Positions 1 through 64,000 of a DNA stretch of 64,000 bases are shown here, one piece after another. The stretch lies in NCBI GenBank assembly GCA_963782055.1, contig CAWAIF010000003.1:6304001-6368000 (forward strand), read 5' to 3'. Both the position numbers and the translations under genes were made by a program. Numbering within the stretch: the stretch's first letter is position 1; each line of letters starts with the position of its first letter. The notes under the pieces are model-generated. The model was given only the letters and a program-made list of their open reading frames with translations, had not been told where the DNA came from and made no database searches. Origin of the DNA: an uncultured delta proteobacterium (GTDB lineage Bacteria; Myxococcota_A; Polyangia; Polyangiales; Polyangiaceae).

Positions 1-1024
1 TGCGGGTCTGGACGAGGGCGGTCCACATCGCGCGGTCGTCGGTCATCGCGAGGGCCGTCCACAGCGCGCCCGCGCACGCCGCGAGCGCGCGCAGCGGCAC
101 GTCGAACACGCCGCGGCCGAGCAGCACCAGCGCCAGCGAGCAGGTGACCGCGGCGAGCTGGCCGGTCTGCGCGATCGCCGCGAGCGCCAGCAGCACCGAG
201 GCCACCGCGAAGAACGCCGCCAGCGACGACAGGCCGTAGGGCTCCGGCGGCGCGGGGTAGCCGAGGGCGGTGTGCAGCACGGTCTGCCACGTGGCCGCCT
301 GCGCGTGCCGGCCCTGCCCGGCGCCCCAGACCAGCACGAAGGCGATCGCCAGCGCGACGGTGGAGGAGAGCTGGCTCGTCCAGCGGCCACGGGTGCCCAG
401 CCAGGCGACCGCCGCCATCTGGCCGAGGCCCTCGAGCACCACGCCCGCGGTCGCGAAGCCGCGCGCCACGCTGTACGCGCGGAGGCTGTCGCCGGCGAAG
501 TAGGCGATCTGCCAGCCGACGAGGCGCACCAGCCCCGCGAGCGCCAGCGACGCGAGCACCAGGGAAAGCGCCCGGGTGTGTGGCGCGCGCACCCCCGCCG
601 CCGCGCCCGCGCCGGCCACGACGCACGTGCCGACGACCATCAGGATCGTCCCGATGGGGCTGAGCGGCCGTACGAACGCCGGCACCACCATGAAGGTGAC
701 GAGCGTGGCGCCCGCGATGAGCGGGCCGCGCACGAACCCGGAGATCCGCGAGGGCCGCGTCAGGTCCACGGCGCCGGTGACGATCAGCCCGACGAGCAGC
801 AAGCCCATCGTGTACGAGCCGATGCTGGACACGCGCTCCCAGCGGGTGATCACCGCGTCGGAGGCGTTGCCGCGCAGGCCGGGGAGGATGATGCCGCCGA
901 GCAGCGCGGCGAGCACCGCGACGAGCGCCGCGGCGCGGAGAAGCCACGCGCTGCGCAGGGCCGGCGCCGCCATCCGGGCGTACGACTCGGGCGAGCGCGA
1001 GCTCGGGACCGAACCATCCTGCAT
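1..1024 (-). CDS. Multi-pass membrane protein of unknown function, running off the left edge of the window
   Basis: Not in the ORF track. The reverse strand from ATG at 1024 reads MQDGSVPSSRSPESYARMAAPALRSAWLLRAAALVAVLAALLGGIILPGLRG..., with hydrophobic segments and high-GC third codon positions. Confidence 0.7.
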   Translation of the reverse strand, partial: MQDGSVPSSRSPESYARMAAPALRSAWLLRAAALVAVLAALLGGIILPGLRGNASDAVITRWERVSSIGSYTMGLLLVGLIVTGAVDLTRPSRISGFVRGPLIAGATLVTFMVVPAFVRPLSPIGTILMVVGTCVVAGAGAAAGVRAPHTRALSLVLASLALAGLVRLVGWQIAYFAGDSLRAYSVARGFATAGVVLEGLGQMAAVAWLGTRGRWTSQLSSTVALAIAFVLVWGAGQGRHAQAATWQTVLHTALGYPAPPEPYGLSSLAAFFAVASVLLALAAIAQTGQLAAVTCSLALVLLGRGVFDVPLRALAACAGALWTALAMTDDRAMWTALVQTR

Positions 1025-1142
1025 CAGAGACTCACCGTCGGCTGCACGCTTCCTTGCGCTCCCGCGAACGCCGCCGCGGCGCGCGGGGCGCGGAGGAGCC
1101 TACCCGCTTTGACCGGGCGCCTCCAACGCGGTTTTTGGTTGC

Positions 1143-2885
1143 TCACCCGTCGTGCGCCGGCCGCACGAGGAGAAGGCCCTCGCGGGTGTCGTTCATCCCG
1201 GGCGGCGGGGCGCCGCGCTCACGCGGGTTGCCCGCGGGCGTCGGCGTGACGGGCGACGGGTTCTGGCCCGGCAGCGGGCCGGGCGCCACCTTCAGGATGA
1301 AGGGCCGCGCGTTCATCGTGGAGCATGCGTAGATCTCGTCGCGGTGGAACTCCCAGTGGAGGTACACGCGCCCGTCGGGGGAGATGATCGCGGAGGGCGC
1401 CGGACCGAAGGGCGAGGCGCGCTCCACCGAGTCGAGCGCGGCGATGTCGAACGCCGTCACCCCGCTGGTCTTGACCACGCCCATGCGCACCAGGTGGCCG
1501 TCCCTGGAGAGCACGATCTCCAGCCGGGTGATGAGGTGCTGATCGTTGAGCGGGTTGCCCGGCGGCAGGCTGTCCAGCGAGAGCAGGAAGCTGTCGGCGA
1601 AGATGGGGTGGATGCGGTTGTGCATCGAGTTCAGGTACGTGGCGAAGGGCACCGCGGCGGTGTTGAGCGCCGTCTGGTTGCCGGGCTTCACGCTCGTCAC
1701 GTAGTTCTCGATGGCGCTGCGCCAGCGCTGGAAGTTGGAGGCCTGCCAGGACCCGCGGTGCTCGCTCTTGCGGCGCGCCCCGTCCGCCTCGCGCTCGCGA
1801 CGAAGCTCGTCCTTACCGACGACGGCGACCACGCCGTGGTTGTTCAGGTTCAGGTTCACCTGACCCGGCTGCGCGCGGCCACCGAGGCCGTAGGTGCGGC
1901 GGCCCGCGACGGGCGGCGGGAGCTTGCGGCTCGCCGAGCCCGGCCCGGTGCGCTGGCGATCCCCCTCGCCGGGGGTGCGCGCGATGTTGAACGTCCAGCT
2001 GCCGTTGTCGGCCGACTGCAGGTCGGGCGAGGGAGGTGCGGTGTTGCCCGGCGCGAGGTCCGGCGGGGGCTGCACCTGCTGCTCGCTGCCGCGCGGCTTG
2101 CCGTCCCCGCCGGAGCGGGGCGTCGCCTGGGAGGGGGGCGCGATCATGGCGACGGGACCCATCGGCCTGTCGGGGGGCGGGTCGTGCTGGATGTCGAACT
2201 CGGTGCCGCGCTCGCCGGGCGCGCGCCTGTCGTCGCCCTTGTGCGCGTCGGCCTCGGCGATCTTCGTCTGGTTGCTGTCGCCGGGGTTCTGGTCGGGGTT
2301 GGAGTGGACGCCGCTCGGGGTGGGGTTCTCGTCGTCGCGGTCGTGCGAGGTGAGGGTGGCGACCGTCTCCTTGTCGACGTGGTTGGCCTGGTCGGCGATG
2401 AAGTGCGCCTTCGAGTTGTCCGCCTGGTCCGGCTTGACGTGCTGGCGCACCGCGATGCGCTTGTCGGAGTGGAGCGGCGGCGGCGGCGCGACCTTCGCCG
2501 AGGGCTCGGGCTTCACCAGCGCGACCACCTTCTTCTCCGCCTGGGGCTTGGGGACGACCTTCTTCGGCTGGACGGGCTTGGCGGAGGCGACGGGCGGCGG
2601 CGGGTTGACCTTCGGCTTCTCGGTGGGGGCGGGGGGCGGCTCCGTCGGCACGGGCGGCGCGTCGGAGTGCGAGTCGTCCAGGGAGATCTCGACGGGCTTC
2701 TGGTGGGCGTCCACCTTGCCGCCGACGAGCTCGGCGAATGTCTCGAGGGCCTTGTGGTCCTCGTGCACCACCCCCACCTCGTAGCCGCCGACGGCGAGCC
2801 CAAAATGCAGCCACGCAGCGACGCTGCCCCAGAGGAACACCATCAAGGCGTAGGGGACGGTGCTTGTCTTCCCGTCGCGGTCCAT
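1143..2885 (-). CDS. TonB C-terminal domain protein with N-terminal TM helix and long Pro-rich periplasmic linker
   Basis: Start MDRDGKTSTVPYALMVFLWGSVAAWLHFG (TM helix), Pro/Lys-rich linker, and C-terminal TRLEIVLSRDGHLVRMGVVKTSGVTAFDIAALDSVERASPFGPAP typical of TonB_C. Confidence 0.75.
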   Translation of the reverse strand: MDRDGKTSTVPYALMVFLWGSVAAWLHFGLAVGGYEVGVVHEDHKALETFAELVGGKVDAHQKPVEISLDDSHSDAPPVPTEPPPAPTEKPKVNPPPPVASAKPVQPKKVVPKPQAEKKVVALVKPEPSAKVAPPPPLHSDKRIAVRQHVKPDQADNSKAHFIADQANHVDKETVATLTSHDRDDENPTPSGVHSNPDQNPGDSNQTKIAEADAHKGDDRRAPGERGTEFDIQHDPPPDRPMGPVAMIAPPSQATPRSGGDGKPRGSEQQVQPPPDLAPGNTAPPSPDLQSADNGSWTFNIARTPGEGDRQRTGPGSASRKLPPPVAGRRTYGLGGRAQPGQVNLNLNNHGVVAVVGKDELRREREADGARRKSEHRGSWQASNFQRWRSAIENYVTSVKPGNQTALNTAAVPFATYLNSMHNRIHPIFADSFLLSLDSLPPGNPLNDQHLITRLEIVLSRDGHLVRMGVVKTSGVTAFDIAALDSVERASPFGPAPSAIISPDGRVYLHWEFHRDEIYACSTMNARPFILKVAPGPLPGQNPSPVTPTPAGNPRERGAPPPGMNDTREGLLLVRPAHDG

Positions 2886-3027
2886 GGACAACAGCCTCTC
2901 CCTTCCGAGAGCTGCGAGTACGCTAGCATTCCCCTGCCCCGGGGTCGATCGGCCCCCCCGGAGCGAGAGAACGTTGGCAAGCCAACGATGAAGCATCGCC
3001 CGTGCCGTGGACGCGGGCGGCCTCTGC

Positions 3028-4893
3028 CTACGGACCGCGCGATACCCGCAGGTTCTTCGCACGTGCCGGGCCACCTCGCAGCCCGACCGCGACGCGCACG
3101 CCCTGCGCCGGTCCGGCGGGGCACGCGCCCGCCGTGTCACCCCAGCGGTACGTCACGGTCGCGCCGCGGCGCTCCACGTGGAGCTTGGCGGGCAGCGCGA
3201 CCGCAGGAGTGGGGCAGGTCACGCCGCCGACCTCCACCTCGCGGCCATCGTCGCTGCGCAGCACGACGTGCGGCGCGCCGTCGGCCGGGGCGTCCACGTC
3301 GACGGTCACGTCCAGAAAGCGCGCGTCGGAGACGAAGACGCTCGCCCCGACGGGCAACGCGAGCCCGCTCGCCGAGTCGAAGACCATGCCGGCGAGCGAA
3401 GGCGCGCGGTCGGGCGAGAGCAGATCGGTCCCCGCCTGCGCGAGCAGCGTGGTCGTGTCCGTCGCGAAGGCGTTGCGGATGGAGAAGCGCCGGCCGGTCA
3501 CGCTCGCGTCGGAGTCGAGCCAGAGCAACAGACCAGGGTCCGGCGACGCGGTCGGCGCGCCGGCGGGCGGCCCCGCCGGGTCGAGTTGCGAGTCGGCCAG
3601 CACGTCGAAGCGCTCCTGCCACGGGTCCCAGCGCAGCCAACGGCCAGGCGTGCTCGCGTCCGGCTTCCCCGTCCAGAGCACCGGCCGGCCCTCCGCGCCC
3701 GGGAACAGGCGCGGGTCGGTGAGCGCGCCCTCCACCGCGTGCCCCGGCGCGACGGCGCGGTCGGCGGAGACGATCCACACGCTCTGGAAGTCGGCGGGAT
3801 CCGACGCGACGGGCGCGGCGACGTAGAGGGCGCCCCCGCCATCCAGCGCCACCGCCGCGTATCTGGGCCGCGCCGGGACCACCGCGCCGGAGGCGAGCGG
3901 CGTACGACCGTCGGCGGAGAAGAACTCCAGCGTCCCCACCGGCTGCGTCGCGGTGGCGTCCTGGAAGCCGCCCGCCACCATCACGGTGCCGTCCGCCAGC
4001 CGCACGACGACCGGACGCATGCGAGGCACGGCGAGCAGCGGCATGCCGGAGGCCGTGGCGCGCCGGTCCTGCGGGTCGACGCGCTCCAGCGAGGCGAGCA
4101 CCGAGCCGTCCGGACCCACGCCTCCCACCAGCAGCGTGTCGCCCGTCACGAGCTGCACCGCGCCGTGATCGTGACGCGCGACGCTCAGCGCGATGGGCTT
4201 GCCGTCGAAGTCGCCGACATTCGCGTCCCACACCTCCGCGTTGTCGAGAGCCGCGGCGGCGTCCTCCGCGCGCACGCCGCCCGCCACGAGCCCGCCGTCG
4301 CCGAAGGGCGTCACCGTCGCGCGCGCGCGGGGGGTGAGCAGCCCGCTCGGGAGCGCGGAGACGGTGCCGAGGTCCAGGTCGACGAGGTAGCTCGCCGGGG
4401 TCGCCTGCGCCGACGCGGTGCCTCCGGCGACGAGCACGCGCCGCGCCGAGATGGCGCCGACGTTGGGCGCCTGCGACGGCACGCAGCGGGTCGCGGTCTG
4501 CACACAAGCCGCGGCCGAGAGCGAGCACGCCTGGCCCGCAGGCCAGAGCAGCACGTCCACGTCTCCCTCGACCGGGACGCCGGTCACGCCGAGCCACGAC
4601 GCGCTGGTCCTGTCCACCACGTCCAGCGCGAGCGACCGCGTCTGGGCCGGGATGCCGTCCAGCGTGGCGCCCGGCTGCAGGAAGAGCTGCGCCTGCGCGG
4701 GCGTCGAGGGCGAGGGCTCGAAGTCGCCTGTGGCGTGGTAGACGCCGAAGGGCTGGTCCGGCGCAGGGCAGCGGGAGGACACGTGCACCGTCACCACGCG
4801 CGTCACGTCGCGGGTGCCCCCGCACGAGGCGCCGAGCGCCGCCGCGAGGGAGATCGCCCCGAGCCTCCACCCCCGCGCACCCGTCCTGCTCAC
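3028..4893 (-). CDS. Lipoprotein with kelch/galactose-oxidase-like repeats
   Basis: Lipobox-like LAAALGASCGG after a GTG start; repeated PRARATVTPFGDGGLVAGG / ARHDHGAVQLVTGDTLLVGG / PRMRPVVVRLADGTVMVAGG units. Start is approximate. Confidence 0.7.
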   Translation of the reverse strand: MSRTGARGWRLGAISLAAALGASCGGTRDVTRVVTVHVSSRCPAPDQPFGVYHATGDFEPSPSTPAQAQLFLQPGATLDGIPAQTRSLALDVVDRTSASWLGVTGVPVEGDVDVLLWPAGQACSLSAAACVQTATRCVPSQAPNVGAISARRVLVAGGTASAQATPASYLVDLDLGTVSALPSGLLTPRARATVTPFGDGGLVAGGVRAEDAAAALDNAEVWDANVGDFDGKPIALSVARHDHGAVQLVTGDTLLVGGVGPDGSVLASLERVDPQDRRATASGMPLLAVPRMRPVVVRLADGTVMVAGGFQDATATQPVGTLEFFSADGRTPLASGAVVPARPRYAAVALDGGGALYVAAPVASDPADFQSVWIVSADRAVAPGHAVEGALTDPRLFPGAEGRPVLWTGKPDASTPGRWLRWDPWQERFDVLADSQLDPAGPPAGAPTASPDPGLLLWLDSDASVTGRRFSIRNAFATDTTTLLAQAGTDLLSPDRAPSLAGMVFDSASGLALPVGASVFVSDARFLDVTVDVDAPADGAPHVVLRSDDGREVEVGGVTCPTPAVALPAKLHVERRGATVTYRWGDTAGACPAGPAQGVRVAVGLRGGPARAKNLRVSRGP

Positions 4894-4924
4894 GATCACG
4901 CGCGCAGTGTACAATGCAAGGAGC

Positions 4925-6538
4925 GTGTACCCGCAGGTCTTCGGAAAGTACGTCCTCGAACGTGAGCTGTCCCGCGGGGGGATGGCGCGTGTGCTCCTGG
5001 CCACCCTGCGCGGCGCGGGCGGCTTCGAGAAGAAGCTGGTCGTCAAGCAGATCCGCGACGAGCTGGCGGTGGACGAGGAGTTCGTGCGGCGCTTCGTGGA
5101 GGAGGCCAAGACCACCGTCGCCCTGAGCCACCCCAACATCGTGCCCGTCTACGAGCTGGGCGTGGAGCTCGGCACCTACTACCTGGCGATGGAGCTGGTG
5201 GTGGGCGTGAGCGTCGCCGAGCTGCTGGCGGACGGCGCGCTCTCGCCGGAGGAGGGCGCGTACATCGGCGTGGAGGTGTGCCGCGCGCTGGACTACGCGC
5301 ACCGGCGGATGCAGGTCGTGCACCGCGACATCACCCCCCGCAACGTGATGGTCGACGAGGAGGGGCAGGTCAAGCTGATCGACTTCGGGATAGCCCTGCT
5401 CGCCAAGGTGAACGAGGGGCAGCAGGTCTTCGGCTCCCCGGGGCACATGCCGCCGGAGCAGACGGCGGGCGATCGCGTGGGGCCGCCGGCGGACCTGTTC
5501 GCGCTGGGCGTGCTGCTCATGGAGGCGTGGAGTCGCAAGGCGCCCTTCCGGCGCAAGACCGCCGAGGAGATCGACGCCGCGCTCCACGCGCCACACCCCA
5601 GGCCGAGCGACGCCGACCCGCGGCTGCTCCCCCTGGACGACATCATGGCGCGCACGCTCTCCCTCGACCCGGCGGAGCGCCCGCAGACGGCCGACGAGCT
5701 GGGGCGCGCGCTGCGCAAGTTCCTGTCCGGCGTGGACCTGGGAGACGTGGAGCGCGGCCTGGGCGAGCGCGTGCGCGAGCGGCGGATGGTGCAGGAGCGG
5801 CGGCGAGCCGCGCCGGACGAGCCCGCGGCGCGCGGCAAGGAGCCGAGCCACGGCGAGATGGTGACCAAGACGTTCGCCGCGCGCGAGGAGGTGCACCGCT
5901 GGGAGAGCGAGCGGCCCGGCGCCCCGGACGAGGCCACCGGCCCCTCCACGCGCAAGCTGGAGTCGACGCCGCCCGACCGCATCGAGACGGTGGCGACGCG
6001 ACCCATCGAGACGCCGGTCACGCCGAGGACCAGGTCGGCCGACGGCGCGCGCCGCGATCCGCCGCGCTGGGGCCTGTGGCTCGGGCTCGCCGCGGCCGCG
6101 ACCGTGGGCGTGCTCGCGGTGCGCGACGCCGGGCGACCGCCCCCCGCGCCGGCCGCGACCTCCACCACCACGGCGACGACCGCGGCACCTCCGGCGACGA
6201 CGACGCGCGCGCTCCCCCCACCTGCGACCGCCACCACGGCCGCACCCCCACCGTCGACGGCGCCCGCGCCGTCGGAGTCCGCCGGCCCCACCGAGACAGC
6301 CGCCGCGCACCTCGCCCTCTACGGCGACCCGGGCACGCGCGCGGTGGTCGACGGCGTCCCGCGCGGGACCTGCCCCATCTCCGACCTCTCGGTGGAGCCC
6401 GGCTCGCACGACGTCCGCTTCGTCTTCGACGCGACCGGCGAGTCCAACGGCAAGCACGTGACGCTGCGGCCGGGCGATCACGTGCGCGTGCGCGCCGACT
6501 TCACCGGCGCCACCCCCACCGTCACCATCCAGCGCTGA
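4925..6538 (+). CDS. Hanks-type Ser/Thr protein kinase with TM helix and C-terminal PEGA-like domain
   Basis: RGGMARV, VVKQI, HRDITPRN, DFG and GSPGHMPPEQ motifs; TM WGLWLGLAAAATVGVLAV; PEGA-like tail. Confidence 0.9.
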   Translation: MYPQVFGKYVLERELSRGGMARVLLATLRGAGGFEKKLVVKQIRDELAVDEEFVRRFVEEAKTTVALSHPNIVPVYELGVELGTYYLAMELVVGVSVAELLADGALSPEEGAYIGVEVCRALDYAHRRMQVVHRDITPRNVMVDEEGQVKLIDFGIALLAKVNEGQQVFGSPGHMPPEQTAGDRVGPPADLFALGVLLMEAWSRKAPFRRKTAEEIDAALHAPHPRPSDADPRLLPLDDIMARTLSLDPAERPQTADELGRALRKFLSGVDLGDVERGLGERVRERRMVQERRRAAPDEPAARGKEPSHGEMVTKTFAAREEVHRWESERPGAPDEATGPSTRKLESTPPDRIETVATRPIETPVTPRTRSADGARRDPPRWGLWLGLAAAATVGVLAVRDAGRPPPAPAATSTTTATTAAPPATTTRALPPPATATTAAPPPSTAPAPSESAGPTETAAAHLALYGDPGTRAVVDGVPRGTCPISDLSVEPGSHDVRFVFDATGESNGKHVTLRPGDHVRVRADFTGATPTVTIQR

Positions 6539-6617
6539 AGAGCCGCCCAGAGCGCTGTCCACCCGCAGGCCCGGGGCCCTCGGCTTCGGCCCGCGGAGGT
6601 GCTAACACGGCGCCGCC

Positions 6618-7781
6618 ATGCCCGACTTCTTCGATCTCGCCCGGCACCTCACCCCCGAAGAGCAGACCGTGCAGCGCACCGTGCGCGCCTTCGTCGACGC
6701 CAAGGTGCTGCCCGTGGTGGGCGACTGCTTCGAGAAGGGCACCTTCCCCACCGAGCTCATCCCGGAGATCGCGGCGATGGGTCTGCTTGGTTGTAATCTA
6801 CACGGATACGGCTGCGCCGGCCTCTCCGAGGTGGGCTACGGCCTGGCGATGCAGGAGCTGGAGCGCGGGGACTCGGGCATCCGCTCCTTCGCCAGCGTGC
6901 AGGGCAGCCTGGTCATGTACCCCATCTGGTCCTTCGGCTCGGAGAAGCAGAAGGAGGCCTACCTGCCGAAGATGGCGCGCGGCGAGATCATCGGCTGCTT
7001 CGGCCTGACCGAGCCCGACCACGGGTCCAACCCCGCCGGCATGCGCACCGTGGCGATCGACGACGGCGACGCCTACGTCATCACCGGCACCAAGCGCTGG
7101 ATCACCAACGGCAACATGGCGCAGGTCGCGCTGGTGTGGGCGAAGCTGGGCGGCCACGACGGGCCCATCCACGGCTTCCTCGTCCCCACCGACAGCAAGG
7201 GCTTCGAGGCGCGGCTGATCCACAAGAAGATGAGCCTGCGCGCCAGCGTCACGAGCGAGCTCATCCTGGAGGAGGTGCGCGTGCCGAAGGACACCATCCT
7301 CCCCGGGGTGAAGGGGATGAAGGGCCCGCTCTCCTGCCTGACGGCCGCGCGCTTCGGCATCGCCTGGGGCGTCATCGGGGCGGCGACCGCGTGCTTCGAC
7401 TGCGCGGTGGACTACGCGAAGCACCGCGTGCAGTTCGGGGGCAAGCCCATCGCCGCCCACCAGCTCGTGCAGGCGAAGCTCGCCGAGATCCTGACGCAGA
7501 TCAGCGGCGCGCAGCTCATGGCGCTGGAGGTCGCGCGACTGAAGGAGGACAAGAAGCTCCGACCGCAGCACGTCTCGATGATCAAGCGCAACAACGCACG
7601 CATGGCGCTGGAGACGGCGCGCACGTGCCGCGACATCCTGGGGGGCAACGGGATCACCCTCGAGTACCCGGTGATGCGCCACCTGTGCAATCTGGAGACG
7701 GTCTTCACCTACGAGGGCACGCACGACATCCACACCCTCATCCTGGGCCAGGACATCACCGGCATCCCCGCCTTCGAGTGA
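6618..7781 (+). CDS. gcdH: Acyl-CoA dehydrogenase, glutaryl-CoA dehydrogenase-like
   Basis: GCFGLTEPDHGSNP, ELERGDSGIRSFASVQGSLVM and NLETVFTYEGTHDIH motifs. Confidence 0.8.
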   Translation: MPDFFDLARHLTPEEQTVQRTVRAFVDAKVLPVVGDCFEKGTFPTELIPEIAAMGLLGCNLHGYGCAGLSEVGYGLAMQELERGDSGIRSFASVQGSLVMYPIWSFGSEKQKEAYLPKMARGEIIGCFGLTEPDHGSNPAGMRTVAIDDGDAYVITGTKRWITNGNMAQVALVWAKLGGHDGPIHGFLVPTDSKGFEARLIHKKMSLRASVTSELILEEVRVPKDTILPGVKGMKGPLSCLTAARFGIAWGVIGAATACFDCAVDYAKHRVQFGGKPIAAHQLVQAKLAEILTQISGAQLMALEVARLKEDKKLRPQHVSMIKRNNARMALETARTCRDILGGNGITLEYPVMRHLCNLETVFTYEGTHDIHTLILGQDITGIPAFE

Positions 7782-7868
7782 GCGGTCCGTCTCGGGGGCG
7801 GCACGCGTTGCCTTTTTCCCCCCACGCGGGCGCGACTTCGTCGCGGGATCTCGACGGCTGGAGCCCTC

Positions 7869-8408
7869 CTATTCGCCCAGGAACGGCCGCGAGAGAGCGC
7901 CCGTCTGGCGGAGCGCCTCGTAGACGGCGATGCTCGCGGCGTTCGCCAGGTTGAGGGAGCGCACGGCGCCGATCGTCGGGATGCCCACGACCCGATCGGC
8001 GTGGGCGTCCAGCAGCGCGGCGGGCAGGCCGACGCTCTCCTTGCCGAAGACGAGCGCGTCGCCCGCGTGGAACCCGGCGTCGAGGTAGCTCCGGGCGGCG
8101 TGGGCGGAGAAGAGGTGGAGGGTGCCGGTGGGGCTCTCCTTGCGGAAGTCGTGCAGGAAGTGGGCGAAGTCCAGGTGCACGCGCAGGTCCACCAGGTGCC
8201 AGTAGTCCAGACCTGCCCGGCGCACCGCGCGCTCGTCGATGCGGAAACCGAGGCGCCCGACGAGGTGCAGCCGCGACCCGGTGGCCGCGCAGAGGCGCCC
8301 CACGTTGCCCGTGTTGGGCGGGATCTCCGGTTCCACGAGCACCACGTGGAGCGGGGAGGCGGGCGCCGGAGGGCGCGCCCGCAGGCGGGCGGAGGAGGAG
8401 GTTTCCAC
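7869..8408 (-). CDS. trmL: tRNA (cytidine/uridine-34 2'-O)-methyltransferase, SPOUT family
   Basis: VVLVEPEIPPNTGNVGRLCAATG, RRAGLDYW, FGKESVGL and RSLNLAN motifs. The real gene is the 3' end of the 753-aa track ORF. Confidence 0.9.
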   Translation of the reverse strand: METSSSARLRARPPAPASPLHVVLVEPEIPPNTGNVGRLCAATGSRLHLVGRLGFRIDERAVRRAGLDYWHLVDLRVHLDFAHFLHDFRKESPTGTLHLFSAHAARSYLDAGFHAGDALVFGKESVGLPAALLDAHADRVVGIPTIGAVRSLNLANAASIAVYEALRQTGALSRPFLGE

Positions 8409-8477
8409 GTCGGCGCTTAGCCTTACCTTGACGGCCTTGCGGCGCCAAACGTAGGCTCCTCTGCCGAGGAGTCCCCT

Positions 8478-9614
8478 TTGCGCACGAGCCGCGCCGCCCG
8501 CTTCGCCCTTTCCACCGCCGCTTCTCTCGTCGCCCTGCTGGCCGGGGCGCATGCGGCGCATGCGGGGGACATGGACCCGGCCACCGAGCGGCTCGTGCTG
8601 CAGCCACCGGGGCTCCCGGCGGGGTCCACCTGCCAGAGCGCTGCGGCCGATCCCAACGGCACCCTCGCCGCGACGGGTCAGGCGCCCAACGCCTTCCCGT
8701 GCCGGCCGGACAACGTCGCCTTCGCCAACCTGGTGAGCGAGCTCGGCTTCGCCGTCGCCCCCAACGCCTTCCACCCGGCGCGCACCACCGGCTTCGGCGG
8801 CTTCGCCCTGACGATGGAGGCGAGCTTCACCAAGATCAACTCCGACGCCTTCAGCAAGGGCGCCGATGGCTCGTCGGTCCAGTACTGGCACGTCGGCACG
8901 CGCGGGCGGAAGGACACCAACACCAACTCGTACACGGGCGTCAACAACTCGCCCGACTCCATCCTGCAGCTTTACTCGCTCAAGGCGCGCAAGGGCCTGC
9001 CCCTCGGCTTCGAGCTCACCGGCGTGCTCGGCTACCTCGCCAACACCACCATGTGGACCGTCGGCGGGGACGTGCGCTGGGCGCCGTTCGAGGGCTTCCG
9101 CACCGGCGTCGGCGGCATCCTGCCGGACATCGGCGTGGGCGGCGGCGTGCGCACCGTCGTCGGCACCGACAAGTTCACGCTGACGACGGTGGGCCTGGAC
9201 TTCCAGCTCTCCAAGCGCATCCCCATCGCCGACAGCTTCCAGCTCACGCCGTACGTCGGCTTCCAGCGCATCTGGGTGTTCGGCGACTCCGGCATCGTCG
9301 ACTCCACCCCCAACGTCGACCCGCTGGCGCAGTGCGGCTACCAGGGCCCCGACGCGACGACGGGCGCGCCCGTCTGCAACAACAAGCTCTCCAACGGGGC
9401 GGACAACAACTCCGACTTCAACAACAACTTCATCTTCCAGAAGGTCCGCACGCAGCGCAACCGCGGCATCGTCGGCATGACCTACCGCTACGAGATGCTC
9501 TACCTCGCCGGCCAGTTCCTCATCGACCTGACCGATCCCACCATCGAGGGGCAGAGCTACCTGCAGAACAGCCGTCAGTGGACGCTCTCCTTCGAGGCGG
9601 GCGCGTACTTCTGA
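8478..9614 (+). CDS. Secreted protein, probable outer-membrane beta-barrel
   Basis: Sec signal ending AHA, amphipathic beta-strand pattern, and terminal ...WTLSFEAGAYF (aromatic C-terminus). Confidence 0.65.
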   Translation: MRTSRAARFALSTAASLVALLAGAHAAHAGDMDPATERLVLQPPGLPAGSTCQSAAADPNGTLAATGQAPNAFPCRPDNVAFANLVSELGFAVAPNAFHPARTTGFGGFALTMEASFTKINSDAFSKGADGSSVQYWHVGTRGRKDTNTNSYTGVNNSPDSILQLYSLKARKGLPLGFELTGVLGYLANTTMWTVGGDVRWAPFEGFRTGVGGILPDIGVGGGVRTVVGTDKFTLTTVGLDFQLSKRIPIADSFQLTPYVGFQRIWVFGDSGIVDSTPNVDPLAQCGYQGPDATTGAPVCNNKLSNGADNNSDFNNNFIFQKVRTQRNRGIVGMTYRYEMLYLAGQFLIDLTDPTIEGQSYLQNSRQWTLSFEAGAYF

Positions 9615-10114
9615 TCGCCGCGGCGCTCGGCGCGTGCACGCCGCGCTCGCGCGAGCCGGTCGGCACCTCGCTGGGGGGCGGCGGCGGCGGCGCGGCCCCG
9701 GCGGCGAGCGCGGCGGCGTCGGCGTCGGCCGCGCCCCTCGCGGGCTTGCCTCGGGACTTCCGCACGGCGTGGACGCGCGTCGGCTCCGTCGCGATGTCCG
9801 GCCACGGCGCGGGCGAGTGGAGCGACGTGGTCTACGCGAGCCGGGAGGCGAAGGACGCGGTGGCGGAGGGGACGACGGTGCCGGACGGCGGCGCGCTGGC
9901 GGCCGACCACGCCTCGCGGGGCGCCGACGGCGGCGCGGTGGCGGGGCCGACCTTCCTGATGACCCGGGGCGCCGGCGGGTGGCGCTTCGCGATCGCCGCA
10001 CCGGGCGGGAAGGCGGAGCTGGACGGCCCTGCCGACGCGGGCGTGCCGCTCCCGACCTGCGCGCGCTGCCACGCCGACGCCCCGCACGACGGCGTCTTCC
10101 CCTTGCCGCAGTGA
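9578..10114 (+). CDS. Lipoprotein c-type cytochrome, cytochrome P460-like
   Basis: LIAAALGAC lipobox; C-terminal CARCH heme motif followed by DGVF; FLMTRGAGGWRF segment resembles the P460 family. GTG start is inferred. Confidence 0.6.
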   Translation: MDALLRGGRVLLIAAALGACTPRSREPVGTSLGGGGGGAAPAASAAASASAAPLAGLPRDFRTAWTRVGSVAMSGHGAGEWSDVVYASREAKDAVAEGTTVPDGGALAADHASRGADGGAVAGPTFLMTRGAGGWRFAIAAPGGKAELDGPADAGVPLPTCARCHADAPHDGVFPLPQ

Positions 10115-10130
10115 ACGCGCGGCGCGGCAA

Positions 10131-10973
10131 TCACCAGAGGACGGCGATCACGACCGACGCGACCACGGCCACCGCGCACACGAGGGTGGCGACGGCGGCG
10201 GCGGCGTACGACGCGCGCAGCGCGGGCCGCGCCTCCTCCCCGACGAGATGGTAGCAGCCCTTGAGGAAGGCGCGGCTGGAGCGTGTCGGCAGGCCGACGC
10301 TCAGGCCGAGCAAGCCGAACGCGCGCGCCGGGCCCTCCTTGAAGAGGAGCACGAAGAAGCCGATGGGACCGAGCACCAGATCCCAGCCGGCCGCGTAGAG
10401 ACCGAAGCGCAGCGCGCGGCGCGGCGAGCGGCGATCCTGCGGCGCGCCGCGGTCCATCGCCCACCCGTGGGCGGCGTGCGCCGCGACGAGCAGCGTGGTC
10501 AGACCGGCGACGGCCACCAGGCTGACGCGAAGGGCGAGGCCGAGGCTGGACAGGTCCAGGTGCACCCCGACGGCGAGCAGGGCGGCGACGAAGGTGAGGC
10601 CGAGCGCGGCGAGCATCGACGACGCGGCGAGCAGCTCCGCCAGCAAGGCGAAGCGGAAGGCGGGGAGCATCGGGCCGTCGGGCAGCGACTCGAAGAAGGC
10701 CTCGGCGTTGTGGGTGGCGGCGCGGGCGGTCGCCCAGACGCGGCCCAGCGCGGGGCCTGGCCGCTCCCACGCCACGATGGAGATGACGCCGGAGCGCGAG
10801 CGCTCCTCGGCGCAGCCAGGGCAGTCGGGATCGCCACAGAAGGCGCAGACGACGGCGGCGGGGACCTCCACCAGGTCGTCGCGAGGCGCAGCGGTGCCGG
10901 CGACGGCAGACGGATCCCGGGCGAGCTCCGGCTCGCGCTCCGGGTCCCGCGGAAGGCGCTTGGCGGGCGACAT
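10131..10973 (-). CDS. Membrane protein with N-terminal CxxC...CxxC motif
   Basis: CAFCGDPDCPGC followed by several hydrophobic helices. Confidence 0.7.
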   Translation of the reverse strand: MSPAKRLPRDPEREPELARDPSAVAGTAAPRDDLVEVPAAVVCAFCGDPDCPGCAEERSRSGVISIVAWERPGPALGRVWATARAATHNAEAFFESLPDGPMLPAFRFALLAELLAASSMLAALGLTFVAALLAVGVHLDLSSLGLALRVSLVAVAGLTTLLVAAHAAHGWAMDRGAPQDRRSPRRALRFGLYAAGWDLVLGPIGFFVLLFKEGPARAFGLLGLSVGLPTRSSRAFLKGCYHLVGEEARPALRASYAAAAVATLVCAVAVVASVVIAVLW

Positions 10974-11103
10974 CGAAGACAAAGCATGGCTCAAGCGGAG
11001 GCGAATTGCCACACGCCCGTGTTCGGGGCCCTCCGCAAGCAGGCTGACGGTCGGGGGGCGGCGGGAGGCACGCGGGGAGGAGGGGGTGGTACCCTGCCGG
11101 GAC

Positions 11104-14100
11104 ATGCGGCCGGGGGAAGTCGTCGCGGAGCGCTTCGCCATCCAGCACCTGGCCGGCACCGGGGGCATGGGCGCGGTCTACAAGGCGCTCGACCGCCTCA
11201 CCGGCGAGGTGGTGGCGCTCAAGACGCTGACCGGGGCGAGCCCGGACAGCCGCGACCGCCTCGCCCGCGAGGGGCAGGCGCTCGCGCAGCTCCGCCACCC
11301 CCACGTGGTGCGCTACGTGACCCACGGCGCGACCCCGCAGGGCGAGCCCTTCGTGGCCATGGACTGGGTGGAGGGCGAGACGCTCGGCCGCCGGCTGCAG
11401 CGCGAGGGGCTCACCGCCCGCGCCGGCTTGCTGCTCGGCGCGCGGCTCGCCGAGGCGCTGGCGTACGCCCACGAGCGCGGCGTGCTGCACCGCGACGTGA
11501 AGCCGGGCAACGTGATGCTGCGCGGCGGAGCGCCGGCGGACCCGGTGCTGGTCGACTTCGGCGTGGCGCGTCTGGAGGCGGGGTACGCCTCGCTGACGCA
11601 GACCGGGATGATGATCGGGACGCCCACGTACATGGCGCCGGAGCAGGCGCGCGGCGCGCGCGACGTGGACCGACGGGCGGACGTCTTCGCCCTCGGCTGC
11701 CTGCTCTTCCGCTGCCTCGCAGGGCGCGTCCCCTTCGAGGGCGAGGACGCCCTTGCGGTCCTCGCCAAGGTGCTGCTGGACGATCCGCCGCGCCTCGGGA
11801 CGCTGCGGCCGGACCTTCCGCTCGAGGTGGACGACCTGATCCACGCCATGCTCGCGAAGGAGCGCGACGACCGACCCGCCGACGCGCGCGAGATCGCCGC
11901 GCGCCTCGCGGCGCTGGCAGAGCGGGCCGAGGACGCCGGCGCGCCGTCCCGCCCGCGCGAGCGCATCACCATGACGGAGCGCCGGCTGCTCGGGCTCATC
12001 GCCGCCGACACACGCCTGCGCCTCGCCGACGACGACGAGTCACGCGCGCCCGCGTCGGCGCTCTTGGCCCGCGTGTCGGCGGCGACGCGCCCCTTCCGCG
12101 CGCAGTGCGACGTGCTCGCCAGCGGCTCGCTGGTGATCGCGCTCTCCGGCCGCCCGAGCGCCACCGACCTCGCCAGCGACGCGGCGCGCTGCGCGCTCCT
12201 GCTGCGCGACGAGGTACCCGGCGTGGCGATGGTGCTGGTCACCGGCCGCGCGGTGATGGGCGGCGAGGGCGCGGGAGAGTCGCGCGCGACGACCGTCGGC
12301 GCCGCCGGCGACGTCTTCGAGCGGGCGACGCGCCTGCTGCGGCGTCACGCGCGCGGCGACGGCGCGCCGGGCGTCCGCGTCGACGATGCCACGCGTGATC
12401 TGCTCGACCCCCGCTTCGACGTCGCGCCCGCCAAGGGCGGCCCGGTGCTGCGGGGGATGCGCGCGGCCGCGGAGCCCATCCGCACGCTGCTCGGCAAGCC
12501 GACGCCGTGCGTCGGGCGGGAACGCGAGCTGCGGGTGCTCGAGGCGACGCTGGACGAGTGCGTGTCGGAGGAGCTCTCGCGCGCGGTGCTCGTCACCGCC
12601 GACGCCGGGATGGGCAAGTCGCGCCTGCGCCACGAGTTCTTGCGGCGCGCGCGCGAGGGCCACGCTTCGCTGGAGGTGCTGCTCGGGCGCGGGGACCCGC
12701 TGACCTCCAGCTCGCCCTACGCGATCCTGGGGCAGGCGCTCCGCAAGGCGGCCGGCGTGCGGCAGGGTGAGCCCGCCGTCGAGCGCGCGGCGAAGCTGGC
12801 AGCGTTCGTCGGACGCGACGTGCGCGCGGAGGACCGCGCGCGCGTCGTGGCCTTCGTCGGCGAGATGGTCGGCGTGCCCGCCGCGGGGGAGCCGGGCGCG
12901 CAGGTCCTCGCGGCGCGCCGAGACCCCATCCTGATGAAGGACCAGACGCGCCGCGCCTTCGAGGACTGGTTACGTGCAGAATGCATACATCACCCGGTAC
13001 TGATCGTGCTGGAGGACGTGCACTGGGCGGACACGTCGTCGATGCGCCTGCTCGATGCGACGATGAGCGTCCTGCCGGAGTCGCCCCTGATGCTCCTCGC
13101 CCTGGCGCGCCCGGAGGTCGACGCCCAGCTCCCGGGGCTCTGGCAGGAGCGCGGGGCGCAGCGGCTGCCCTTGACCCCGCTCTCGCGCAAGGCGTCGGAG
13201 AAGCTGGTGCGCGAGGCGATCGGCGATCGCGTCTCGGCGGAGGCGTGCGCGCGCATCGCGGCGGTCGCCGCGGGCAACGCCTTCTACCTGGAGGAGCTCA
13301 TCCGCGCCGCCTCCGGCGGCGAGGCGGGCGCGGTGCCGGAGTCGGTCCGCGCGATGGTCCAGGCGCGGCTGGAGGCGCTCGAGCCCCAGGCGCGGCGCGT
13401 GCTGCGCGCGGCGAGCCTCTTCGGCGAGACCTTCTGGGTCGGCGGCGTGCGCGCGCTCGTCGGCGAGGCGGCGGCGCGGAGCGAGGCGCCGACGATGGCG
13501 ACCGGCGGCGCCCGCGCCCGGACGACGGGCGAGATCGAGGCGTGGCTGGCGGATCTGGGCGAGCGCGAGCTGGTCGCGCGCCGGCCCGAGGCGCGCTTCC
13601 CCGACGAGCAGGAGTACGTCTTCCGCCACGACATCGTGCGCGAGGCGGCGTACGGCATGCTCACCGAGAAGGACGCGGGCCTCGGCCACCGGCTGGCGGC
13701 GGAGTGGCTGGTGGGTGTCGGCGAGGGCGACGCGCTCCTCGTGGCGGAGCACTTCGAGCGCGGCGATCAGCGCGAGCTCGCGGCGCCCTGGCTCGCTCAG
13801 GCCGCCGAGATGGCGCTCGACTCCAACGACTTCGCCCTGGTGCTCTCCACGGCGACGCGCGCCAGGGCGTGCGGGGCCGACGGCGAGGTGCTCGGGCGCG
13901 CGCGGCTCGCCGAGTCGGAGGCGCACAGGTGGCGCGGCGAGACCCGCGAGGCGCAGCTCGCCGCGGAGGACGCGCTCGCTCACCTGGAGGAGGGCACCGG
14001 GCGGTGGGTCGACGCGGTGGCGGCGGTCGCGTTCACCAGCGGCTACCAGGGCGACACCGACACCCTCGAGCGCATGGCCCACGTGCTGCTCGCGCACACG

Positions 14101-15057
14101 CGCCGCGTCGCGGAGGGGGCGCAGCGGGAGACCATCTTCGCCCTGGCGCAGGTCGCCCGGAGCGTGGCGGTCCACGGGCGGCCGGAGCTGGGCGAGCGCC
14201 TGATGCGGGAGACGGACCGCCTCGCCACGCCGCTCATGACCAGCGACCCCGCGGTCGCCGCGCGCGTGCACGCAGCGCGCGCCCTCGAGGCCATCAGCGC
14301 GGGCGATCACGCTGGCTTCCTCGCCCGGGTCCGCGACTCGCGCGACCAGTACGCGGCGGCCGGCGACCTGCGCAACGAGGCGTCGCAGGACACCAACGTG
14401 GGCTACGCCCTCGGTCAGCTCGGCCGCTACGAGGAGTCGGAGACGGTCCTGCGCGCGCGCCTCGCCGCCGCCGAGCGCGCAGGGTTCGCCACGACCGCGC
14501 TGCACGCGCTGCAGAACCTCGGGTTCGTGCTGCTCCGCCTCGGCAGGATGGAGGAGGCGGAGCGCATCCAGCTCGAGGTGATCGAGACCGCGAAGCAACA
14601 GGGGGCGCTTCGCTACGTCGCCAACGGGCACGCGTCGCTCTCCATCATCGCCCTGGCGCTGGGCCAGACGGATCGCGCCGTGGAGGAGGGCCTGGCCGCC
14701 GTGAGCGCCACCGCGACCGACAGCCCGCGTCATGCGTACGCGCTCACCACTCTCGCCGACGCGCTGCTCGCGCGGGGGGAGACCGACGAAGCGTGCCGGC
14801 GCGCGGCCACCGCGATGGACCTGGTGAAGCGCGTGGGCTCCTTCGACATCGGCGAGGCCTACGTGCGCGTGGTGCACGCGGAGGCGTTGCTCGCGGCCGG
14901 CCGCGAGGAGGAGGCCGCCGCGGCGACGCGCGAGGCGCGCGACGAGGTCCTGCGGCGCGCGAACCTCGTCGGCGAGGCGGACCGCGAGACCTTCGTGCGG
15001 GCGGTGCCGGAGAACCGGCGCATCCTTCGCCTCGCCACCCAGCTGCTCGCGGGGTGA
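11104..15057 (+). CDS. Multidomain Ser/Thr kinase with degenerate cyclase-like region, AAA/STAND-type ATPase and TPR repeats
   Basis: GTGGMGAVY, HRDVKPGN, DFG and APE motifs; CVGRERE, Walker A ADAGMGKS, LEDVHWAD, GNAFYLEEL; helical TPR-like C-terminus. Confidence 0.9.
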   Translation: MRPGEVVAERFAIQHLAGTGGMGAVYKALDRLTGEVVALKTLTGASPDSRDRLAREGQALAQLRHPHVVRYVTHGATPQGEPFVAMDWVEGETLGRRLQREGLTARAGLLLGARLAEALAYAHERGVLHRDVKPGNVMLRGGAPADPVLVDFGVARLEAGYASLTQTGMMIGTPTYMAPEQARGARDVDRRADVFALGCLLFRCLAGRVPFEGEDALAVLAKVLLDDPPRLGTLRPDLPLEVDDLIHAMLAKERDDRPADAREIAARLAALAERAEDAGAPSRPRERITMTERRLLGLIAADTRLRLADDDESRAPASALLARVSAATRPFRAQCDVLASGSLVIALSGRPSATDLASDAARCALLLRDEVPGVAMVLVTGRAVMGGEGAGESRATTVGAAGDVFERATRLLRRHARGDGAPGVRVDDATRDLLDPRFDVAPAKGGPVLRGMRAAAEPIRTLLGKPTPCVGRERELRVLEATLDECVSEELSRAVLVTADAGMGKSRLRHEFLRRAREGHASLEVLLGRGDPLTSSSPYAILGQALRKAAGVRQGEPAVERAAKLAAFVGRDVRAEDRARVVAFVGEMVGVPAAGEPGAQVLAARRDPILMKDQTRRAFEDWLRAECIHHPVLIVLEDVHWADTSSMRLLDATMSVLPESPLMLLALARPEVDAQLPGLWQERGAQRLPLTPLSRKASEKLVREAIGDRVSAEACARIAAVAAGNAFYLEELIRAASGGEAGAVPESVRAMVQARLEALEPQARRVLRAASLFGETFWVGGVRALVGEAAARSEAPTMATGGARARTTGEIEAWLADLGERELVARRPEARFPDEQEYVFRHDIVREAAYGMLTEKDAGLGHRLAAEWLVGVGEGDALLVAEHFERGDQRELAAPWLAQAAEMALDSNDFALVLSTATRARACGADGEVLGRARLAESEAHRWRGETREAQLAAEDALAHLEEGTGRWVDAVAAVAFTSGYQGDTDTLERMAHVLLAHTRRVAEGAQRETIFALAQVARSVAVHGRPELGERLMRETDRLATPLMTSDPAVAARVHAARALEAISAGDHAGFLARVRDSRDQYAAAGDLRNEASQDTNVGYALGQLGRYEESETVLRARLAAAERAGFATTALHALQNLGFVLLRLGRMEEAERIQLEVIETAKQQGALRYVANGHASLSIIALALGQTDRAVEEGLAAVSATATDSPRHAYALTTLADALLARGETDEACRRAATAMDLVKRVGSFDIGEAYVRVVHAEALLAAGREEEAAAATREARDEVLRRANLVGEADRETFVRAVPENRRILRLATQLLAG

Positions 15058-15076
15058 GCCCGCGCGGATTCACCTC

Positions 15077-15697
15077 TCAGTGCAGCACCTGACCGTGCGA
15101 GGTGCCGCGGGAGACCTCGATGTCGTCGACACGCCCGCCGAAGCGCAGCGAGAGCACCAGCGCCACCGCCGAGAGGCCGAGGGAGAGCCAGAAGGCGGGC
15201 TCGTACGTGAAGCGCAGCGGGACCAGCCCCCCGTGGGGCGGCCGCAGCCACAGGATGACGCACGTGATCAGCGGCGCGGCGGCGAGGAAGGCCGCCGCCA
15301 CGCGCGCGCCGCGCATCTTGACGATGCTGCGGCGGCTGAGCACCGTCGGGATGAGCACCAGCCAGCCCACGCCCGCGCCCCACGCCCAGCCGAGCCGGCG
15401 GGCGAGGAAGAACCCGGTGAGCCGCACGTCGTCGGGCAGGGTGACGTGGATCCACGGGAAGAAGAAGAGGGCGATGCCCAGCAGGCCGCAGACGGCGAGC
15501 AGCCCCCTTCCCCGCGCGACGTAGGTCCACTTCAGCGGCTCGCTCGCGGGGTCGACCGGGACGCCGTCCTCGCTCATCGCGTCGTGGGAGGGGGGCAGCT
15601 TCTCGAAGGCGACCAGGGACATGCCGCACACCGGGCACTCCTTCGCCTCGTCTTGCTGGAACATCTCCCGGCAGAAGGGACAGGCTACGAGTGCCAT
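15077..15697 (-). CDS. Zinc-ribbon membrane protein
   Basis: MALVACPFCREMF...ECPVCG followed by four hydrophobic segments. Confidence 0.7.
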   Translation of the reverse strand: MALVACPFCREMFQQDEAKECPVCGMSLVAFEKLPPSHDAMSEDGVPVDPASEPLKWTYVARGRGLLAVCGLLGIALFFFPWIHVTLPDDVRLTGFFLARRLGWAWGAGVGWLVLIPTVLSRRSIVKMRGARVAAAFLAAAPLITCVILWLRPPHGGLVPLRFTYEPAFWLSLGLSAVALVLSLRFGGRVDDIEVSRGTSHGQVLH

Positions 15698-15844
15698 GCG
15701 GGACCGGCGGGGAGCATAGCGCGAAGCGCCCTCCCGTCTCTGGGAGCGGGGAAAGGAGGCCATCGAAGGGGCGGACACCGCGCCGCGGCCGGAGTTCCGC
15801 GCGCCCGCGGCGCACGTTGGGGGGCGCGTGCCGCCCCTCGCCGA

Positions 15845-16543
15845 TCAGCCGCCCGCAGGCTCAGCCACGAGGGCCGCGCTGGCCGCCGCGCGCTCCGCCT
15901 GCCGCTTGCTGCCGCCCTCCCCCCGAGCGAGGGCGACCTCCTTCACCTTCACCTCGACGATGAAGTGGGGGGCGTGGGCCGGCCCCTCCGCGCTCACCAC
16001 GTGGTAGGTGGGCGCCGGATCGCCCCGGGCCTGCACACGCTCCTGCAGCTCGCTCTTCGGGTCGCGGCCGCTGGAGGAGGCCGGCTCGCCGTTCTCCCGC
16101 ACGATCTCCGCCACCAGGCGCCGCACGCCGACCATGCCGTGCGCTTCGTAGACGGCGGCGACGAGCGCCTCGACCGCATCGGCGATCACGTTCGTCTGCG
16201 CCTGCTCGACGCTCATGCGCGCGCCGCGACCCAGCGCGATGCACCCGCCCAGCCCGACCGCACGCCCCCACCGCGCCAGCGCCTCGGCGTTGACCAGGGC
16301 GCTGCGCATGCGCGTGAGGGTGCCCTCGTCGGCCTCGGGGAAGTCCTGACAGAGCTGCTCGCTCACGCACACGCCCAGCACCGCGTCGCCCAGAAACTCC
16401 AGGCGCTGGTTGTCCGACGCGCCCGTCTCGTTGGAGTACGACGGGTGGGTGAGCGCCTCGACCAGCCGCGGGATCGTAGCGTCGGAGCCTGTCGTCAGGG
16501 CCAGCCGGACGGCGAGCGCCTCGCGCGCCTCCTCCAGGTTCAT
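15845..16543 (-). CDS. rnc: Ribonuclease III
   Basis: ALTHPSY, NQRLEFLGDAVL, ADAVEALVAAVY and a dsRBD (DPKSELQE...GEGGSKRQAERAAA). Confidence 0.95.
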   Translation of the reverse strand: MNLEEAREALAVRLALTTGSDATIPRLVEALTHPSYSNETGASDNQRLEFLGDAVLGVCVSEQLCQDFPEADEGTLTRMRSALVNAEALARWGRAVGLGGCIALGRGARMSVEQAQTNVIADAVEALVAAVYEAHGMVGVRRLVAEIVRENGEPASSSGRDPKSELQERVQARGDPAPTYHVVSAEGPAHAPHFIVEVKVKEVALARGEGGSKRQAERAAASAALVAEPAGG

Positions 16544-16839
16544 GCGAAGGCGTCCGTGGCCTCGGCGAGGGCGAGGTCCAGCTCGGTGACGCCCTTCTGG
16601 TCGTGCGTCGTCCACACCACGCGCGCGCGCCCCCACCCGAGCTCCACGTCGGGGTGGTGATCGCGCTTCTCCGCGGCGAGCCCCACGCGCACCACGAAGG
16701 CGAGCGCGGCGGAGAAATCGGGGAAGGTGAAGGCGCGCGCGATGGCGTCCTGCTCGCCGGCGCGGACCTTCTCCCAGCCGCCGTGGGCGCGCAGCCACGC
16801 GTCGATGGCCGCGGGTTCCAGCTTCTGAGGCCGAGTCAT
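16540..16839 (-). CDS. phhB: Pterin-4-alpha-carbinolamine dehydratase
   Basis: AEKRDHHPDV...WTTHDQKGVTELDLALA motif; 4-nt overlap with rnc. Confidence 0.9.
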   Translation of the reverse strand: MTRPQKLEPAAIDAWLRAHGGWEKVRAGEQDAIARAFTFPDFSAALAFVVRVGLAAEKRDHHPDVELGWGRARVVWTTHDQKGVTELDLALAEATDAFA

Positions 16840-16891
16840 GCTCCGAGGGTGCCTCGTGTCGCGCGCGACGGCAAGACGCACGAACGCGCGC

Positions 16892-17860
16892 TCAGGGCGT
16901 CGTCGCGGGGGCGACCTGGCCGGGGCGCTTGCGCGGGACGATGGTGCCGTCCGGCGGGGCGACGTCGATGCCGTTGAGCAGCTCCGGCGCGTAGTCCTTC
17001 AGCTTCTGCGTCTTGAGATCCCCGATGAGCTTCTTCGTCTCCGCGTCCACGCGGTCGCGGTAGATCGCGCTCTGGATTTGCTCTTTGACGTCATCGACCG
17101 AGCGGTGGCTCGCGCCCACCGTCCCGCGGCGCCAGACGACGGCGAAGTCGGGGCCCTCGGGCACCGGCTGCGGCACCATCTGCCCGTCCCGCACCGTCGT
17201 CGCCGCCTTGACCACGCCGGGGTCCACCTTGAGGCCCGCCTCGTTGGAGGTGCCGTCCGGCGCGACGAAGCCGAGGTTGCCGCCGCGCAGGTTGGTGGCC
17301 TTGTCCACGCTGTGATCGCGCGCGAGCTTGTTCCAGGTGGAGAGGGACTGGTCCTTCTTGGCCGCGGCGAGCACCGTCTCCGCTTCCTCCCGGGTGGCGC
17401 AGAGGATCCGGTAGACGTTGTAGCGCTCCGGCGCGTCGTAGCGAGCCTTGTGCGCGTCGTAGTACTTGCGCACCTCGTCCATCGGGATGGCGGAGGCGGG
17501 GCCGAGGCGCGCGCGCAGCGCGCGGAGGGTGGCGTCGGCGCGGACGCGGTCCAGGTCGAAGCGGGTGGGGACCTTGTCGTCCAGGTGGCGAGCGCCGGCG
17601 CCGAGGGCGAAGAGGGTCTCCGGGACGAGCACCTCGTTCAAGAACTTCCTGCGGACGGCCTCTGGCGTGGCGCCGAAGGTGCGGAGCTGGAAGGGCGGGA
17701 CCTGCGCCAGCCGGTCCTCCAGCTCGCCCACGGTGATGTTGCGGGGGCCGACGGTGGCGACGACGGCCGCGCGGCGCTTGGCCTCGGCGTCCTGTGCGTG
17801 CGCCGCCCCGCCCGCCACGACCGCGAGCACGACCCCGACGACGACCGAGCGCAGGCGCAT
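16892..17860 (-). CDS. Periplasmic peptidyl-prolyl isomerase (PpiC/SurA-like)
   Basis: Signal peptide ending AHA; rotamase motif LARDHSVDKATNLRGGNLGFV. Confidence 0.8.
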   Translation of the reverse strand: MRLRSVVVGVVLAVVAGGAAHAQDAEAKRRAAVVATVGPRNITVGELEDRLAQVPPFQLRTFGATPEAVRRKFLNEVLVPETLFALGAGARHLDDKVPTRFDLDRVRADATLRALRARLGPASAIPMDEVRKYYDAHKARYDAPERYNVYRILCATREEAETVLAAAKKDQSLSTWNKLARDHSVDKATNLRGGNLGFVAPDGTSNEAGLKVDPGVVKAATTVRDGQMVPQPVPEGPDFAVVWRRGTVGASHRSVDDVKEQIQSAIYRDRVDAETKKLIGDLKTQKLKDYAPELLNGIDVAPPDGTIVPRKRPGQVAPATTP

Positions 17861-17931
17861 GCCCACCGTCTTAGAGGCACCCGGCCCGCGGCGCAACGGC
17901 AGAGCCCCACCGGGCGGGCGACCGGCGCGGC

Positions 17932-18420
17932 TCATCGGCGCTTGCGCTGGGCCGCCTCGCCGCGCGACTCGCGGAGCGACGCGCCGCGGTGGTTCTCGCG
18001 CTCCGGCTTGCCGAGCACGCCGGCGGCCTTGAGCACGTCCTCCCCGATGCCGAGGAAGCGATAGACCTCCGGCCGGAAGCCGTACGCGCGGTGGAGGCGC
18101 GAGACGGCGACGGCCACCTCCTCGCCGAGCACCGCCGACTTCTTCACCTTGGCGACCTTGCGCAACGAGCCCACCGTCTCCCCGAGCTCCAGCAGCTCCT
18201 GCACGTGGGCGAGGACGTCCAGCGGCTTGAGATCCCGGCTGCGGGCCTTGCCGCTCTCCAGCTCGCGCAGCAGGCGCAGGCGGCGCTTCTCGGTGCGGCC
18301 GTCCAGGCGGCGGCGACCGGCGGCGCGCCCGCCGAGCACGTCGTTGAAGTAGCGGGCAGCGCGACGCTTCTCGATGGCCTCCGGACTTCCGCGTCGATTG
18401 GCGGGCTTCGACTTCGCCAT
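17932..18420 (-). CDS. Small basic hypothetical protein
   Basis: Good codon bias; Lys/Arg-rich (MAKSKPANRRGSPEAIEKRRAAR...). Confidence 0.7.
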   Translation of the reverse strand: MAKSKPANRRGSPEAIEKRRAARYFNDVLGGRAAGRRRLDGRTEKRRLRLLRELESGKARSRDLKPLDVLAHVQELLELGETVGSLRKVAKVKKSAVLGEEVAVAVSRLHRAYGFRPEVYRFLGIGEDVLKAAGVLGKPERENHRGASLRESRGEAAQRKRR

Positions 18421-18651
18421 TTCACCCGGGACCCTAGTGCCCGCAGGCCATGGTGTCAATGCACCTTGTCAGGACGATCAATGGCCACAATGAGATGCAG
18501 ATCGGCCAATCAATCGACCCATCAAATACGCTTCCTCCCGCAGGTCCTCGCCCGCGCGTCCTCGTCCTCTTGCGCGCGGGTGGTCGTGGAACAGCAAGAT
18601 CTTCTGATCTTTCTGTGACCTGCCAGCGGCGATGGGCGGCGGACGCCGAGG

Positions 18652-20340
18652 CTACTTCGAGGCCGGGGGCATCTCGCTCACCGGGGGTGGGCCCTCGACG
18701 GGCAAGACCAGCCGGAACTCCGCGCCGCCGCCGCCCGGCGGCACGACGTACGCGAGCTCGCCGCCGTGCTCGATCGCGATGCGCTGCGCGATGGCGAGGC
18801 CCAGGCCCGTGCCGTGCTCCTTGCTCGTCGCGTACGGCTCGAAGAGGCGCGGCACCATCTCCGGCGCGACGCCCGGGCCATCGTCCTTCACGCTCGCCGC
18901 GACGCGGTCGCCGTCCAGCTTCTGCACGCGGACGGTCACCTCGCCCTTGCCCCGCTCGCGCAGCGCGTCGATGGCGTTCTGCACCAGGTTGGTGAGCACC
19001 TGCACGATCTGATCGCGATCGGCCATCACGTGGGGCACGCCCGCGCGCGCGTCGAAGCGCAGGCGCACCTCCCCGGCGGTGGGCTCGTGCAGCTTCACGA
19101 CCCCCCGCGCGAGGTCCACCAGGTCGACGTCCTGCGGCTTCGGCGGTGGGAGCCTCGCGAAGGCGGTGAACTCGGTGACGATACCGGCGATGCGGTGCAC
19201 CTCGTCGAGCACGGTGCGCGTCGCCTCGTCGAAGTACTCGTCGAACGCGGGGTCGGAGCGGGCGCGCAGCCGGCGCAGGGTCTCCACCGCGGCGCGGATG
19301 GGCGCGAGCGGGTTCTTCACCTCGTGCGCGACGCGACGCGCCACCTCGCGCCACGCCGCCACGCGCGTGGTGGCGGCCAGGCGGCGCCGCGTCGCCTCCA
19401 GGTCCTCCAGCATGCGGTCGAAGGCGCGGGTGAGCTCCGCCACCTCTCCCGAGCCGCGCACGCGGACCGGGCGCGCGTCGCCGCTGGCCACGCGACGCGC
19501 CTGCTCGGAGAGGTCGGAGAGGGGGCGGCTGAGGCCGCGGGCCAGGAGCACCGCGAGCAGCAGGGCGAGCGCCGCCGACGCGCCCCCGTACAGCGCGATG
19601 GTGCGGTCGATGTCGGCGAGCGTCTTGTCCAAGGCCGACTTGTCCTTGGAGACGACGATGGGGAAGCTGCCACCGTGCCCGTCGCCCACCTTGCACGTGG
19701 CCTTCGCTGTCGCGTCGGTGCTCACGGCGTCGCTGCCGCGCGCGACGCTCACGTTGACGGTCCGGCCGATGCGCTGGAGCAGCGGGTCCAGGTGGCGCGC
19801 CCCGAGCAGTCCGACGCCCGGCCCGCGCTTGCCGCCGCGCAGGCAGCGCAGCACCAGGCTGGGCTGCGACGGGAAGGTCGCGCCCTTCGGTGGGCTGTCC
19901 TCGATGACGTGGAGCGGATCGTCCTCGATCTGCGCGGCCGCCTCCTTCGGCGAGAGGCCGATGAGGTCGCGCGGATCGGCGCCCAGCACGTCGCCGCGGC
20001 CGTTGACGAGCACCAGCTCGTCCAGGTCGAAGGACTGCCGCTCGGCGGGCACCAGCGCGGCGAGAGCCACGCGGCGCTCGTCCAGATCGCCTGCCTCCAT
20101 CGCGAGCAGCGTGCGGTCCACCAGCTCCCCCGACGCGCACGCCCCGCCGAGCACCTTGCGGTCGGACTCGGCCTGACGGCGCACCTCGGCGTCGACGCGC
20201 GAGCACGCCGAGCGGACCTCGTCGTCGAAGCGCGCCGTCTCGGTGCTGCGGCGCTCCTCGCGCAGCGCGAGGCCCAGCCCGGCGGTCGACGCGACCACCA
20301 GCAGGCCGAAGGCGATGACGAAGCGCGGGGCCAGCCTCAT
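18652..20340 (-). CDS. Membrane sensor histidine kinase with HAMP domain (NtrY-like)
   Basis: Two TM helices, HAMP domain, H-box VAHEVKNPLAPI, N-box NLVQNA, DDGPG and GTGLGL. Confidence 0.9.
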   Translation of the reverse strand: MRLAPRFVIAFGLLVVASTAGLGLALREERRSTETARFDDEVRSACSRVDAEVRRQAESDRKVLGGACASGELVDRTLLAMEAGDLDERRVALAALVPAERQSFDLDELVLVNGRGDVLGADPRDLIGLSPKEAAAQIEDDPLHVIEDSPPKGATFPSQPSLVLRCLRGGKRGPGVGLLGARHLDPLLQRIGRTVNVSVARGSDAVSTDATAKATCKVGDGHGGSFPIVVSKDKSALDKTLADIDRTIALYGGASAALALLLAVLLARGLSRPLSDLSEQARRVASGDARPVRVRGSGEVAELTRAFDRMLEDLEATRRRLAATTRVAAWREVARRVAHEVKNPLAPIRAAVETLRRLRARSDPAFDEYFDEATRTVLDEVHRIAGIVTEFTAFARLPPPKPQDVDLVDLARGVVKLHEPTAGEVRLRFDARAGVPHVMADRDQIVQVLTNLVQNAIDALRERGKGEVTVRVQKLDGDRVAASVKDDGPGVAPEMVPRLFEPYATSKEHGTGLGLAIAQRIAIEHGGELAYVVPPGGGGAEFRLVLPVEGPPPVSEMPPASK

Positions 20341-21686
20341 CGCTTGCTCCGGAAGGCGCTCCCCCAGTCGATGCCGTAGCCCAGGCCGGAAGGAGGGAGG
20401 GTCAGGTCGGGGACGCGGCCCCCCTGCACGCGCACCTCGCCCAGCACGCCCACGCGCATCGTCCGGGTGAGGGTGCGCGGGGGAAGGGAGCCGATGCGGG
20501 GTGGGTGGCGTACGGCGTCCACGGCGGAGGCGGGGTTGTCGGCGGTCGCCAGCCCCGCGAGGGTGCCCAGCAGCCCTGGCGCGAAGGGCCGCGCGAAATC
20601 GACCGCGAGGGTGAAGGCGCGCGACGCGCGGCGCGCGGCCAGCTCGCGCCAGGGCACGGGCCGCGGGGTCACCTCGTGCGAGGCGCGCGAGAGGGTGGCG
20701 GCCACCGCGCGCGCCACCTCCACCAGCCACGGCGCGTCGTCGCGCACCAGCAGATCGCACGGCGCGCCGCCCCAGCCCTGGTCCGGATCGGTGCGCCACG
20801 CCGGGCCGAGCGCCAGGTACGACAGGCGCGACGGCGCGATCCCGTCGCAGAGCCGCTGCGCGGTCCCCGGGGCGTCCCACGCCCCCACGAGGCGGCCGGT
20901 GCGCAGCAGCGCCCAGCCCACGGCGCCGGCGTCGAACGGCCGGGAGCCGGCGCGCGGCTCGTGGAGGCCGGAGCCGAGCCAGCCCATGTCGTCGGTGCCC
21001 GCCTCGAAGGAGCGCAGCGAGTCGGCCAGATCCGACGCGGCATGGACGGTCAGCGTGTCGAGGAAGGAGGGGCCGAGCGCCGCGCGAGGATTGCGGCTGA
21101 GGGCGAGGCCTCCCCCGCGGCGCTGCGCGCGGAACGGCCCGGTCCCGTCCGGCCGCTCCGGCGCGAACGCCATAGGGACGATCGCGGTGAGCGGCGACGC
21201 GAGGGCGCGCGCGAGCTTGCCGGGATCCGCCGACGGGAAGAAGAGGGCCGCCTCGCCCTGCCGCCGCGGGACCGGGACGTCGGCGAGCCAGGCGCGGGCG
21301 CCGGAGCGCTTGGCCCGCGCGAGGGAGTGGACCACGTCGCGCGTGCCGATGCCGCGGCCGAGGGCGGTGGACAGCCCGGCGCGCAGCGCGACGCGCGCCC
21401 CACCCTTCGTGGCCTCCGGGGGCGACTCGGCGAGGGCGGGGACCACCGCGTCGCCCTCGAAGGCGTAGAGCGCGTCGAACATCGCCTCGCCGAAGATGGC
21501 GGCCGCCGCGTCATCGGCGCGGTGCGGGTCGACGGAGGCGAGCGGCCAGGGGACGCGGAGGGTGACGCTTCCACCCACCGGCGTGCGGGCGAGGGCGAAG
21601 GCGGGGGTCGCGCGCGCGAGGAGGCCGCCGAGCGCGCCGAGGGTGAAGGCGCGGCGCCCCACGCCACGTGCGACCTCAGCGGACAA
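20337..21686 (-). CDS. ABC-type substrate-binding protein (family 5-like) with Tat signal
   Basis: GRRAFTLG Tat-like motif; SVDPH...FDALY...VPALAES and GTGPF motifs. Confidence 0.7.
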   Translation of the reverse strand: MSAEVARGVGRRAFTLGALGGLLARATPAFALARTPVGGSVTLRVPWPLASVDPHRADDAAAAIFGEAMFDALYAFEGDAVVPALAESPPEATKGGARVALRAGLSTALGRGIGTRDVVHSLARAKRSGARAWLADVPVPRRQGEAALFFPSADPGKLARALASPLTAIVPMAFAPERPDGTGPFRAQRRGGGLALSRNPRAALGPSFLDTLTVHAASDLADSLRSFEAGTDDMGWLGSGLHEPRAGSRPFDAGAVGWALLRTGRLVGAWDAPGTAQRLCDGIAPSRLSYLALGPAWRTDPDQGWGGAPCDLLVRDDAPWLVEVARAVAATLSRASHEVTPRPVPWRELAARRASRAFTLAVDFARPFAPGLLGTLAGLATADNPASAVDAVRHPPRIGSLPPRTLTRTMRVGVLGEVRVQGGRVPDLTLPPSGLGYGIDWGSAFRSKR

Positions 21687-23010
21687 CCCACACCTCGTCT
21701 CCGACGACGGCCACCAGCGCGGGGACGCCGCGATCCTCCGGCGGGCACGCGGCGAGGGCGCGCACGCCCGCGGGCGCCGGCAGGCGGAGGCGCACGCGCG
21801 GCGCGCCCGGGCCGAAGGACACGACGGTGATGGAGTCCTTCTCGGTCACGTCGCCGCTGAAGGCGACCTCCGGCACGCCGTCCAGGTCCATGTCCAGCCC
21901 GGCGATCTGCGCGCCGGCGTCGTCCTGCGTCGGCTGCTCGGCGCCGCCCACGCGCACGCGCAGCTTGCCCCCCGGGTCGCGCGTGGCCACGACGCGGACG
22001 ACCGCGCCGTTCTTCTGGACCACGTCGAAGAGCGCCGCCGCGTCGTAGCGGTCCGGGCCGAGCGTGTCCGCCCCCTGCCCTGCCGACCCCGCCGTGCGGC
22101 ACGGCTCGAGCGCGCCGCCGAGCGCGCTCGCCTCCGGATCCGGCGAGGCGCACGCGCCGAGCCCCACGGGGAGGCCGTGCAGCGCCTGCGGAGCGCCCAG
22201 CGCCGCGTCGGTCACGACGCCCCCTCGATCGGTGAGGCCGAGCCAGAGGCGTCCCGCGTCCATCGACGCGGTGGCGATGGGCTCGCGCAGCGGCACCGGG
22301 GCGCGCGGCGCCAGCGCGCTCCACCGCGTGGTCTTGTCCGCGACGAACTGCCCGCCGCGCAGCCTGCCGATCGCCACGCGCTCTCGCGTGATCAGCGCCA
22401 GCTCCAGCCCGCCGTCGCCGTCCAGATCGCCGCACGCGGCGGCGACCACCTTCCCCTCCGCCTGCGTCGCCTTGTGGACGTGCGCCTGCTCCAGCAGGAT
22501 GGGCGGAAAGACCGCGCGCACCTCCGCGTCGATGGGCGCGGCGGCGTAGGCGTGCGCGCTCGGCGGCGGAGGCGGCAGCCGCACGCGATCCCAGGCGTTG
22601 ACGACCAGCGGGTACTCGTCGGCGGTGACGCGGAGCTGCCCCTTCTGCACCTCGACGCGCAGGTAGACGAGCGCGGAGGCGTGCGCCGCCTCCCCCCGCG
22701 CCGCGGCGAGGGGGAGCACCTTCGGCAGCGCGCGGGCGGTGCCGCCGAGCTGCCCGGCGACCAGCGCCGCGACGCGCGCGGCCAGCTCGTCGCCCCGCGT
22801 CGCCGGGATGTCGCTCACCAGCGGGCCGGCGGCGACCATCGCGCCGGGCTTCACCGCGCCCAGGCCCTTCGCGATCTCCCGCGCCACGGCGCCCAGGGCG
22901 GTGGTGGGCACGGGCGTGGCCGCCGCGCTCGTCCCCTTCGCCTGCGCGAGCGCCGCGGACGAGGCGTAGGCCAGCGAGAGCACGTAGAGGAGAGCGGTCC
23001 TGGGGCGCAT
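21676..23010 (-). CDS. Secreted hypothetical protein with FG-GAP-like motifs
   Basis: Signal peptide; GDLDGDGGLELA and DMDLDGVPEV motifs. Confidence 0.7.
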   Translation of the reverse strand: MRPRTALLYVLSLAYASSAALAQAKGTSAAATPVPTTALGAVAREIAKGLGAVKPGAMVAAGPLVSDIPATRGDELAARVAALVAGQLGGTARALPKVLPLAAARGEAAHASALVYLRVEVQKGQLRVTADEYPLVVNAWDRVRLPPPPPSAHAYAAAPIDAEVRAVFPPILLEQAHVHKATQAEGKVVAAACGDLDGDGGLELALITRERVAIGRLRGGQFVADKTTRWSALAPRAPVPLREPIATASMDAGRLWLGLTDRGGVVTDAALGAPQALHGLPVGLGACASPDPEASALGGALEPCRTAGSAGQGADTLGPDRYDAAALFDVVQKNGAVVRVVATRDPGGKLRVRVGGAEQPTQDDAGAQIAGLDMDLDGVPEVAFSGDVTEKDSITVVSFGPGAPRVRLRLPAPAGVRALAACPPEDRGVPALVAVVGDEVWVVR

Positions 23011-23173
23011 CGGGAGTGCGCCAGCGTACCACCCGCGCCACAGGTGGCGATCCGATGCGCCAGCCTGGGGCCGGGGAGGGCCAGCCGGCGGCTGCGTACT
23101 CCGCCAAACCGGGCGTCACGCCCCGCGCGGTTCGCGGAGAGGCGATGGAGAGCTGGCTCAGCGCGATGGCGCC

Positions 23174-23587
23174 CTACTCCTGGTCTGGGAATACTTCGAT
23201 CGAGAGATTCACTCCAAGGCGAGCCAGTTGCACCACACAAGCATGCGAAATGGTGAATCCTGCATTCTCGCGCCCAACCAATCCCAGGTACAGCTCGCAA
23301 CTGCCGCCCGTTTCCACGAAGTCGTGCAACCATTGCTCGTTCTCGACCAGACGACGTACCCATTCGCCGATCAGATCCTCCATGTCGAACACCTGAGGCA
23401 GTTCGCCGCACCAATAGGTTTCCTGGCGTCGACCCGTCAATGGGTGGCCCTTTGGAGTTCGACGCTCAGCTCCAACCTTCCAAGAATACAACGGTTGAAG
23501 GCCGAGCCTGCTGGTGACCTCTTCCGGGGCCATGCTCGGGTGCGTCAGGCGACAAGCGAGGCTGTTGGGAGGACACCTCGAGATCAT
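23174..23587 (-). CDS. DUF4279-like protein, putative immunity protein for the orphan toxin tip
   Basis: PEEVTSRLGLQP...WKVG...RRTPKG...TYW pattern and C-terminal LARLGVNLSIEVF; ATGA overlap with the toxin stop; visibly lower GC. Confidence 0.7.
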   Translation of the reverse strand: MISRCPPNSLACRLTHPSMAPEEVTSRLGLQPLYSWKVGAERRTPKGHPLTGRRQETYWCGELPQVFDMEDLIGEWVRRLVENEQWLHDFVETGGSCELYLGLVGRENAGFTISHACVVQLARLGVNLSIEVFPDQE

Positions 23588-24090
23588 GGAAGGTAATCCT
23601 CGACTGGGCCATTATCGATGGCGTTACCTTCACCATCCCCAGTTATCACATGCCCATCCGGAGCGATCCCGACCCAATCCTTTGGTCCTGCGAGGACTCC
23701 CTCCTTGATTTTCTGATGTTGTTTAGTCCATGGTGTCTGATTGATGGGTTTCGTCCCGGTCGGACAGCCCTTCGGCTTGGCTTCCTTGGATCGCGATTGG
23801 GGCGTCTCCGCGAATAGACCGATCTGGTCAGAAATCCGGTCTCCGATCTCACCTCCGTAGATGCCGCCGAAGTAGATACCCGCCAGTCCACCCACTCCCA
23901 TCCCTACGGTCGCCTCGGCTGGGGCACCCACCACAGCCGCCGGACCGGTAGTCAGAAGTCCCGTGCCACCTCCAGCGACGAAACCAAGATCCGCGCCGAT
24001 GGCGCCACCGCCGACCGCGCCGAGCACCGTACCGATGAAGCGCCCGAGTGGAGTGTATCCCGATGGATCGATGCAGTTGACCGGGTCGTC
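23584..24090 (-). pseudogene. Orphan Rhs C-terminal toxin module (DPVNCIDPSG + Gly-zipper + putative toxin domain), 5'-truncated
   Basis: The frame reads DDPVNCIDPSGYTPLGRFIGTVLGAVGGG...WVGIAPDGHVITGDGEGNAIDNGPVEDYLP*. An in-frame TGA at 24091-24093 lies directly upstream. Confidence 0.85.
24055..24087. repeat. Copy of the Rhs core end (matches 27522-27554)
   Basis: gtatcccgatggatcgatgcagttgaccgggtc vs gtaccccgatggatcgatgcagttcaccgggtc, 31/33 identical. Confidence 0.9.
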
Positions 24091-24267
24091 TCACGTGTGC
24101 GGGTGCGCGAGGTGCCGAGCGGGTGGCGGGACGGCGCTCGACGCGGGCGTCCCGGAGCGCGCAGCGGGCAGCCGTGCGTGCTCGGGGGGCGGTTTTTGGT
24201 GGCGCGGATGGACCGGGGCCTGGGCCGCACTCGTGGAGCGAGCGCAGTGGAGCACGACGCGGGGAGA

Positions 24268-25224
24268 TCATGCGGCCCTCGGCGGGGCGCGAGCTCGGGG
24301 CTCGGGCAGCGCGGTGCGCACGAGGGCAGGCGTGTGGCAAGCGGGGCAGCGGCGCAGGTCGATGCCCGCGATTCGCAGCAGCAGGTCGGCGGCGTCGGCA
24401 CGGCGCTCCGGTCGCGCAGCGGGCGCGTGCGGACCCAGTCTGCGGCGTGCGGTCTCGAGGCGCGTGGTGGCGTGGCTGGCGGAGTGCAGGCCGTAGTGGC
24501 GGATCTTGACGAAGCCGCGCGGCAGCACGTGCTGGACGAAGCGCGCGAGCAGCTCCTCGGCCGGGACGGTGACCGACTTGCCGTCTCTGGTGCGGAAGGT
24601 GACGCCGCGCTCGCCCATCGAGACGCCCATCACGCGCACGGGGAAGAGGAAGCGACGGCGCGCGCGCACCCAGCGCGCGGCGTCGCCGGTGAGTCCGCCG
24701 CCGGTGACGATGGCGTGCACGTGGGGGTGGAAGAGCAGCGCGCGCGTCCAGGTGTGCAGGACCATCGTGACGCCGAGCTCGGCGCCGAGCCACTTCGGAT
24801 CCCGCGCGAGGGTGGCCAGCGTGTCGGCCGCGCTCGCGAAGAGCATGTCGAAGACCCGCGCGCGCGAGCGCCGCGCGACGGCGCGCAGCTCGGCGGGGAG
24901 CGTGAAGACGACGTGGAAGTAGTGCACGGGCAGAATGCGCTCGAGCCGCGTGGCGACCCACCGCGCCTGCGCGAGCGACTGGCACTTGGGACAGTGCCGG
25001 TTGCGGCACGAGTTGTACGACGGTCGCTCGAGCCCGCACGCGGTGCACACGTCCAGATGTCCGCCCAGCGCGGCAGTCCGGCATCGCTCGATCGCCCGCA
25101 GCGCCGACCGCTCCTCGGGACGCAGCACGCGGCCGCCGGCGAAGGCCTCGCCGTGGGCGCGCACCACGTCCGCGAGCTCGATGGGCGCCGCGCGCGTGCG
25201 CGCGGGCGCACACGACGGGTGCAT
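24268..25224 (-). pseudogene. IS91-family (HUH) transposase with in-frame internal deletion
   Basis: Zn-binding CRTAALGG...CTAC...SCRNRHCPKCQ, HUH motif HPHVH and HVLPRGFVKIRHYGL are present. FPVRVMG joins directly to VSMGERGVTF, and the YxxRY segment is absent. Confidence 0.75.
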
Positions 25225-25230
25225 CGGGGC

Positions 25231-26076
25231 TCAGGGCAGCGCGTCGAGGGGGCTCTGAATCGACTGCACGCGGGCGGTGCTCACGTGCAGGTAGGCCATC
25301 GTGCTCCTGAGCGACGCGTGCCCGAGCAAGACCTGCAACGTGCGAAGGTCGGTCCCTGCGTCGAGCAGGTGCGTGGCGAAGCTGTGGCGCAGCGTGTGCG
25401 GCGACACGCGCCGGGTGATGCCCGCGCGCCGCGCCGCCTTGAGGATCGCCCGGTGGACGGCCGCGCGCGTGAGGAGCGTCCCGGGCACGCGCCCCGGAAA
25501 CAGTTGCGGTCCTGCGGGTCGTGACGCCTTCCAGTACGCGCGCAGCGTCGCCAGCAGCCTCGCGCTGAGCATCACGTAGCGCTCACGCCCGCGCTTGGTG
25601 TGCCGCACGTGCAGGAGCATCCGCTTCGGATCGATGTCGTCCACCCGGAGCTTGCACACCTCGCTCACGCGCAGCCCCGCCCCGTAGGCGAGCATCACCA
25701 GGGCCCGGTGCTTGTGGCTCGTGAGCGCCGCGAGCAGCCGCGCCACCTCCGCGCTCGTCAGCACCACCGGCACGTGCATCGGCACCCGCATGCGCGCCAT
25801 CCCCAGCGTCGCCTCCGGCCGCTCCAGCGTCACCTCGTAGAGAAACCTCAGCGCGGCCGCGTGCACGTTGACCGTCAACGCCGCCAGCCTGCGCTCCGCC
25901 ACCAGGTGCAAGAGGAACGTCCGGATCTCCGCCGCCCCCAGCGCGCACGGCGACCGCCCGTGGTACTGCGCGAACCGCCGCACGCACCCCACGTACGTGG
26001 CGATCGTGTTGGCGCTCATCCCTCGCAGCGCGAGGTCCTCGCTCATCGTGTCCCGCAGTCTTCGCTTCGCACCCAT
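25231..26076 (-). CDS. Tyrosine recombinase (integrase, XerC/D-like) with N-terminal SAM-like domain
   Basis: YGAGLRVSE (R), TKRGRER (K), HTLRHSFATHLL (HxxR) and LLGHASLRSTMAY (H, Y); the catalytic set is intact. Confidence 0.95.
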   Translation of the reverse strand: MGAKRRLRDTMSEDLALRGMSANTIATYVGCVRRFAQYHGRSPCALGAAEIRTFLLHLVAERRLAALTVNVHAAALRFLYEVTLERPEATLGMARMRVPMHVPVVLTSAEVARLLAALTSHKHRALVMLAYGAGLRVSEVCKLRVDDIDPKRMLLHVRHTKRGRERYVMLSARLLATLRAYWKASRPAGPQLFPGRVPGTLLTRAAVHRAILKAARRAGITRRVSPHTLRHSFATHLLDAGTDLRTLQVLLGHASLRSTMAYLHVSTARVQSIQSPLDALP

Positions 26077-26245
26077 CGCGGCCTCCTTCGGCTCCGCGCG
26101 CGCCCACGAGCGGGCGGCGCGCGCCGCAGGATCGCCCGCATCACGGCACGCGAGGGCTACGAGGCGGGCTCGTCAGCGCGCACACGGCTCGCGGGGCTCC
26201 CGGGTCGCGAGCGAGCTTGATGCGGAGCCACGCTGCCGCGCAGCG

Positions 26246-26273
26246 GCTTCGTCCAAGATGGATTTCGTAAACT
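26246..26273 (+). other. dif-like 11-6-11 recombination site at the element end
   Basis: GCTTCGTCCAA-GATGGA-TTTCGTAAACT. The left arm recurs inverted at 26323-26332 (tggacgaagc). Confidence 0.4.
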
Positions 26274-26358
26274 TTCGCGCCCGACCGCGCTAGGATTTCC
26301 TATGCGCCTACCGAGCAGAAGCTGGACGAAGCACGTCGGGCGCCACGATACTGCATGA

Positions 26359-26468
26359 GGTGCTGGAGGAGGCGAGGAACGTCTTGTAGGTGGTGTCGTA
26401 GTGGTAGTCGTCACGCAGGCGGGGGCGCCGGTGAAGGACTCGCTCTTCGTCGCGACGCGGCCGCTCGC
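26359..26468. repeat. Degenerate copy of the Rhs core (matches 28302-28412)
   Basis: 110 nt aligning to 111 nt with 5 substitutions and a 1-nt deletion; encodes ASGRVATKSESF.GA.ACVTT. Confidence 0.9.
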
Positions 26469-26520
26469 CTCTCGCGCCCGTGCGGGGCGGTAGACCCGGG
26501 CGAGAGCCGGCTCGAATCGC

Positions 26521-27057
26521 CTACCCTCCACCATCGCGCAGGACAAGCGGTGCCCCCAGCTCCCGGAGGGAAACAATATCTACGATCCGGTCGTGATCGG
26601 AGTCATAATAACCAATGAGCTCCACATATCTGCCTTGGCACGCGGAAAAGCTCGCGAGTTGCTCACACCTGATCCATAGCCAGTAGAACTCGTGGTCGGG
26701 GTTGCCAAAGGACCCTAGCCTCGAACCGAACTCTACATGCTCGAGTGCGCGGTCAACCACGTGACCGTGCATGGTGTAGGGGACCTCGCACCTGGGCGAC
26801 TGCATCGTGGCATCCGTGTCCAGCGCAAGCCATCCTCTGACCTTCACGGCCTCGTGTGGCATGCCGCGTTCGGGATACGCCAAGGGCCGCGCGGACGTCG
26901 GCGTGCCAGCACCAGCCGTATATGCACAGAGCGGCGTCAGTCCTCTGGATTGCATCGGGAGAGGCGGAGGCACGTTGGCGTTGCATTGCGCTCCAAGAGC
27001 GACGATCAGCGCACCGAGGGTAACCTGCACGAACTTACCACCCGCCGCGCAGCTCAC
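26521..27057 (-). CDS. Putative cognate immunity/accessory protein of the main Rhs toxin
   Basis: GTGA overlap with the Rhs stop, lower GC, and an N-terminal hydrophobic stretch ending ALGAQC. Confidence 0.55.
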   Translation of the reverse strand: MSCAAGGKFVQVTLGALIVALGAQCNANVPPPLPMQSRGLTPLCAYTAGAGTPTSARPLAYPERGMPHEAVKVRGWLALDTDATMQSPRCEVPYTMHGHVVDRALEHVEFGSRLGSFGNPDHEFYWLWIRCEQLASFSACQGRYVELIGYYDSDHDRIVDIVSLRELGAPLVLRDGGG

Positions 27058-30000
27058 GGCTGAAGCCTAAACGGGACGATTAGATTTGGCGCATTTGCGG
27101 CCGTCCGGAGTAGTTGCAGGCTGCGCGCTCCACTAATCCAGCTCTGCGGCGATTCGTTCGGGCGCGGTATGTTGACCGGCCATGTGGCCGGCGGTATGTA
27201 GATGTACCCGTACCCGAAGCCGCTTCCCTTCCTCGCGTCCACGTAGAGGATTGGGGTGTGGTTGTCGCAGGCTGTCTTTATGTCTGAGGGTGAAAACGAG
27301 CCCCCATTCGGGTGCGTATGAAAGATCACCTGCGCACCAGAGTGCCAACCGATGCCCCCTCCGGTCGGGCTCACTTGCTGTAACGTATACGAGAACTTGC
27401 CAGAACCGCTCTTGTAAAAGACCCCGCCCCACTCGTTGTGTGTCTGCTCCGTACCGGCAAGCGCGTCACGCAAGCCGCTTAAGAATGCGTCCGGGCCGTA
27501 GTCGTACCGCTCGCCCGGAGCGTACCCCGATGGATCGATGCAGTTCACCGGGTCATTCCCACAGTACGCGTAGAAGTTGAGCCCGCCGCCGAAGCGGATC
27601 GGGTCCTTGCTCAGCCAGCGGTGCTCCCAGCCGCTGTAGTCGCGGGCGCCCATGTGGTAGATGGCGGGGTAGTAGTCGAAGAGGCCGCCGGCGAAGCCGA
27701 AGGGCTGGTAGGCGGGCAGGCTGGTCATCGCGCCGAAGTCGTTGTAGTAGGTGTACGGGCCGTCGATGATGTTGCCGGGTGTGCCGCCACACGCCGGGCC
27801 GCTCAGGCAAATGACCGCGCGCGCCGTGCCGATCCCGTCGCTGACGATCCGCAGGATGCTACCATCGGCACGGTAGACCAGATCCGGGATGTTCGGCTTC
27901 GTCACGTAGGCGAAGTGGGCCGTGACGGCCCCGTTGCTGTCCAGGGTCGCGATGACTCGGTCGCCCTGGTAGAGGTACCCCGCGCTCTCGGCACCGGGCG
28001 GCTGGCTGCCGCTGCTGGTCCGGAAGACGAGGCGCCCCTGGCCGTCGATGGCGTAGTCGAGCGTCACGTTGCTGGATGGATCGGAGTAGTGACGGAGGTT
28101 GCCGAGGGGATCGTAGCCGAAGCTCTGGGTCTGCCCGCTCCGGTGGCGGACCACGGCCTCGCCGTTGGAGGAGTAGTCCCAGGTCCAGTAGCCGTCATTG
28201 ATGAGCCGATCCTGCGCGTCGTACGTCCACGCGCTCCCGGCGCCGCCGTTGCCGTCGGCGTCATAGGGGGTGTTCGCGGGCGGGGCCGCGCAGCCCCCGG
28301 TGGTGGTGGAGTAGGCGAGGAACGTCTTGTAGGTCGTGTCGTAGTGGTAGGTCGTCACGCAGGCGGCGGCGCCGTTGAAGGACTCGCTCTTCGTCGCGAC
28401 GCGGCCGCTCGCAGGATCGCGAGTGTAGACCAGAGCGTAGCGCGGCTGAGCGTTATAGGTGATCGTGTCGCTGATCAACGCCCCGTAGCGGTCGTAGTTG
28501 AACTCCTCGTGGAGGTGGTTGTTGTCGGTGTCCGTGCTCGCGAGCATGCGGTTGTAACCGTTCGCGCCGCGGTTGAGCGTCATGGTCATGCCCCCCACAT
28601 CGACCGCGCTGAGCACGCCGTCGCCGTCCAGGTGGAAGGTGTACCCGAGGCCACCGTCGATGTCGCGCGTGGTCAGCCGGCCGTAGCCATCGTAGCCGTA
28701 GTTGACTTTGCGCGTGGCGTTGGGCGACGTGAGCCCGTAGGTCTCCTGCGTCAGCATCGAGCCCTCGTAGCTGTAGGTGAGGTCGACCTGGCCGTTGTCG
28801 AGGGTGTGCAGGTGCCCCGTCGACTCGTACGCGTACTGGTTCGTGACGGTCCCGGTGAACGGCGCGAAGTAGCTCACCGCGGACGGACGCCCGGCGCCGT
28901 CATACGCGTAGCTCACCGTGCGACCAGGTTCCTGCATGCTCGTCGTGAGGCCATCCAGATCGTAAAGGTAGCTGGTCGGGCCGGTGGCGCCAACGGGCGG
29001 TGGCGTGTAGGTGTCGAGCAGGTCCAGAGGGGTCGCGGAGAACTGGTGCCACTTTCCCGCGGGGGTGTCCGCCCAGGTTACGTTGCCGTTCGGGTCGTAG
29101 TACCGGAACAGCGTTCGGCCGGGAATGCTGAACCGCTGGGGTCGACCCACAGGGTCGAACATCGAGTAGCCGTACGTGCCGATGCCCGGCACGTCGATGG
29201 AGGCCACCGCTCCGGTCGCGCCGTCGTACGTGAGGTTCGTGATGCGCGAGTTGACGGTGTAGGTCTCGAGCTGTCCGGTCGCGGGGTAGTAGCCGATCTG
29301 CACCGGGTAGAGCGGCGCGTTCGCGCCCGGCACGTTCCCCGTCACCTGGATGCTGGACGGACGCTCATGCTGGCTGTCCAGCGTGATCTCCGTCCTGGCG
29401 CCGGCGGCGCTGGTCTCGGTGACCTTCGACTGGCTCGAGTCGTACTGGGCCGTCCAGGTGAGGGTGTTGTTGTCGATGTCGGACCGGGTGGTGGTGTCTG
29501 TCTCGGACGTCACGTCGTCGGTCTGCGGATCGGTGACGACCATGCTCGAGTGGGTGGTGGTGACCGTCTTGGTGCCGTCGACCACCACGCCCTTCGCCGG
29601 GTAGCTCGCGTTCACGCCGAAGCGGGGGTCGGGGGCGTACGTGCTGGAGATCTGCGTTCCGTCGCGGAGCGAGACGTCCTCCGATCCGTCGGCGTACGTC
29701 GTGTGGGTGGACAGCTGGCCCGCCGGATCCGTGATGATCCGCGACTCCACCTGGTTGGTGCCCTCGTCGCCGGTCGCGCCACGGGTGGTGTCGACGGAGT
29801 AGGTGGTCGCGCGGGATTCCGCGGTGGTCAGCGCGACGTTCCACCCGCTGCCCGTCACGGGCATCGAACGCGCCAGGGTGACCCCGGGCGAGCTCTGCGG
29901 GTTCTTGTCGTTGGTCAGGAGGCCGACGCTGTCGTACGTGAAGTGGTGGTGCTGGCCCTTCGCGTCGGTGAGGTCGGTGAGCAGGCCGCCGGTGCCGTAG

Positions 30001-33000
30001 GCGAGCTGGATCGTCTCGTTGTTGGCGTTGACAATTCCCGCGAGGTAGAGCGTGCCGCCGTAGTCCTGGAACTCCAGCGTCGTCGGCTCGTTGCTCGCGA
30101 TCCCGGTCGGGGGCGTGATGCTCTTGCAGTCGTCGAAGCCGCAGGAGGAGCCGGCGTCGGTAATCTGGGTGACGTTGTCGTAGTCATCCGTGATGGAGGA
30201 CAAGACGCCCCCGGTGTACGCGAGGGTCTCGAGTGGTACGCCTCGGTAGCGGCTGAGGGTGGCGACGTGCTGCCCGCTGCTGTCGAACTTGTAAATGGCG
30301 GAGCCGTCGGGGCTCAACAGGCGGTAGCCCGCGGTCGGGTCCGGCGTGCCGAGGGGCTGCAAGGCCCGGACGATCGTGCCCGTGTTCCAGTTGCTGGGTT
30401 CACGGCTGGTGTAGAACAGCGATCCGTCCTGCCCGTCGGCCAGTCCCACCAGCTCCGAGCCGCCGCCGTGACCGCCGCCCGTGGCGGGCGCGCCGTCCAC
30501 GTAGGCGATCGTATTCTGCCCGCTGTTGACGATGCAGCTGCTACCTACCACCGTTGACATGGTCCCGTCTGGCTCGATCCGGCGCACTGCAGCCTGGCCC
30601 TTGTCGGCGATGTACAGCGCTCCGGCCTTCCACAGCAGCCGCTGGGGGGCATCGAGCGGCGCTAGGGTTGCCGCGTTCCCATCGCCCCAGTCATGGGGGC
30701 AGGCGTTCCCGTAAACACCGTCGTCGAATCCGTTGCCGCCCGCGGCGACGTGCAGCTTGCCGTCGGTGGACACGCGGAACACTACCGCGCGACTCAGGGC
30801 TGCCCCCTCCTCGGAGAAATAGACATCGCCGTTCGGGGCGACGGCCACGCCTTCGACGTCCTGCAGGGCATAGCTCGTCGCGGCCTGCCCTTCCATCGTG
30901 GCGAGGTCCGCCAGGTTGCCATTCCCAGAGCCGGCGATCGTCTCCAAAACGCCGTCAGTCCGTACGCGCCGGACCTCTGACTCCACCTTCCCGCGGTTAT
31001 CGACGAACACGACGCTGCCATCGGGGGCGGTGGTGATCGCGCTCACGGTGTTCAGGGAGGCCGCCGTTGCCAGGCCCCCGGCGGCCTCGAAGTGCCCATC
31101 CGTTCGGCACCCAAGCTGGGAAGGCCGCGCGTCGCCGGCGAGCACCGTCGTGTGAGCGTTGCTCCAATGGGGTGGATTGTCCGTCGGGGCGTCCACGTGG
31201 AGCACGTCGCATGCGCCTCCGACGAGCACCGCGCCGTCCCGCGCCGGAGCCACGGCCTGGCCGTTCACGTACACGCTCCCGAGGTTAGTGCCGTTGCTCG
31301 GCACCGGTGGGGCGCCGGCATCGACGCTCGACACGATCGTGTTGCCGGGAAACGCCCTCACCGCGCCGCTGTAGAGTCCGATGTCGGCGGCGAGTATGGT
31401 TCCGTTGCTGTCGCTCGTGGCCGTCAGCCCTCCCAGCTGATCCGAGGTGTCCTCCTGCCGCACCATGTCCGGAAGCTGGGTCGCGGTCCGCTTCTCTCCA
31501 TACCCCGTCCAGAGCGTGCCACTGCTCGGCTCGTACACGTGCTCCGCGCTCAGGGTCCACCCGCCGAAGCCGAGGGGTTGGGCGTCGAGTGCGTCGAGCC
31601 GCACGTCGTAGTCGCGGCGCAGAAAGATCACCCGCTCGTTGCGGTCACCATCCACGACCACGTCGCCACCGGTCCCGAAGGAGCCGAAGGTGGGGGTGAG
31701 GCCGGAGGGCGTCGCCGTGTAGGCGTAGGCCACGCGGACGTGGGCGACCACCGAGCCCTGGATCGGCCGCCCGTACGCGTCCTCGCGATTCCACGCCCAC
31801 GACACCGACTGGTTCTTCTTGTTCGCGTCGAGCGGCGTGAAGAGGGCCCGCTGGCCCGCGACGTCGATCTCCACCTCGGCGTAGTTCGGGGCGACCTGGA
31901 GCGTCGTGTTGTCGGTGTACGGAACCGTGATGACCGGGTGGAATCCGCGCTGCGTCTCGCTCCGGTAGTGCAGGCTGTACGGAGTTCCGGCGATCGGGAT
32001 GTCCTCGCCGAGCACCTGATTTTCGCATTCGATGATGGATCCAACGTGCTTGCAGCCCCCGTCCTTGGCCGTGCTCGCGGACGGAGTCAGGTTGGGCGGC
32101 GCCGATGCGCCCGCCTGGGCTCCGGAGGTCCAATTGGTATCAATCCCAGAGAAGTGCGGGAGGGGGACGCGCCACACCTGCCGCTGGGTGACGTTGCCGT
32201 AGACCGTCGCGAGCTCCTGACGCTCGCCAGGGGTGATGGGCGGCGACTCCAGGGAGTAGTCGCTGATCTCGGTCGTGCAGCCGCCGGTGCCCTTGCCGAG
32301 CCGTGCCATGGCGTTCTGCACATCGATGATGCAGTAAACCATGCCGTTCGCCTCCGGTTGCCAGACCCCGCGCGACCGATCGTAGCTCCCGGTCGGGATC
32401 ACGTTCTTCCGGTGACCTTGCCCGTCCGCCGTGTCGTCCATCGAGACGCCGGTGAAGTTGTCCAGGTAGAAGAGGACGTCGTGGTTGAAGTGGACCGTCG
32501 CGTCGCCGGCCTCGAGCATCGCCGCCTCGAACGCGTAGGTGTAGGCGCTCTGGGGCGGTAGCTCCCCGGGGAGGGCAAGCCGGCCCTCGGACCCCACGGT
32601 GTACTCCGTGACGTGCATGGTCACGGAGGGACCGCAGTTTGGACACTCCTGCTGATTCACCGTCGTGCCCGGCGGTATCAGAACCGTGGCGGTCCGTTGA
32701 CTATCTGCGTCGCTATGCGCGTTACCTCTCACGTCCTGCCAGTAGTCGACGCCGGCACCCAGGTTGATGGTCTTGGTGTTCTCTGGCTTCGTGAGCGCGA
32801 TGTCCGGGAGCACGGTCCAGTCGAGCCATCGCGTCTCGGCGCGCCGCTGGACCGTGAGGTACGCGGGGTCGTTCACGTGGTCCGACAGCTCCACCACGTA
32901 CGTGGTCCCGCCGTTCACGGCGATGTCGAACCAGCCGTCCGCCCGCGTCTCGGTCGTGCCGTACTCCGGATGGTTCAGGATGTTCACGGTGATGTTGCCG

Positions 33001-33914
33001 AGGTTGACGCTCGGATTGTCGCGGTCGACGACGTGCCCGCGGATGATGGAGACGTGGCTCTTCACCATGTTCGCCGTGACGCCGGTCTGGATCTGGCTGA
33101 CCGCGTCGAGCATGCCCTGCCCGATGTCGCTCGGGACCGTGCCGCCGCCCGGATAGGGGGTGACCGTGCCGCCCGGCACGCCACACCCCTGGATCGGCGT
33201 GTTGACCGGGTGGCCGTCGACACACGCGTCGTCGGTGCACGCGTTGCCGTCGTCGACCGAAACGTCTCCGCCCGTGGTCTGTTGGCCGCTCTCCTCGCAG
33301 TAGGTGGTCGTGTACTGCGCGACTCCATTCTGGTCCGTTCCGTCGCACTGCGCCCCGACGACGGTGCCCGCAGCCACTTTCTCCGTGTTGTCGATCACCC
33401 CGTTGACGCACTTGTCCACGGTGCAGGGGTCCCCATCGTCGGCGTTGAAGTCCACGTCGGCCTCCAGCTGGGCGGACTCCACTCCGGGCTGCGTCACGCC
33501 CGCCGAGAGCATCAGGTACGACGTGGTCGTCGGACTCCCCGCAGACAGCGCGTTCGTGCAGATCGTGAGGGGTAGCGGGTTGGTCTCCAGCCCCGTCTCC
33601 TGCGTGCGCCCGTATGTGCAGTAACCCCCTTCGACCGTGAACGTGACCCAGATCGAGTCGCCAGCCTGGACGTTGGCGCTCACGACGTTCACGGTTGCGG
33701 GCACCAGGACATGCCGCTCGCTCCCCAGTGACAGGTAGTAGCTGCCGCTGTCGGACCATGCCGGAATCCCCTGATTCCCGCAGGCGGCGGCGAGTGGGCT
33801 CTGCGTGCTGGCTGGCTGCTCGTCGGGTGAACCGCCGCACGAGAGGCCGATCACCACTGCCAGGACAAGCATCGCCGCCGACCGCCCGGAGATGCGCAGC
33901 TTCGTCAGTCCCAT
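27054..33914 (-). CDS. Lipoprotein-anchored teneurin-like YD/Rhs protein with JAB/DUF4329-like C-terminal toxin (~2,286 aa)
   Basis: RBS GAGGAGGGAG; lipobox VIGLSC; DDGxxCTxDxC repeats; [55 protein letters not shown]; NHL repeats; YD repeats; core [32 protein letters not shown]; tip EWGG...[14 protein letters not shown]. Confidence 0.9.
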   Translation of the reverse strand: [2286 protein letters not shown]

Positions 33915-33945
33915 GACTCCCTCCTCCCCAGCGACTGTGCGCGCC

Positions 33946-33957
33946 GGGGGGGGGGGG
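33946..33957. repeat. G12 homopolymer just upstream of the Rhs start
   Basis: 12 consecutive G (C12 on the coding strand), about 30 nt upstream of the ATG at 33914. Confidence 0.85.
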
Positions 33958-34093
33958 CGCGTCAACCCATTTAGTGCCGCGACACGACGTTGTTGCACGT
34001 GGACGCGTAGTCGGTGGGTCCGGCGTCCGGATGCTGAGATTCGTAGGCAATATCGGGAGCCAGAGACAAGGAGTCGAGTGATCTGTGAGTGCC

Positions 34094-34115
34094 GTCTACT
34101 CCCTAGGGAGTAGAC
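34094..34115. promoter_or_regulatory. Perfect 22-bp palindrome in a divergent intergenic region; putative operator
   Basis: GTCTACTCCCTAGGGAGTAGAC equals its own reverse complement. Confidence 0.5.
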
Positions 34116-34192
34116 CCATGTGTTCAGGTGGACGCGATGCCCCGGGCACGTCTCCATGGATGGAGCGGCGCGACACATGGTACCGTCGCATC

Positions 34193-36598
34193 ATGCGGTG
34201 GGAAGTCCGGAGACGAGGCCCCATCGTCGTCGTGGCGGCAGTGCTCTCCCTCTGCCACGCCTGCGGGGGCACGACGGCGACCGCACCCCCGCATGCCGTG
34301 CTCGGGGCGTCGGAGCTGGACTTCGGCCTCGTCGATTGCGGCAGCACCGAGTCGACCGAGCTGCTGACGATCGGGAACAGCGGCGGCTCCCCGCTGACGT
34401 GGGAGGCGAGCCTGGGCAAGACGGACGCGTTCTCTCTGGATGGCGCCGCCACGGGCACGCTCGCCCCGGGAGAGACGGCGAGCCTCCCGGTGAAGGCGAA
34501 GGTCCCGGGCGGCTCGCCCGCGGCCGAGGCGCTCGACACCACGCTCTGGGTGACCACGAACGATCCGGCGAACCCGACGAGCAGCCTTCCGCTCCACCTG
34601 CTCTCCCGCGGGGCGATGCTCACCGTGAAACCCGCCAGCGCGGACTTCGGGCAGATCCCGCTCGGCCTGAAGGCGCCGGACATCCCCGCGTCGGTCACCA
34701 ACTCCGGCAACGTGGCGGTCACGCTGGCGCTCGGCGCGCCGCAGGACTCGCAGTTCACCGTGACATAGGACGGCTCCCCCTTCGCGGCGACCCTGCCACC
34801 GGGCGGCGAGCTCACCACCACCCTGGGCTTTGCGCCGACCATCGACAAGGCGATGGTGGATGCCTCTGCCCTGCTCGTGACTGGCGCGGTGTGCGCCGCC
34901 CCCAAGACGATCGCGATCAAGGGCGAGGGCACGAAGGGGATCGCGGGCGTGAGCCCGGGCCTGCTCGACTTCGGTGTGGTCGGCTGCGCGACGGCGGCGC
35001 CGCCGCAGAAGGTGACCCTGCTCAACGCGGGGAACCAGGCGTACGACTTCACCGCCACGCTGTCGCAGGGCGGAGGCTCGCCGTACGTGGTCACCCCGAG
35101 CAGCGGGACGGTGCCCCCCAAGTCGCAAGTGCAGCTCGTGGTGGCGCCGAAGACCGTCCCGTCGCAGTCCGCGCTGACGCCGGACCTCTACGACGACACG
35201 CTGGCGATCACGACCACCGCGCTCGACGACGTGCCGCACGCCGTCGCGCTGCTGGAGTCGGCAGGCGGCGCCATCCTCTCCACGAGCGCGCCCCTGGTCT
35301 TCTCGCGGCTCGCCGTCGGGGCCGCGCCCGCTCAGCAGCAGCTCGTGATCACCAACACCGGCAACCAGCCGGCGCAGGTGATCCTGAGCCCACCCAAGCC
35401 CTTCTCGGCGGCGAGCCCGGTGCTCGTACCCGCGGGTGGCATGGCCACCACCACCATCTCCTTCACGCCCGACCCCGGAAGCCTGGGCCCGGTCACACAG
35501 GACCTCGGGATGACCACCAGCGATCCGGTGTGCGCGCCGCTCACCGCCGCGAACGCGACCGCGACGACGTACGACCGGGCGAAGATGATCGCGGCGGGGG
35601 GCTGGCACGCCTGCGCGACGGCGGTCAGCGGGGTGACGTATTGCTGGGGCCTCAACATGGTCGGTGAGCTCGGTGACGGCACCACGCTAATGGGGAAGAA
35701 GCCGGTGCCCGTGAGCGGCCTGAAGGACGTCGTCGGGCTCGGGCTGGGCGAGCACCATTCGTGCGCCGTGCTTCAGGGCGGCACCGTCGAGTGCTGGGGC
35801 GCGAACTTCAACGGGCAGCTCGGCGACGGGAGCACCGGAGAAGACTCGACCAAGCCCGTCGTGGTGTCGAACCTCGCCGATGCCATCCAGGTAGCTGGCG
35901 GCATGAGGTCGTCCTATGCGCTGACATCGACGGGAAGCGTGGTGGCGTGGGGCCTCAACGGCGACGGCCAGCTCGGCGACGGCACGACGCTCGACTCCAA
36001 CGTCCCCGTGGTGGTCTCCGGCATCACCGACGCCGTGCAGGTCGCCGGACGATGGGCGACAGCCTGCGCGCTGCGTGCCGGCGGCGGCGTCTGGTGCTGG
36101 GGCCACGCTTTTTTGGGCGACGGGACGACCGGATCGTCGGCCGTGCCGGTGGACACGGGGCTGACGGACATCGTGCAAGTGGGCGGCGGGCCCGGTGCGC
36201 AGGGGAATGGGTGCGCGGTCGAGAAGACGGGCGGCGTGGAGTGCTGGGGCTACAACCCGTACTCGATGACGCCGAGCTCCTTCGGGGGGCTCACCGACGC
36301 GGTGCAGGTCGAGGTCGGCACGGAGTCCGCGTGCGCGCTGCGCGCGGGCGGAGGCGTCATGTGCTGGGGCGACAACTCGTATGGACAGCTCGGGAACGGA
36401 TGGGGGGTCGCCAGCTGGGTGCCCGTCGCGGTATCAGGCGTCACCAACGCCGCGAGCATCGCCGTGGGGCCAGACTTCGGCTGCGTGATGAATGGCGACG
36501 GTACATTGGAGTGCTGGGGGCGAGGCGACCTCTGTCAACTGGGCAGCGGCGTCCAGGGCGGGAGCTTCACGCCGGTGTCCGTGGTCGGGTTCGACTGA
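34193..36598 (+). pseudogene. Lipoprotein with Ig-like (choice-of-anchor D/ASH-like) domains and RCC1 repeats, interrupted by an in-frame TAG at 34766-34768
   Basis: Track ORFs 34085..34768 and 34853..36598 share one frame: FTVT*DGSPFAATLPPGG. LDFGxV Ig-like repeats occur on both sides of the stop, with CWGxNxxGQLGDG RCC1 repeats downstream. Confidence 0.8.
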
Positions 36599-36621
36599 CT
36601 CCTCCCGACCTCGGGGAGCCC

Positions 36622-38232
36622 TCAATTCGGCGGCGGGACGCTCTTCAGGAAGTAGACGTACGAGTACGCGCCGGCGCCGTTGCAGGGGGCTCCGCCGCCC
36701 ACGATGATCGAGCCGTCCAGCAGCGTCGCCGACACGAGCTCCATGTTGTTGTCCTTCAGCGTGGGGAACGCCGTGACGTTCCCACCCGCCCCGTCGACGA
36801 CGTCGACCGCGTTGGTGGTCGGGAAGGTGTTGCTCTGGCAGCCGTAGGTGGTGGGGTAGGGCGCGTCGACGCCGCCGGCGACCATCACCGTGCCGTCGCC
36901 GAGCAGCGCGGAGGCGAACTTGAGCCGGGGAGAGCTCAGCTTCTGCGAGAGGGTGGTCACCTTCGGCTGGCCGACGTCGATCATCTCGATCTCGTCGGTG
37001 GGGGTGTTGTTGCCGTTGATCACGTCGTTTCCTCCGGGCGCCATCAGGCGGCCGTCGGGGAGCGTGAGCACCGCGACCGCCCCGTGGGCGAGGGGCGCGG
37101 CGACGGTCGAGAGCTTGTCGGTGTCGGGGTCGTAGATCTCGCTCTGGCCGGTGGACAGGAAGGCCACGCGCCCGTCGCGCATGCGCACCGGCCAGCCGAA
37201 CTGCGTGTTGGCGGAGGTGATGGACAGGGCGGTGAACATCTCGGTGGCGGGATCGAAGACCTCCGCGGTGTTCTTGCCGTTGGAGGTGATGAGCACGCGG
37301 CCGTCGGGCAGCAGGATGGGGCGCATGTAGATGCGGGTGGTGTCGAGCACGGTGCCCTTCGCCTGCGTGAACGTGTTGGTCGTCGGGTCGAAGAGGTCGG
37401 CGACGGCGCGATCGCCGCTGGTCTGGCAGCCATTGCCGGTGGGGATGTTGCAGGTGCCGACGATGAGCGCGCGGCCGTCGAGCAGGGTGATCGCCGCGGT
37501 CGCGTAGCGCGGGACGGTCATGTCGTTGGCCGCCGGCGTGATGGCGTGCGTCTGCGGGTCGTACAGCTCGCCCGACTTGAGCGCCGAGGTGGGCTGGGTG
37601 TTGGAGGTCCCGCCGACGATGAGCACCCGGCCGTCCTGCAGCGTCGTCATGGCGGGGAAGTTGCCGCGGGGGGTGCTCATGCTCACCGTCGTCCACTGCT
37701 TCTCGAAGCCCTCGGTCCGGTAGGTGAAGGACTGCGGCAGCGTGGCGGTGTACTGCCCCACGGCGACGTGCACGTCGTAGGTGCCCACACCCGCGGGCGG
37801 CGTCACCGCCAGCGCGGTGGTCGCGTCGATGAAGCGCGCCGGCGCGCGCCCGTCGCCGATGGTGACGCGCATGCCCGCGGCGAAGCCCTGGCCGTGGAGG
37901 GTGACGTAGGCGCCGCCGTTGACGTAGCCCTTGTCGCCGGTGAGCGAGGTCAGCAAGAGGCCGCACTTGGGATCGGAGGAGCAGGATCCCGCGCAGCAGC
38001 TCTCTCCCTGCGCGCACACGCGGCCGCACGCGCCGCAGGCGTTGGCGGAGGTCTGCGTGTCCTCGCAGGTGCCACCGCAGTTTACCTGGCCGGTCGGGCA
38101 GGTCGGCGCGGCGTCAGCCGCGTCCACACCGCCTGCGTCGGGCCCGGCGTCGCCTCCGGTGAAGGGGAGCGGCGAGCTCTGGCCACAGGCGACCGCGAAG
38201 GAAAGAAGGAAAAGGGCAATCGGCTTCTGCAT
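36622..38232 (-). CDS. Lipoprotein with Cys-rich motif, IPT/TIG domain and kelch repeats
   Basis: FAVAC lipobox; CGGTCEDTQTSANACGACGRVC; GGAYVTLHGQGF; repeated PR...ATxLxDGRVLIxGG. Confidence 0.85.
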   Translation of the reverse strand: MQKPIALFLLSFAVACGQSSPLPFTGGDAGPDAGGVDAADAAPTCPTGQVNCGGTCEDTQTSANACGACGRVCAQGESCCAGSCSSDPKCGLLLTSLTGDKGYVNGGAYVTLHGQGFAAGMRVTIGDGRAPARFIDATTALAVTPPAGVGTYDVHVAVGQYTATLPQSFTYRTEGFEKQWTTVSMSTPRGNFPAMTTLQDGRVLIVGGTSNTQPTSALKSGELYDPQTHAITPAANDMTVPRYATAAITLLDGRALIVGTCNIPTGNGCQTSGDRAVADLFDPTTNTFTQAKGTVLDTTRIYMRPILLPDGRVLITSNGKNTAEVFDPATEMFTALSITSANTQFGWPVRMRDGRVAFLSTGQSEIYDPDTDKLSTVAAPLAHGAVAVLTLPDGRLMAPGGNDVINGNNTPTDEIEMIDVGQPKVTTLSQKLSSPRLKFASALLGDGTVMVAGGVDAPYPTTYGCQSNTFPTTNAVDVVDGAGGNVTAFPTLKDNNMELVSATLLDGSIIVGGGAPCNGAGAYSYVYFLKSVPPPN

Positions 38233-38326
38233 CCCGCCAGCCTATCACTCACGGCGACCGGTCTCGACCCGGACCGGTCGGCTTGGATCTGGCCACCGCC
38301 GCGCGGATTTGAGACAGTCGCCGGCC

Positions 38327-40465
38327 ATGACGATCGACGGAAAGCCCGGCGTCGAGTGGCACAACTACGTCGGCGAGCAGCGCTTCACTCCCGCGCGGAC
38401 CTTCAAGCCAGATACCGAGGAGCAGGTGGCGGAGGTCGTCGCGCAGGCGGTGGCCGACGATCAGCGCGTCCACGTCGCCGGCGCCGGTCACGCCTCCTCG
38501 CCGCTCGTCCGTACCGACGGCTTCCTCGTCGACACCTCCGCGCTGACCGGAGTGCAGCCCGTCCACGACGCGGACCTCCTCGCTCCGACCGGCGGGCACC
38601 ACGTCCGCGTGCTGGCCGGCACGCGCCTCTTCGACCTCGACGCCGCGCTCGACCGCCTCGGCCTGGCGATGCCCAACCTGGGCTCGGCGACGTTCCAGTC
38701 GATCTACGGCGCCATCGCGACGGGCACGCACGGCTCCGGGGCGGGCTTCGGCGCGCTGTGCGACCTGGTTCGCTCCGTCGATCTGGTGGACGGCTCGGGC
38801 AACCGCCTCCGCGTCGAGCCCGCCGCCGGCTTCACCCGACCGGACCTGGCGCCGCCGGGCGTCACCGTCACCTGCGACGACGACCTCTTCCGCTCGGTGG
38901 TCGTCGGCGTCGGCGTCGCCGGCCTGGTCACCTCACTGGTGCTGGAGGTGACCGAGATCTTCGATCTGGAGGAGACGCGGACGCTGGCCACCTGGCAGGC
39001 GCTGAAGGGCTCCCCCGACACCGACGCGGCGATCCGCGCGGCGCCCCACTGGGAGATGTGGCTCAACCCGTACGCCGACGTGGACGGCAACAACACCGCG
39101 CTCGTCACCGTGCGCGCCAAGGCGCCGACGGGCACGCCGCGCAACCCGCGCCCCGACCCCTGGGAGCTGCGCGTCAAGCCGCTGCGCGAGGCGATGGTCT
39201 TCGCCCTGGACGCCCTGCCCTTCGCCGTGCGCCCCGCGCTGGACATGGCCATGCGCTCGCAGGCCACCATGACGCCGCACGTCGACGCCTCCTACCGCAT
39301 CTTCGACCTGGGCTCGGTCAACGACATGCCCGCCGTCGCCACCGAGTGGTTCTTCCCGATGGACCGGTGGAAGGACGCAGTGGACGCCCTGCTGCGCGCG
39401 GCGGCGCGGCTGGCGGTCCGCTCCGACATCGGCGGAGTCCCCTTCGGCGTGCGCTTCATCAAGGCCAGCCCGCACTTCCTGGCGATGACGCGCGGAGAGC
39501 CGGACGAGGTCTTCTGCTCCGTCGAGCTGCCCGTCTACTCCACCGAGCACGATCGCCGCACCCTGATGGTGCACTACGAGCGCATCGCGGCGCGCCACCG
39601 CGGCCGGCCCCACTGGGGCCAGCTCCACCGCACGCGGCCGGGGAAGCTCGCCGAGCGGTATCCCGAGATCGACCGCTGGAAGGCGGCGCGCGCGCGGCTG
39701 GACCCGCAGGAGCGCTTCGCCAACTTCACCTCGCACGCGGAGGGGCTCACGCCGTCGCGCATGCCGCACCCGGTGATCGGGGACGTCGGCTTCTACGACA
39801 CGTCGGTCGTCCGCGAGGTGCTGCCGATGAACCGCCCCGGCTCCACCGCGGTGATGGTGGACCGCCGCCGCTTCCGCGTGGAGGCCTCGGCGGCGGAGGT
39901 GGCGCGCGCGCTGAACGAGGTGATGATCGAGCCGGGCCTGCTCATCGGCCGGCGCTTCATGGTGGTGCGCGCCGAGGACCGCACGGGGAAGCCCTTCGAG
40001 GTGGGCGAGCACTTCCAGGGCCGGTTCGCGCTGGACGAGCAGCTCCTGGAGGACACGCGGCCGAAGCCGCCGCTCTGGACACGGCTGCTGCGCAAGGCCG
40101 GCGTGCAGAAGGCGCTGCAGTACATCGAGGACCACGGCCTGGCCGACTACGGGATGGTGGAGCGGCTGGAGCTCGACCCCGCGCCGGGTCAGCCGTACGC
40201 GATCCGCTACGCCTACACGACGGGCACCCCCTTCTCCGGCTACAGCGACTTCACCGTCGCGCCCATCGACGCGGGGCGCTGCCTGTACACCGAGCGCATC
40301 ACCTTCCAGCCGGAGAACGAGCTGGCGCGCCTCAGCATGGAGCTCATCGGCATCCGCCTGCACAACCAGGTGGTCTTCGGCCAGGTGGAGGCGACGGCGG
40401 ACCGGCTGGGTGTGGAGTACGAGCCGCTGGACCCCGACGACCTGGGCAAGGCGACGGGGCCCTGA
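38327..40465 (+). CDS. FAD-linked aldonolactone oxidase-like protein with an extra ~230-aa C-terminal domain
   Basis: WHNY, GAGHASS, GAIATGTHGSG, GRPHWGQ and LDPQERFAN motifs, followed by an unrecognised extension. Confidence 0.8.
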   Translation: MTIDGKPGVEWHNYVGEQRFTPARTFKPDTEEQVAEVVAQAVADDQRVHVAGAGHASSPLVRTDGFLVDTSALTGVQPVHDADLLAPTGGHHVRVLAGTRLFDLDAALDRLGLAMPNLGSATFQSIYGAIATGTHGSGAGFGALCDLVRSVDLVDGSGNRLRVEPAAGFTRPDLAPPGVTVTCDDDLFRSVVVGVGVAGLVTSLVLEVTEIFDLEETRTLATWQALKGSPDTDAAIRAAPHWEMWLNPYADVDGNNTALVTVRAKAPTGTPRNPRPDPWELRVKPLREAMVFALDALPFAVRPALDMAMRSQATMTPHVDASYRIFDLGSVNDMPAVATEWFFPMDRWKDAVDALLRAAARLAVRSDIGGVPFGVRFIKASPHFLAMTRGEPDEVFCSVELPVYSTEHDRRTLMVHYERIAARHRGRPHWGQLHRTRPGKLAERYPEIDRWKAARARLDPQERFANFTSHAEGLTPSRMPHPVIGDVGFYDTSVVREVLPMNRPGSTAVMVDRRRFRVEASAAEVARALNEVMIEPGLLIGRRFMVVRAEDRTGKPFEVGEHFQGRFALDEQLLEDTRPKPPLWTRLLRKAGVQKALQYIEDHGLADYGMVERLELDPAPGQPYAIRYAYTTGTPFSGYSDFTVAPIDAGRCLYTERITFQPENELARLSMELIGIRLHNQVVFGQVEATADRLGVEYEPLDPDDLGKATGP

Positions 40466-40536
40466 CCGGACCTCACACGGACGCGGCTCGACTCTTGCTC
40501 CGCTCCCTGCCATTGGAGTCAAGGATGCCAGGCGAT

Positions 40537-41157
40537 CTACTCGTCAGGCGCAGGGTCGTCCCCGCGAAACCATCGGACGAGCACCTCCGCGAGCCGGCCT
40601 ATTGCGTTACCCATCTTCAGCCGTTCCAGGGACAGGCTGGACGCGAGTTCCTCGAACAAGGGAGGCGAGGCACGTAGCCGATACTCATTGAGCGCCCTTC
40701 GCAGACTTTGCTTCGGCTCGGCCTCATCGGGGGTTACCGTAGCAGCGTGGAGAAGCGAGCGCTTCTTCGCGAGCTCCGCAAGCACGCGATCCCACACCGG
40801 CACAAGCGCAATCTCGAACTCCGGATCGAAAGCGATCGCGGCAACGCGCTCCTTATCAACGCCGACACGTGAGAGAGCGTCCTTGACGTCAGCTTCGACC
40901 CGTGACGGCTCCACGTCCTCGCGGCCGGACCCGTGATGGTCCCACAGGATGATGAAGTGTAACGCCTCGTCCCGGAGAAACGGACCCAACGCGGCGGCAG
41001 GATCGGTGGCGACGCGCGCGTCGTGCATCGGGTCGCGGACCGCTTGCCACGCGAAGTTGCGCAAGCAACGCCGTGCTACTCCGCGCGCGATGAGCTTCGT
41101 TACGAACCGCTCCGCATCGGCGTCAGCGAACAGTACGACCAGCTCGGATCCCGCCAC
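40537..41157 (-). CDS. ATPase-partner protein resembling MADS MAD4 (TOPRIM-like acidic motifs)
   Basis: LVVLFAD...HD...LWDHHGSG...FDPEFE...PK pattern; GTG start overlaps the ATPase TAG by 1 nt. Confidence 0.6.
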   Translation of the reverse strand: MAGSELVVLFADADAERFVTKLIARGVARRCLRNFAWQAVRDPMHDARVATDPAAALGPFLRDEALHFIILWDHHGSGREDVEPSRVEADVKDALSRVGVDKERVAAIAFDPEFEIALVPVWDRVLAELAKKRSLLHAATVTPDEAEPKQSLRRALNEYRLRASPPLFEELASSLSLERLKMGNAIGRLAEVLVRWFRGDDPAPDE

Positions 41158-42392
41158 TAGAGAACCCCTGTTGCAAAGACATCCGCCAGCCGCACTCGAC
41201 CCCGCCATTGCTGCAGTTCGACCACCTCCGTGCCGCGCAGAATTTGAGCGGTCCCATGTTCAGTTCGACGGAACACGAGCGCCTGTTCCATTGATGTCTG
41301 GGCGAGGAACACGGGGGAATGTGTCGCGACAAAGACCTGCATGGTCCTCATTTGCGACAGGGCATCGAAGACGGATTGTATCGCCAGCGGATGCAGACCG
41401 TTCTCGGGCTCCTCCACGAGGTAGATACCGCGCTGCTGTTCTGTCTCGGCATACGCCAAAAGGGATAGTGCGAGCAGACGCAGCGTCCCGTCGGAGAGCA
41501 GCCACGACGGCACCGGCCCCTCGTGTGCACCGTGGAAGCGACCTCGCAGAACCACGTGCTTGTCCTCTGGACGTTCCCAGGTGTCGATACTCGCGAGCCC
41601 GCTGACTGCATCACCAACGTGACCAACCCACTGCCCGAAAGCTACCGGATCGCGCTGCTCCAGCGAGCGCGCGGCCACGGCGAGGTTCGAGCCGTCACGA
41701 AGCAGACGCGTTGGACTGCGCGGGGGCGAGGGCAGTCTCAGCATGTGGGAATCGAGTTCCACAAGCATCACGCCATCGCGCAAAAGGTTCCTAACCGCGA
41801 TGGCGCCGGGGAAGCGATCCGTGTCCTCGGGGATATTGCCGAGCGCCGAGCGGGTCGGACCAAAACGGAACTGGTTGTTCCAATCGGTCTTCTCATCCCG
41901 GAAGTAGTCCTTGCCCTCCCCGGTCTTGCCCACGATCTTTCGCCAACCCTTGGGCGCGGTGTGGTGCACCACCTCGCCGAGCTCGGCGTCATCGCCGAAC
42001 AAGCTCCGTTGGCGCTCCACCGAGTTCGGCCCCTCCGGCAGTCGAAACAGGTTCTCACGCATGACGACCGGGGCCCCGCTAGCACCGCCGGGCTCAGGGC
42101 CCACTTCCAACTCGTAGCGATACGTCCCCTCCGCCAGCTGGATCGCTATCCCGAAGGCAACCGGCTGGTCTTCGCGGAAGCACAGGTCGCGGAAGCCTGC
42201 CCCAGAGCCGTCGATCGCCATGTCGACAGCACGATCCACACCGTCGGAGAGCACATGGCTTACGAACCGGAGGGCGGACATGAGGGTGCTCTTGCCCGAC
42301 GCGTTTCGTCCGACGAGGACGGCGAAACGGCCGAGATCCACGCGGTTGCTTTCAAGCATCCGGAAGTTGCGCACCCACACCCGCTGAATCAT
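41157..42392 (-). CDS. ABC/AAA_21-type ATPase resembling MADS MAD3
   Basis: Walker A GRNASGKS, DGSNL, signature-like PSWLLSDGTLRLLAL, Walker B YLVEEPENGLHP and ATHSP. Confidence 0.8.
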   Translation of the reverse strand: MIQRVWVRNFRMLESNRVDLGRFAVLVGRNASGKSTLMSALRFVSHVLSDGVDRAVDMAIDGSGAGFRDLCFREDQPVAFGIAIQLAEGTYRYELEVGPEPGGASGAPVVMRENLFRLPEGPNSVERQRSLFGDDAELGEVVHHTAPKGWRKIVGKTGEGKDYFRDEKTDWNNQFRFGPTRSALGNIPEDTDRFPGAIAVRNLLRDGVMLVELDSHMLRLPSPPRSPTRLLRDGSNLAVAARSLEQRDPVAFGQWVGHVGDAVSGLASIDTWERPEDKHVVLRGRFHGAHEGPVPSWLLSDGTLRLLALSLLAYAETEQQRGIYLVEEPENGLHPLAIQSVFDALSQMRTMQVFVATHSPVFLAQTSMEQALVFRRTEHGTAQILRGTEVVELQQWRGRVRLADVFATGVL

Positions 42393-42437
42393 CCGTCGTC
42401 CTTTCTCTGAGCCAACAGCCTAGGCTCTTCCGTTGGC

Positions 42438-42462
42438 ACATGCACCCGCAGGTGGTGCATGT
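42438..42462. promoter_or_regulatory. 9-bp inverted repeat upstream of the ATPase (operator or hairpin)
   Basis: acatgcacc-N7-ggtgcatgt. Confidence 0.3.
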
Positions 42463-42528
42463 CGCAGGTCGCACCGCTGGCCGAGCCGTCTTGCGGATGC
42501 GGCATTCCTCGGCGCGCGCACGCGTCGG

Positions 42529-43089
42529 CTACCGCCAGGCGATCTCCATCACCATCTCCGGGTCGCCGTCCTCGCCGCCGGAGAGGATCCGCCCGCGCAG
42601 CAGCCTGGCGCCGCTCAGCGCGACGAGCTCCTCGGTGGCGCCGACCTGATCCCGCCAGCAGTTGCGGTCGAAGCCGTGGCAGCCCTTCCACGTCAGGTGC
42701 TCGACGCGCTGCCCGACGTTCTGCACCGAGACGCTCGCGCTCTCGAAGTAGTTGGAGAAGACGCGGCCACCCTGCTTGATGAGGGTGTCGGGGTTCATCA
42801 TCCGCATGAAGACGCGGTGGATGGTGCTCATGTTGGCGCGCGTGGAGCTGCGGCCGAGCAGGCGGACCACCGAGGGATCGGCGTGGCGCACGGCGCTGGC
42901 GAAGAGTGCGCGGTACCAGGCGACGGGGTACCAGCCGGCGGCGATCAGGCTGCGGGAGCGCAGCGCCTCGCCGCCCTCACCCTCCATGTCGCGCACCACC
43001 GCGTCGTGGTACTCGAGGCCGCGGAGCGCCTCGAGCACGCCCACGACGCCGAGGATGTTGGTCCCCTTGATGCGGATCTCGTCGGGCAC
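42529..43089 (-). CDS. Myxobacterial DUF2378-like protein
   Basis: IKGTNI...LIAAGWYPVAWY pattern typical of this expanded family. Confidence 0.6.
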   Translation of the reverse strand: MPDEIRIKGTNILGVVGVLEALRGLEYHDAVVRDMEGEGGEALRSRSLIAAGWYPVAWYRALFASAVRHADPSVVRLLGRSSTRANMSTIHRVFMRMMNPDTLIKQGGRVFSNYFESASVSVQNVGQRVEHLTWKGCHGFDRNCWRDQVGATEELVALSGARLLRGRILSGGEDGDPEMVMEIAWR

Positions 43090-43145
43090 GAAGGGGAGGT
43101 TCCCACGCGCCGCCGGGGCGGATCAAGCGATGATGGGGGCGACGC

Positions 43146-43580
43146 TCAGGGGCGGCGGGCGGCGAAGATGCGCACGCCGATGGCGCTGACGAGCATCGGC
43201 ACGAGCACGGCGATGACGACCGCCCACGGGCCCATCTTCCACCACTTGTGCGGCGAGTAGACCATGTACGTGAGGAGCGGCAGCGCCGGGGCGGCGAGCC
43301 CCGCGAGCCAGGCGCGCCCGCCGTTCATCAGGGTGCGGGCGCGGACGCCGAGGAGCGCCAGGTCCACCAGGACCTGAAGCAAGAGGAAGACGAGCGCCCA
43401 GCCGGTGGCGACGGCCATGCCCACCACCCAGAAGACGGTGCGCGGCACCAGATCGGGCAGCGGGCCGAAGGCGGCGTAGAGGGAGACCGCGCCGTACGCC
43501 GCGCCGAACGCGCCGACCGCGGTGGGTGCGAGCCACCCGGGGATGGAAGGACGGACGTAGCGATCGTTCTTGGTGGCCAT
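43146..43580 (-). CDS. Small four-TM membrane protein
   Basis: RBS GGAGGAAG before MATKNDRY; hydrophobic helices. Confidence 0.75.
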   Translation of the reverse strand: MATKNDRYVRPSIPGWLAPTAVGAFGAAYGAVSLYAAFGPLPDLVPRTVFWVVGMAVATGWALVFLLLQVLVDLALLGVRARTLMNGGRAWLAGLAAPALPLLTYMVYSPHKWWKMGPWAVVIAVLVPMLVSAIGVRIFAARRP

Positions 43581-43657
43581 GGCTTCCTCCAGAAATACGT
43601 AGCACGCGGCGAGAAGATTCCCAGGGTGCGAGCCTTGCGCGCGGCTACGATGTAGGC

Positions 43658-45454
43658 GTGCGTCGTCTTGCCTTCCTCCTCGGCCTGGTGGCGGCCTGCA
43701 GCGCCGATTCTGCGACGCCCCCCGGCCCCACCGAGCCATGCCCCAGGACCGACCTGGATGAGCTCCCCGCCAGCACCGCCCACACCCCGCGCTGGGCGCT
43801 CGAGCCGTGGATCTCCAAGGACATCTCCACGCGCGACGACACCTACGCCTTCGTCGGCGGCTTCCAGGACCGCGACATCCCGGTGGGCGTCGTCGTCATC
43901 GATAGCCCGTGGGAGACGCACTACAACACCTTCGTCCCCAACCCGACGCGCTACGCCGACTTCGGCGGGATGATCTCCGACATGCACGCGCGCGGGGTGC
44001 GCGTGGTCGCGTGGGTGACCGGGATGACCAACACCTCCGGCCTGGACTCCGAGCCTGGCGGCGACACCTACGTCGGGGCCTCCCCCAACTACGCCGAGGG
44101 TGATCGCTGCGGCTACTTCATCGACCAGAGCGCGACCTACTTCTGGTGGAAGGGCTTCGGCTCGGGGATCGACTTCTTCCACCCGTCGGCCACCGCGTGG
44201 TGGCACCGGCAGCAGGACCCGGTGCTGGCGATGGGCCTGGACGGCTGGAAGCTGGACTTCGCAGAGAGCTACATCAAGACGGATCCCGTCCAGACGTTCG
44301 CCGGCCCCGAGTCGCACCAGGCGTACTCGGAGGCCTACTACCACGACTACCTCGCCTACGGCCGCAAGGTGCGCGGCGACGACTTCCTCACGATGACACG
44401 CGCGTGGGACGAGTCGTACGGCTTCGCCGGGCGCTTCTACGCGCGCAAGGAGGACGCGCCGGTCGCGTGGATGGGGGACAACCGCCGCGACTGGGTGGGC
44501 CTGGGCGACGCGCTGGACGAGATGCTCACGTCGGCGGCGGCGGGCTACGCCATGGTGGGCTCCGACATCGGCGGCTACCTGGATCACGACGACAAGGATC
44601 TCGCCGGACCGGAGATCCCCTTCGACCTGGAGAACTTCGAGCGGTGGATCGCGGTGGGCGCGCTCTCCCCTCTGATGGAGCTGCACGGCCGCGCCAACCT
44701 CACGCCGTGGACGACGCCGGACAAACCGGACGAGGTCACGGCCATCTACCGCTACTGGGCCAAGCTCCACCACGAGCTGGTGCCCTTCTTCTACAGCCTC
44801 GTCGAGGAGGGCTGGGGGCACGGGACGAGCGCGGTGGTGCCCGTCGGCGACGCGGGGAGCTGGCACGGCGACGACCGGTACTTGCTGGGTCAAGCGTTGC
44901 TCGTCGCCCCGCTGCTCGCCGCCGGCGGCAAGCGCGACGTGCCCCTGCCCTCCGGCGCCAGCTACTACGACTTCTGGGACCCGACGGCGGCGCCGTATGC
45001 GGGAGGGACGACGCTCGCGGCGTACGACGCGACCGACCCGCAGCGCGTGCCGCTCTTCTTCCGGGAGGGCGCCATCGTGCCGATGAACGTGGAGGACGAC
45101 GTGACCGGCTTCGGCGACGCGGCGTCGAAGGGCGCGCTCACCGTCGTCGTCTACCCGGGGTCGGCCTCCAGCTTCGTGCTGCACGACGAGGACGGCGCGC
45201 CGACGCACATCGACGCGAGCGCGGCCGGCGGCGCCGCGACGCTGCACATCGACCGCGCCCTTCGCACCACGATCTTCCGCGTGCGCGTGGAGACCGCGCC
45301 CGCCGGCGCGACGCTCGACGGCGCCGCGATGACCGTGTTCGCCACCCGCGGCGAGTTCGACGCCGCCGCCTCCGGGCTCTACGTCGACGCGCCGGACCAC
45401 TTCGCGTGGGTGAAGGTCCCGCCGGGCGGACCGGACACCATCACCGTTCCTTGA
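43658..45454 (+). CDS. Glycoside hydrolase family 31 lipoprotein
   Basis: LVAAC lipobox; IDSPW, GLDGWKLDF (nucleophile region), WMGDN, GSDIGGY and YLLGQALLVAP. Confidence 0.9.
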   Translation: MRRLAFLLGLVAACSADSATPPGPTEPCPRTDLDELPASTAHTPRWALEPWISKDISTRDDTYAFVGGFQDRDIPVGVVVIDSPWETHYNTFVPNPTRYADFGGMISDMHARGVRVVAWVTGMTNTSGLDSEPGGDTYVGASPNYAEGDRCGYFIDQSATYFWWKGFGSGIDFFHPSATAWWHRQQDPVLAMGLDGWKLDFAESYIKTDPVQTFAGPESHQAYSEAYYHDYLAYGRKVRGDDFLTMTRAWDESYGFAGRFYARKEDAPVAWMGDNRRDWVGLGDALDEMLTSAAAGYAMVGSDIGGYLDHDDKDLAGPEIPFDLENFERWIAVGALSPLMELHGRANLTPWTTPDKPDEVTAIYRYWAKLHHELVPFFYSLVEEGWGHGTSAVVPVGDAGSWHGDDRYLLGQALLVAPLLAAGGKRDVPLPSGASYYDFWDPTAAPYAGGTTLAAYDATDPQRVPLFFREGAIVPMNVEDDVTGFGDAASKGALTVVVYPGSASSFVLHDEDGAPTHIDASAAGGAATLHIDRALRTTIFRVRVETAPAGATLDGAAMTVFATRGEFDAAASGLYVDAPDHFAWVKVPPGGPDTITVP

Positions 45455-45494
45455 TGGGCAGGTCGGGGCCCGGGTGGACCGAGCTGGAAGGTCG

Positions 45495-45986
45495 TCATTG
45501 ACAGGTGTCGACGGGAACCGTTCCGGCCTGGCAGGCGAACACCGCCGTCGCCGGCGAGCAGTCGACGAGCTCGGCTTCGTCGGCGTTGTTACAGGCAGCG
45601 CTCTGGCAATAGCAGGCCGCTCCGGGGGCGGCGTGACAGCAGTGCCCGCCGCTCGGGAGAGGGCACGAGGCAACCGGCACACCGAAACACTCCACGTTGA
45701 GGCCACAGTAGCACGAGCTGCCTTGCTGACAGCACGTGATCGCGTCGCTCGCGCACATACAGGCAGTCGTCACCCCCGCGTCCACGGTGGCGCAGCAGTG
45801 CGCAGCGCCGCCGAGCGAGCCGGGCGAGCAAGAGCCCGAGCGCGCGGCCGCGTTCTGGCACAAGCAGGTAAAGCTGTCGCCGGAGCAGCTCAGGATGGCG
45901 TCGCCCGAGGACGAGCAGGCGAGGAGGCATCCCGCCGCGATGGGAACGACGCTCGTGATGATCTGGTAGTACCGTCCCGGAGTCAT
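45495..45986 (-). CDS. Small Cys-rich lipoprotein
   Basis: LLAC lipobox; internally repeated HCC/TCC...CxC units. Confidence 0.7.
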   Translation of the reverse strand: MTPGRYYQIITSVVPIAAGCLLACSSSGDAILSCSGDSFTCLCQNAAARSGSCSPGSLGGAAHCCATVDAGVTTACMCASDAITCCQQGSSCYCGLNVECFGVPVASCPLPSGGHCCHAAPGAACYCQSAACNNADEAELVDCSPATAVFACQAGTVPVDTCQ

Positions 45987-46040
45987 GGGTGCCTCCCAAT
46001 ACTGGGCGTTGGCGCCCTGGGCGCGTGGCTCGTCGCTCAA

Positions 46041-47393
46041 TTACTGCGCTGGTTGCGGCGCGCCGAGAGACGAGAGCGGTACCCGCCCGATGGTCTGCGT
46101 GCCCTTGGAGGCCACGCGAGCAAAGAGCTCTGTGCACGTGAGGGCGAGAGGAGTGATCCAGCCCCACCCATTCCCGTTCGAGAGGATCCAGGACGCGCCG
46201 TCGGAGACCCGGATGATGCGGATCCCGAGGCCGTTCTCCGCCGCTGCCAGCCCACAGCCGACGACCATGGACAGAGCCCCGATGGCATTCGGGATCTCGG
46301 CGGTGAGCCGCCTCGGCTTGAGGTCCGCGGGGTCCATGACGTAGGGGGACGTCCAGTAGTCGGCGGTGGTGTTGAACGCGTTGTCGATCGGAGGCCCGTG
46401 GGCCTCAATCCACACCATGTCCTTGCCGTCGGTGCCCATGTCCGCGGCGGGGTGCTGGGGATCGTAGTTGTAGTTGATGAAGTCGTGCGGGCCGCTCTGC
46501 TGGCTCCACCGCCGGATGACCGCTATCGATCCTGCACTGCCGAGCCAGAAGAGCTGGTCGGCGAAGAAGTGAGGCCCGCTCTGCCCGAGCGCGCTGTCCT
46601 GCGCGGGCGTCGTGATGTCGAGCGCATGTTGCCCGGTCGACCAGTCGAGCAGCTCGATGGTCGCGTTGTCCTTCATGTGGATGACGCCTGGGTCGCCCAC
46701 GTCGAAGGCGTGCTCCGCGAGGTCTGGCGCGCCTGCGCCGTTCGCGTAGCGGCGGTGAGACGTCGGCGCGATGCTCGCTGTCGTTCCGCCGATGTAGCCG
46801 TTCGTGGGGCCCCATCCACGCTCGCTGACCTCGACCAGCCAGCGCGGGGCGGTGATGCTTTGCAGGATCGCCTGCGTCACCTGGCAGTTCTGCGGTACCG
46901 CCGACATCAGGGCCGAGTACACCGGCCCGTCGGCGCCGGCGACGATCTCGACGGAGTGGTCCGCATACGGCCGACTGGTGAGCAGGACGACGTGGCCCTG
47001 CGCGTCGAGCGAGGCCGCGGTGTCTGTGGAATCGAGGCCGCCCCAGTTGCGGTCGATCCACCGGCACCCCGTCATCCCCGACGGCGTCTCGCACGAGGTC
47101 CAGGCGACGGGCGGCGGGAGCTGGGAGGCATCGGCGGGTACGTAGAAGCCGCAGCACGGATCATAGTCGGGGTACTCCACCCAGCCTGACGGGACGAAGC
47201 TCGGTCGCTCCGGCGGCGTGCAGACCCGGTAGGGGGCGTCACCGCCCACATCCTGCGCCACGTCCGCTTCCACGCCGGCGTCGGCCGCAGGCGCTGCGTC
47301 CGGCAAGCCGGTGGGGTCGGGCGAGCAGCTCGCGCAGGCGCTCGGCCCAAGCGCGAGGGCGAGGCAGCTCAGAGTGATTCGTCCAGATCGCAT
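46041..47393 (-). CDS. Secreted/lipoprotein hypothetical protein
   Basis: Signal peptide with ACASC, DAG-rich linker, and a beta-rich body. Confidence 0.75.
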   Translation of the reverse strand: MRSGRITLSCLALALGPSACASCSPDPTGLPDAAPAADAGVEADVAQDVGGDAPYRVCTPPERPSFVPSGWVEYPDYDPCCGFYVPADASQLPPPVAWTSCETPSGMTGCRWIDRNWGGLDSTDTAASLDAQGHVVLLTSRPYADHSVEIVAGADGPVYSALMSAVPQNCQVTQAILQSITAPRWLVEVSERGWGPTNGYIGGTTASIAPTSHRRYANGAGAPDLAEHAFDVGDPGVIHMKDNATIELLDWSTGQHALDITTPAQDSALGQSGPHFFADQLFWLGSAGSIAVIRRWSQQSGPHDFINYNYDPQHPAADMGTDGKDMVWIEAHGPPIDNAFNTTADYWTSPYVMDPADLKPRRLTAEIPNAIGALSMVVGCGLAAAENGLGIRIIRVSDGASWILSNGNGWGWITPLALTCTELFARVASKGTQTIGRVPLSSLGAPQPAQ

Positions 47394-50300
47394 GGTCCGT
47401 GCTTGTCGAGCGAGGCGAGGCGGTCGACCCGAACTTGCCCGGCCTGCTCCACCACGAAGGCGTAGCTGCTGGCGCTGGCGATGGGAGCGGCGAGCAACCG
47501 CTCGGCACCCGACTTGTGCAGCGCCGTCACGTGCACGCGACCCTCCCCGTCGAGGTCCAGTCGGCCGGTGGCGAAGCCGTGCTTCTTGCTGCGCGCGAGG
47601 GTGACGAGGATCCCGCCGTCCCGGTCGAGCGTCAGCCAGTACTCGTCGTAGGCCCCGATGGCGGGGAACTCCGCCAGCTCCTCAATCCCCCCCCCGAAGG
47701 TGGCGCGAGACAGGCGGATCCGCGTGAACCAGCCGTCGCGCAGCTTGTCGACCACCCAGAGATGGTCGTCCGCGTAGGAGTAGGTCGCCGCCAGGATCTC
47801 GCCGTACGGCTTCACTGCGCCGAAGCACAGCGCGCAGCGCGTGCCGAGATCCGCTCGGGGGGTGATGTCCGACCAGACCCCATCGAGCGTGTGGAGCCAG
47901 ACGTCGTGCTGCAGTGCGCCGCCGGCGCGGCCACCCGCCAGCAGCACGCCGCCAAGCACCCGCGAGAACGCGGCGACGAAGTCGGTGCGGGCGCCGGGGC
48001 TCGCCCCGTCGCCACAGCCCGTCCCCGCCGTCGGGGAGCACGCCGGAGGCGGCGCCACGACGTCACCTCCGGAGAGCAGCCCGAGCACCTCCGTGCCATC
48101 GGTAGAGACGGCCGCCGCGTCGTACGCGGTCTGCCCGGCGCGGCTCACCTCGATCGCACCGAGCCAGGTCTTCATGGGGTCGAGCCCGATGCTGGCGACG
48201 GTGGAATCGAGCGGGTGTCCGGTGGACTGCGTGCACGGAAGCTCCGCCCCCGCGCCGTTGGGGAGGTTCGCGGTCGAGATGAAGGTGCCGTCGTCCTGCA
48301 GCGCTCCCATCGTGGAGAGGGCCGACGACGGCACCAGGACCTCGGTGTCCTCGCGCGACCGGATCTGGAAGTTGCCCGTGCCGGGCGGAAGAACGAGCCA
48401 GCCCTTGGGCACGAGCGCCTTGCCCGGTCCCCCGAGCCCGCTCTGACCGTTACCGGCGACGACGATCGGGCTGGGGATCGGGCACCAGCTGATGCCGGTC
48501 GACGCCTTGAGATCGATGTAGTTGTTCGCGACGTTGAGGCCGTGGAACCCGACCGTCACGCCGCCTGCCGTCTGATGGAGGCTGTCGCTGCCGACGTCGG
48601 TCGCGCCGTGCATCCAGAACACGCCGTCGAGGCAGCCCGGATCCGGGCTCCCGTTGACGAGGGTGCACACAGGGATGGCCGGCGCATTCGGGCTGGTCTG
48701 GAGCCAGTAGCCGAGGTCCGCCTGGAAGTCCCAGGTGGACGTGGACACCGTCGAACCGTACACCCAGTCTGGGAAGACGTGGTCGCGCGCGCCGCCGAAG
48801 GTGACCCGGTGCCATGGATGTTGTAGGTCGTTCTGTTCGGCGTCCGCAGTGCTCCAGAAGCTCAGCTGCGCATCCTGCACGACGGAAGGGTCCTTGCAGT
48901 TTGCCGAACCCAGCGATGTCCCCTGACAGTACCTTGCGGACGTCTGCCCCACGCCGACCAGCTCTGGAATGGCTGGCTGGGTTCCAGCCGGCAGCGGATT
49001 GACGGTCGTGCCGTTTGCCGGAAAGGAGGGCACTGTCTGCGTGGTGACGTCGTCGGTGATCCGCTGGCCGGTGCAGACCTTAGTGTCGGGCGGGTACGGC
49101 GACCCCTGTGGTACGCAGTTGGTCGTCGCGATGTGAGAGGTGCCGAAGGATCCCGGGCACGGTACCGGATCGCACCGGTCGCCCCAGACCTGGGTGGGCG
49201 AGTTTGCCTGCTCCGCGAGGTAGTTGCAGTCGACCTGCAGGGAGTTGGCGACGTTCGGGCAGTTGTCAGGATAACGATACTTCCCGTTGCGCGACGGATC
49301 CGAGCACTCCTGCTGGCACATCGAGCTCGCCGAGGGATCACACGCGCCGCACACGCCGTCGTGGTCCACGTCGTGGCTGCAAGGACAGTCGCGGCACGCG
49401 TCCCCTATGCCGTCGGGGAGGGACTCGGTCTGGTCCGGATTGTAGACGTACGGGCAGTCATCGTGGCTGTCGATCCAGTGATCGCAGTCCTGGTCGTCCG
49501 GCTCGCACGCGCCGATGTAGTCGACCTTCCCGCGCCAGAACGTGCCGTCGAGGAAACCATGACGCAGCCGCCATGCCGTCCCATGCGGCTTGAGCACGCC
49601 CACGGGGGTGTCATCCTCCATGTTCTGGATGATCCAGTCGTGCGGGGACTGGCCGCCGGTGTACGTGATGTCGGTGAAGAAGGTGGGGTTGCCCGTGAAC
49701 GGGATCCCGTGCGTCACGCCGAGGACGTTCCGGAAGTAGTTCCCGCTCCCGTCGGGCGCCGGTAGGCGCACGAACAGGGGCCCACCGGAGTCACCGGGCT
49801 GTGACGACCAGTCGCCGTTGAGCGGCGACCAGTACCGATTCTGATTCGAGTCGATAGTGGGATCCAGCAGGATGGGATTCGTCGGGCCCCCGACCGTTCG
49901 AACCGACGTGCTGCTGAACCCTGCCATGCCGATGGGATAGGCAAACCTCACGACATCGGAGTTCTGCAGTGGCGTTCCCGGAGGAAAGGACAGCGTGGGC
50001 TGGTAGGCGTAGGCGTCCTTCAGCTCATACCCGAGCAGGGGCCCGCTCGGGTTGCAAGACAAGGTGTTGAGGGTTGGGTTGTTCGGCGCGGGCGCGCGGG
50101 ACGGGCACATGTAGATGAGCGCTACGTCGCTGCCCTTCTCCCCCTCGGGATGGTCCGGATGATCCTCGATCGTCCGCGTCTCTCGCGCCGCGTACCGAAA
50201 CTGCAGTATTCCGGATTGGTCGTAGACGCCGATCGCCCATTGCTGCCGGTTTGCGGCGCCCTTGTAGTCGTCGCCGAGGATGCAATGGAGCGCGGTGACC

Positions 50301-50508
50301 ACGACCGACGGGCTGATGAGCGTCCCCGAGCAGGTCGTGTTGTCGCTCGCGACGAGCTTCACGACGGTGTTGGCCTCCGGGTTGACTGCGTCAACGCTCG
50401 CGCCGGTGCCTGTCACGGCTTGCTGTGAAACGTCGACGGGGTCACCGTCAACGCGCAAGCCGGTCCCAGAGCGACCACGCTCGCCAGCAGAATGTGCCGA
50501 ATGCCCAT
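47369..50508 (-). pseudogene. Trypsin-like serine protease with thrombospondin type-3-like repeats; signal peptide out of frame
   Basis: CSGTLISPSVVVTALHC, SDVALI and GDSGGPLF form the triad; DDCPYVYNPDQ / DNCPNVAN repeats. The lipoprotein leader MGIRHILLASVVALGPAC (ATG 50508) is in a different frame from the body. Confidence 0.7.
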
Positions 50509-50634
50509 GTGCCACCCCTTTCCACAGATGACACCAATCGCATACTTGCCGACTGGTGCCAAGGGTCGGCGCCCTGTCTCTCCGCGGCAGCGCGTACTAC
50601 AGTAGCGCTTCTTCAGGGACGACATCCTACTTGT

Positions 50635-50935
50635 AGGTGGTGGCAGCCCTGCGACCCCACCGTTCCCAGGCTCCCGCAAGAACCGTGTTCGTCCGATCTC
50701 CAGACCATCTGTCAGCAGTGGGCCGAGCAGGCAGCCGCGCCGGCGAGCGCCTACGGTGCGGCCACGTGCACCGTGGACGGCGTGACCGGGCAGACGGGCT
50801 GCGCGGAATCCCACGTGCGACAACGGGACGTGCGGCCGCGGTCCGAACCAGAGCCCATGCCTGGGCGGGCAGGTCTGCGCGAGCGACACGCCGAACGGTC
50901 CCCTCCACTGCGTGACCGCCTGCAAGGGGCTCTAG
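50635..50935 (+). pseudogene. Truncated, frameshifted Cys-rich gene paralogous to the next gene
   Basis: PC...CSSDLQTICQQWAEQAAAPASAYGAATC...GCAES, then in the +1 frame TCDNGTCGRGPNQSPCLGGQVCASDTPNGPLHCVTACKGL*. No start or leader was found. Confidence 0.6.
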
Positions 50936-50937
50936 CG

Positions 50938-51369
50938 GTGCGGCAGTTTCACCTGGCCACCTCCCTGCTCGCGCTCGCCGTCGCGGATGACGACGGCGGC
51001 ACGTCGAGCAGCGTCGGCGGGGGCGCAGACGGTACCTCCGGCGACGGCGCGCCGGCCGACGAGGCGGGCGTGCCGCCCTTCCTCGACGCCTCATGGGACA
51101 GCCCCTGCTACACGGTCAACTATTCCTTCGGCGACGGCAAGTGCTCCCCGGAGCGTGACGCCATCTGCGAGGCCAAGGCGATGCGCGCGGCGGTCGACGC
51201 GTACGCCCACGCCCGCTGCCTGAACGGCTTCTGCACCCGCGGCGACTACTGCTACGGCGATCCGGTGACGTGCGCGTGCTCGCCCAAGGTCATCTGCGCG
51301 GCCGGCTACGTCTGCTACAGCTTCACCCCCGACGGGGGCGCGCACTGCAAGGTAGAGTGCACGCCCTGA
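50938..51369 (+). CDS. Small secreted Cys-rich protein
   Basis: GTG start 2 nt after the upstream TAG; short hydrophobic leader; Cys-rich body ending GYVCYSFTPDGGAHCKVECTP. Confidence 0.65.
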   Translation: MRQFHLATSLLALAVADDDGGTSSSVGGGADGTSGDGAPADEAGVPPFLDASWDSPCYTVNYSFGDGKCSPERDAICEAKAMRAAVDAYAHARCLNGFCTRGDYCYGDPVTCACSPKVICAAGYVCYSFTPDGGAHCKVECTP

Positions 51370-51402
51370 GCGGCGTGGTGAGAGATCGCCGCTGGCTCTA
51401 GC

Positions 51403-53994
51403 TCACTCCTCCGGCGGCGGCGCCGCGGTCGCGTCGGGCGCGCCGCCATCCGCGGTCACGCCCGCGTCGTCCGCCGGGACGTCCGCGGTCTCGGTCGGCT
51501 CGGTCCCCTCCAGGAACACCTCGTCCATCGTGTCGTCGTCGCCGTCGTAGGGGAGCTTCCCCGTCTTCCTGTCGATCTTCACGGTGACCACGCCCGGCGG
51601 GCGCGGGAAGTCCGACGGCGGCTTGCCGGCCTCCGCCGCCTTCATGAAGGCGATCCACGCCGGCAGCGCCGCCGAGGCGCCCGTCTCCCCGCGGCCCAGG
51701 GACTTGCCGTCGTCGTAGCCGACCCAGGTCACCGTCGCGATGTCGGTGGAGTACCCGGCGAACCACGCGTCCTTCGACTGGTTGCTCGTGCCTGTCTTGC
51801 CCGCGAGGGGCCGGCCGAGCATGCGCGCGCGCGCGCCCGTGCCGTGATCGATGACGCTCGTCAGCATGCTGGTGGTCACGTACGCCTCGGCGTCGTCCAG
51901 CACGCGGCGCGGCGGCGGCGGCGGCGCGAGGTCGAGCGCCTTGCCGTCGGGGCCGACGATGCTCTGGATGAGCTTCGGCCGCTCGTAGACGCCGCCCGCG
52001 GCGAAGGTGACGTACGCGCCAGCGAGCTCCAGCGGCTTGACCTCGTAGCTCCCCAGCGCCAGCGAGAGGTCCGGCTTCATCGTCGACTCGATGCCGAGCG
52101 ACTGCGCCCACGAGACGACGTTGGCCGGCCCGACGTCCAGCAGCACGCGCACCGCCACGACGTTCACCGACTGCGCGAGCGCCTCGCGCAGCCGCATGAA
52201 GTCGGTGCCGGCGTAGCCCTCGTAGTTGGTCGGGTGGTAGCCGCCGGGGAAGAAGTCGGAGCGCGGGTCGACCAGGCTCGCCGGCGTGAAGCGCCGCGCG
52301 TGCAGCGCGTAGGAGTAGACGATGGGCTTGAAGGTGGAGCCCGGCTGGCGGCGCGCCTGCGTGGCGCGGTCCAGGCCGCCGGTCGCGCCCTCGTAGCTAC
52401 CCACCAGCGCGAGCACCTCCCGCGAGCGCGCGTCGATGGCGACGAGCGCGCCCTCCGGGCCGGACTCCAGGCGCAGCGGCACGCGGGACTGCGCCGGGGC
52501 GCCCGCGTCCGCGCCGGCGGCGGCGTCGGGCGGCGGCGCGAGCAGGCTGACGCGCACCAGCGCCCCCGGCGGCGCGAACTGCGACGCCGGGAGCTTGCCC
52601 GGGTCGTAGCGCGCGAAGTCGCCGAGCCTCACCGTGCCGGTGACCGTCCCCGCCCGCACGTCGAAGGTGTTCTTGGCGTCGTCGTCGGCGACGACCTCCC
52701 CCAGCAGCACCTTGTGCCGCTCGAAGGCGGGCGTGCCCTCGAAGGGCTTGTCGTGCGGGGGCGCCCTGTGGATGACGCGGCCCTTCCTGTCGAGCTTGGG
52801 CCCGGCGGGGGGCTTCATCGCGCCGATGAGCTTGTGGCGCTTGTCGTAGGTGTCGAGCGCGCCGCGCAGCGCCTTGCGCGCGGCCTCCTGGAGCTTGGGG
52901 TCGATGGTGGTGGTGACGACGAAGCCCCCGCGCGCGGCCTGCTCCGGCGCCAGCTCGCGCAGCGTGCGCTTGGCGATCTCCACCACCTCCGGCGCGAGGC
53001 CTTGCTCCGCCGACTCGGGGGAGGCCAGGTGCACCGGCTCGTCCTTCGCCGCGGCGTACTGCGCGTCGTCGAGGAAGCCCTTCTCGTGCATCTGCCCGAG
53101 GACGTAGGCGCGCCGCGAGAGCGCCCTGTCCATGTGCTTGTGCGGGTTGAAGGACTCCGGCCCGGCGATCGTCCCGGCGAGCAGCGCCGCCTCGGCGATG
53201 GTCAGGTCCTTGGCCGACTTGTCGAAGGTGCCGCGCGCCGCCTCCTCGATGCCGTAGGCGCCGTCGCCGAAGTAGATGTGGTTCAGGTACAGCTCCAGGA
53301 TCTCGTCCTTGGAGAGCTCCTGCTCCAGGCGGCGCGCGAGGAGCGCCTCGCGGATCTTGCGGCGGAAGGTCTTCTGCGGGTCGAGCAGCAGGTTCTTGAC
53401 CACCTGCTGCGTGATGGTGGACCCGCCCTGCGTGAAGTGCCCGGTGCGCAGGTTGACGATCATGGCGCGCGCGATGCCCCAGTAGTTGAGGCCCTCGTGC
53501 TCGTAGAAGCCGGCGTCCTCTGCGGCGAGCACCGCGAGCTTCACGTGCGCCGGCAGCGAGGCGATGGGCACCACGGTGCGGCGCTGGGTGTAGAGCTCGG
53601 CCAGGAGGGTGGTGCCGTCGCGCGCGTAGACGCGCGTCACCTGCGGGGGGTGGTAGTTGCCCTTGAGGTCGGCGACCGACGGCAGGTCCTGCTCGTAGTG
53701 GCGCACCGCGAGCGCGAGGGCGATGAAGCCGACGACGGCGAGCACGCCCGTCGCGATGAGGGCGCGGCGGGTCCACCTCCAGAGGGCGACGCGCACGCGC
53801 TGCCACCGCGTCCCGGCGAGGACCTCCCCCTCCTTCTTGCCGTCGCGCGAGGGGCGGTCCTTGCCCTCCAGCTTCTCCAGGAGGGTGGGCTCGCGCGCCT
53901 TGTTCTGACCCACGCCTCCGTCAACGCCCGAGGCGGAGCGCTTCGTCCCGTGATCCGCGCGAGGCGGCGGAGGGTCGGAGGTCGGCACCGCCAC
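51403..53994 (-). CDS. mrcA: Class A penicillin-binding protein 1A
   Basis: AAEDAGFYEHEG, GGSTITQQVVKN, RQPGSTFKP (SxxK), SVN and KTGT motifs. Confidence 0.9.
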   Translation of the reverse strand: MAVPTSDPPPPRADHGTKRSASGVDGGVGQNKAREPTLLEKLEGKDRPSRDGKKEGEVLAGTRWQRVRVALWRWTRRALIATGVLAVVGFIALALAVRHYEQDLPSVADLKGNYHPPQVTRVYARDGTTLLAELYTQRRTVVPIASLPAHVKLAVLAAEDAGFYEHEGLNYWGIARAMIVNLRTGHFTQGGSTITQQVVKNLLLDPQKTFRRKIREALLARRLEQELSKDEILELYLNHIYFGDGAYGIEEAARGTFDKSAKDLTIAEAALLAGTIAGPESFNPHKHMDRALSRRAYVLGQMHEKGFLDDAQYAAAKDEPVHLASPESAEQGLAPEVVEIAKRTLRELAPEQAARGGFVVTTTIDPKLQEAARKALRGALDTYDKRHKLIGAMKPPAGPKLDRKGRVIHRAPPHDKPFEGTPAFERHKVLLGEVVADDDAKNTFDVRAGTVTGTVRLGDFARYDPGKLPASQFAPPGALVRVSLLAPPPDAAAGADAGAPAQSRVPLRLESGPEGALVAIDARSREVLALVGSYEGATGGLDRATQARRQPGSTFKPIVYSYALHARRFTPASLVDPRSDFFPGGYHPTNYEGYAGTDFMRLREALAQSVNVVAVRVLLDVGPANVVSWAQSLGIESTMKPDLSLALGSYEVKPLELAGAYVTFAAGGVYERPKLIQSIVGPDGKALDLAPPPPPRRVLDDAEAYVTTSMLTSVIDHGTGARARMLGRPLAGKTGTSNQSKDAWFAGYSTDIATVTWVGYDDGKSLGRGETGASAALPAWIAFMKAAEAGKPPSDFPRPPGVVTVKIDRKTGKLPYDGDDDTMDEVFLEGTEPTETADVPADDAGVTADGGAPDATAAPPPEE

Positions 53995-54031
53995 GGTTTA
54001 GCGAGAACCGAGGCGCCGCGCCACTTTGCGG

Positions 54032-55186
54032 TCAGTTGGGGGGTGGTGTCGGCACGGCGGAGGCGGAGAAGACGAGCGTCCCGCCGAGGGCGGTGGTGGT
54101 GTCGATGGTCGCGTTGTCCCCCTCGTAGGCCCACTGGCTGGACTGGTCGACCTGGAAGCGCTGGATGACGTCGGGCGGGGAGAAGTTGTGCGAGGTGGAG
54201 AAGAGCTCCTTGCCGTCCGGGCTGAGCGCGACGGAGATGGGGTTGGTCCCGCTCATCGTCTGCTTCAGGGAGAGGTCGTCGTTGGAGTCGAGCGCCAGCG
54301 CGAAGACCTTGTTGGACTGGATGTCGCTGACGTAGAGCGTGCCGCTCTTCTGGTCCATCACCATCAGGTGGGGGCGGCTCGCCCCGGCGACGGGGAAGCC
54401 GCTCAGCTCGTTGCCTCCGGGCAGGGCGAACTCGCGAATGGTGCCGCTGAACTGCTGCGTGGCGTAGAGCCGCTTGCCGTCCTTGGAGACGGCGACGCCG
54501 ATCATGTTGCCCAGGCCGGTGATCGCGCCGCTCTTGGTCATCTTGCCCTGCGAGTCGAGGGTGAAGCGGGTGATCTCGTTGCCGTCGCGGGCGACGAAGA
54601 GCTCCTTCTCGTCGTGGCTGAAGGCGAGCTGCATCACCGCGCCGGCGGCGTCGTTCATCAGGGTCTCGCCGTTGGAGGTGAAGCTCTCGGTCTTCGCGTC
54701 GTAGAGGAAGCGCGAGATGCTGCCGGTGGTCATGCCGCGACGGTTGCCGACGAAGACCTCCGCGGAGGTCTGGCGGAAGGCGAGGCCGATCGGGTCGGCG
54801 ACGTCGGTCTTGGGGATCGCCGTCGCCTTGGTGGCGGGCTGGAGATCGTCCGGGACATCGTAGCGGAGGACGCCACCCCAGGTGTTGGCGGGCGCGGCGC
54901 CGGCGGGCGTCTCGGTGACGAGGATGAAGAAGCGGGGGGAGGGCGGGCCGGCGTCGGGCGGCGCGGCGTCCAGGAAGGAGACGACGTCGGCGCCGGCGTC
55001 GGCGGGCGGAGCCGCGTCGGTCGTGACGCCGTCGTCTGCCGCATCGCCGGCGTCGGTGCACCCGAAGCTGCCCGGCCGGCACCCGATATCGGCCGTGCCC
55101 GAGCACCCGGTGAGCAGCGCCGCTCCGCTGGCGAGCCCGACCGCCGCCACCGCACCCCAAGTCAACCAGGTCATCGATGCCATCAC
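54032..55186 (-). CDS. Beta-propeller lipoprotein (lactonase/YncE-like)
   Basis: LLTGC lipobox; repeats AFSHDEKELFV, AVSKDGKRLYA and ALSPDGKELFS. Confidence 0.75.
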   Translation of the reverse strand: MMASMTWLTWGAVAAVGLASGAALLTGCSGTADIGCRPGSFGCTDAGDAADDGVTTDAAPPADAGADVVSFLDAAPPDAGPPSPRFFILVTETPAGAAPANTWGGVLRYDVPDDLQPATKATAIPKTDVADPIGLAFRQTSAEVFVGNRRGMTTGSISRFLYDAKTESFTSNGETLMNDAAGAVMQLAFSHDEKELFVARDGNEITRFTLDSQGKMTKSGAITGLGNMIGVAVSKDGKRLYATQQFSGTIREFALPGGNELSGFPVAGASRPHLMVMDQKSGTLYVSDIQSNKVFALALDSNDDLSLKQTMSGTNPISVALSPDGKELFSTSHNFSPPDVIQRFQVDQSSQWAYEGDNATIDTTTALGGTLVFSASAVPTPPPN

Positions 55187-55237
55187 CGCCTCCGTCCCCC
55201 TTCATGTCCGGGGGCGCCCGGCTTTATGACCCGTCAT

Positions 55238-55915
55238 TCATTTCGCGCCGGCGGCGGTCGCCGCGCGACGCAGCTCGGCGCGCTCGGGGGCGAGCTGGCT
55301 GTCGGGGAACTCCCGCGCGTGCTCGCGCACGAGGTCGAGGGCGTGCTGCGGGTCGGTGGCGAGGCTGCGGCGCGCCTGGAGCAGCAGCAGGCCATCGCGC
55401 GGGGACGGAGCGCGAGTCGAAGCCCGCGCGGCGAGCGGCGCCGAAGCCGCGGGTGGCGGCGGCGCGACGCGGGGCGTTGCCTTCAGGACGGGGCTGACCA
55501 CGCCCTGCGCCGCGACGCCGGACGCAGACGGCGCGGGCGCGTCCGCGGCGAGCGGCGCGAGGTTGGAGGGGACGACGGCGGCGGTCGCCGCAGGGGGCGC
55601 GACGTCGCGAGGCGCGTCGACCACGGGCTGGGGGACCTGCGCGCCGGGCCCGCGGGTGAGCTGGTAGCCCGCGGCGGCGAGGGCGGCGCCGAGCAGGAGC
55701 GCGGCGGCGACCTTGGTGCTCGTCGCGGCGAACAGGCCCTTGAGCCCACCCACCGCCGGCGCGGCGACGAGGCCGCCCGCCGCGAGCACTCCGGCGACCT
55801 CCAGGCCGCGACGGACGCGATCGACCGCCTCGTCGTCCAGGACGTCGCCTTCGGCGGAGGCGAGGAGCTTCGCCAGCTCGTCGTCGCCCGACGCGAGACG
55901 CTGCGGGTCCCTCAT
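55238..55915 (-). CDS. Putative anti-sigma factor (single TM, Pro-rich linker, TPR-like tail)
   Basis: ATGA overlap with the ECF sigma; tail LLQARRSL...HAREFPDSQLAPER. Confidence 0.7.
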   Translation of the reverse strand: MRDPQRLASGDDELAKLLASAEGDVLDDEAVDRVRRGLEVAGVLAAGGLVAAPAVGGLKGLFAATSTKVAAALLLGAALAAAGYQLTRGPGAQVPQPVVDAPRDVAPPAATAAVVPSNLAPLAADAPAPSASGVAAQGVVSPVLKATPRVAPPPPAASAPLAARASTRAPSPRDGLLLLQARRSLATDPQHALDLVREHAREFPDSQLAPERAELRRAATAAGAK

Positions 55916-56463
55916 GGCGCCACCGCCCTCGTGAGCGACTGCCGGACGCGCCCCCGCGCCGCGTGCAGGCGGGAGTATGCGGTCTGCAAGGGACACCCGA
56001 CCGCCGCCGCCACCTCCGTCATGGCCAGCTCCTCGATCTCGTAGAGCACGAAGACCACGCGCTGCTCCTCGCTGAGGCGGGAGAGCGCCTGGAGGAGCCG
56101 CTCGCGCAGCTGCGTGCGCTCGGCAGTGGCGTGCTGCGTGGCGGGGGCGGGCATGTCGGCCGGCACCTCGCCCGCCTCGTGCCGCCGGCGCGCCGTGCGC
56201 TTGGCGTTCCGCGCGACGTGCACGCAGATCTGCCGGATCCACGAGCGCGCGCCCTCCGGCACGGCGAGATCTCCGAGGCGCCGGTGGACGACCAGGAAGA
56301 CCTCCTGGCAGGCGTCGTCCAGGTCCGCGGGGGCGACGCCCAGGTACCGCAGCGTCCGGCCGACGTAGCGCACGTGCTCGGCGAAGAGGCGCTCGAAGGA
56401 GACGGCGGCCGGGCGCACGGGCGCGCGGACGCCATACTCGGGCACGAGCGCTGCGGTGGCCAT
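55912..56463 (-). CDS. ECF RNA polymerase sigma-70 factor
   Basis: DDACQEVFLVV, RSWIRQI and RVVFVLYEIEEL...TAYSRLHAAR. Confidence 0.9.
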   Translation of the reverse strand: MATAALVPEYGVRAPVRPAAVSFERLFAEHVRYVGRTLRYLGVAPADLDDACQEVFLVVHRRLGDLAVPEGARSWIRQICVHVARNAKRTARRRHEAGEVPADMPAPATQHATAERTQLRERLLQALSRLSEEQRVVFVLYEIEELAMTEVAAAVGCPLQTAYSRLHAARGRVRQSLTRAVAP

Positions 56464-56516
56464 ACCGTGCGCATGTCCGCCCGGCGGCGGGATTATGAAG
56501 CCGTCGCGCGAGGCGG

Positions 56517-57518
56517 TCACGAGTCCTCCCGGGCACCGAGACCGAAGGTCAGCACGGGGACGACCGGGGCGGCGCGAAAGAGGGTGGACGCGGCCCCGCC
56601 ATCGCCGCGGTAGACGTACTCCGGCACGCCGAGCAGCGCGCGTGCGGCCACGCGGACGGTGACCCACACCGGACCGCCCACGCGGAAGGCGAGCGCCAGC
56701 TCCGGCCCGGCGAAGGCGACGGGCAGCTCGGTGGCGCGGGTGTCCACGAGGCCCTGCGGGGCGGCCTCGGTCGCGCCGCCTCCGGCGACGACGCACGCCT
56801 CCACCCGCAGGGCGTGGCGAAGGACGGGGGAGAAGCAGCCGCCGGCCTCGCCGGTGAAGGCCCAGATCCGCGCGCCGACGGCGCCGTCGGCCGCCTGCGC
56901 GGGGAGCCACGCGTCGAACGCGACGGCGACGGACCAGCGCCCGAGGTCGATGACGCCGCGCGCGTAGGCGCCGGCGGACGGGCGCGGCAGGAGGCCCGGC
57001 GCCGCGCCGAAGCCCGCTTCGCCGCCGAATGTGGCGTGGAACGCGCGGGGCGGCGCGGCCGGAAGGCGCAGCGGGGTGGGCTTCGGCGCCGGGCTCGGCG
57101 CGGGTGCGGGCGGCAGGTGCGGACCGGCAGCGGGCTCCTGCACGTCGTCCACCATCAACGCCACGACGACGGCGGCGGCGTCGTCCAGGCGATCGCAGGT
57201 GGCGGTGTCGGTGGTGATGCGCCGCGCGGCGAGGGTGTCTCCGCTCGCCGACACCGTCCGGATGACGGCGCGAAAGCCGCCGCCGGGATCGGCGCCGATC
57301 GTCGCCTCCACCGTCGCCGCGGGCCGGTCGGAACCGTGGAAAACCGGGCGACCGAGCGTGTGCTCCACGGTCGAGGCGAGCGTCGGGCCGTCGATGCACC
57401 CGTCGGCGGTGTGCCAGCGCAGCGCGACGTGATGCGCGGGCTCCGCATGTGCGGCGCCGCCCCACGCCAGCGAGCAGGCGACGAGCACCGCGCAGGGAAG
57501 AGCATGGCCAGGCCGCAC
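56517..57518 (-). CDS. Secreted/outer-membrane protein associated with the ECF module
   Basis: Signal peptide ending AHA, a Cys pair, a Pro linker and a Gly-rich beta-strand C-terminal half. Confidence 0.7.
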   Translation of the reverse strand: MRPGHALPCAVLVACSLAWGGAAHAEPAHHVALRWHTADGCIDGPTLASTVEHTLGRPVFHGSDRPAATVEATIGADPGGGFRAVIRTVSASGDTLAARRITTDTATCDRLDDAAAVVVALMVDDVQEPAAGPHLPPAPAPSPAPKPTPLRLPAAPPRAFHATFGGEAGFGAAPGLLPRPSAGAYARGVIDLGRWSVAVAFDAWLPAQAADGAVGARIWAFTGEAGGCFSPVLRHALRVEACVVAGGGATEAAPQGLVDTRATELPVAFAGPELALAFRVGGPVWVTVRVAARALLGVPEYVYRGDGGAASTLFRAAPVVPVLTFGLGAREDS

Positions 57519-57522
57519 CCCG

Positions 57523-58068
57523 TCACTCCCTCCGGACACAGAAGGTGCCGCTCGCGGTGGTCATGCCGTAGTAGCCCGCCACCGTTCCGCCGGCGTCGGG
57601 CCAGGTCTCCAGGTGGACGGTGCCGAGGTCGAACCTGGTGCCTCCGTCATCGCCGGTCAGCCGGGCGTCGCCGGAGTAGGTCCCGGCGCCGTACGTGGTC
57701 GTGGGCTCGGTCCGGAGCACGACGCTCGCGTCGCCGCTGCACGCGACCACCTCCATGCACGGCGCGAACCAGTCCTCCCCACCGCAGTGGATGAAGCGCG
57801 CGAGCGGCGCTGACGCATCCCCGCAGCCAGCGTCGTAGACGCGAGGGCCCACGTCCACATGGTAGTCGCCGTCCACGCAGGGGACGCCGGAGTCGATGAC
57901 GGGGGTCGCCCTGGGCACGGTGGCCGCGTCCGGCACACCCGGCGCCGACGCATCCGGCGCCGACGCGTCGGGCGGCAGGACGGCCTGGACGCCGGCGGCA
58001 GTCCCACACGCCGCGGCCGCCAGAGGCAGCACCGGGAGAACGCACGCGAGACGGATCCGGAGCCCCAT
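57523..58068 (-). CDS. Hypothetical lipoprotein
   Basis: LAAAAC lipobox; PDASA repeats. Confidence 0.65.
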   Translation of the reverse strand: MGLRIRLACVLPVLPLAAAACGTAAGVQAVLPPDASAPDASAPGVPDAATVPRATPVIDSGVPCVDGDYHVDVGPRVYDAGCGDASAPLARFIHCGGEDWFAPCMEVVACSGDASVVLRTEPTTTYGAGTYSGDARLTGDDGGTRFDLGTVHLETWPDAGGTVAGYYGMTTASGTFCVRRE

Positions 58069-58210
58069 ACCTGCACGATGCGCGTGCCGCGCGCGCCTGG
58101 CCCGTTACATCGGATTACGCCCCCCGGCCCCCCCTGCTGATCGCGGCGCTCAGCGGCCGCGCCCACCGCCCCCCCCTGTCCCGGGACACCCCCCCAGGCC
58201 ACCCATGCCA

Positions 58211-58266
58211 CCCACGTTTCGAGGCCAGATCATTAGCAAGCACTCGAAAGGGCCTCGAAACGTGGG
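58211..58266. repeat. Perfect 16-bp inverted repeat with a 24-nt loop upstream of the MarR gene
   Basis: cccacgtttcgaggcc (58211-58226) / ggcctcgaaacgtggg (58251-58266). Confidence 0.85.
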
Positions 58267-58313
58267 GGGGGCGGGGGAGAAGGGGGGGCACGGGGTGTGC
58301 AGTGGGGGAGGGG

Positions 58314-58820
58314 ATGGATGCCATCATGTTCGGGCTCAAGCGGGCCTATCAGTCAACGCTCACCCTCGGGCGCGCCATCTGTTCCAAGTTTGCGCAGGGG
58401 CTCACGCCGGCGCGCCTGGACATGATGTACGCGGTTCACGACAACGCGATGAACTACGTGACGCAGATGAAGCTGCGCCGGCTGCTCGGGGTGTCGCGGC
58501 CGACGGTCAGTCGCATGTTGAAATCGCTCGAGGAGCTGGGCTGGGTGGAGCGCAGCCCGGGGCCGCACCTGGACAGGCGGACCCGCAAGGTGCGGCTCAC
58601 CGAGCGGGGCGTCGCGCTGCTCAAGCGCGTGCTCGCCGCCGTCCTCGCCACCGACATGGTGAAGTTCATCGTCGACACCTCGCTCTCGATGGGGAGGTTC
58701 TGGGACGCCGGCCGCTGTCTGGTGGAGCGCGACCGCACCGAGGGCATCCTGCGGCGCATACGGCACGACTTCGGCGACACCGCGAGCATCGAGTACCCGT
58801 GGGACCACCCCGACGACTAG
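58314..58820 (+). CDS. MarR-family winged-helix regulator
   Basis: GLTPARLDMM, GVSRPTVSRMLKSLEELGWVER and DRRTRKVRLTERG. Confidence 0.85.
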   Translation: MDAIMFGLKRAYQSTLTLGRAICSKFAQGLTPARLDMMYAVHDNAMNYVTQMKLRRLLGVSRPTVSRMLKSLEELGWVERSPGPHLDRRTRKVRLTERGVALLKRVLAAVLATDMVKFIVDTSLSMGRFWDAGRCLVERDRTEGILRRIRHDFGDTASIEYPWDHPDD

Positions 58821-58830
58821 GCCACCCGCG

Positions 58831-59946
58831 TCACTTCTTGAAGAGGGACATCAGCAGCATCGCCAGACCCACGCCGGCGATGAGGAAGGCGACGGCCACC
58901 CCGGCGAGCAGTCCCATGCTCGGCTTCTTCTGCGACGCGATCCCCGCCATCCCCGCGTTCGGCCTGGTGGGAGCGTCGGGGAGGTTGGGCAGCGAGCTGG
59001 AGGAGGAGGGCGCCGGGATCTGCGCGATCGGCGCGATCGGGCCGCTCGACCCCGTCGGCAGCTCGCTCTTGCCTTCCAGCACCGCCTGGAGCGCCTGCGC
59101 CAGGTCCGCCATGGAAGCGAAGCGCTCGTCGACCTGCTTGGAGAGCGCCTTCTGCATCACCCGGTCGAGCAGCGGCGGGAAGGTCCTGCCCGCGACGCGC
59201 TGCGAGAGGGGGATGGGCTTGCCGGTGACGTGCAGCGACAGGAAGTCCATCGCGCTCTTCGCCTCGAAGGGCAGCTTGCCGGTGAGCACCTCGTAGAGGA
59301 TGACGGCGAGCGAATACTGGTCGCTCGCCGGGGTCAGCGTCTTGCCCTGCGCCTGCTCCGGGCTCATGAACTCCGGCGTCCCGAAGACCATCCCCTCCTG
59401 CGTCAGGATCACCGACCCCGGGCGCATCTCCCGCTCGGTCACCTTGGCGAGCCCGAAGTCGAGCACCTTGGGGTAATCCTTCAGCCCGCCGGACTGGCAC
59501 AGGAAGATGTTCTCCGGCTTGAGGTCGCGGTGGATGATCCCCTGCCGGTGCGCCTCCTCCAGCGCCCCGCACACCTGGATCAGGATGGGCAGCGCCCGCT
59601 CGACGGGAAAGGGCCCCTGGGCGCGAACCGTCTGGTTCAGGTTCTTGCCCTCCAGGAACTCCATGATGATGTAGAGCGACCCATCGTCGAGCTCACCGTA
59701 GAGGAACACCTTCACCGTGTTCGGGTGCGTCAGGTGGCTCATCGCCCGCGCCTCGCGGCGGAAGCGCGAGACCAGGTCCTTGCGGTTGGCGAGCTTCGGA
59801 TGGAGGATCTTCACCCCCACCATCCGGTTCATCTCCGGCTGCAGCGCCTTGTAGACCGCACCCATCCCGCCGGAGCCGATCTTTTGGAGGATCTGGAACT
59901 GTCCGTTCAGAATGTCGCGTCCAATGAACGGATCCGGCGGCGGCAT
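58831..59946 (-). CDS. Ser/Thr protein kinase with C-terminal TM helix
   Basis: GSGGMGAVY, HRDLKPEN, DFGLAK and GTPEFMSPEQ. Confidence 0.95.
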   Translation of the reverse strand: MPPPDPFIGRDILNGQFQILQKIGSGGMGAVYKALQPEMNRMVGVKILHPKLANRKDLVSRFRREARAMSHLTHPNTVKVFLYGELDDGSLYIIMEFLEGKNLNQTVRAQGPFPVERALPILIQVCGALEEAHRQGIIHRDLKPENIFLCQSGGLKDYPKVLDFGLAKVTEREMRPGSVILTQEGMVFGTPEFMSPEQAQGKTLTPASDQYSLAVILYEVLTGKLPFEAKSAMDFLSLHVTGKPIPLSQRVAGRTFPPLLDRVMQKALSKQVDERFASMADLAQALQAVLEGKSELPTGSSGPIAPIAQIPAPSSSSSLPNLPDAPTRPNAGMAGIASQKKPSMGLLAGVAVAFLIAGVGLAMLLMSLFKK

Positions 59947-59973
59947 CGGAGAGAGCCGGTGTATCACAGAGGC

Positions 59974-60717
59974 ATGACGATGGGATCAGGCAGCGGCGCA
60001 ACCCTCCCCGTGGCCATCGCCCTGACGAGCCCCTTGCTGCGGGCGGCAGGCTTCAGGCACGGCTTCTCCACCCGCGTGCTGGATCTGCGCCCGGGCGCCA
60101 GCGAGCGCGAGGCCCACCTGGAGGCTTTCGCCCTCGTGCTCAGGTTCGACCCCGCGCGCCTCTTCCTCGCCTCGCAGGTTCACGGCGCGTGCGCGCTCCA
60201 GGCCGAGGGAGAGCCCACCGAGCTCGCCACCCGCGCGGCCGACGCCCTGATCGCCCGGTCCGCAGGGGACGCGGTGGGCGTGCGCGTCGCCGACTGCGTC
60301 CCCGTGCTCCTCGCCGACCCTGACACCGGCGCGGTCGCCGCGGTCCACGCCGGATGGCGTGGCGTCGCCGCGGGCGTCATCGCCTCCGCCGTCAAGGAGG
60401 CGGCCGCGGCGGGCTCGACCACGCGCCTCGCCGCCATCGGCCCGTGCATCGGCGCCTGCTGCTTCGAGGTCGGCGCCGACGTGGCCGAGCAGATCGCCGC
60501 CGCCAGCCGGCCGGAGGTCGTCATCCGCCGCGAGGGCGACAAGGCCCACATCGACCTTCGCGCCGCCGTGCGCGCCCAGCTCCGCGACGCCGGACTCGCC
60601 GACGAGTCCATCGACGACGTCGCCGGCTGCACGCGCTGCGAGCCCTCCCGCTTCTTCTCGTACCGGCGCGAGGGCGAGCGCGCCGGCCGCCACCTCGCGG
60701 TGATCGTCGCCCGCTAG
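59974..60717 (+). CDS. pgeF: YfiH/PgeF family protein
   Basis: HGFSTR, QVHG, ADCVPVLL, HAGWRG, IGPCIG and FFSYRR. Confidence 0.9.
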   Translation: MTMGSGSGATLPVAIALTSPLLRAAGFRHGFSTRVLDLRPGASEREAHLEAFALVLRFDPARLFLASQVHGACALQAEGEPTELATRAADALIARSAGDAVGVRVADCVPVLLADPDTGAVAAVHAGWRGVAAGVIASAVKEAAAAGSTTRLAAIGPCIGACCFEVGADVAEQIAAASRPEVVIRREGDKAHIDLRAAVRAQLRDAGLADESIDDVAGCTRCEPSRFFSYRREGERAGRHLAVIVAR

Positions 60718-60745
60718 CTTCGCCGTCCGCGCGGGCGGCGGCGCA

Positions 60746-61423
60746 TCACGCCGGCCTGGGCACGCCCGGCATCCGCCGGAAGCCGTCCAGGAGCACCTCC
60801 AGCCCCGTCTCGAAGATCTCGTCGAAGTGCGACGGCGCCAGGAACGTCGCCACCCGCGCGAGGTGCGGATACGTCACCTCGTCGGACTCCACGGTCTGCG
60901 TCGTCGCGCCCTTGCGCGCGGCGAACGAAGCGCCGGCGATCTCGTCCAGCGCCGTGCCGCTACAGAAGTTGCCGACCGTCCGGAACAGCCGCACGGCGAG
61001 GTGCGCCTCGAACCCCTCCTCCAGCAGCGCGGCGAACATCTTGTCCAGCAGCGCGAGCGTCCCGGGCGTGTCGAACCGGCGCATCGCCACGAGGGGGAAC
61101 GCGTGCGGGTGGATCCGCGCGAGCGCGCGGTAAGAGCGGGCGAAGCCCAGCACCCGCGCCTCCCATCCGCCGCCTGCGGCCGGCACGTCCACCTTCCGCA
61201 TCACCAGATCGACCACGGCGTCGAGCAGGGCGTCCTTGCTGGGGAAGTGGTTGTAGATGGCCATCGCCTCGCAGCCGAGGGCGCGCCCGATCCGCCGCGT
61301 GCTCAGCTGCTCCAGCCCGTTCTGCTCGATCAGCTCAAGGGCCGTGTGCGCGATGCGGTCCCGCGTGAGCGGCTCCCGGCGCTTGCGCGGCTTCTTCTCC
61401 TCGAGCTTCGGGGCGCTGGACAT
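60746..61423 (-). CDS. TetR-family regulator
   Basis: LTRDRIAHTAL...LSTRRIGRALGCEAMAIYNHFPSKDALL; TetR_C-like tail FETGLEVLLDG. Confidence 0.9.
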   Translation of the reverse strand: MSSAPKLEEKKPRKRREPLTRDRIAHTALELIEQNGLEQLSTRRIGRALGCEAMAIYNHFPSKDALLDAVVDLVMRKVDVPAAGGGWEARVLGFARSYRALARIHPHAFPLVAMRRFDTPGTLALLDKMFAALLEEGFEAHLAVRLFRTVGNFCSGTALDEIAGASFAARKGATTQTVESDEVTYPHLARVATFLAPSHFDEIFETGLEVLLDGFRRMPGVPRPA

Positions 61424-61519
61424 TTCTGCCTCCAGGGTAGTCCAGCCGGCCCGGAGTACACCGTAAAATATGGGATCTTGCCTACCCCTCCCCACCCTCA
61501 CCCGCGAGGCGGGCCCCCT

Positions 61520-61948
61520 TCACTTCTCCTTCGCCACCACGATGTTGTAGACGCCCTTGCCCGTCGCCACCGCCTCCTCCGGGTGACTCGCGTGGAACAA
61601 CCGCACGTCCACCACCCCCACCCGGTTGCCCTTCCGCACCAGGTGCGCGTCCGCCTCCAGCTTCTCCGCGCGCCCCGGGCGCAGGTAGTCGACGCGCAGG
61701 TCGATGGTGGACACCCGCGCGCGCGCGTCCGCGACGCTCGCCCACACCGCCATGCCGCCCGCGACGTCAGCCAGCGTGCTGATGACGCCGCCGTGCAGCG
61801 CCGGCCGCAGCGGGTCCCCGATGAACTCCGGTCGGAAGGCGAGCTCGAGGTGCACCGTCTCCTTGTCCAGCCCCACCACCTTGATGCCGAGGAATTTGTT
61901 GAAGGGGACGAAGTCCTCCATCATCTGGCGAAGCGCGGCGGAATCCAT
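61520..61948 (-). CDS. PaaI-type hotdog-fold thioesterase
   Basis: LHGGVISTLADVAGG and TIDLRVDYLRP. Confidence 0.9.
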   Translation of the reverse strand: MDSAALRQMMEDFVPFNKFLGIKVVGLDKETVHLELAFRPEFIGDPLRPALHGGVISTLADVAGGMAVWASVADARARVSTIDLRVDYLRPGRAEKLEADAHLVRKGNRVGVVDVRLFHASHPEEAVATGKGVYNIVVAKEK

Positions 61949-62053
61949 CGCGGCCGACCATAGCCGAACGCCGGCCGAAGACCGAGCGCGAACCGGGAGG
62001 CCTCGCGATCGTCCGTGCGCCCTTCGTGCCGCCGATCGGCCTGCGGCCGGACC

Positions 62054-63445
62054 TCAGGGGTCGGTCGTCGACGTGGCCGCCATCGCCAGGAAGTCGATGA
62101 GGTCGATCTTGGTCACGATGCCGACGAGCTCGTCCTTCTCCGTCACCATCGCCGCCTTGGCGTCGGCCAGGGCGCTCTGGAGCAGCTCCACCTTCGTGTC
62201 CGGCGTGACCGTCGCGTAGTCGCCCTCGGCCAGGTCGCCCACCGGCGACTCCAGCGTCTTCTTCCCGCTCACCAGGTGGCGCAGCAGGTCCACCTCCGCG
62301 ACGATGCCCCGCAGCTTGCCGTCCTCCACCACCGGCAGCTGGCTGATGCCGCTGCTCTTGAGCGTGTCGATCGCCTCGCGCACCGTCGTCTTCGTCGACG
62401 CGGTGACCAGCTTGGCGTGGTAGCGCGGGCCGAGCACGTCGCGCACCGTGCCGAGGCCAGGCTGGTCCTCCAGGAAGCCGTTTTCGCGCATCCAGTCGTC
62501 GTTGAAGATCTTGGACACGTACTTCTGCCCGGCGTCGCACAGGAAGACGAGGATCTTCTGGCCGATGCGGTCGTGCGCCTTCGCCCACTTGAGCGCGCCG
62601 GCCACCGCCGCGCCGCCCGAGCCGCCGACGAAGAGCCCCTCCAGGCGCGTCAGGTCGCGCGTCATCAGGAAGCACTCCTTGTCGTCGACGCGCACGATGT
62701 CGTCGAGGATCTTCAGGTTCATCGTCTTGGGGAAGAAGTCCTCCCCGATGCCCTCCACCTTGTAGGAGAAGGCCTTGGTGATGCGCCCGGACTTCACGAA
62801 ATCGTAGTAGAGCGAGCCGACCGGGTCGACGCCGACGAGCTGGACCTCCGGCTTCCTCTCCTTGAGGTACTTGCCCGTGCCGCTGATGGTGCCGCCGGTG
62901 CCGAGCCCCGCGACGAAGACGTCCAGCTCCCCGCCCGTCTGCTCCCAGATCTCCGGGGCCGTCGAGAGGTAATGCGCCTCCGGGTTGGCGGGGTTGTTGT
63001 ACTGGTCGGCGTAGAAGCAGTTGGGCGTCTCGCGCGCCAGGCGCAGCGCCACCTGGTAGTAGCTGCGCGGGTCGTCCGGCTCGACGGCCGTCGGGCAGAC
63101 CACCACCCTGGCGCCGAAGGCGCGCAGGTTGGCGATCTTCTCCTGGCTCATCTTGTCGGGCATGACGAAGATGCACTTGTAGCCGCGCACCGCCGCGTTG
63201 AGGGCGAGCGAGGCGCCCGTGTTGCCGCTCGTCGCCTCGATGATGGTGCCGCCCGGCTTGAGGCCGTTCTCCTCCGCGCGGCGCAGCAGGTTGGCCGCCA
63301 GGCGGTCCTTGTGGCTGCCGCCCGGGTTGAGGAACTCGCACTTGACGTAGACCTCCGAGGCGAGGCCCTGGGTGACCTTGTTCAGCCGGACGATGGGCGT
63401 GTGCCCGACGGCCTGCAGGATGTTCTCGAGCGCCCCGTGCATCAT
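62054..63445 (-). CDS. Cystathionine beta-synthase (PLP) with C-terminal CBS domains
   Basis: KCEFLNPGGSHKDR, EATSGNTG, GLGTGGTISG and KIFNDDWM, followed by a CBS pair. Confidence 0.9.
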   Translation of the reverse strand: MMHGALENILQAVGHTPIVRLNKVTQGLASEVYVKCEFLNPGGSHKDRLAANLLRRAEENGLKPGGTIIEATSGNTGASLALNAAVRGYKCIFVMPDKMSQEKIANLRAFGARVVVCPTAVEPDDPRSYYQVALRLARETPNCFYADQYNNPANPEAHYLSTAPEIWEQTGGELDVFVAGLGTGGTISGTGKYLKERKPEVQLVGVDPVGSLYYDFVKSGRITKAFSYKVEGIGEDFFPKTMNLKILDDIVRVDDKECFLMTRDLTRLEGLFVGGSGGAAVAGALKWAKAHDRIGQKILVFLCDAGQKYVSKIFNDDWMRENGFLEDQPGLGTVRDVLGPRYHAKLVTASTKTTVREAIDTLKSSGISQLPVVEDGKLRGIVAEVDLLRHLVSGKKTLESPVGDLAEGDYATVTPDTKVELLQSALADAKAAMVTEKDELVGIVTKIDLIDFLAMAATSTTDP

Positions 63446-63532
63446 GGCCAAGGGGCATACGCTGGGGGCGACGCGCCATCAAGACCGACCCTGGCCCGGC
63501 GCGACTTTCCCCCGCCGGTCACGCTCCGGGCG

Positions 63533-64000
63533 TCACATCGTGCACTGCCACATGACCGTCTGACAGAGGATCTGGCCGTACTGGTCGGAGCCGCAGCTCG
63601 TCCCGCCGTTGTCGAAGGTGGCGTTGCCCAGCGAGCTGCAGCTCGTGGTGCTCTGGCAGTAACCGCACACGTTGCCGCACGTGCCGCCGTGGGCGCCGAG
63701 CTTGTTGTAGCCGAGCTGCTTGCAGATGTACTCGGCGTGGTAGCTCCCGCCGTTGGTGGAGAGCATCGACACCCAGGCGGTGGTGCAGTCCGCCTGGCAG
63801 ACGACCCACTTCAGGTTGGCGTTGGTCACGTCGCCGCCCTGCTGGCACTTGGTCGCCTGGCACGACGCCTGGCACTGGCCGTAGCGGCAGAGAGGCTTGT
63901 CGCTCGGGCAGGTGGTGCCGCAACCGCCGCAGTTGAAGCGATCGATCCACGGGTCGACGCACACCTGCGCGCCGAGCGTGCCGGCGTCGCCCGCGTCGGG
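63533..64000 (-). CDS. Cys-rich protein, 3' part only (starts beyond the window)
   Basis: CVDPWIDRFNCGGCGTTC motif; the frame is open to the window edge. Confidence 0.7.
   Translation of the reverse strand, partial: PDAGDAGTLGAQVCVDPWIDRFNCGGCGTTCPSDKPLCRYGQCQASCQATKCQQGGDVTNANLKWVVCQADCTTAWVSMLSTNGGSYHAEYICKQLGYNKLGAHGGTCGNVCGYCQSTTSCSSLGNATFDNGGTSCGSDQYGQILCQTVMWQCTM

Follow-up and report, generated by a model that had tools for sequence, protein, structure and literature searches.

The window, that is, the whole stretch of 64,000 nucleotides analysed here, carries an intact gene for a teneurin-like protein (TLP) within a reverse-strand open frame (34178-27054). A GGAGG ribosome site precedes its start at 33914 and the same start is common to the paralogues of this gene, giving a product of 2286 aa. 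A small gene overlaps its stop, a lipoprotein gene lies head-to-head with it, and further downstream are found a second tip and a mobile element (Table 1). An Rfam scan of positions 22000-38000 gave no match.

Table 1. Features of the TLP locus, in positions of the window. Residue numbers refer to the TLP.
Feature	Position	Strand	Basis
Head-to-head lipoprotein gene, Ig-like ASH/HYDIN domains and RCC1 propeller	34085..36598	+	Pfam
TLP gene, intact, 2286 aa	27054..33914	-	ORF, motifs, phmmer
Signal peptide and lipobox, Cys26, kept in 4/4 paralogues	33837..33914	-	sequence reading
N-terminal domain, aa 45-158, no known family	33441..33782	-	profile search, paralogue comparison
Two DDGxxCTxDxC repeats, Dicty_CTDC-like stalk, not EGF	33222..33440	-	Pfam, motif
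Teneurin TTR-like domain, aa 285-373	32796..33062	-	PF25020, E 3e-13
TIP insertion domain, aa about 374-575	32190..32795	-	alignment to Bacillus TLP; order from PMC13018210
FN-plug, aa about 576-818	31461..32189	-	alignment to Bacillus TLP
NHL beta-propeller, aa about 820-1190, limits approximate	30345..31457	-	PF25021, aa 990-1113, E 5e-9
YD/RHS shell, limits approximate	27747..30344	-	Pfam, alignment, NCBIfam
Rhs core aspartyl autoprotease	27522..27746	-	R2091, D2104, D2127
JAB/JAMM (DUF4329-like) tip, 155 aa	27054..27521	-	Zn motif E2161, H2199, H2201, S2208, D2211
Putative immunity gene, 178 aa	26521..27057	-	GTGA overlap with toxin stop
Duplicated YD-shell piece, 5' remnant of orphan module	26359..26468	-	95% identical to 28302-28412
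Mobile element, right end missing	24091..26308	-	Pfam, repeat comparison
Left half of 100-bp repeat unit	26247-26308	-	repeat comparison
Tyrosine recombinase of mobile element	25231-26076	-	
IS91-family transposase with internal deletion	24268-25224	-	
Orphan DPxG core copy, then a different low-GC tip	23584..24087	-	35/38 nt identical to toxin core
DUF4279 protein, putative cytoplasmic immunity of orphan tip	23174..23587	-	PF14106, E 5e-9

A lipid-anchored member of the TLP family

In phmmer searches the product matched the Bacillus TLP (9IFO/9PT5, E 1e-143), with aa 72-818 aligning to 9IFO 190-927 and aa 942-2131 to 1049-2144, and also matched teneurin-3 (E 2e-24). Further matches were to Pfam TTR_TEN1-4 (E 3e-13) and TEN_NHL (E 5e-9) and to the TIGR03696 Rhs core (E 7e-18); the motif order is therefore not a product of chance. 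A search of NCBIfam returned the Rhs core and YD repeat only. The FN-plug, NHL propeller and YD shell follow one another in a single frame, preceded by TTR (PF25020) and by TIP, across which the alignment is continuous. The bipartite DPxG core retains the catalytic Arg and two Asp (R2091, D2104 and D2127, equivalent to Bacillus R2103, D2116 and D2140), so that a cut after Y2131 is predicted, and the FN-plug retains the N-terminal autocleavage site (G625/S626, Bacillus G723/S724). The protein ends in a hypervariable tip with a coupled downstream gene. Its membership of the bacterial TLPs is, on these comparisons, almost certain.

All of the motifs named in an earlier, sequence-only reading were recovered at the places and in the order proposed there: the lipobox with Cys26 (called by reading the sequence), the Cys-rich repeats (aa 159-169 and 221-231), the FN-plug motifs (ENQVLG... 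at aa 631-652 and another at aa 784-794), the NHL propeller (PF25021/TEN_NHL, E 5e-9), the YD shell, an intact DPxxxxDPxG cleavage core (aa 2121-2130) and the tip residues E2161, HTH 2199-2201, S2208 and D2211. The supposed carboxypeptidase-regulatory-like domain (HPEYG..., aa 315-336) lies where it was placed, and its identity is that of the teneurin TTR domain. Likewise, the Cys-rich stalk occupies the place of the teneurin EGF repeats, but homology to EGF can be discarded, there being no Pfam EGF match at E<=10; the repeats resemble Dicty_CTDC weakly (E 1.5e-4). PAAR, VgrG and TcB, said to be missing from the window, were absent from the 39 ORFs scanned with Pfam (out of 203 ORFs of at least 100 aa). 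Three things had gone unnoticed: the existence of paralogues, the orphan module, and the export signal carried by the 26521-27057 product. The N-terminal domain, nearly identical in paralogue 2 and divergent in paralogues 3 and 4, is a candidate adhesion or recognition part.

The tip resembles JAMM isopeptidases in its modelled fold

The tip, described beforehand as low in GC, has a GC content of 0.60 (GC3 0.72) against 0.675 (GC3 0.90) in the body. An alignment-based structure model reached pLDDT 82, against pLDDT 39 for a poor model built from the single sequence. All of the top 15 rows of a VIA structure comparison were MPN/JAB-fold chains, led by three JAMM isopeptidases, PfJAMM1 (Z 7.5, rmsd 3.4, 106 aligned), Rpn11 (Z 7.4) and CSN5 (Z 7.3); RadC (Z 5.8) and deaminases are within the list at Z 5.8-6.0. 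The best Foldseek PDB match had E 8e-3 and every structural Z was below 8. Given these modest scores and the poor single-sequence model, the fold call leans on the alignment. The E...HxH...S..D zinc site is intact, E, H and H being invariant among 10 aligned tips and S and D present in 9/10. The HxH-to-S spacing is 6 residues, one below the canonical JAMM spacing (HxH-x7-S). As modelled, and at middling scores, the tip is an MPN (JAMM/JAB) fold.

The only Pfam match of the tip was Prok-JAB (E 0.009). PF14220 (DUF4329) matched neither the tip at E<=10 nor anything in a search of the genome, and the nearest ESM Atlas cluster was DUF4329 (0.93). To judge by these searches, the tip is a relative of Tox-JAB-2/DUF4329 and not a member by profile. 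Two full-length relatives (46-50% identity) were found among 1.8 billion representatives. Homologues were absent among longer proteins, and a search for related loci gave no new tips.

JAB tips are mostly followed by genes with predicted export signals

The 26521-27057 product has an N-terminal export signal by sequence rule, with either an atypical lipobox (GAQC) or a signal-peptidase-I site; it fails the lipobox rule and was scored as signal only. A homology search found no homologues, the best ESM match (0.89) was unnamed, and comparison with the partners at loci L031 and L045 was not significant (hhalign probability 1.5). Across genomes, a gene with an export signal lies downstream of 14/18 C-terminal JAB tips and of 15/97 other Rhs/TLP tips, and a lipobox is present in the partners of 9/18 and 3/97, respectively, where signals were called by our own heuristic hydrophobicity/lipobox rule with thresholds set after the JAB partners had been seen. 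The Fisher p values for this excess (4e-7, 1e-6) are overstated because kin are not independent. In the control set a number of the ORFs taken as 'partners' are wrong picks, so that the cytoplasmic class comes out too large; restriction to closely coupled genes, which limits this bias, leaves 14/17 exported partners for JAB tips and 12/67 for other tips. Among the four paralogues of this genome, the same rule gives exported partners to both JAB-tipped copies and cytoplasmic partners to both others. Since JAB and non-JAB paralogues in one genome differ, where the partner is located depends on the tip, not on the carrier. A counter-example is a Tenacibaculum DUF4329 tip whose partner has no signal, and one JAB locus (L039) has no credible partner. 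Five stand-alone JAB proteins have signal-like N-termini, judged by eye.

The TLP and the 26521-27057 product are very probably an antibacterial toxin-immunity pair. The pattern of exported partners suggests that the target of the JAB tip probably lies outside the cytoplasm, against the published prediction of a nuclease.

Paralogues, tip exchange and an orphan module

The four TLP paralogues of the genome carry four different tips. Paralogues 1 and 2 share 79-99% DNA identity per 100-codon bin and the match ends at the DPxG codons, a pattern from which we infer exchange of tips by recombination at the conserved core. An Ig/RCC1 lipoprotein gene adjoins 4/4 paralogues, the copy in the window being interrupted in frame by a stop codon (34766-34768). 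The gene was considered as an accessory of TLPs in general and rejected: it is absent upstream of the TLP loci of 8 relatives (several flanks being <3 kb), and in 5/40 relatives it occurs on contigs without TLP matches.

Downstream of the TLP lies an orphan tip-immunity module broken by an integrase+IS91 element. This module suggests that TLPs, like classical Rhs loci, diversify through the replacement of their tips. The 100-bp repeat is the unit into which this element inserts. The 62/100-bp repeat was considered as a recombination site for toxin cassettes and ruled out, its left part having 46 copies in the genome. Of 10 Rhs cores, 6 lie within 2.2 kb of a copy; paralogues 2-4 lie 39-550 kb away, so the repeat is not a dedicated TLP device. 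No informative joint was found on low-depth contigs.

Discussion

The carrier itself is one more member of a published family (PMC13018210), in which TLPs are polymorphic toxins with immunity genes, including Sec/SPII lipoproteins in Myxococcota and proteins with Dicty_CTDC Cys repeats. It shares with the Bacillus inaquosorum TLP (9IFO/9PT5) the TTR-TIP-FN-plug-NHL-YD order and both autocleavage sites, and with published TLPs a variable tip of ~15 kDa, a small gene directly downstream, the SPII signal (Myxococcota), Dicty_CTDC repeats, up to four copies per genome and the lack of a delivery machine. It differs in its JAB tip (JAB, DUF4329, MPN, HTHP and HTHG are absent from the text and 10/11 supplements of PMC13018210), in its exported immunity candidate, in the orphan module ('orphan' being absent from the text and searchable supplements) and in the head-to-head Ig/RCC1 partner. 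New relative to that paper are four paralogues with four tips diverging at the DPxG core, an orphan tip-immunity module broken by integrase+IS91, and a JAMM/JAB tip with an intact zinc motif and a downstream gene bearing an export signal. The superfold of TTR, FN-plug, NHL and YD is common to the TLP and animal teneurins (E 2e-24). In contrast to the latter, which have a transmembrane helix and an intracellular domain, the TLP has a lipid anchor; it also lacks EGF repeats, contains a TIP domain and an intact, predicted active autoprotease, and ends in JAB instead of ABD/Tox-GHH. With Tox-JAB-2/DUF4329 and Tox-JAB-1 (PMC3482391) the tip shares E...H[ST]H...S..D, its place after the Rhs core and the JAB fold, and Imm65, the immunity protein of Tox-JAB-1, has already been described as a lipoprotein. 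The TLP carrier, the missing PF14220 match and a partner of no known family set it apart.

The best explanation, which we hold to be reasonably likely, is a membrane-anchored TLP toxin whose warhead acts outside the cytoplasm of its target. The TLP, with its lipobox, would be exported by Sec and lipidated at Cys26, and may be displayed on the surface, as PMC13018210 infers for TLPs. The TTR-TIP-FN-plug-NHL-YD body would fold as a closed shell, with the Rhs core cutting after Y2131, a second cut at G625/S626 and the tip staying caged; the residues are present here, cutting and caging having been shown for the Bacillus homologue only. On contact with a neighbour, or through a vesicle, the shell would open and the tip enter the neighbour's periplasm. 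There it may act as a zinc-dependent JAMM-fold hydrolase of an envelope bond, the likeliest being an amide or isopeptide of the peptidoglycan stem peptide, a cross-link or a lipoprotein link; extended peptides whose residues are small fit well into JAB pockets (PMC3239186). That the tip cuts an amide bond of the cell wall is conceivable, though we would put it somewhat below an even chance. The exported 26521-27057 product would block the tip in the producer's own periplasm, and tips would be swapped at the conserved core from paralogues and orphan modules. In agreement with this, the Bacillus TLP tip was toxic only when given a signal peptide (PMC13018210).

A JAB tip acting as a cytoplasmic nuclease or RNase, with the exported neighbour blocking uptake at the envelope or not being immunity at all, seems unlikely. 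Tox-JAB-1/-2 were predicted to be nucleases in 2012 by analogy with RadC (PMC3482391), DUF4329 is labelled an RNase in Salmonella and STEC surveys, RadC and deaminases are in the fold list, and one DUF4329 tip has a signal-less partner. However, these published calls are predictions, the STEC preprint gives DUF4329 activity and substrate as unknown, and in the mainly open-access literature searched, as far as it was accessible, no measured activity or compartment of any JAB tip was found. Moreover, most JAB tips have exported partners, which other tips seldom have, and JAMM isopeptidases outrank RadC, if by <2 Z. We regard as improbable a non-toxic adhesin or signalling receptor of teneurin-like function, in which the JAB tip would serve for processing. 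In its favour, stand-alone JAB proteins with signal-like N-termini do occur outside toxin carriers, only 3/9 TLP tips assayed inhibited E. coli (PMC13018210) and each paralogue is paired with a surface Ig/RCC1 lipoprotein; yet low-GC, swappable tips with their own coupled small gene, like the orphan tip-DUF4279 module, are a toxin-immunity signature, and the autoprotease residues absent from mammalian teneurins are intact here.

The sequence-only reading had also drawn an analogy with the myxobacterial lipoprotein toxin SitA and proposed a search for traA and traB. A SitA-like kin-discrimination toxin passed by TraAB outer-membrane exchange (OME) would likewise be a lipoprotein, SitA toxins being OME cargo (PMC8546572), and TraB-like OmpA+TSP3 proteins are encoded in the genome. 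Yet the TraA model TIGR04566 has 0 matches in this 97%-complete genome and in 0/8 genomes of the family (13/151 of the class), though divergent traA alleles could evade the model. The 19 MYXO-CTERM matches all lie more than 15 kb from each of the 17 OmpA matches, and no TraA-like gene was seen upstream at the 12/17 inspected. SitA toxins depend on TraAB and bear nucleases that act in the cytoplasm (PMC8546572). Among social myxobacteria, some have neither traAB nor OME (PMC6372800), TLPs occur also in Gram-positive bacteria (PMC13018210), and M. xanthus Rhs4/Rhs5, also large signal-bearing Rhs toxins, antagonise without OME or T6SS (PMC10433427). The analogy is thus not supported and such transfer is very improbable here. 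VgrG (PF05954) and sheath (PF05943, VipB) searches gave 0 matches in the genome, with positive controls. The rest of that proposal is supported as a prediction: a polymorphic toxin of teneurin-like build, anchored as a lipoprotein, ending in a JAB tip and without an injection machine of its own.

How TLPs deliver cargo without a machine is a question left by PMC13018210 (2026), on which this genome, where four TLPs are present and neither TraA nor T6SS was detected, has a bearing. If JAB tips act in the periplasm in the way tentatively suggested below, a lipid-anchored teneurin shell would need no injection machine, because passage through the outer membrane of a neighbouring cell would suffice for its warhead. 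Envelope-type and cytoplasm-type tips both sit on closely related TLP shells in this genome, and the function of Tox-JAB/DUF4329 tips, which have been predicted to be nucleases since 2012, becomes a testable question. We suggest only tentatively that JAB/DUF4329 tips, from TLPs to ordinary Rhs proteins up to those of E. coli, form a new class of periplasm-acting zinc isopeptidases and are not nucleases. If so, tips with a deubiquitinase fold would cut peptidoglycan cross-links or lipoprotein-wall links and be blocked by unrelated exported immunity proteins, and the JAMM fold of the proteasome and signalosome would extend to the bacterial envelope.

An intact member of a published toxin family

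The frame holding the toxin gene is open along its length. The start of the encoded teneurin-like protein (TLP) is preceded by a GGAGG ribosome site and shared with its paralogs, giving a product of 2286 aa. All motifs listed in the sequence-only reading, from the lipobox to the C-terminal tip, were found in the order claimed, and the gene proved to be a real, intact TLP. The low GC claimed for the tip was also seen (GC 0.60 and GC3 0.72, versus 0.675 and 0.90 for the body). The best PDB match (phmmer) was the Bacillus inaquosorum teneurin-like protein (9IFO/9PT5, E 1e-143), to which residues 72-818 and 942-2131 align; vertebrate teneurins came next, from E 2e-24. Teneurin TTR and NHL domains were recognised by Pfam and the Rhs core by NCBIfam. 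The Bacillus catalytic residues R2103/D2116/D2140 map to R2091/D2104/D2127, the Rhs-core cut after L2144 to Y2131, and the FN-plug cut site G723/S724 to G625/S626.

In the accessible text of PMC13018210, TLPs are described as polymorphic toxins in which the tip is caged and an immunity gene lies downstream. More than 20% of Myxococcota species have them, in up to four copies; Sec/SPII signals are described too, as are N-terminal domains that include Dicty_CTDC and CarboxypepD. The architecture was therefore already known, and the window gene is one more TLP. TLP-like matches occurred in 11/40 relatives, and seven of eight TLP N-termini of relatives show, by eye, a signal with a Cys. At E<=1e-30, no TLP match was obtained in any of the six remaining genomes of this genus, which are 84-98% complete; the genome holding the window (G000, 72% GC) has four TLP genes. 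Its GC content and its 19 MYXO-CTERM matches suggest that G000 belongs to Myxococcota. A related protein, P0003 (3041 aa), is another TLP with a long, Kelch-like, Cys-rich N-terminus (by eye); its shell is 29% identical to that of the window TLP and its tip, of the same JAB family, 46%.

Two of the four paralogs are interrupted in the N-terminal stalk region by a 1.5-kb IS, which we take to be IS66-like and which has 14 copies in G000; the window TLP and C3:2240874 are intact. Compared in 100-codon bins, paralogs 1 (window) and 2 share 79-99% identity up to the DPxG codons, where the match ends, and all four tips differ. In paralog 2 the tip is again JAB-type and its partner bears a lipobox; paralogs 3 and 4 have non-JAB tips and cytoplasmic partners. 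Elsewhere in G000, a TLP/Rhs shell fragment of 916 aa that carries an HExxH tip lies between two repeat units, and its partner has a hydrophobic N-terminus.

Orphan module and neighbouring genes

Lying 3′ of the partner gene are a 110-nt shell copy (95%), an integrase+IS91 element whose right end is missing and, beyond this, a DPxG-codon copy with a new low-GC tip followed by a DUF4279 gene. Our reading is that a classical orphan module once stood here and that the element took the place of its middle part. Orphan modules are standard at Rhs loci in the available part of 10.1101/2025.05.08.652813, and the word 'orphan' is absent from the text and searchable supplements of PMC13018210; such a module at a TLP locus is new relative to the literature consulted on TLPs. 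The element, which is hosted by a 100-bp unit, ends in the left half of that unit (46 matches in G000). Several of the unit copies on C3 abut Rhs fragments and tip-immunity pairs, and one cuts the 5′ side of a second copy of the orphan tip 3′ part and DUF4279 (84% DNA identity).

Each of the four TLP paralogs, even the one at 36-39% identity, has a head-to-head neighbour encoding a lipoprotein that combines Ig-like (ASH/HYDIN) domains with an RCC1 propeller; no such gene was seen beside the TLPs of eight relatives. Further upstream, an ATPase and an adjacent ORF are possibly a defence pair.

Features of the window and of related loci in G000
Feature	Location	Strand	Remark
TLP toxin gene	window 27054-33914	-	frame 34178-27054
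Partner	window 26521-27057	-	178 aa
Orphan module	window 23174-26468	-
100-bp unit, left half	window 26247-26308
100-bp unit copies	C3 ~2.72-2.74, 4.41-4.49, 5.17-5.27 Mb
Second orphan tip/DUF4279 copy	C3:2725095-2725744
1.5-kb IS in TLP paralogs	C3:1500851-1502360; C2:10351-11852
Shell fragment, HExxH tip	C3:5240908-5244243
Ig/RCC1 lipoprotein	window 34085-36598	+	in-frame stop
Ig/RCC1 lipoprotein, other copies	C3:1503084; C3:2241051; C2:12482; C2:15071		fifth copy follows on C2
Lipoprotein-like; STIG1-like, IPT/TIG and Kelch domains	window 36622-38232	-	converges on Ig/RCC1 gene
AAA_21 (AbiEii-type) ATPase, then 223-aa ORF without Pfam match	window 40537-42392	-	lower-GC stretch

A JAB tip

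The tip did not match PF14220 and matched Prok-JAB weakly in Pfam; in the ESM Atlas it adjoins the DUF4329 (0.93) and Toxin-JAB1 (0.92) clusters. Five of 1.8 billion representatives matched at E<=0.001. Two of the five are full-length relatives (46-50% identity), and another TLP carries one of these two. In a 10-row alignment the E, H and H of the motif are invariant, and the S and D nearly so. AlphaFold gave a model of pLDDT 82 with this alignment and 39 without. For this predicted structure, all of the best 15 VIA matches have the MPN/JAB fold; PfJAMM1, Rpn11 and CSN5 come first, at middling Z values of 7.3-7.5 (best Foldseek PDB E 8e-3), and RadC has Z 5.8. The BFVD list of the model includes JAB-labelled viral proteins.

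A nuclease role is predicted for toxin JAB domains in the accessible part of PMC3482391, in whose collection Imm65 is the sole lipoprotein immunity protein. The RNase label recurs in the available text of PMC10469887 and of 10.1101/2024.03.05.583533, the latter calling DUF4329 activity unknown. Tip terms sought in PMC12994826 were absent. Relative to the accessible literature, a JAB tip on a TLP is new.

Most partners of JAB tips carry predicted export signals

The partner gene overlaps the toxin stop (GTGA) and its product begins with a hydrophobic signal. The C-terminal JAB tips compared came from 401 genomes of the phylum, 401 of the class and two named records. L037 (JAB not terminal) and L053 (housekeeping context) were excluded, as were five stand-alone JAB/DUF4329-like proteins (L028, L029, L032, L033, L051), which bear signal-like N-termini themselves and lack a toxin carrier. 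Of 105 control Rhs/TLP loci (90 TIGR03696 matches and 15 others), 97 were scored, seven dropped as incomplete and one removed (L076, which turned out to have a JAB tip and a lipoprotein partner). Under one fixed, home-made rule, set after the JAB partners had been seen, an export signal was found in 14/18 JAB partners versus 15/97 controls; the genomes are related, five tips had also contributed to the search profile, and of each carrier only the last 1.5 kb was viewed. A lipobox was present in 9/18 versus 3/97. When restricted to genes starting <=40 nt from the toxin stop, export signals were found in 14/17 versus 12/67. Two of the four misses (L049 and L045) do have a signal on visual inspection, whereas L039 lacks a credible partner and a Tenacibaculum partner has no signal. 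The partner at the E. coli locus L056 has a signal; the record is unannotated and the pair is presumably RhsB/YhhH.

Delivery, target and mode of action

Delivery by outer-membrane exchange (SitA/TraAB), as earlier proposed, found no support: the TraA model had no match in G000, and none of its 19 MYXO-CTERM matches lies within 15 kb of an OmpA match. TraA matched 13/151 genomes of the class and 0/8 in the family. The VgrG and VipB models also gave no match in G000, with the controls ringing. With a genome at 97% completeness, in 3 contigs, all three count as 'not found'. A very divergent TraA is possible; traAB is described as patchy and divergent across the order in the accessible part of PMC6372800. 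No delivery machinery is known for TLPs according to the available text of PMC13018210. In M. xanthus, large signal-bearing Rhs proteins antagonise neighbours without outer-membrane exchange or T6SS (PMC10433427, accessible part), and offer a better analogy than SitA (PMC8546572, as far as available).

Immunity proteins are usually located where the toxin acts, as established for T6SS amidases and lipases. The pattern of exported partners therefore points to an envelope target for the JAB tip. The JAB enzymes characterised to date are peptidases, and the tails they accept are extended and contain small residues (PMC3239186, accessible part), a preference that fits the peptidoglycan stem peptide or cross-link. 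By this analogy, one of these may be the target, a plausible suggestion that we make with some reserve; the main alternative within the envelope is that the tip acts on a lipid or lipid II. An envelope isopeptidase role for JAB/DUF4329 tips in general is put forward slightly more tentatively still. The window TLP would be exported and lipidated, and its tip would be caged and later released to kill. Relative to the accessible literature, comparative evidence pointing to JAB/DUF4329 tips acting outside the cytoplasm is new.
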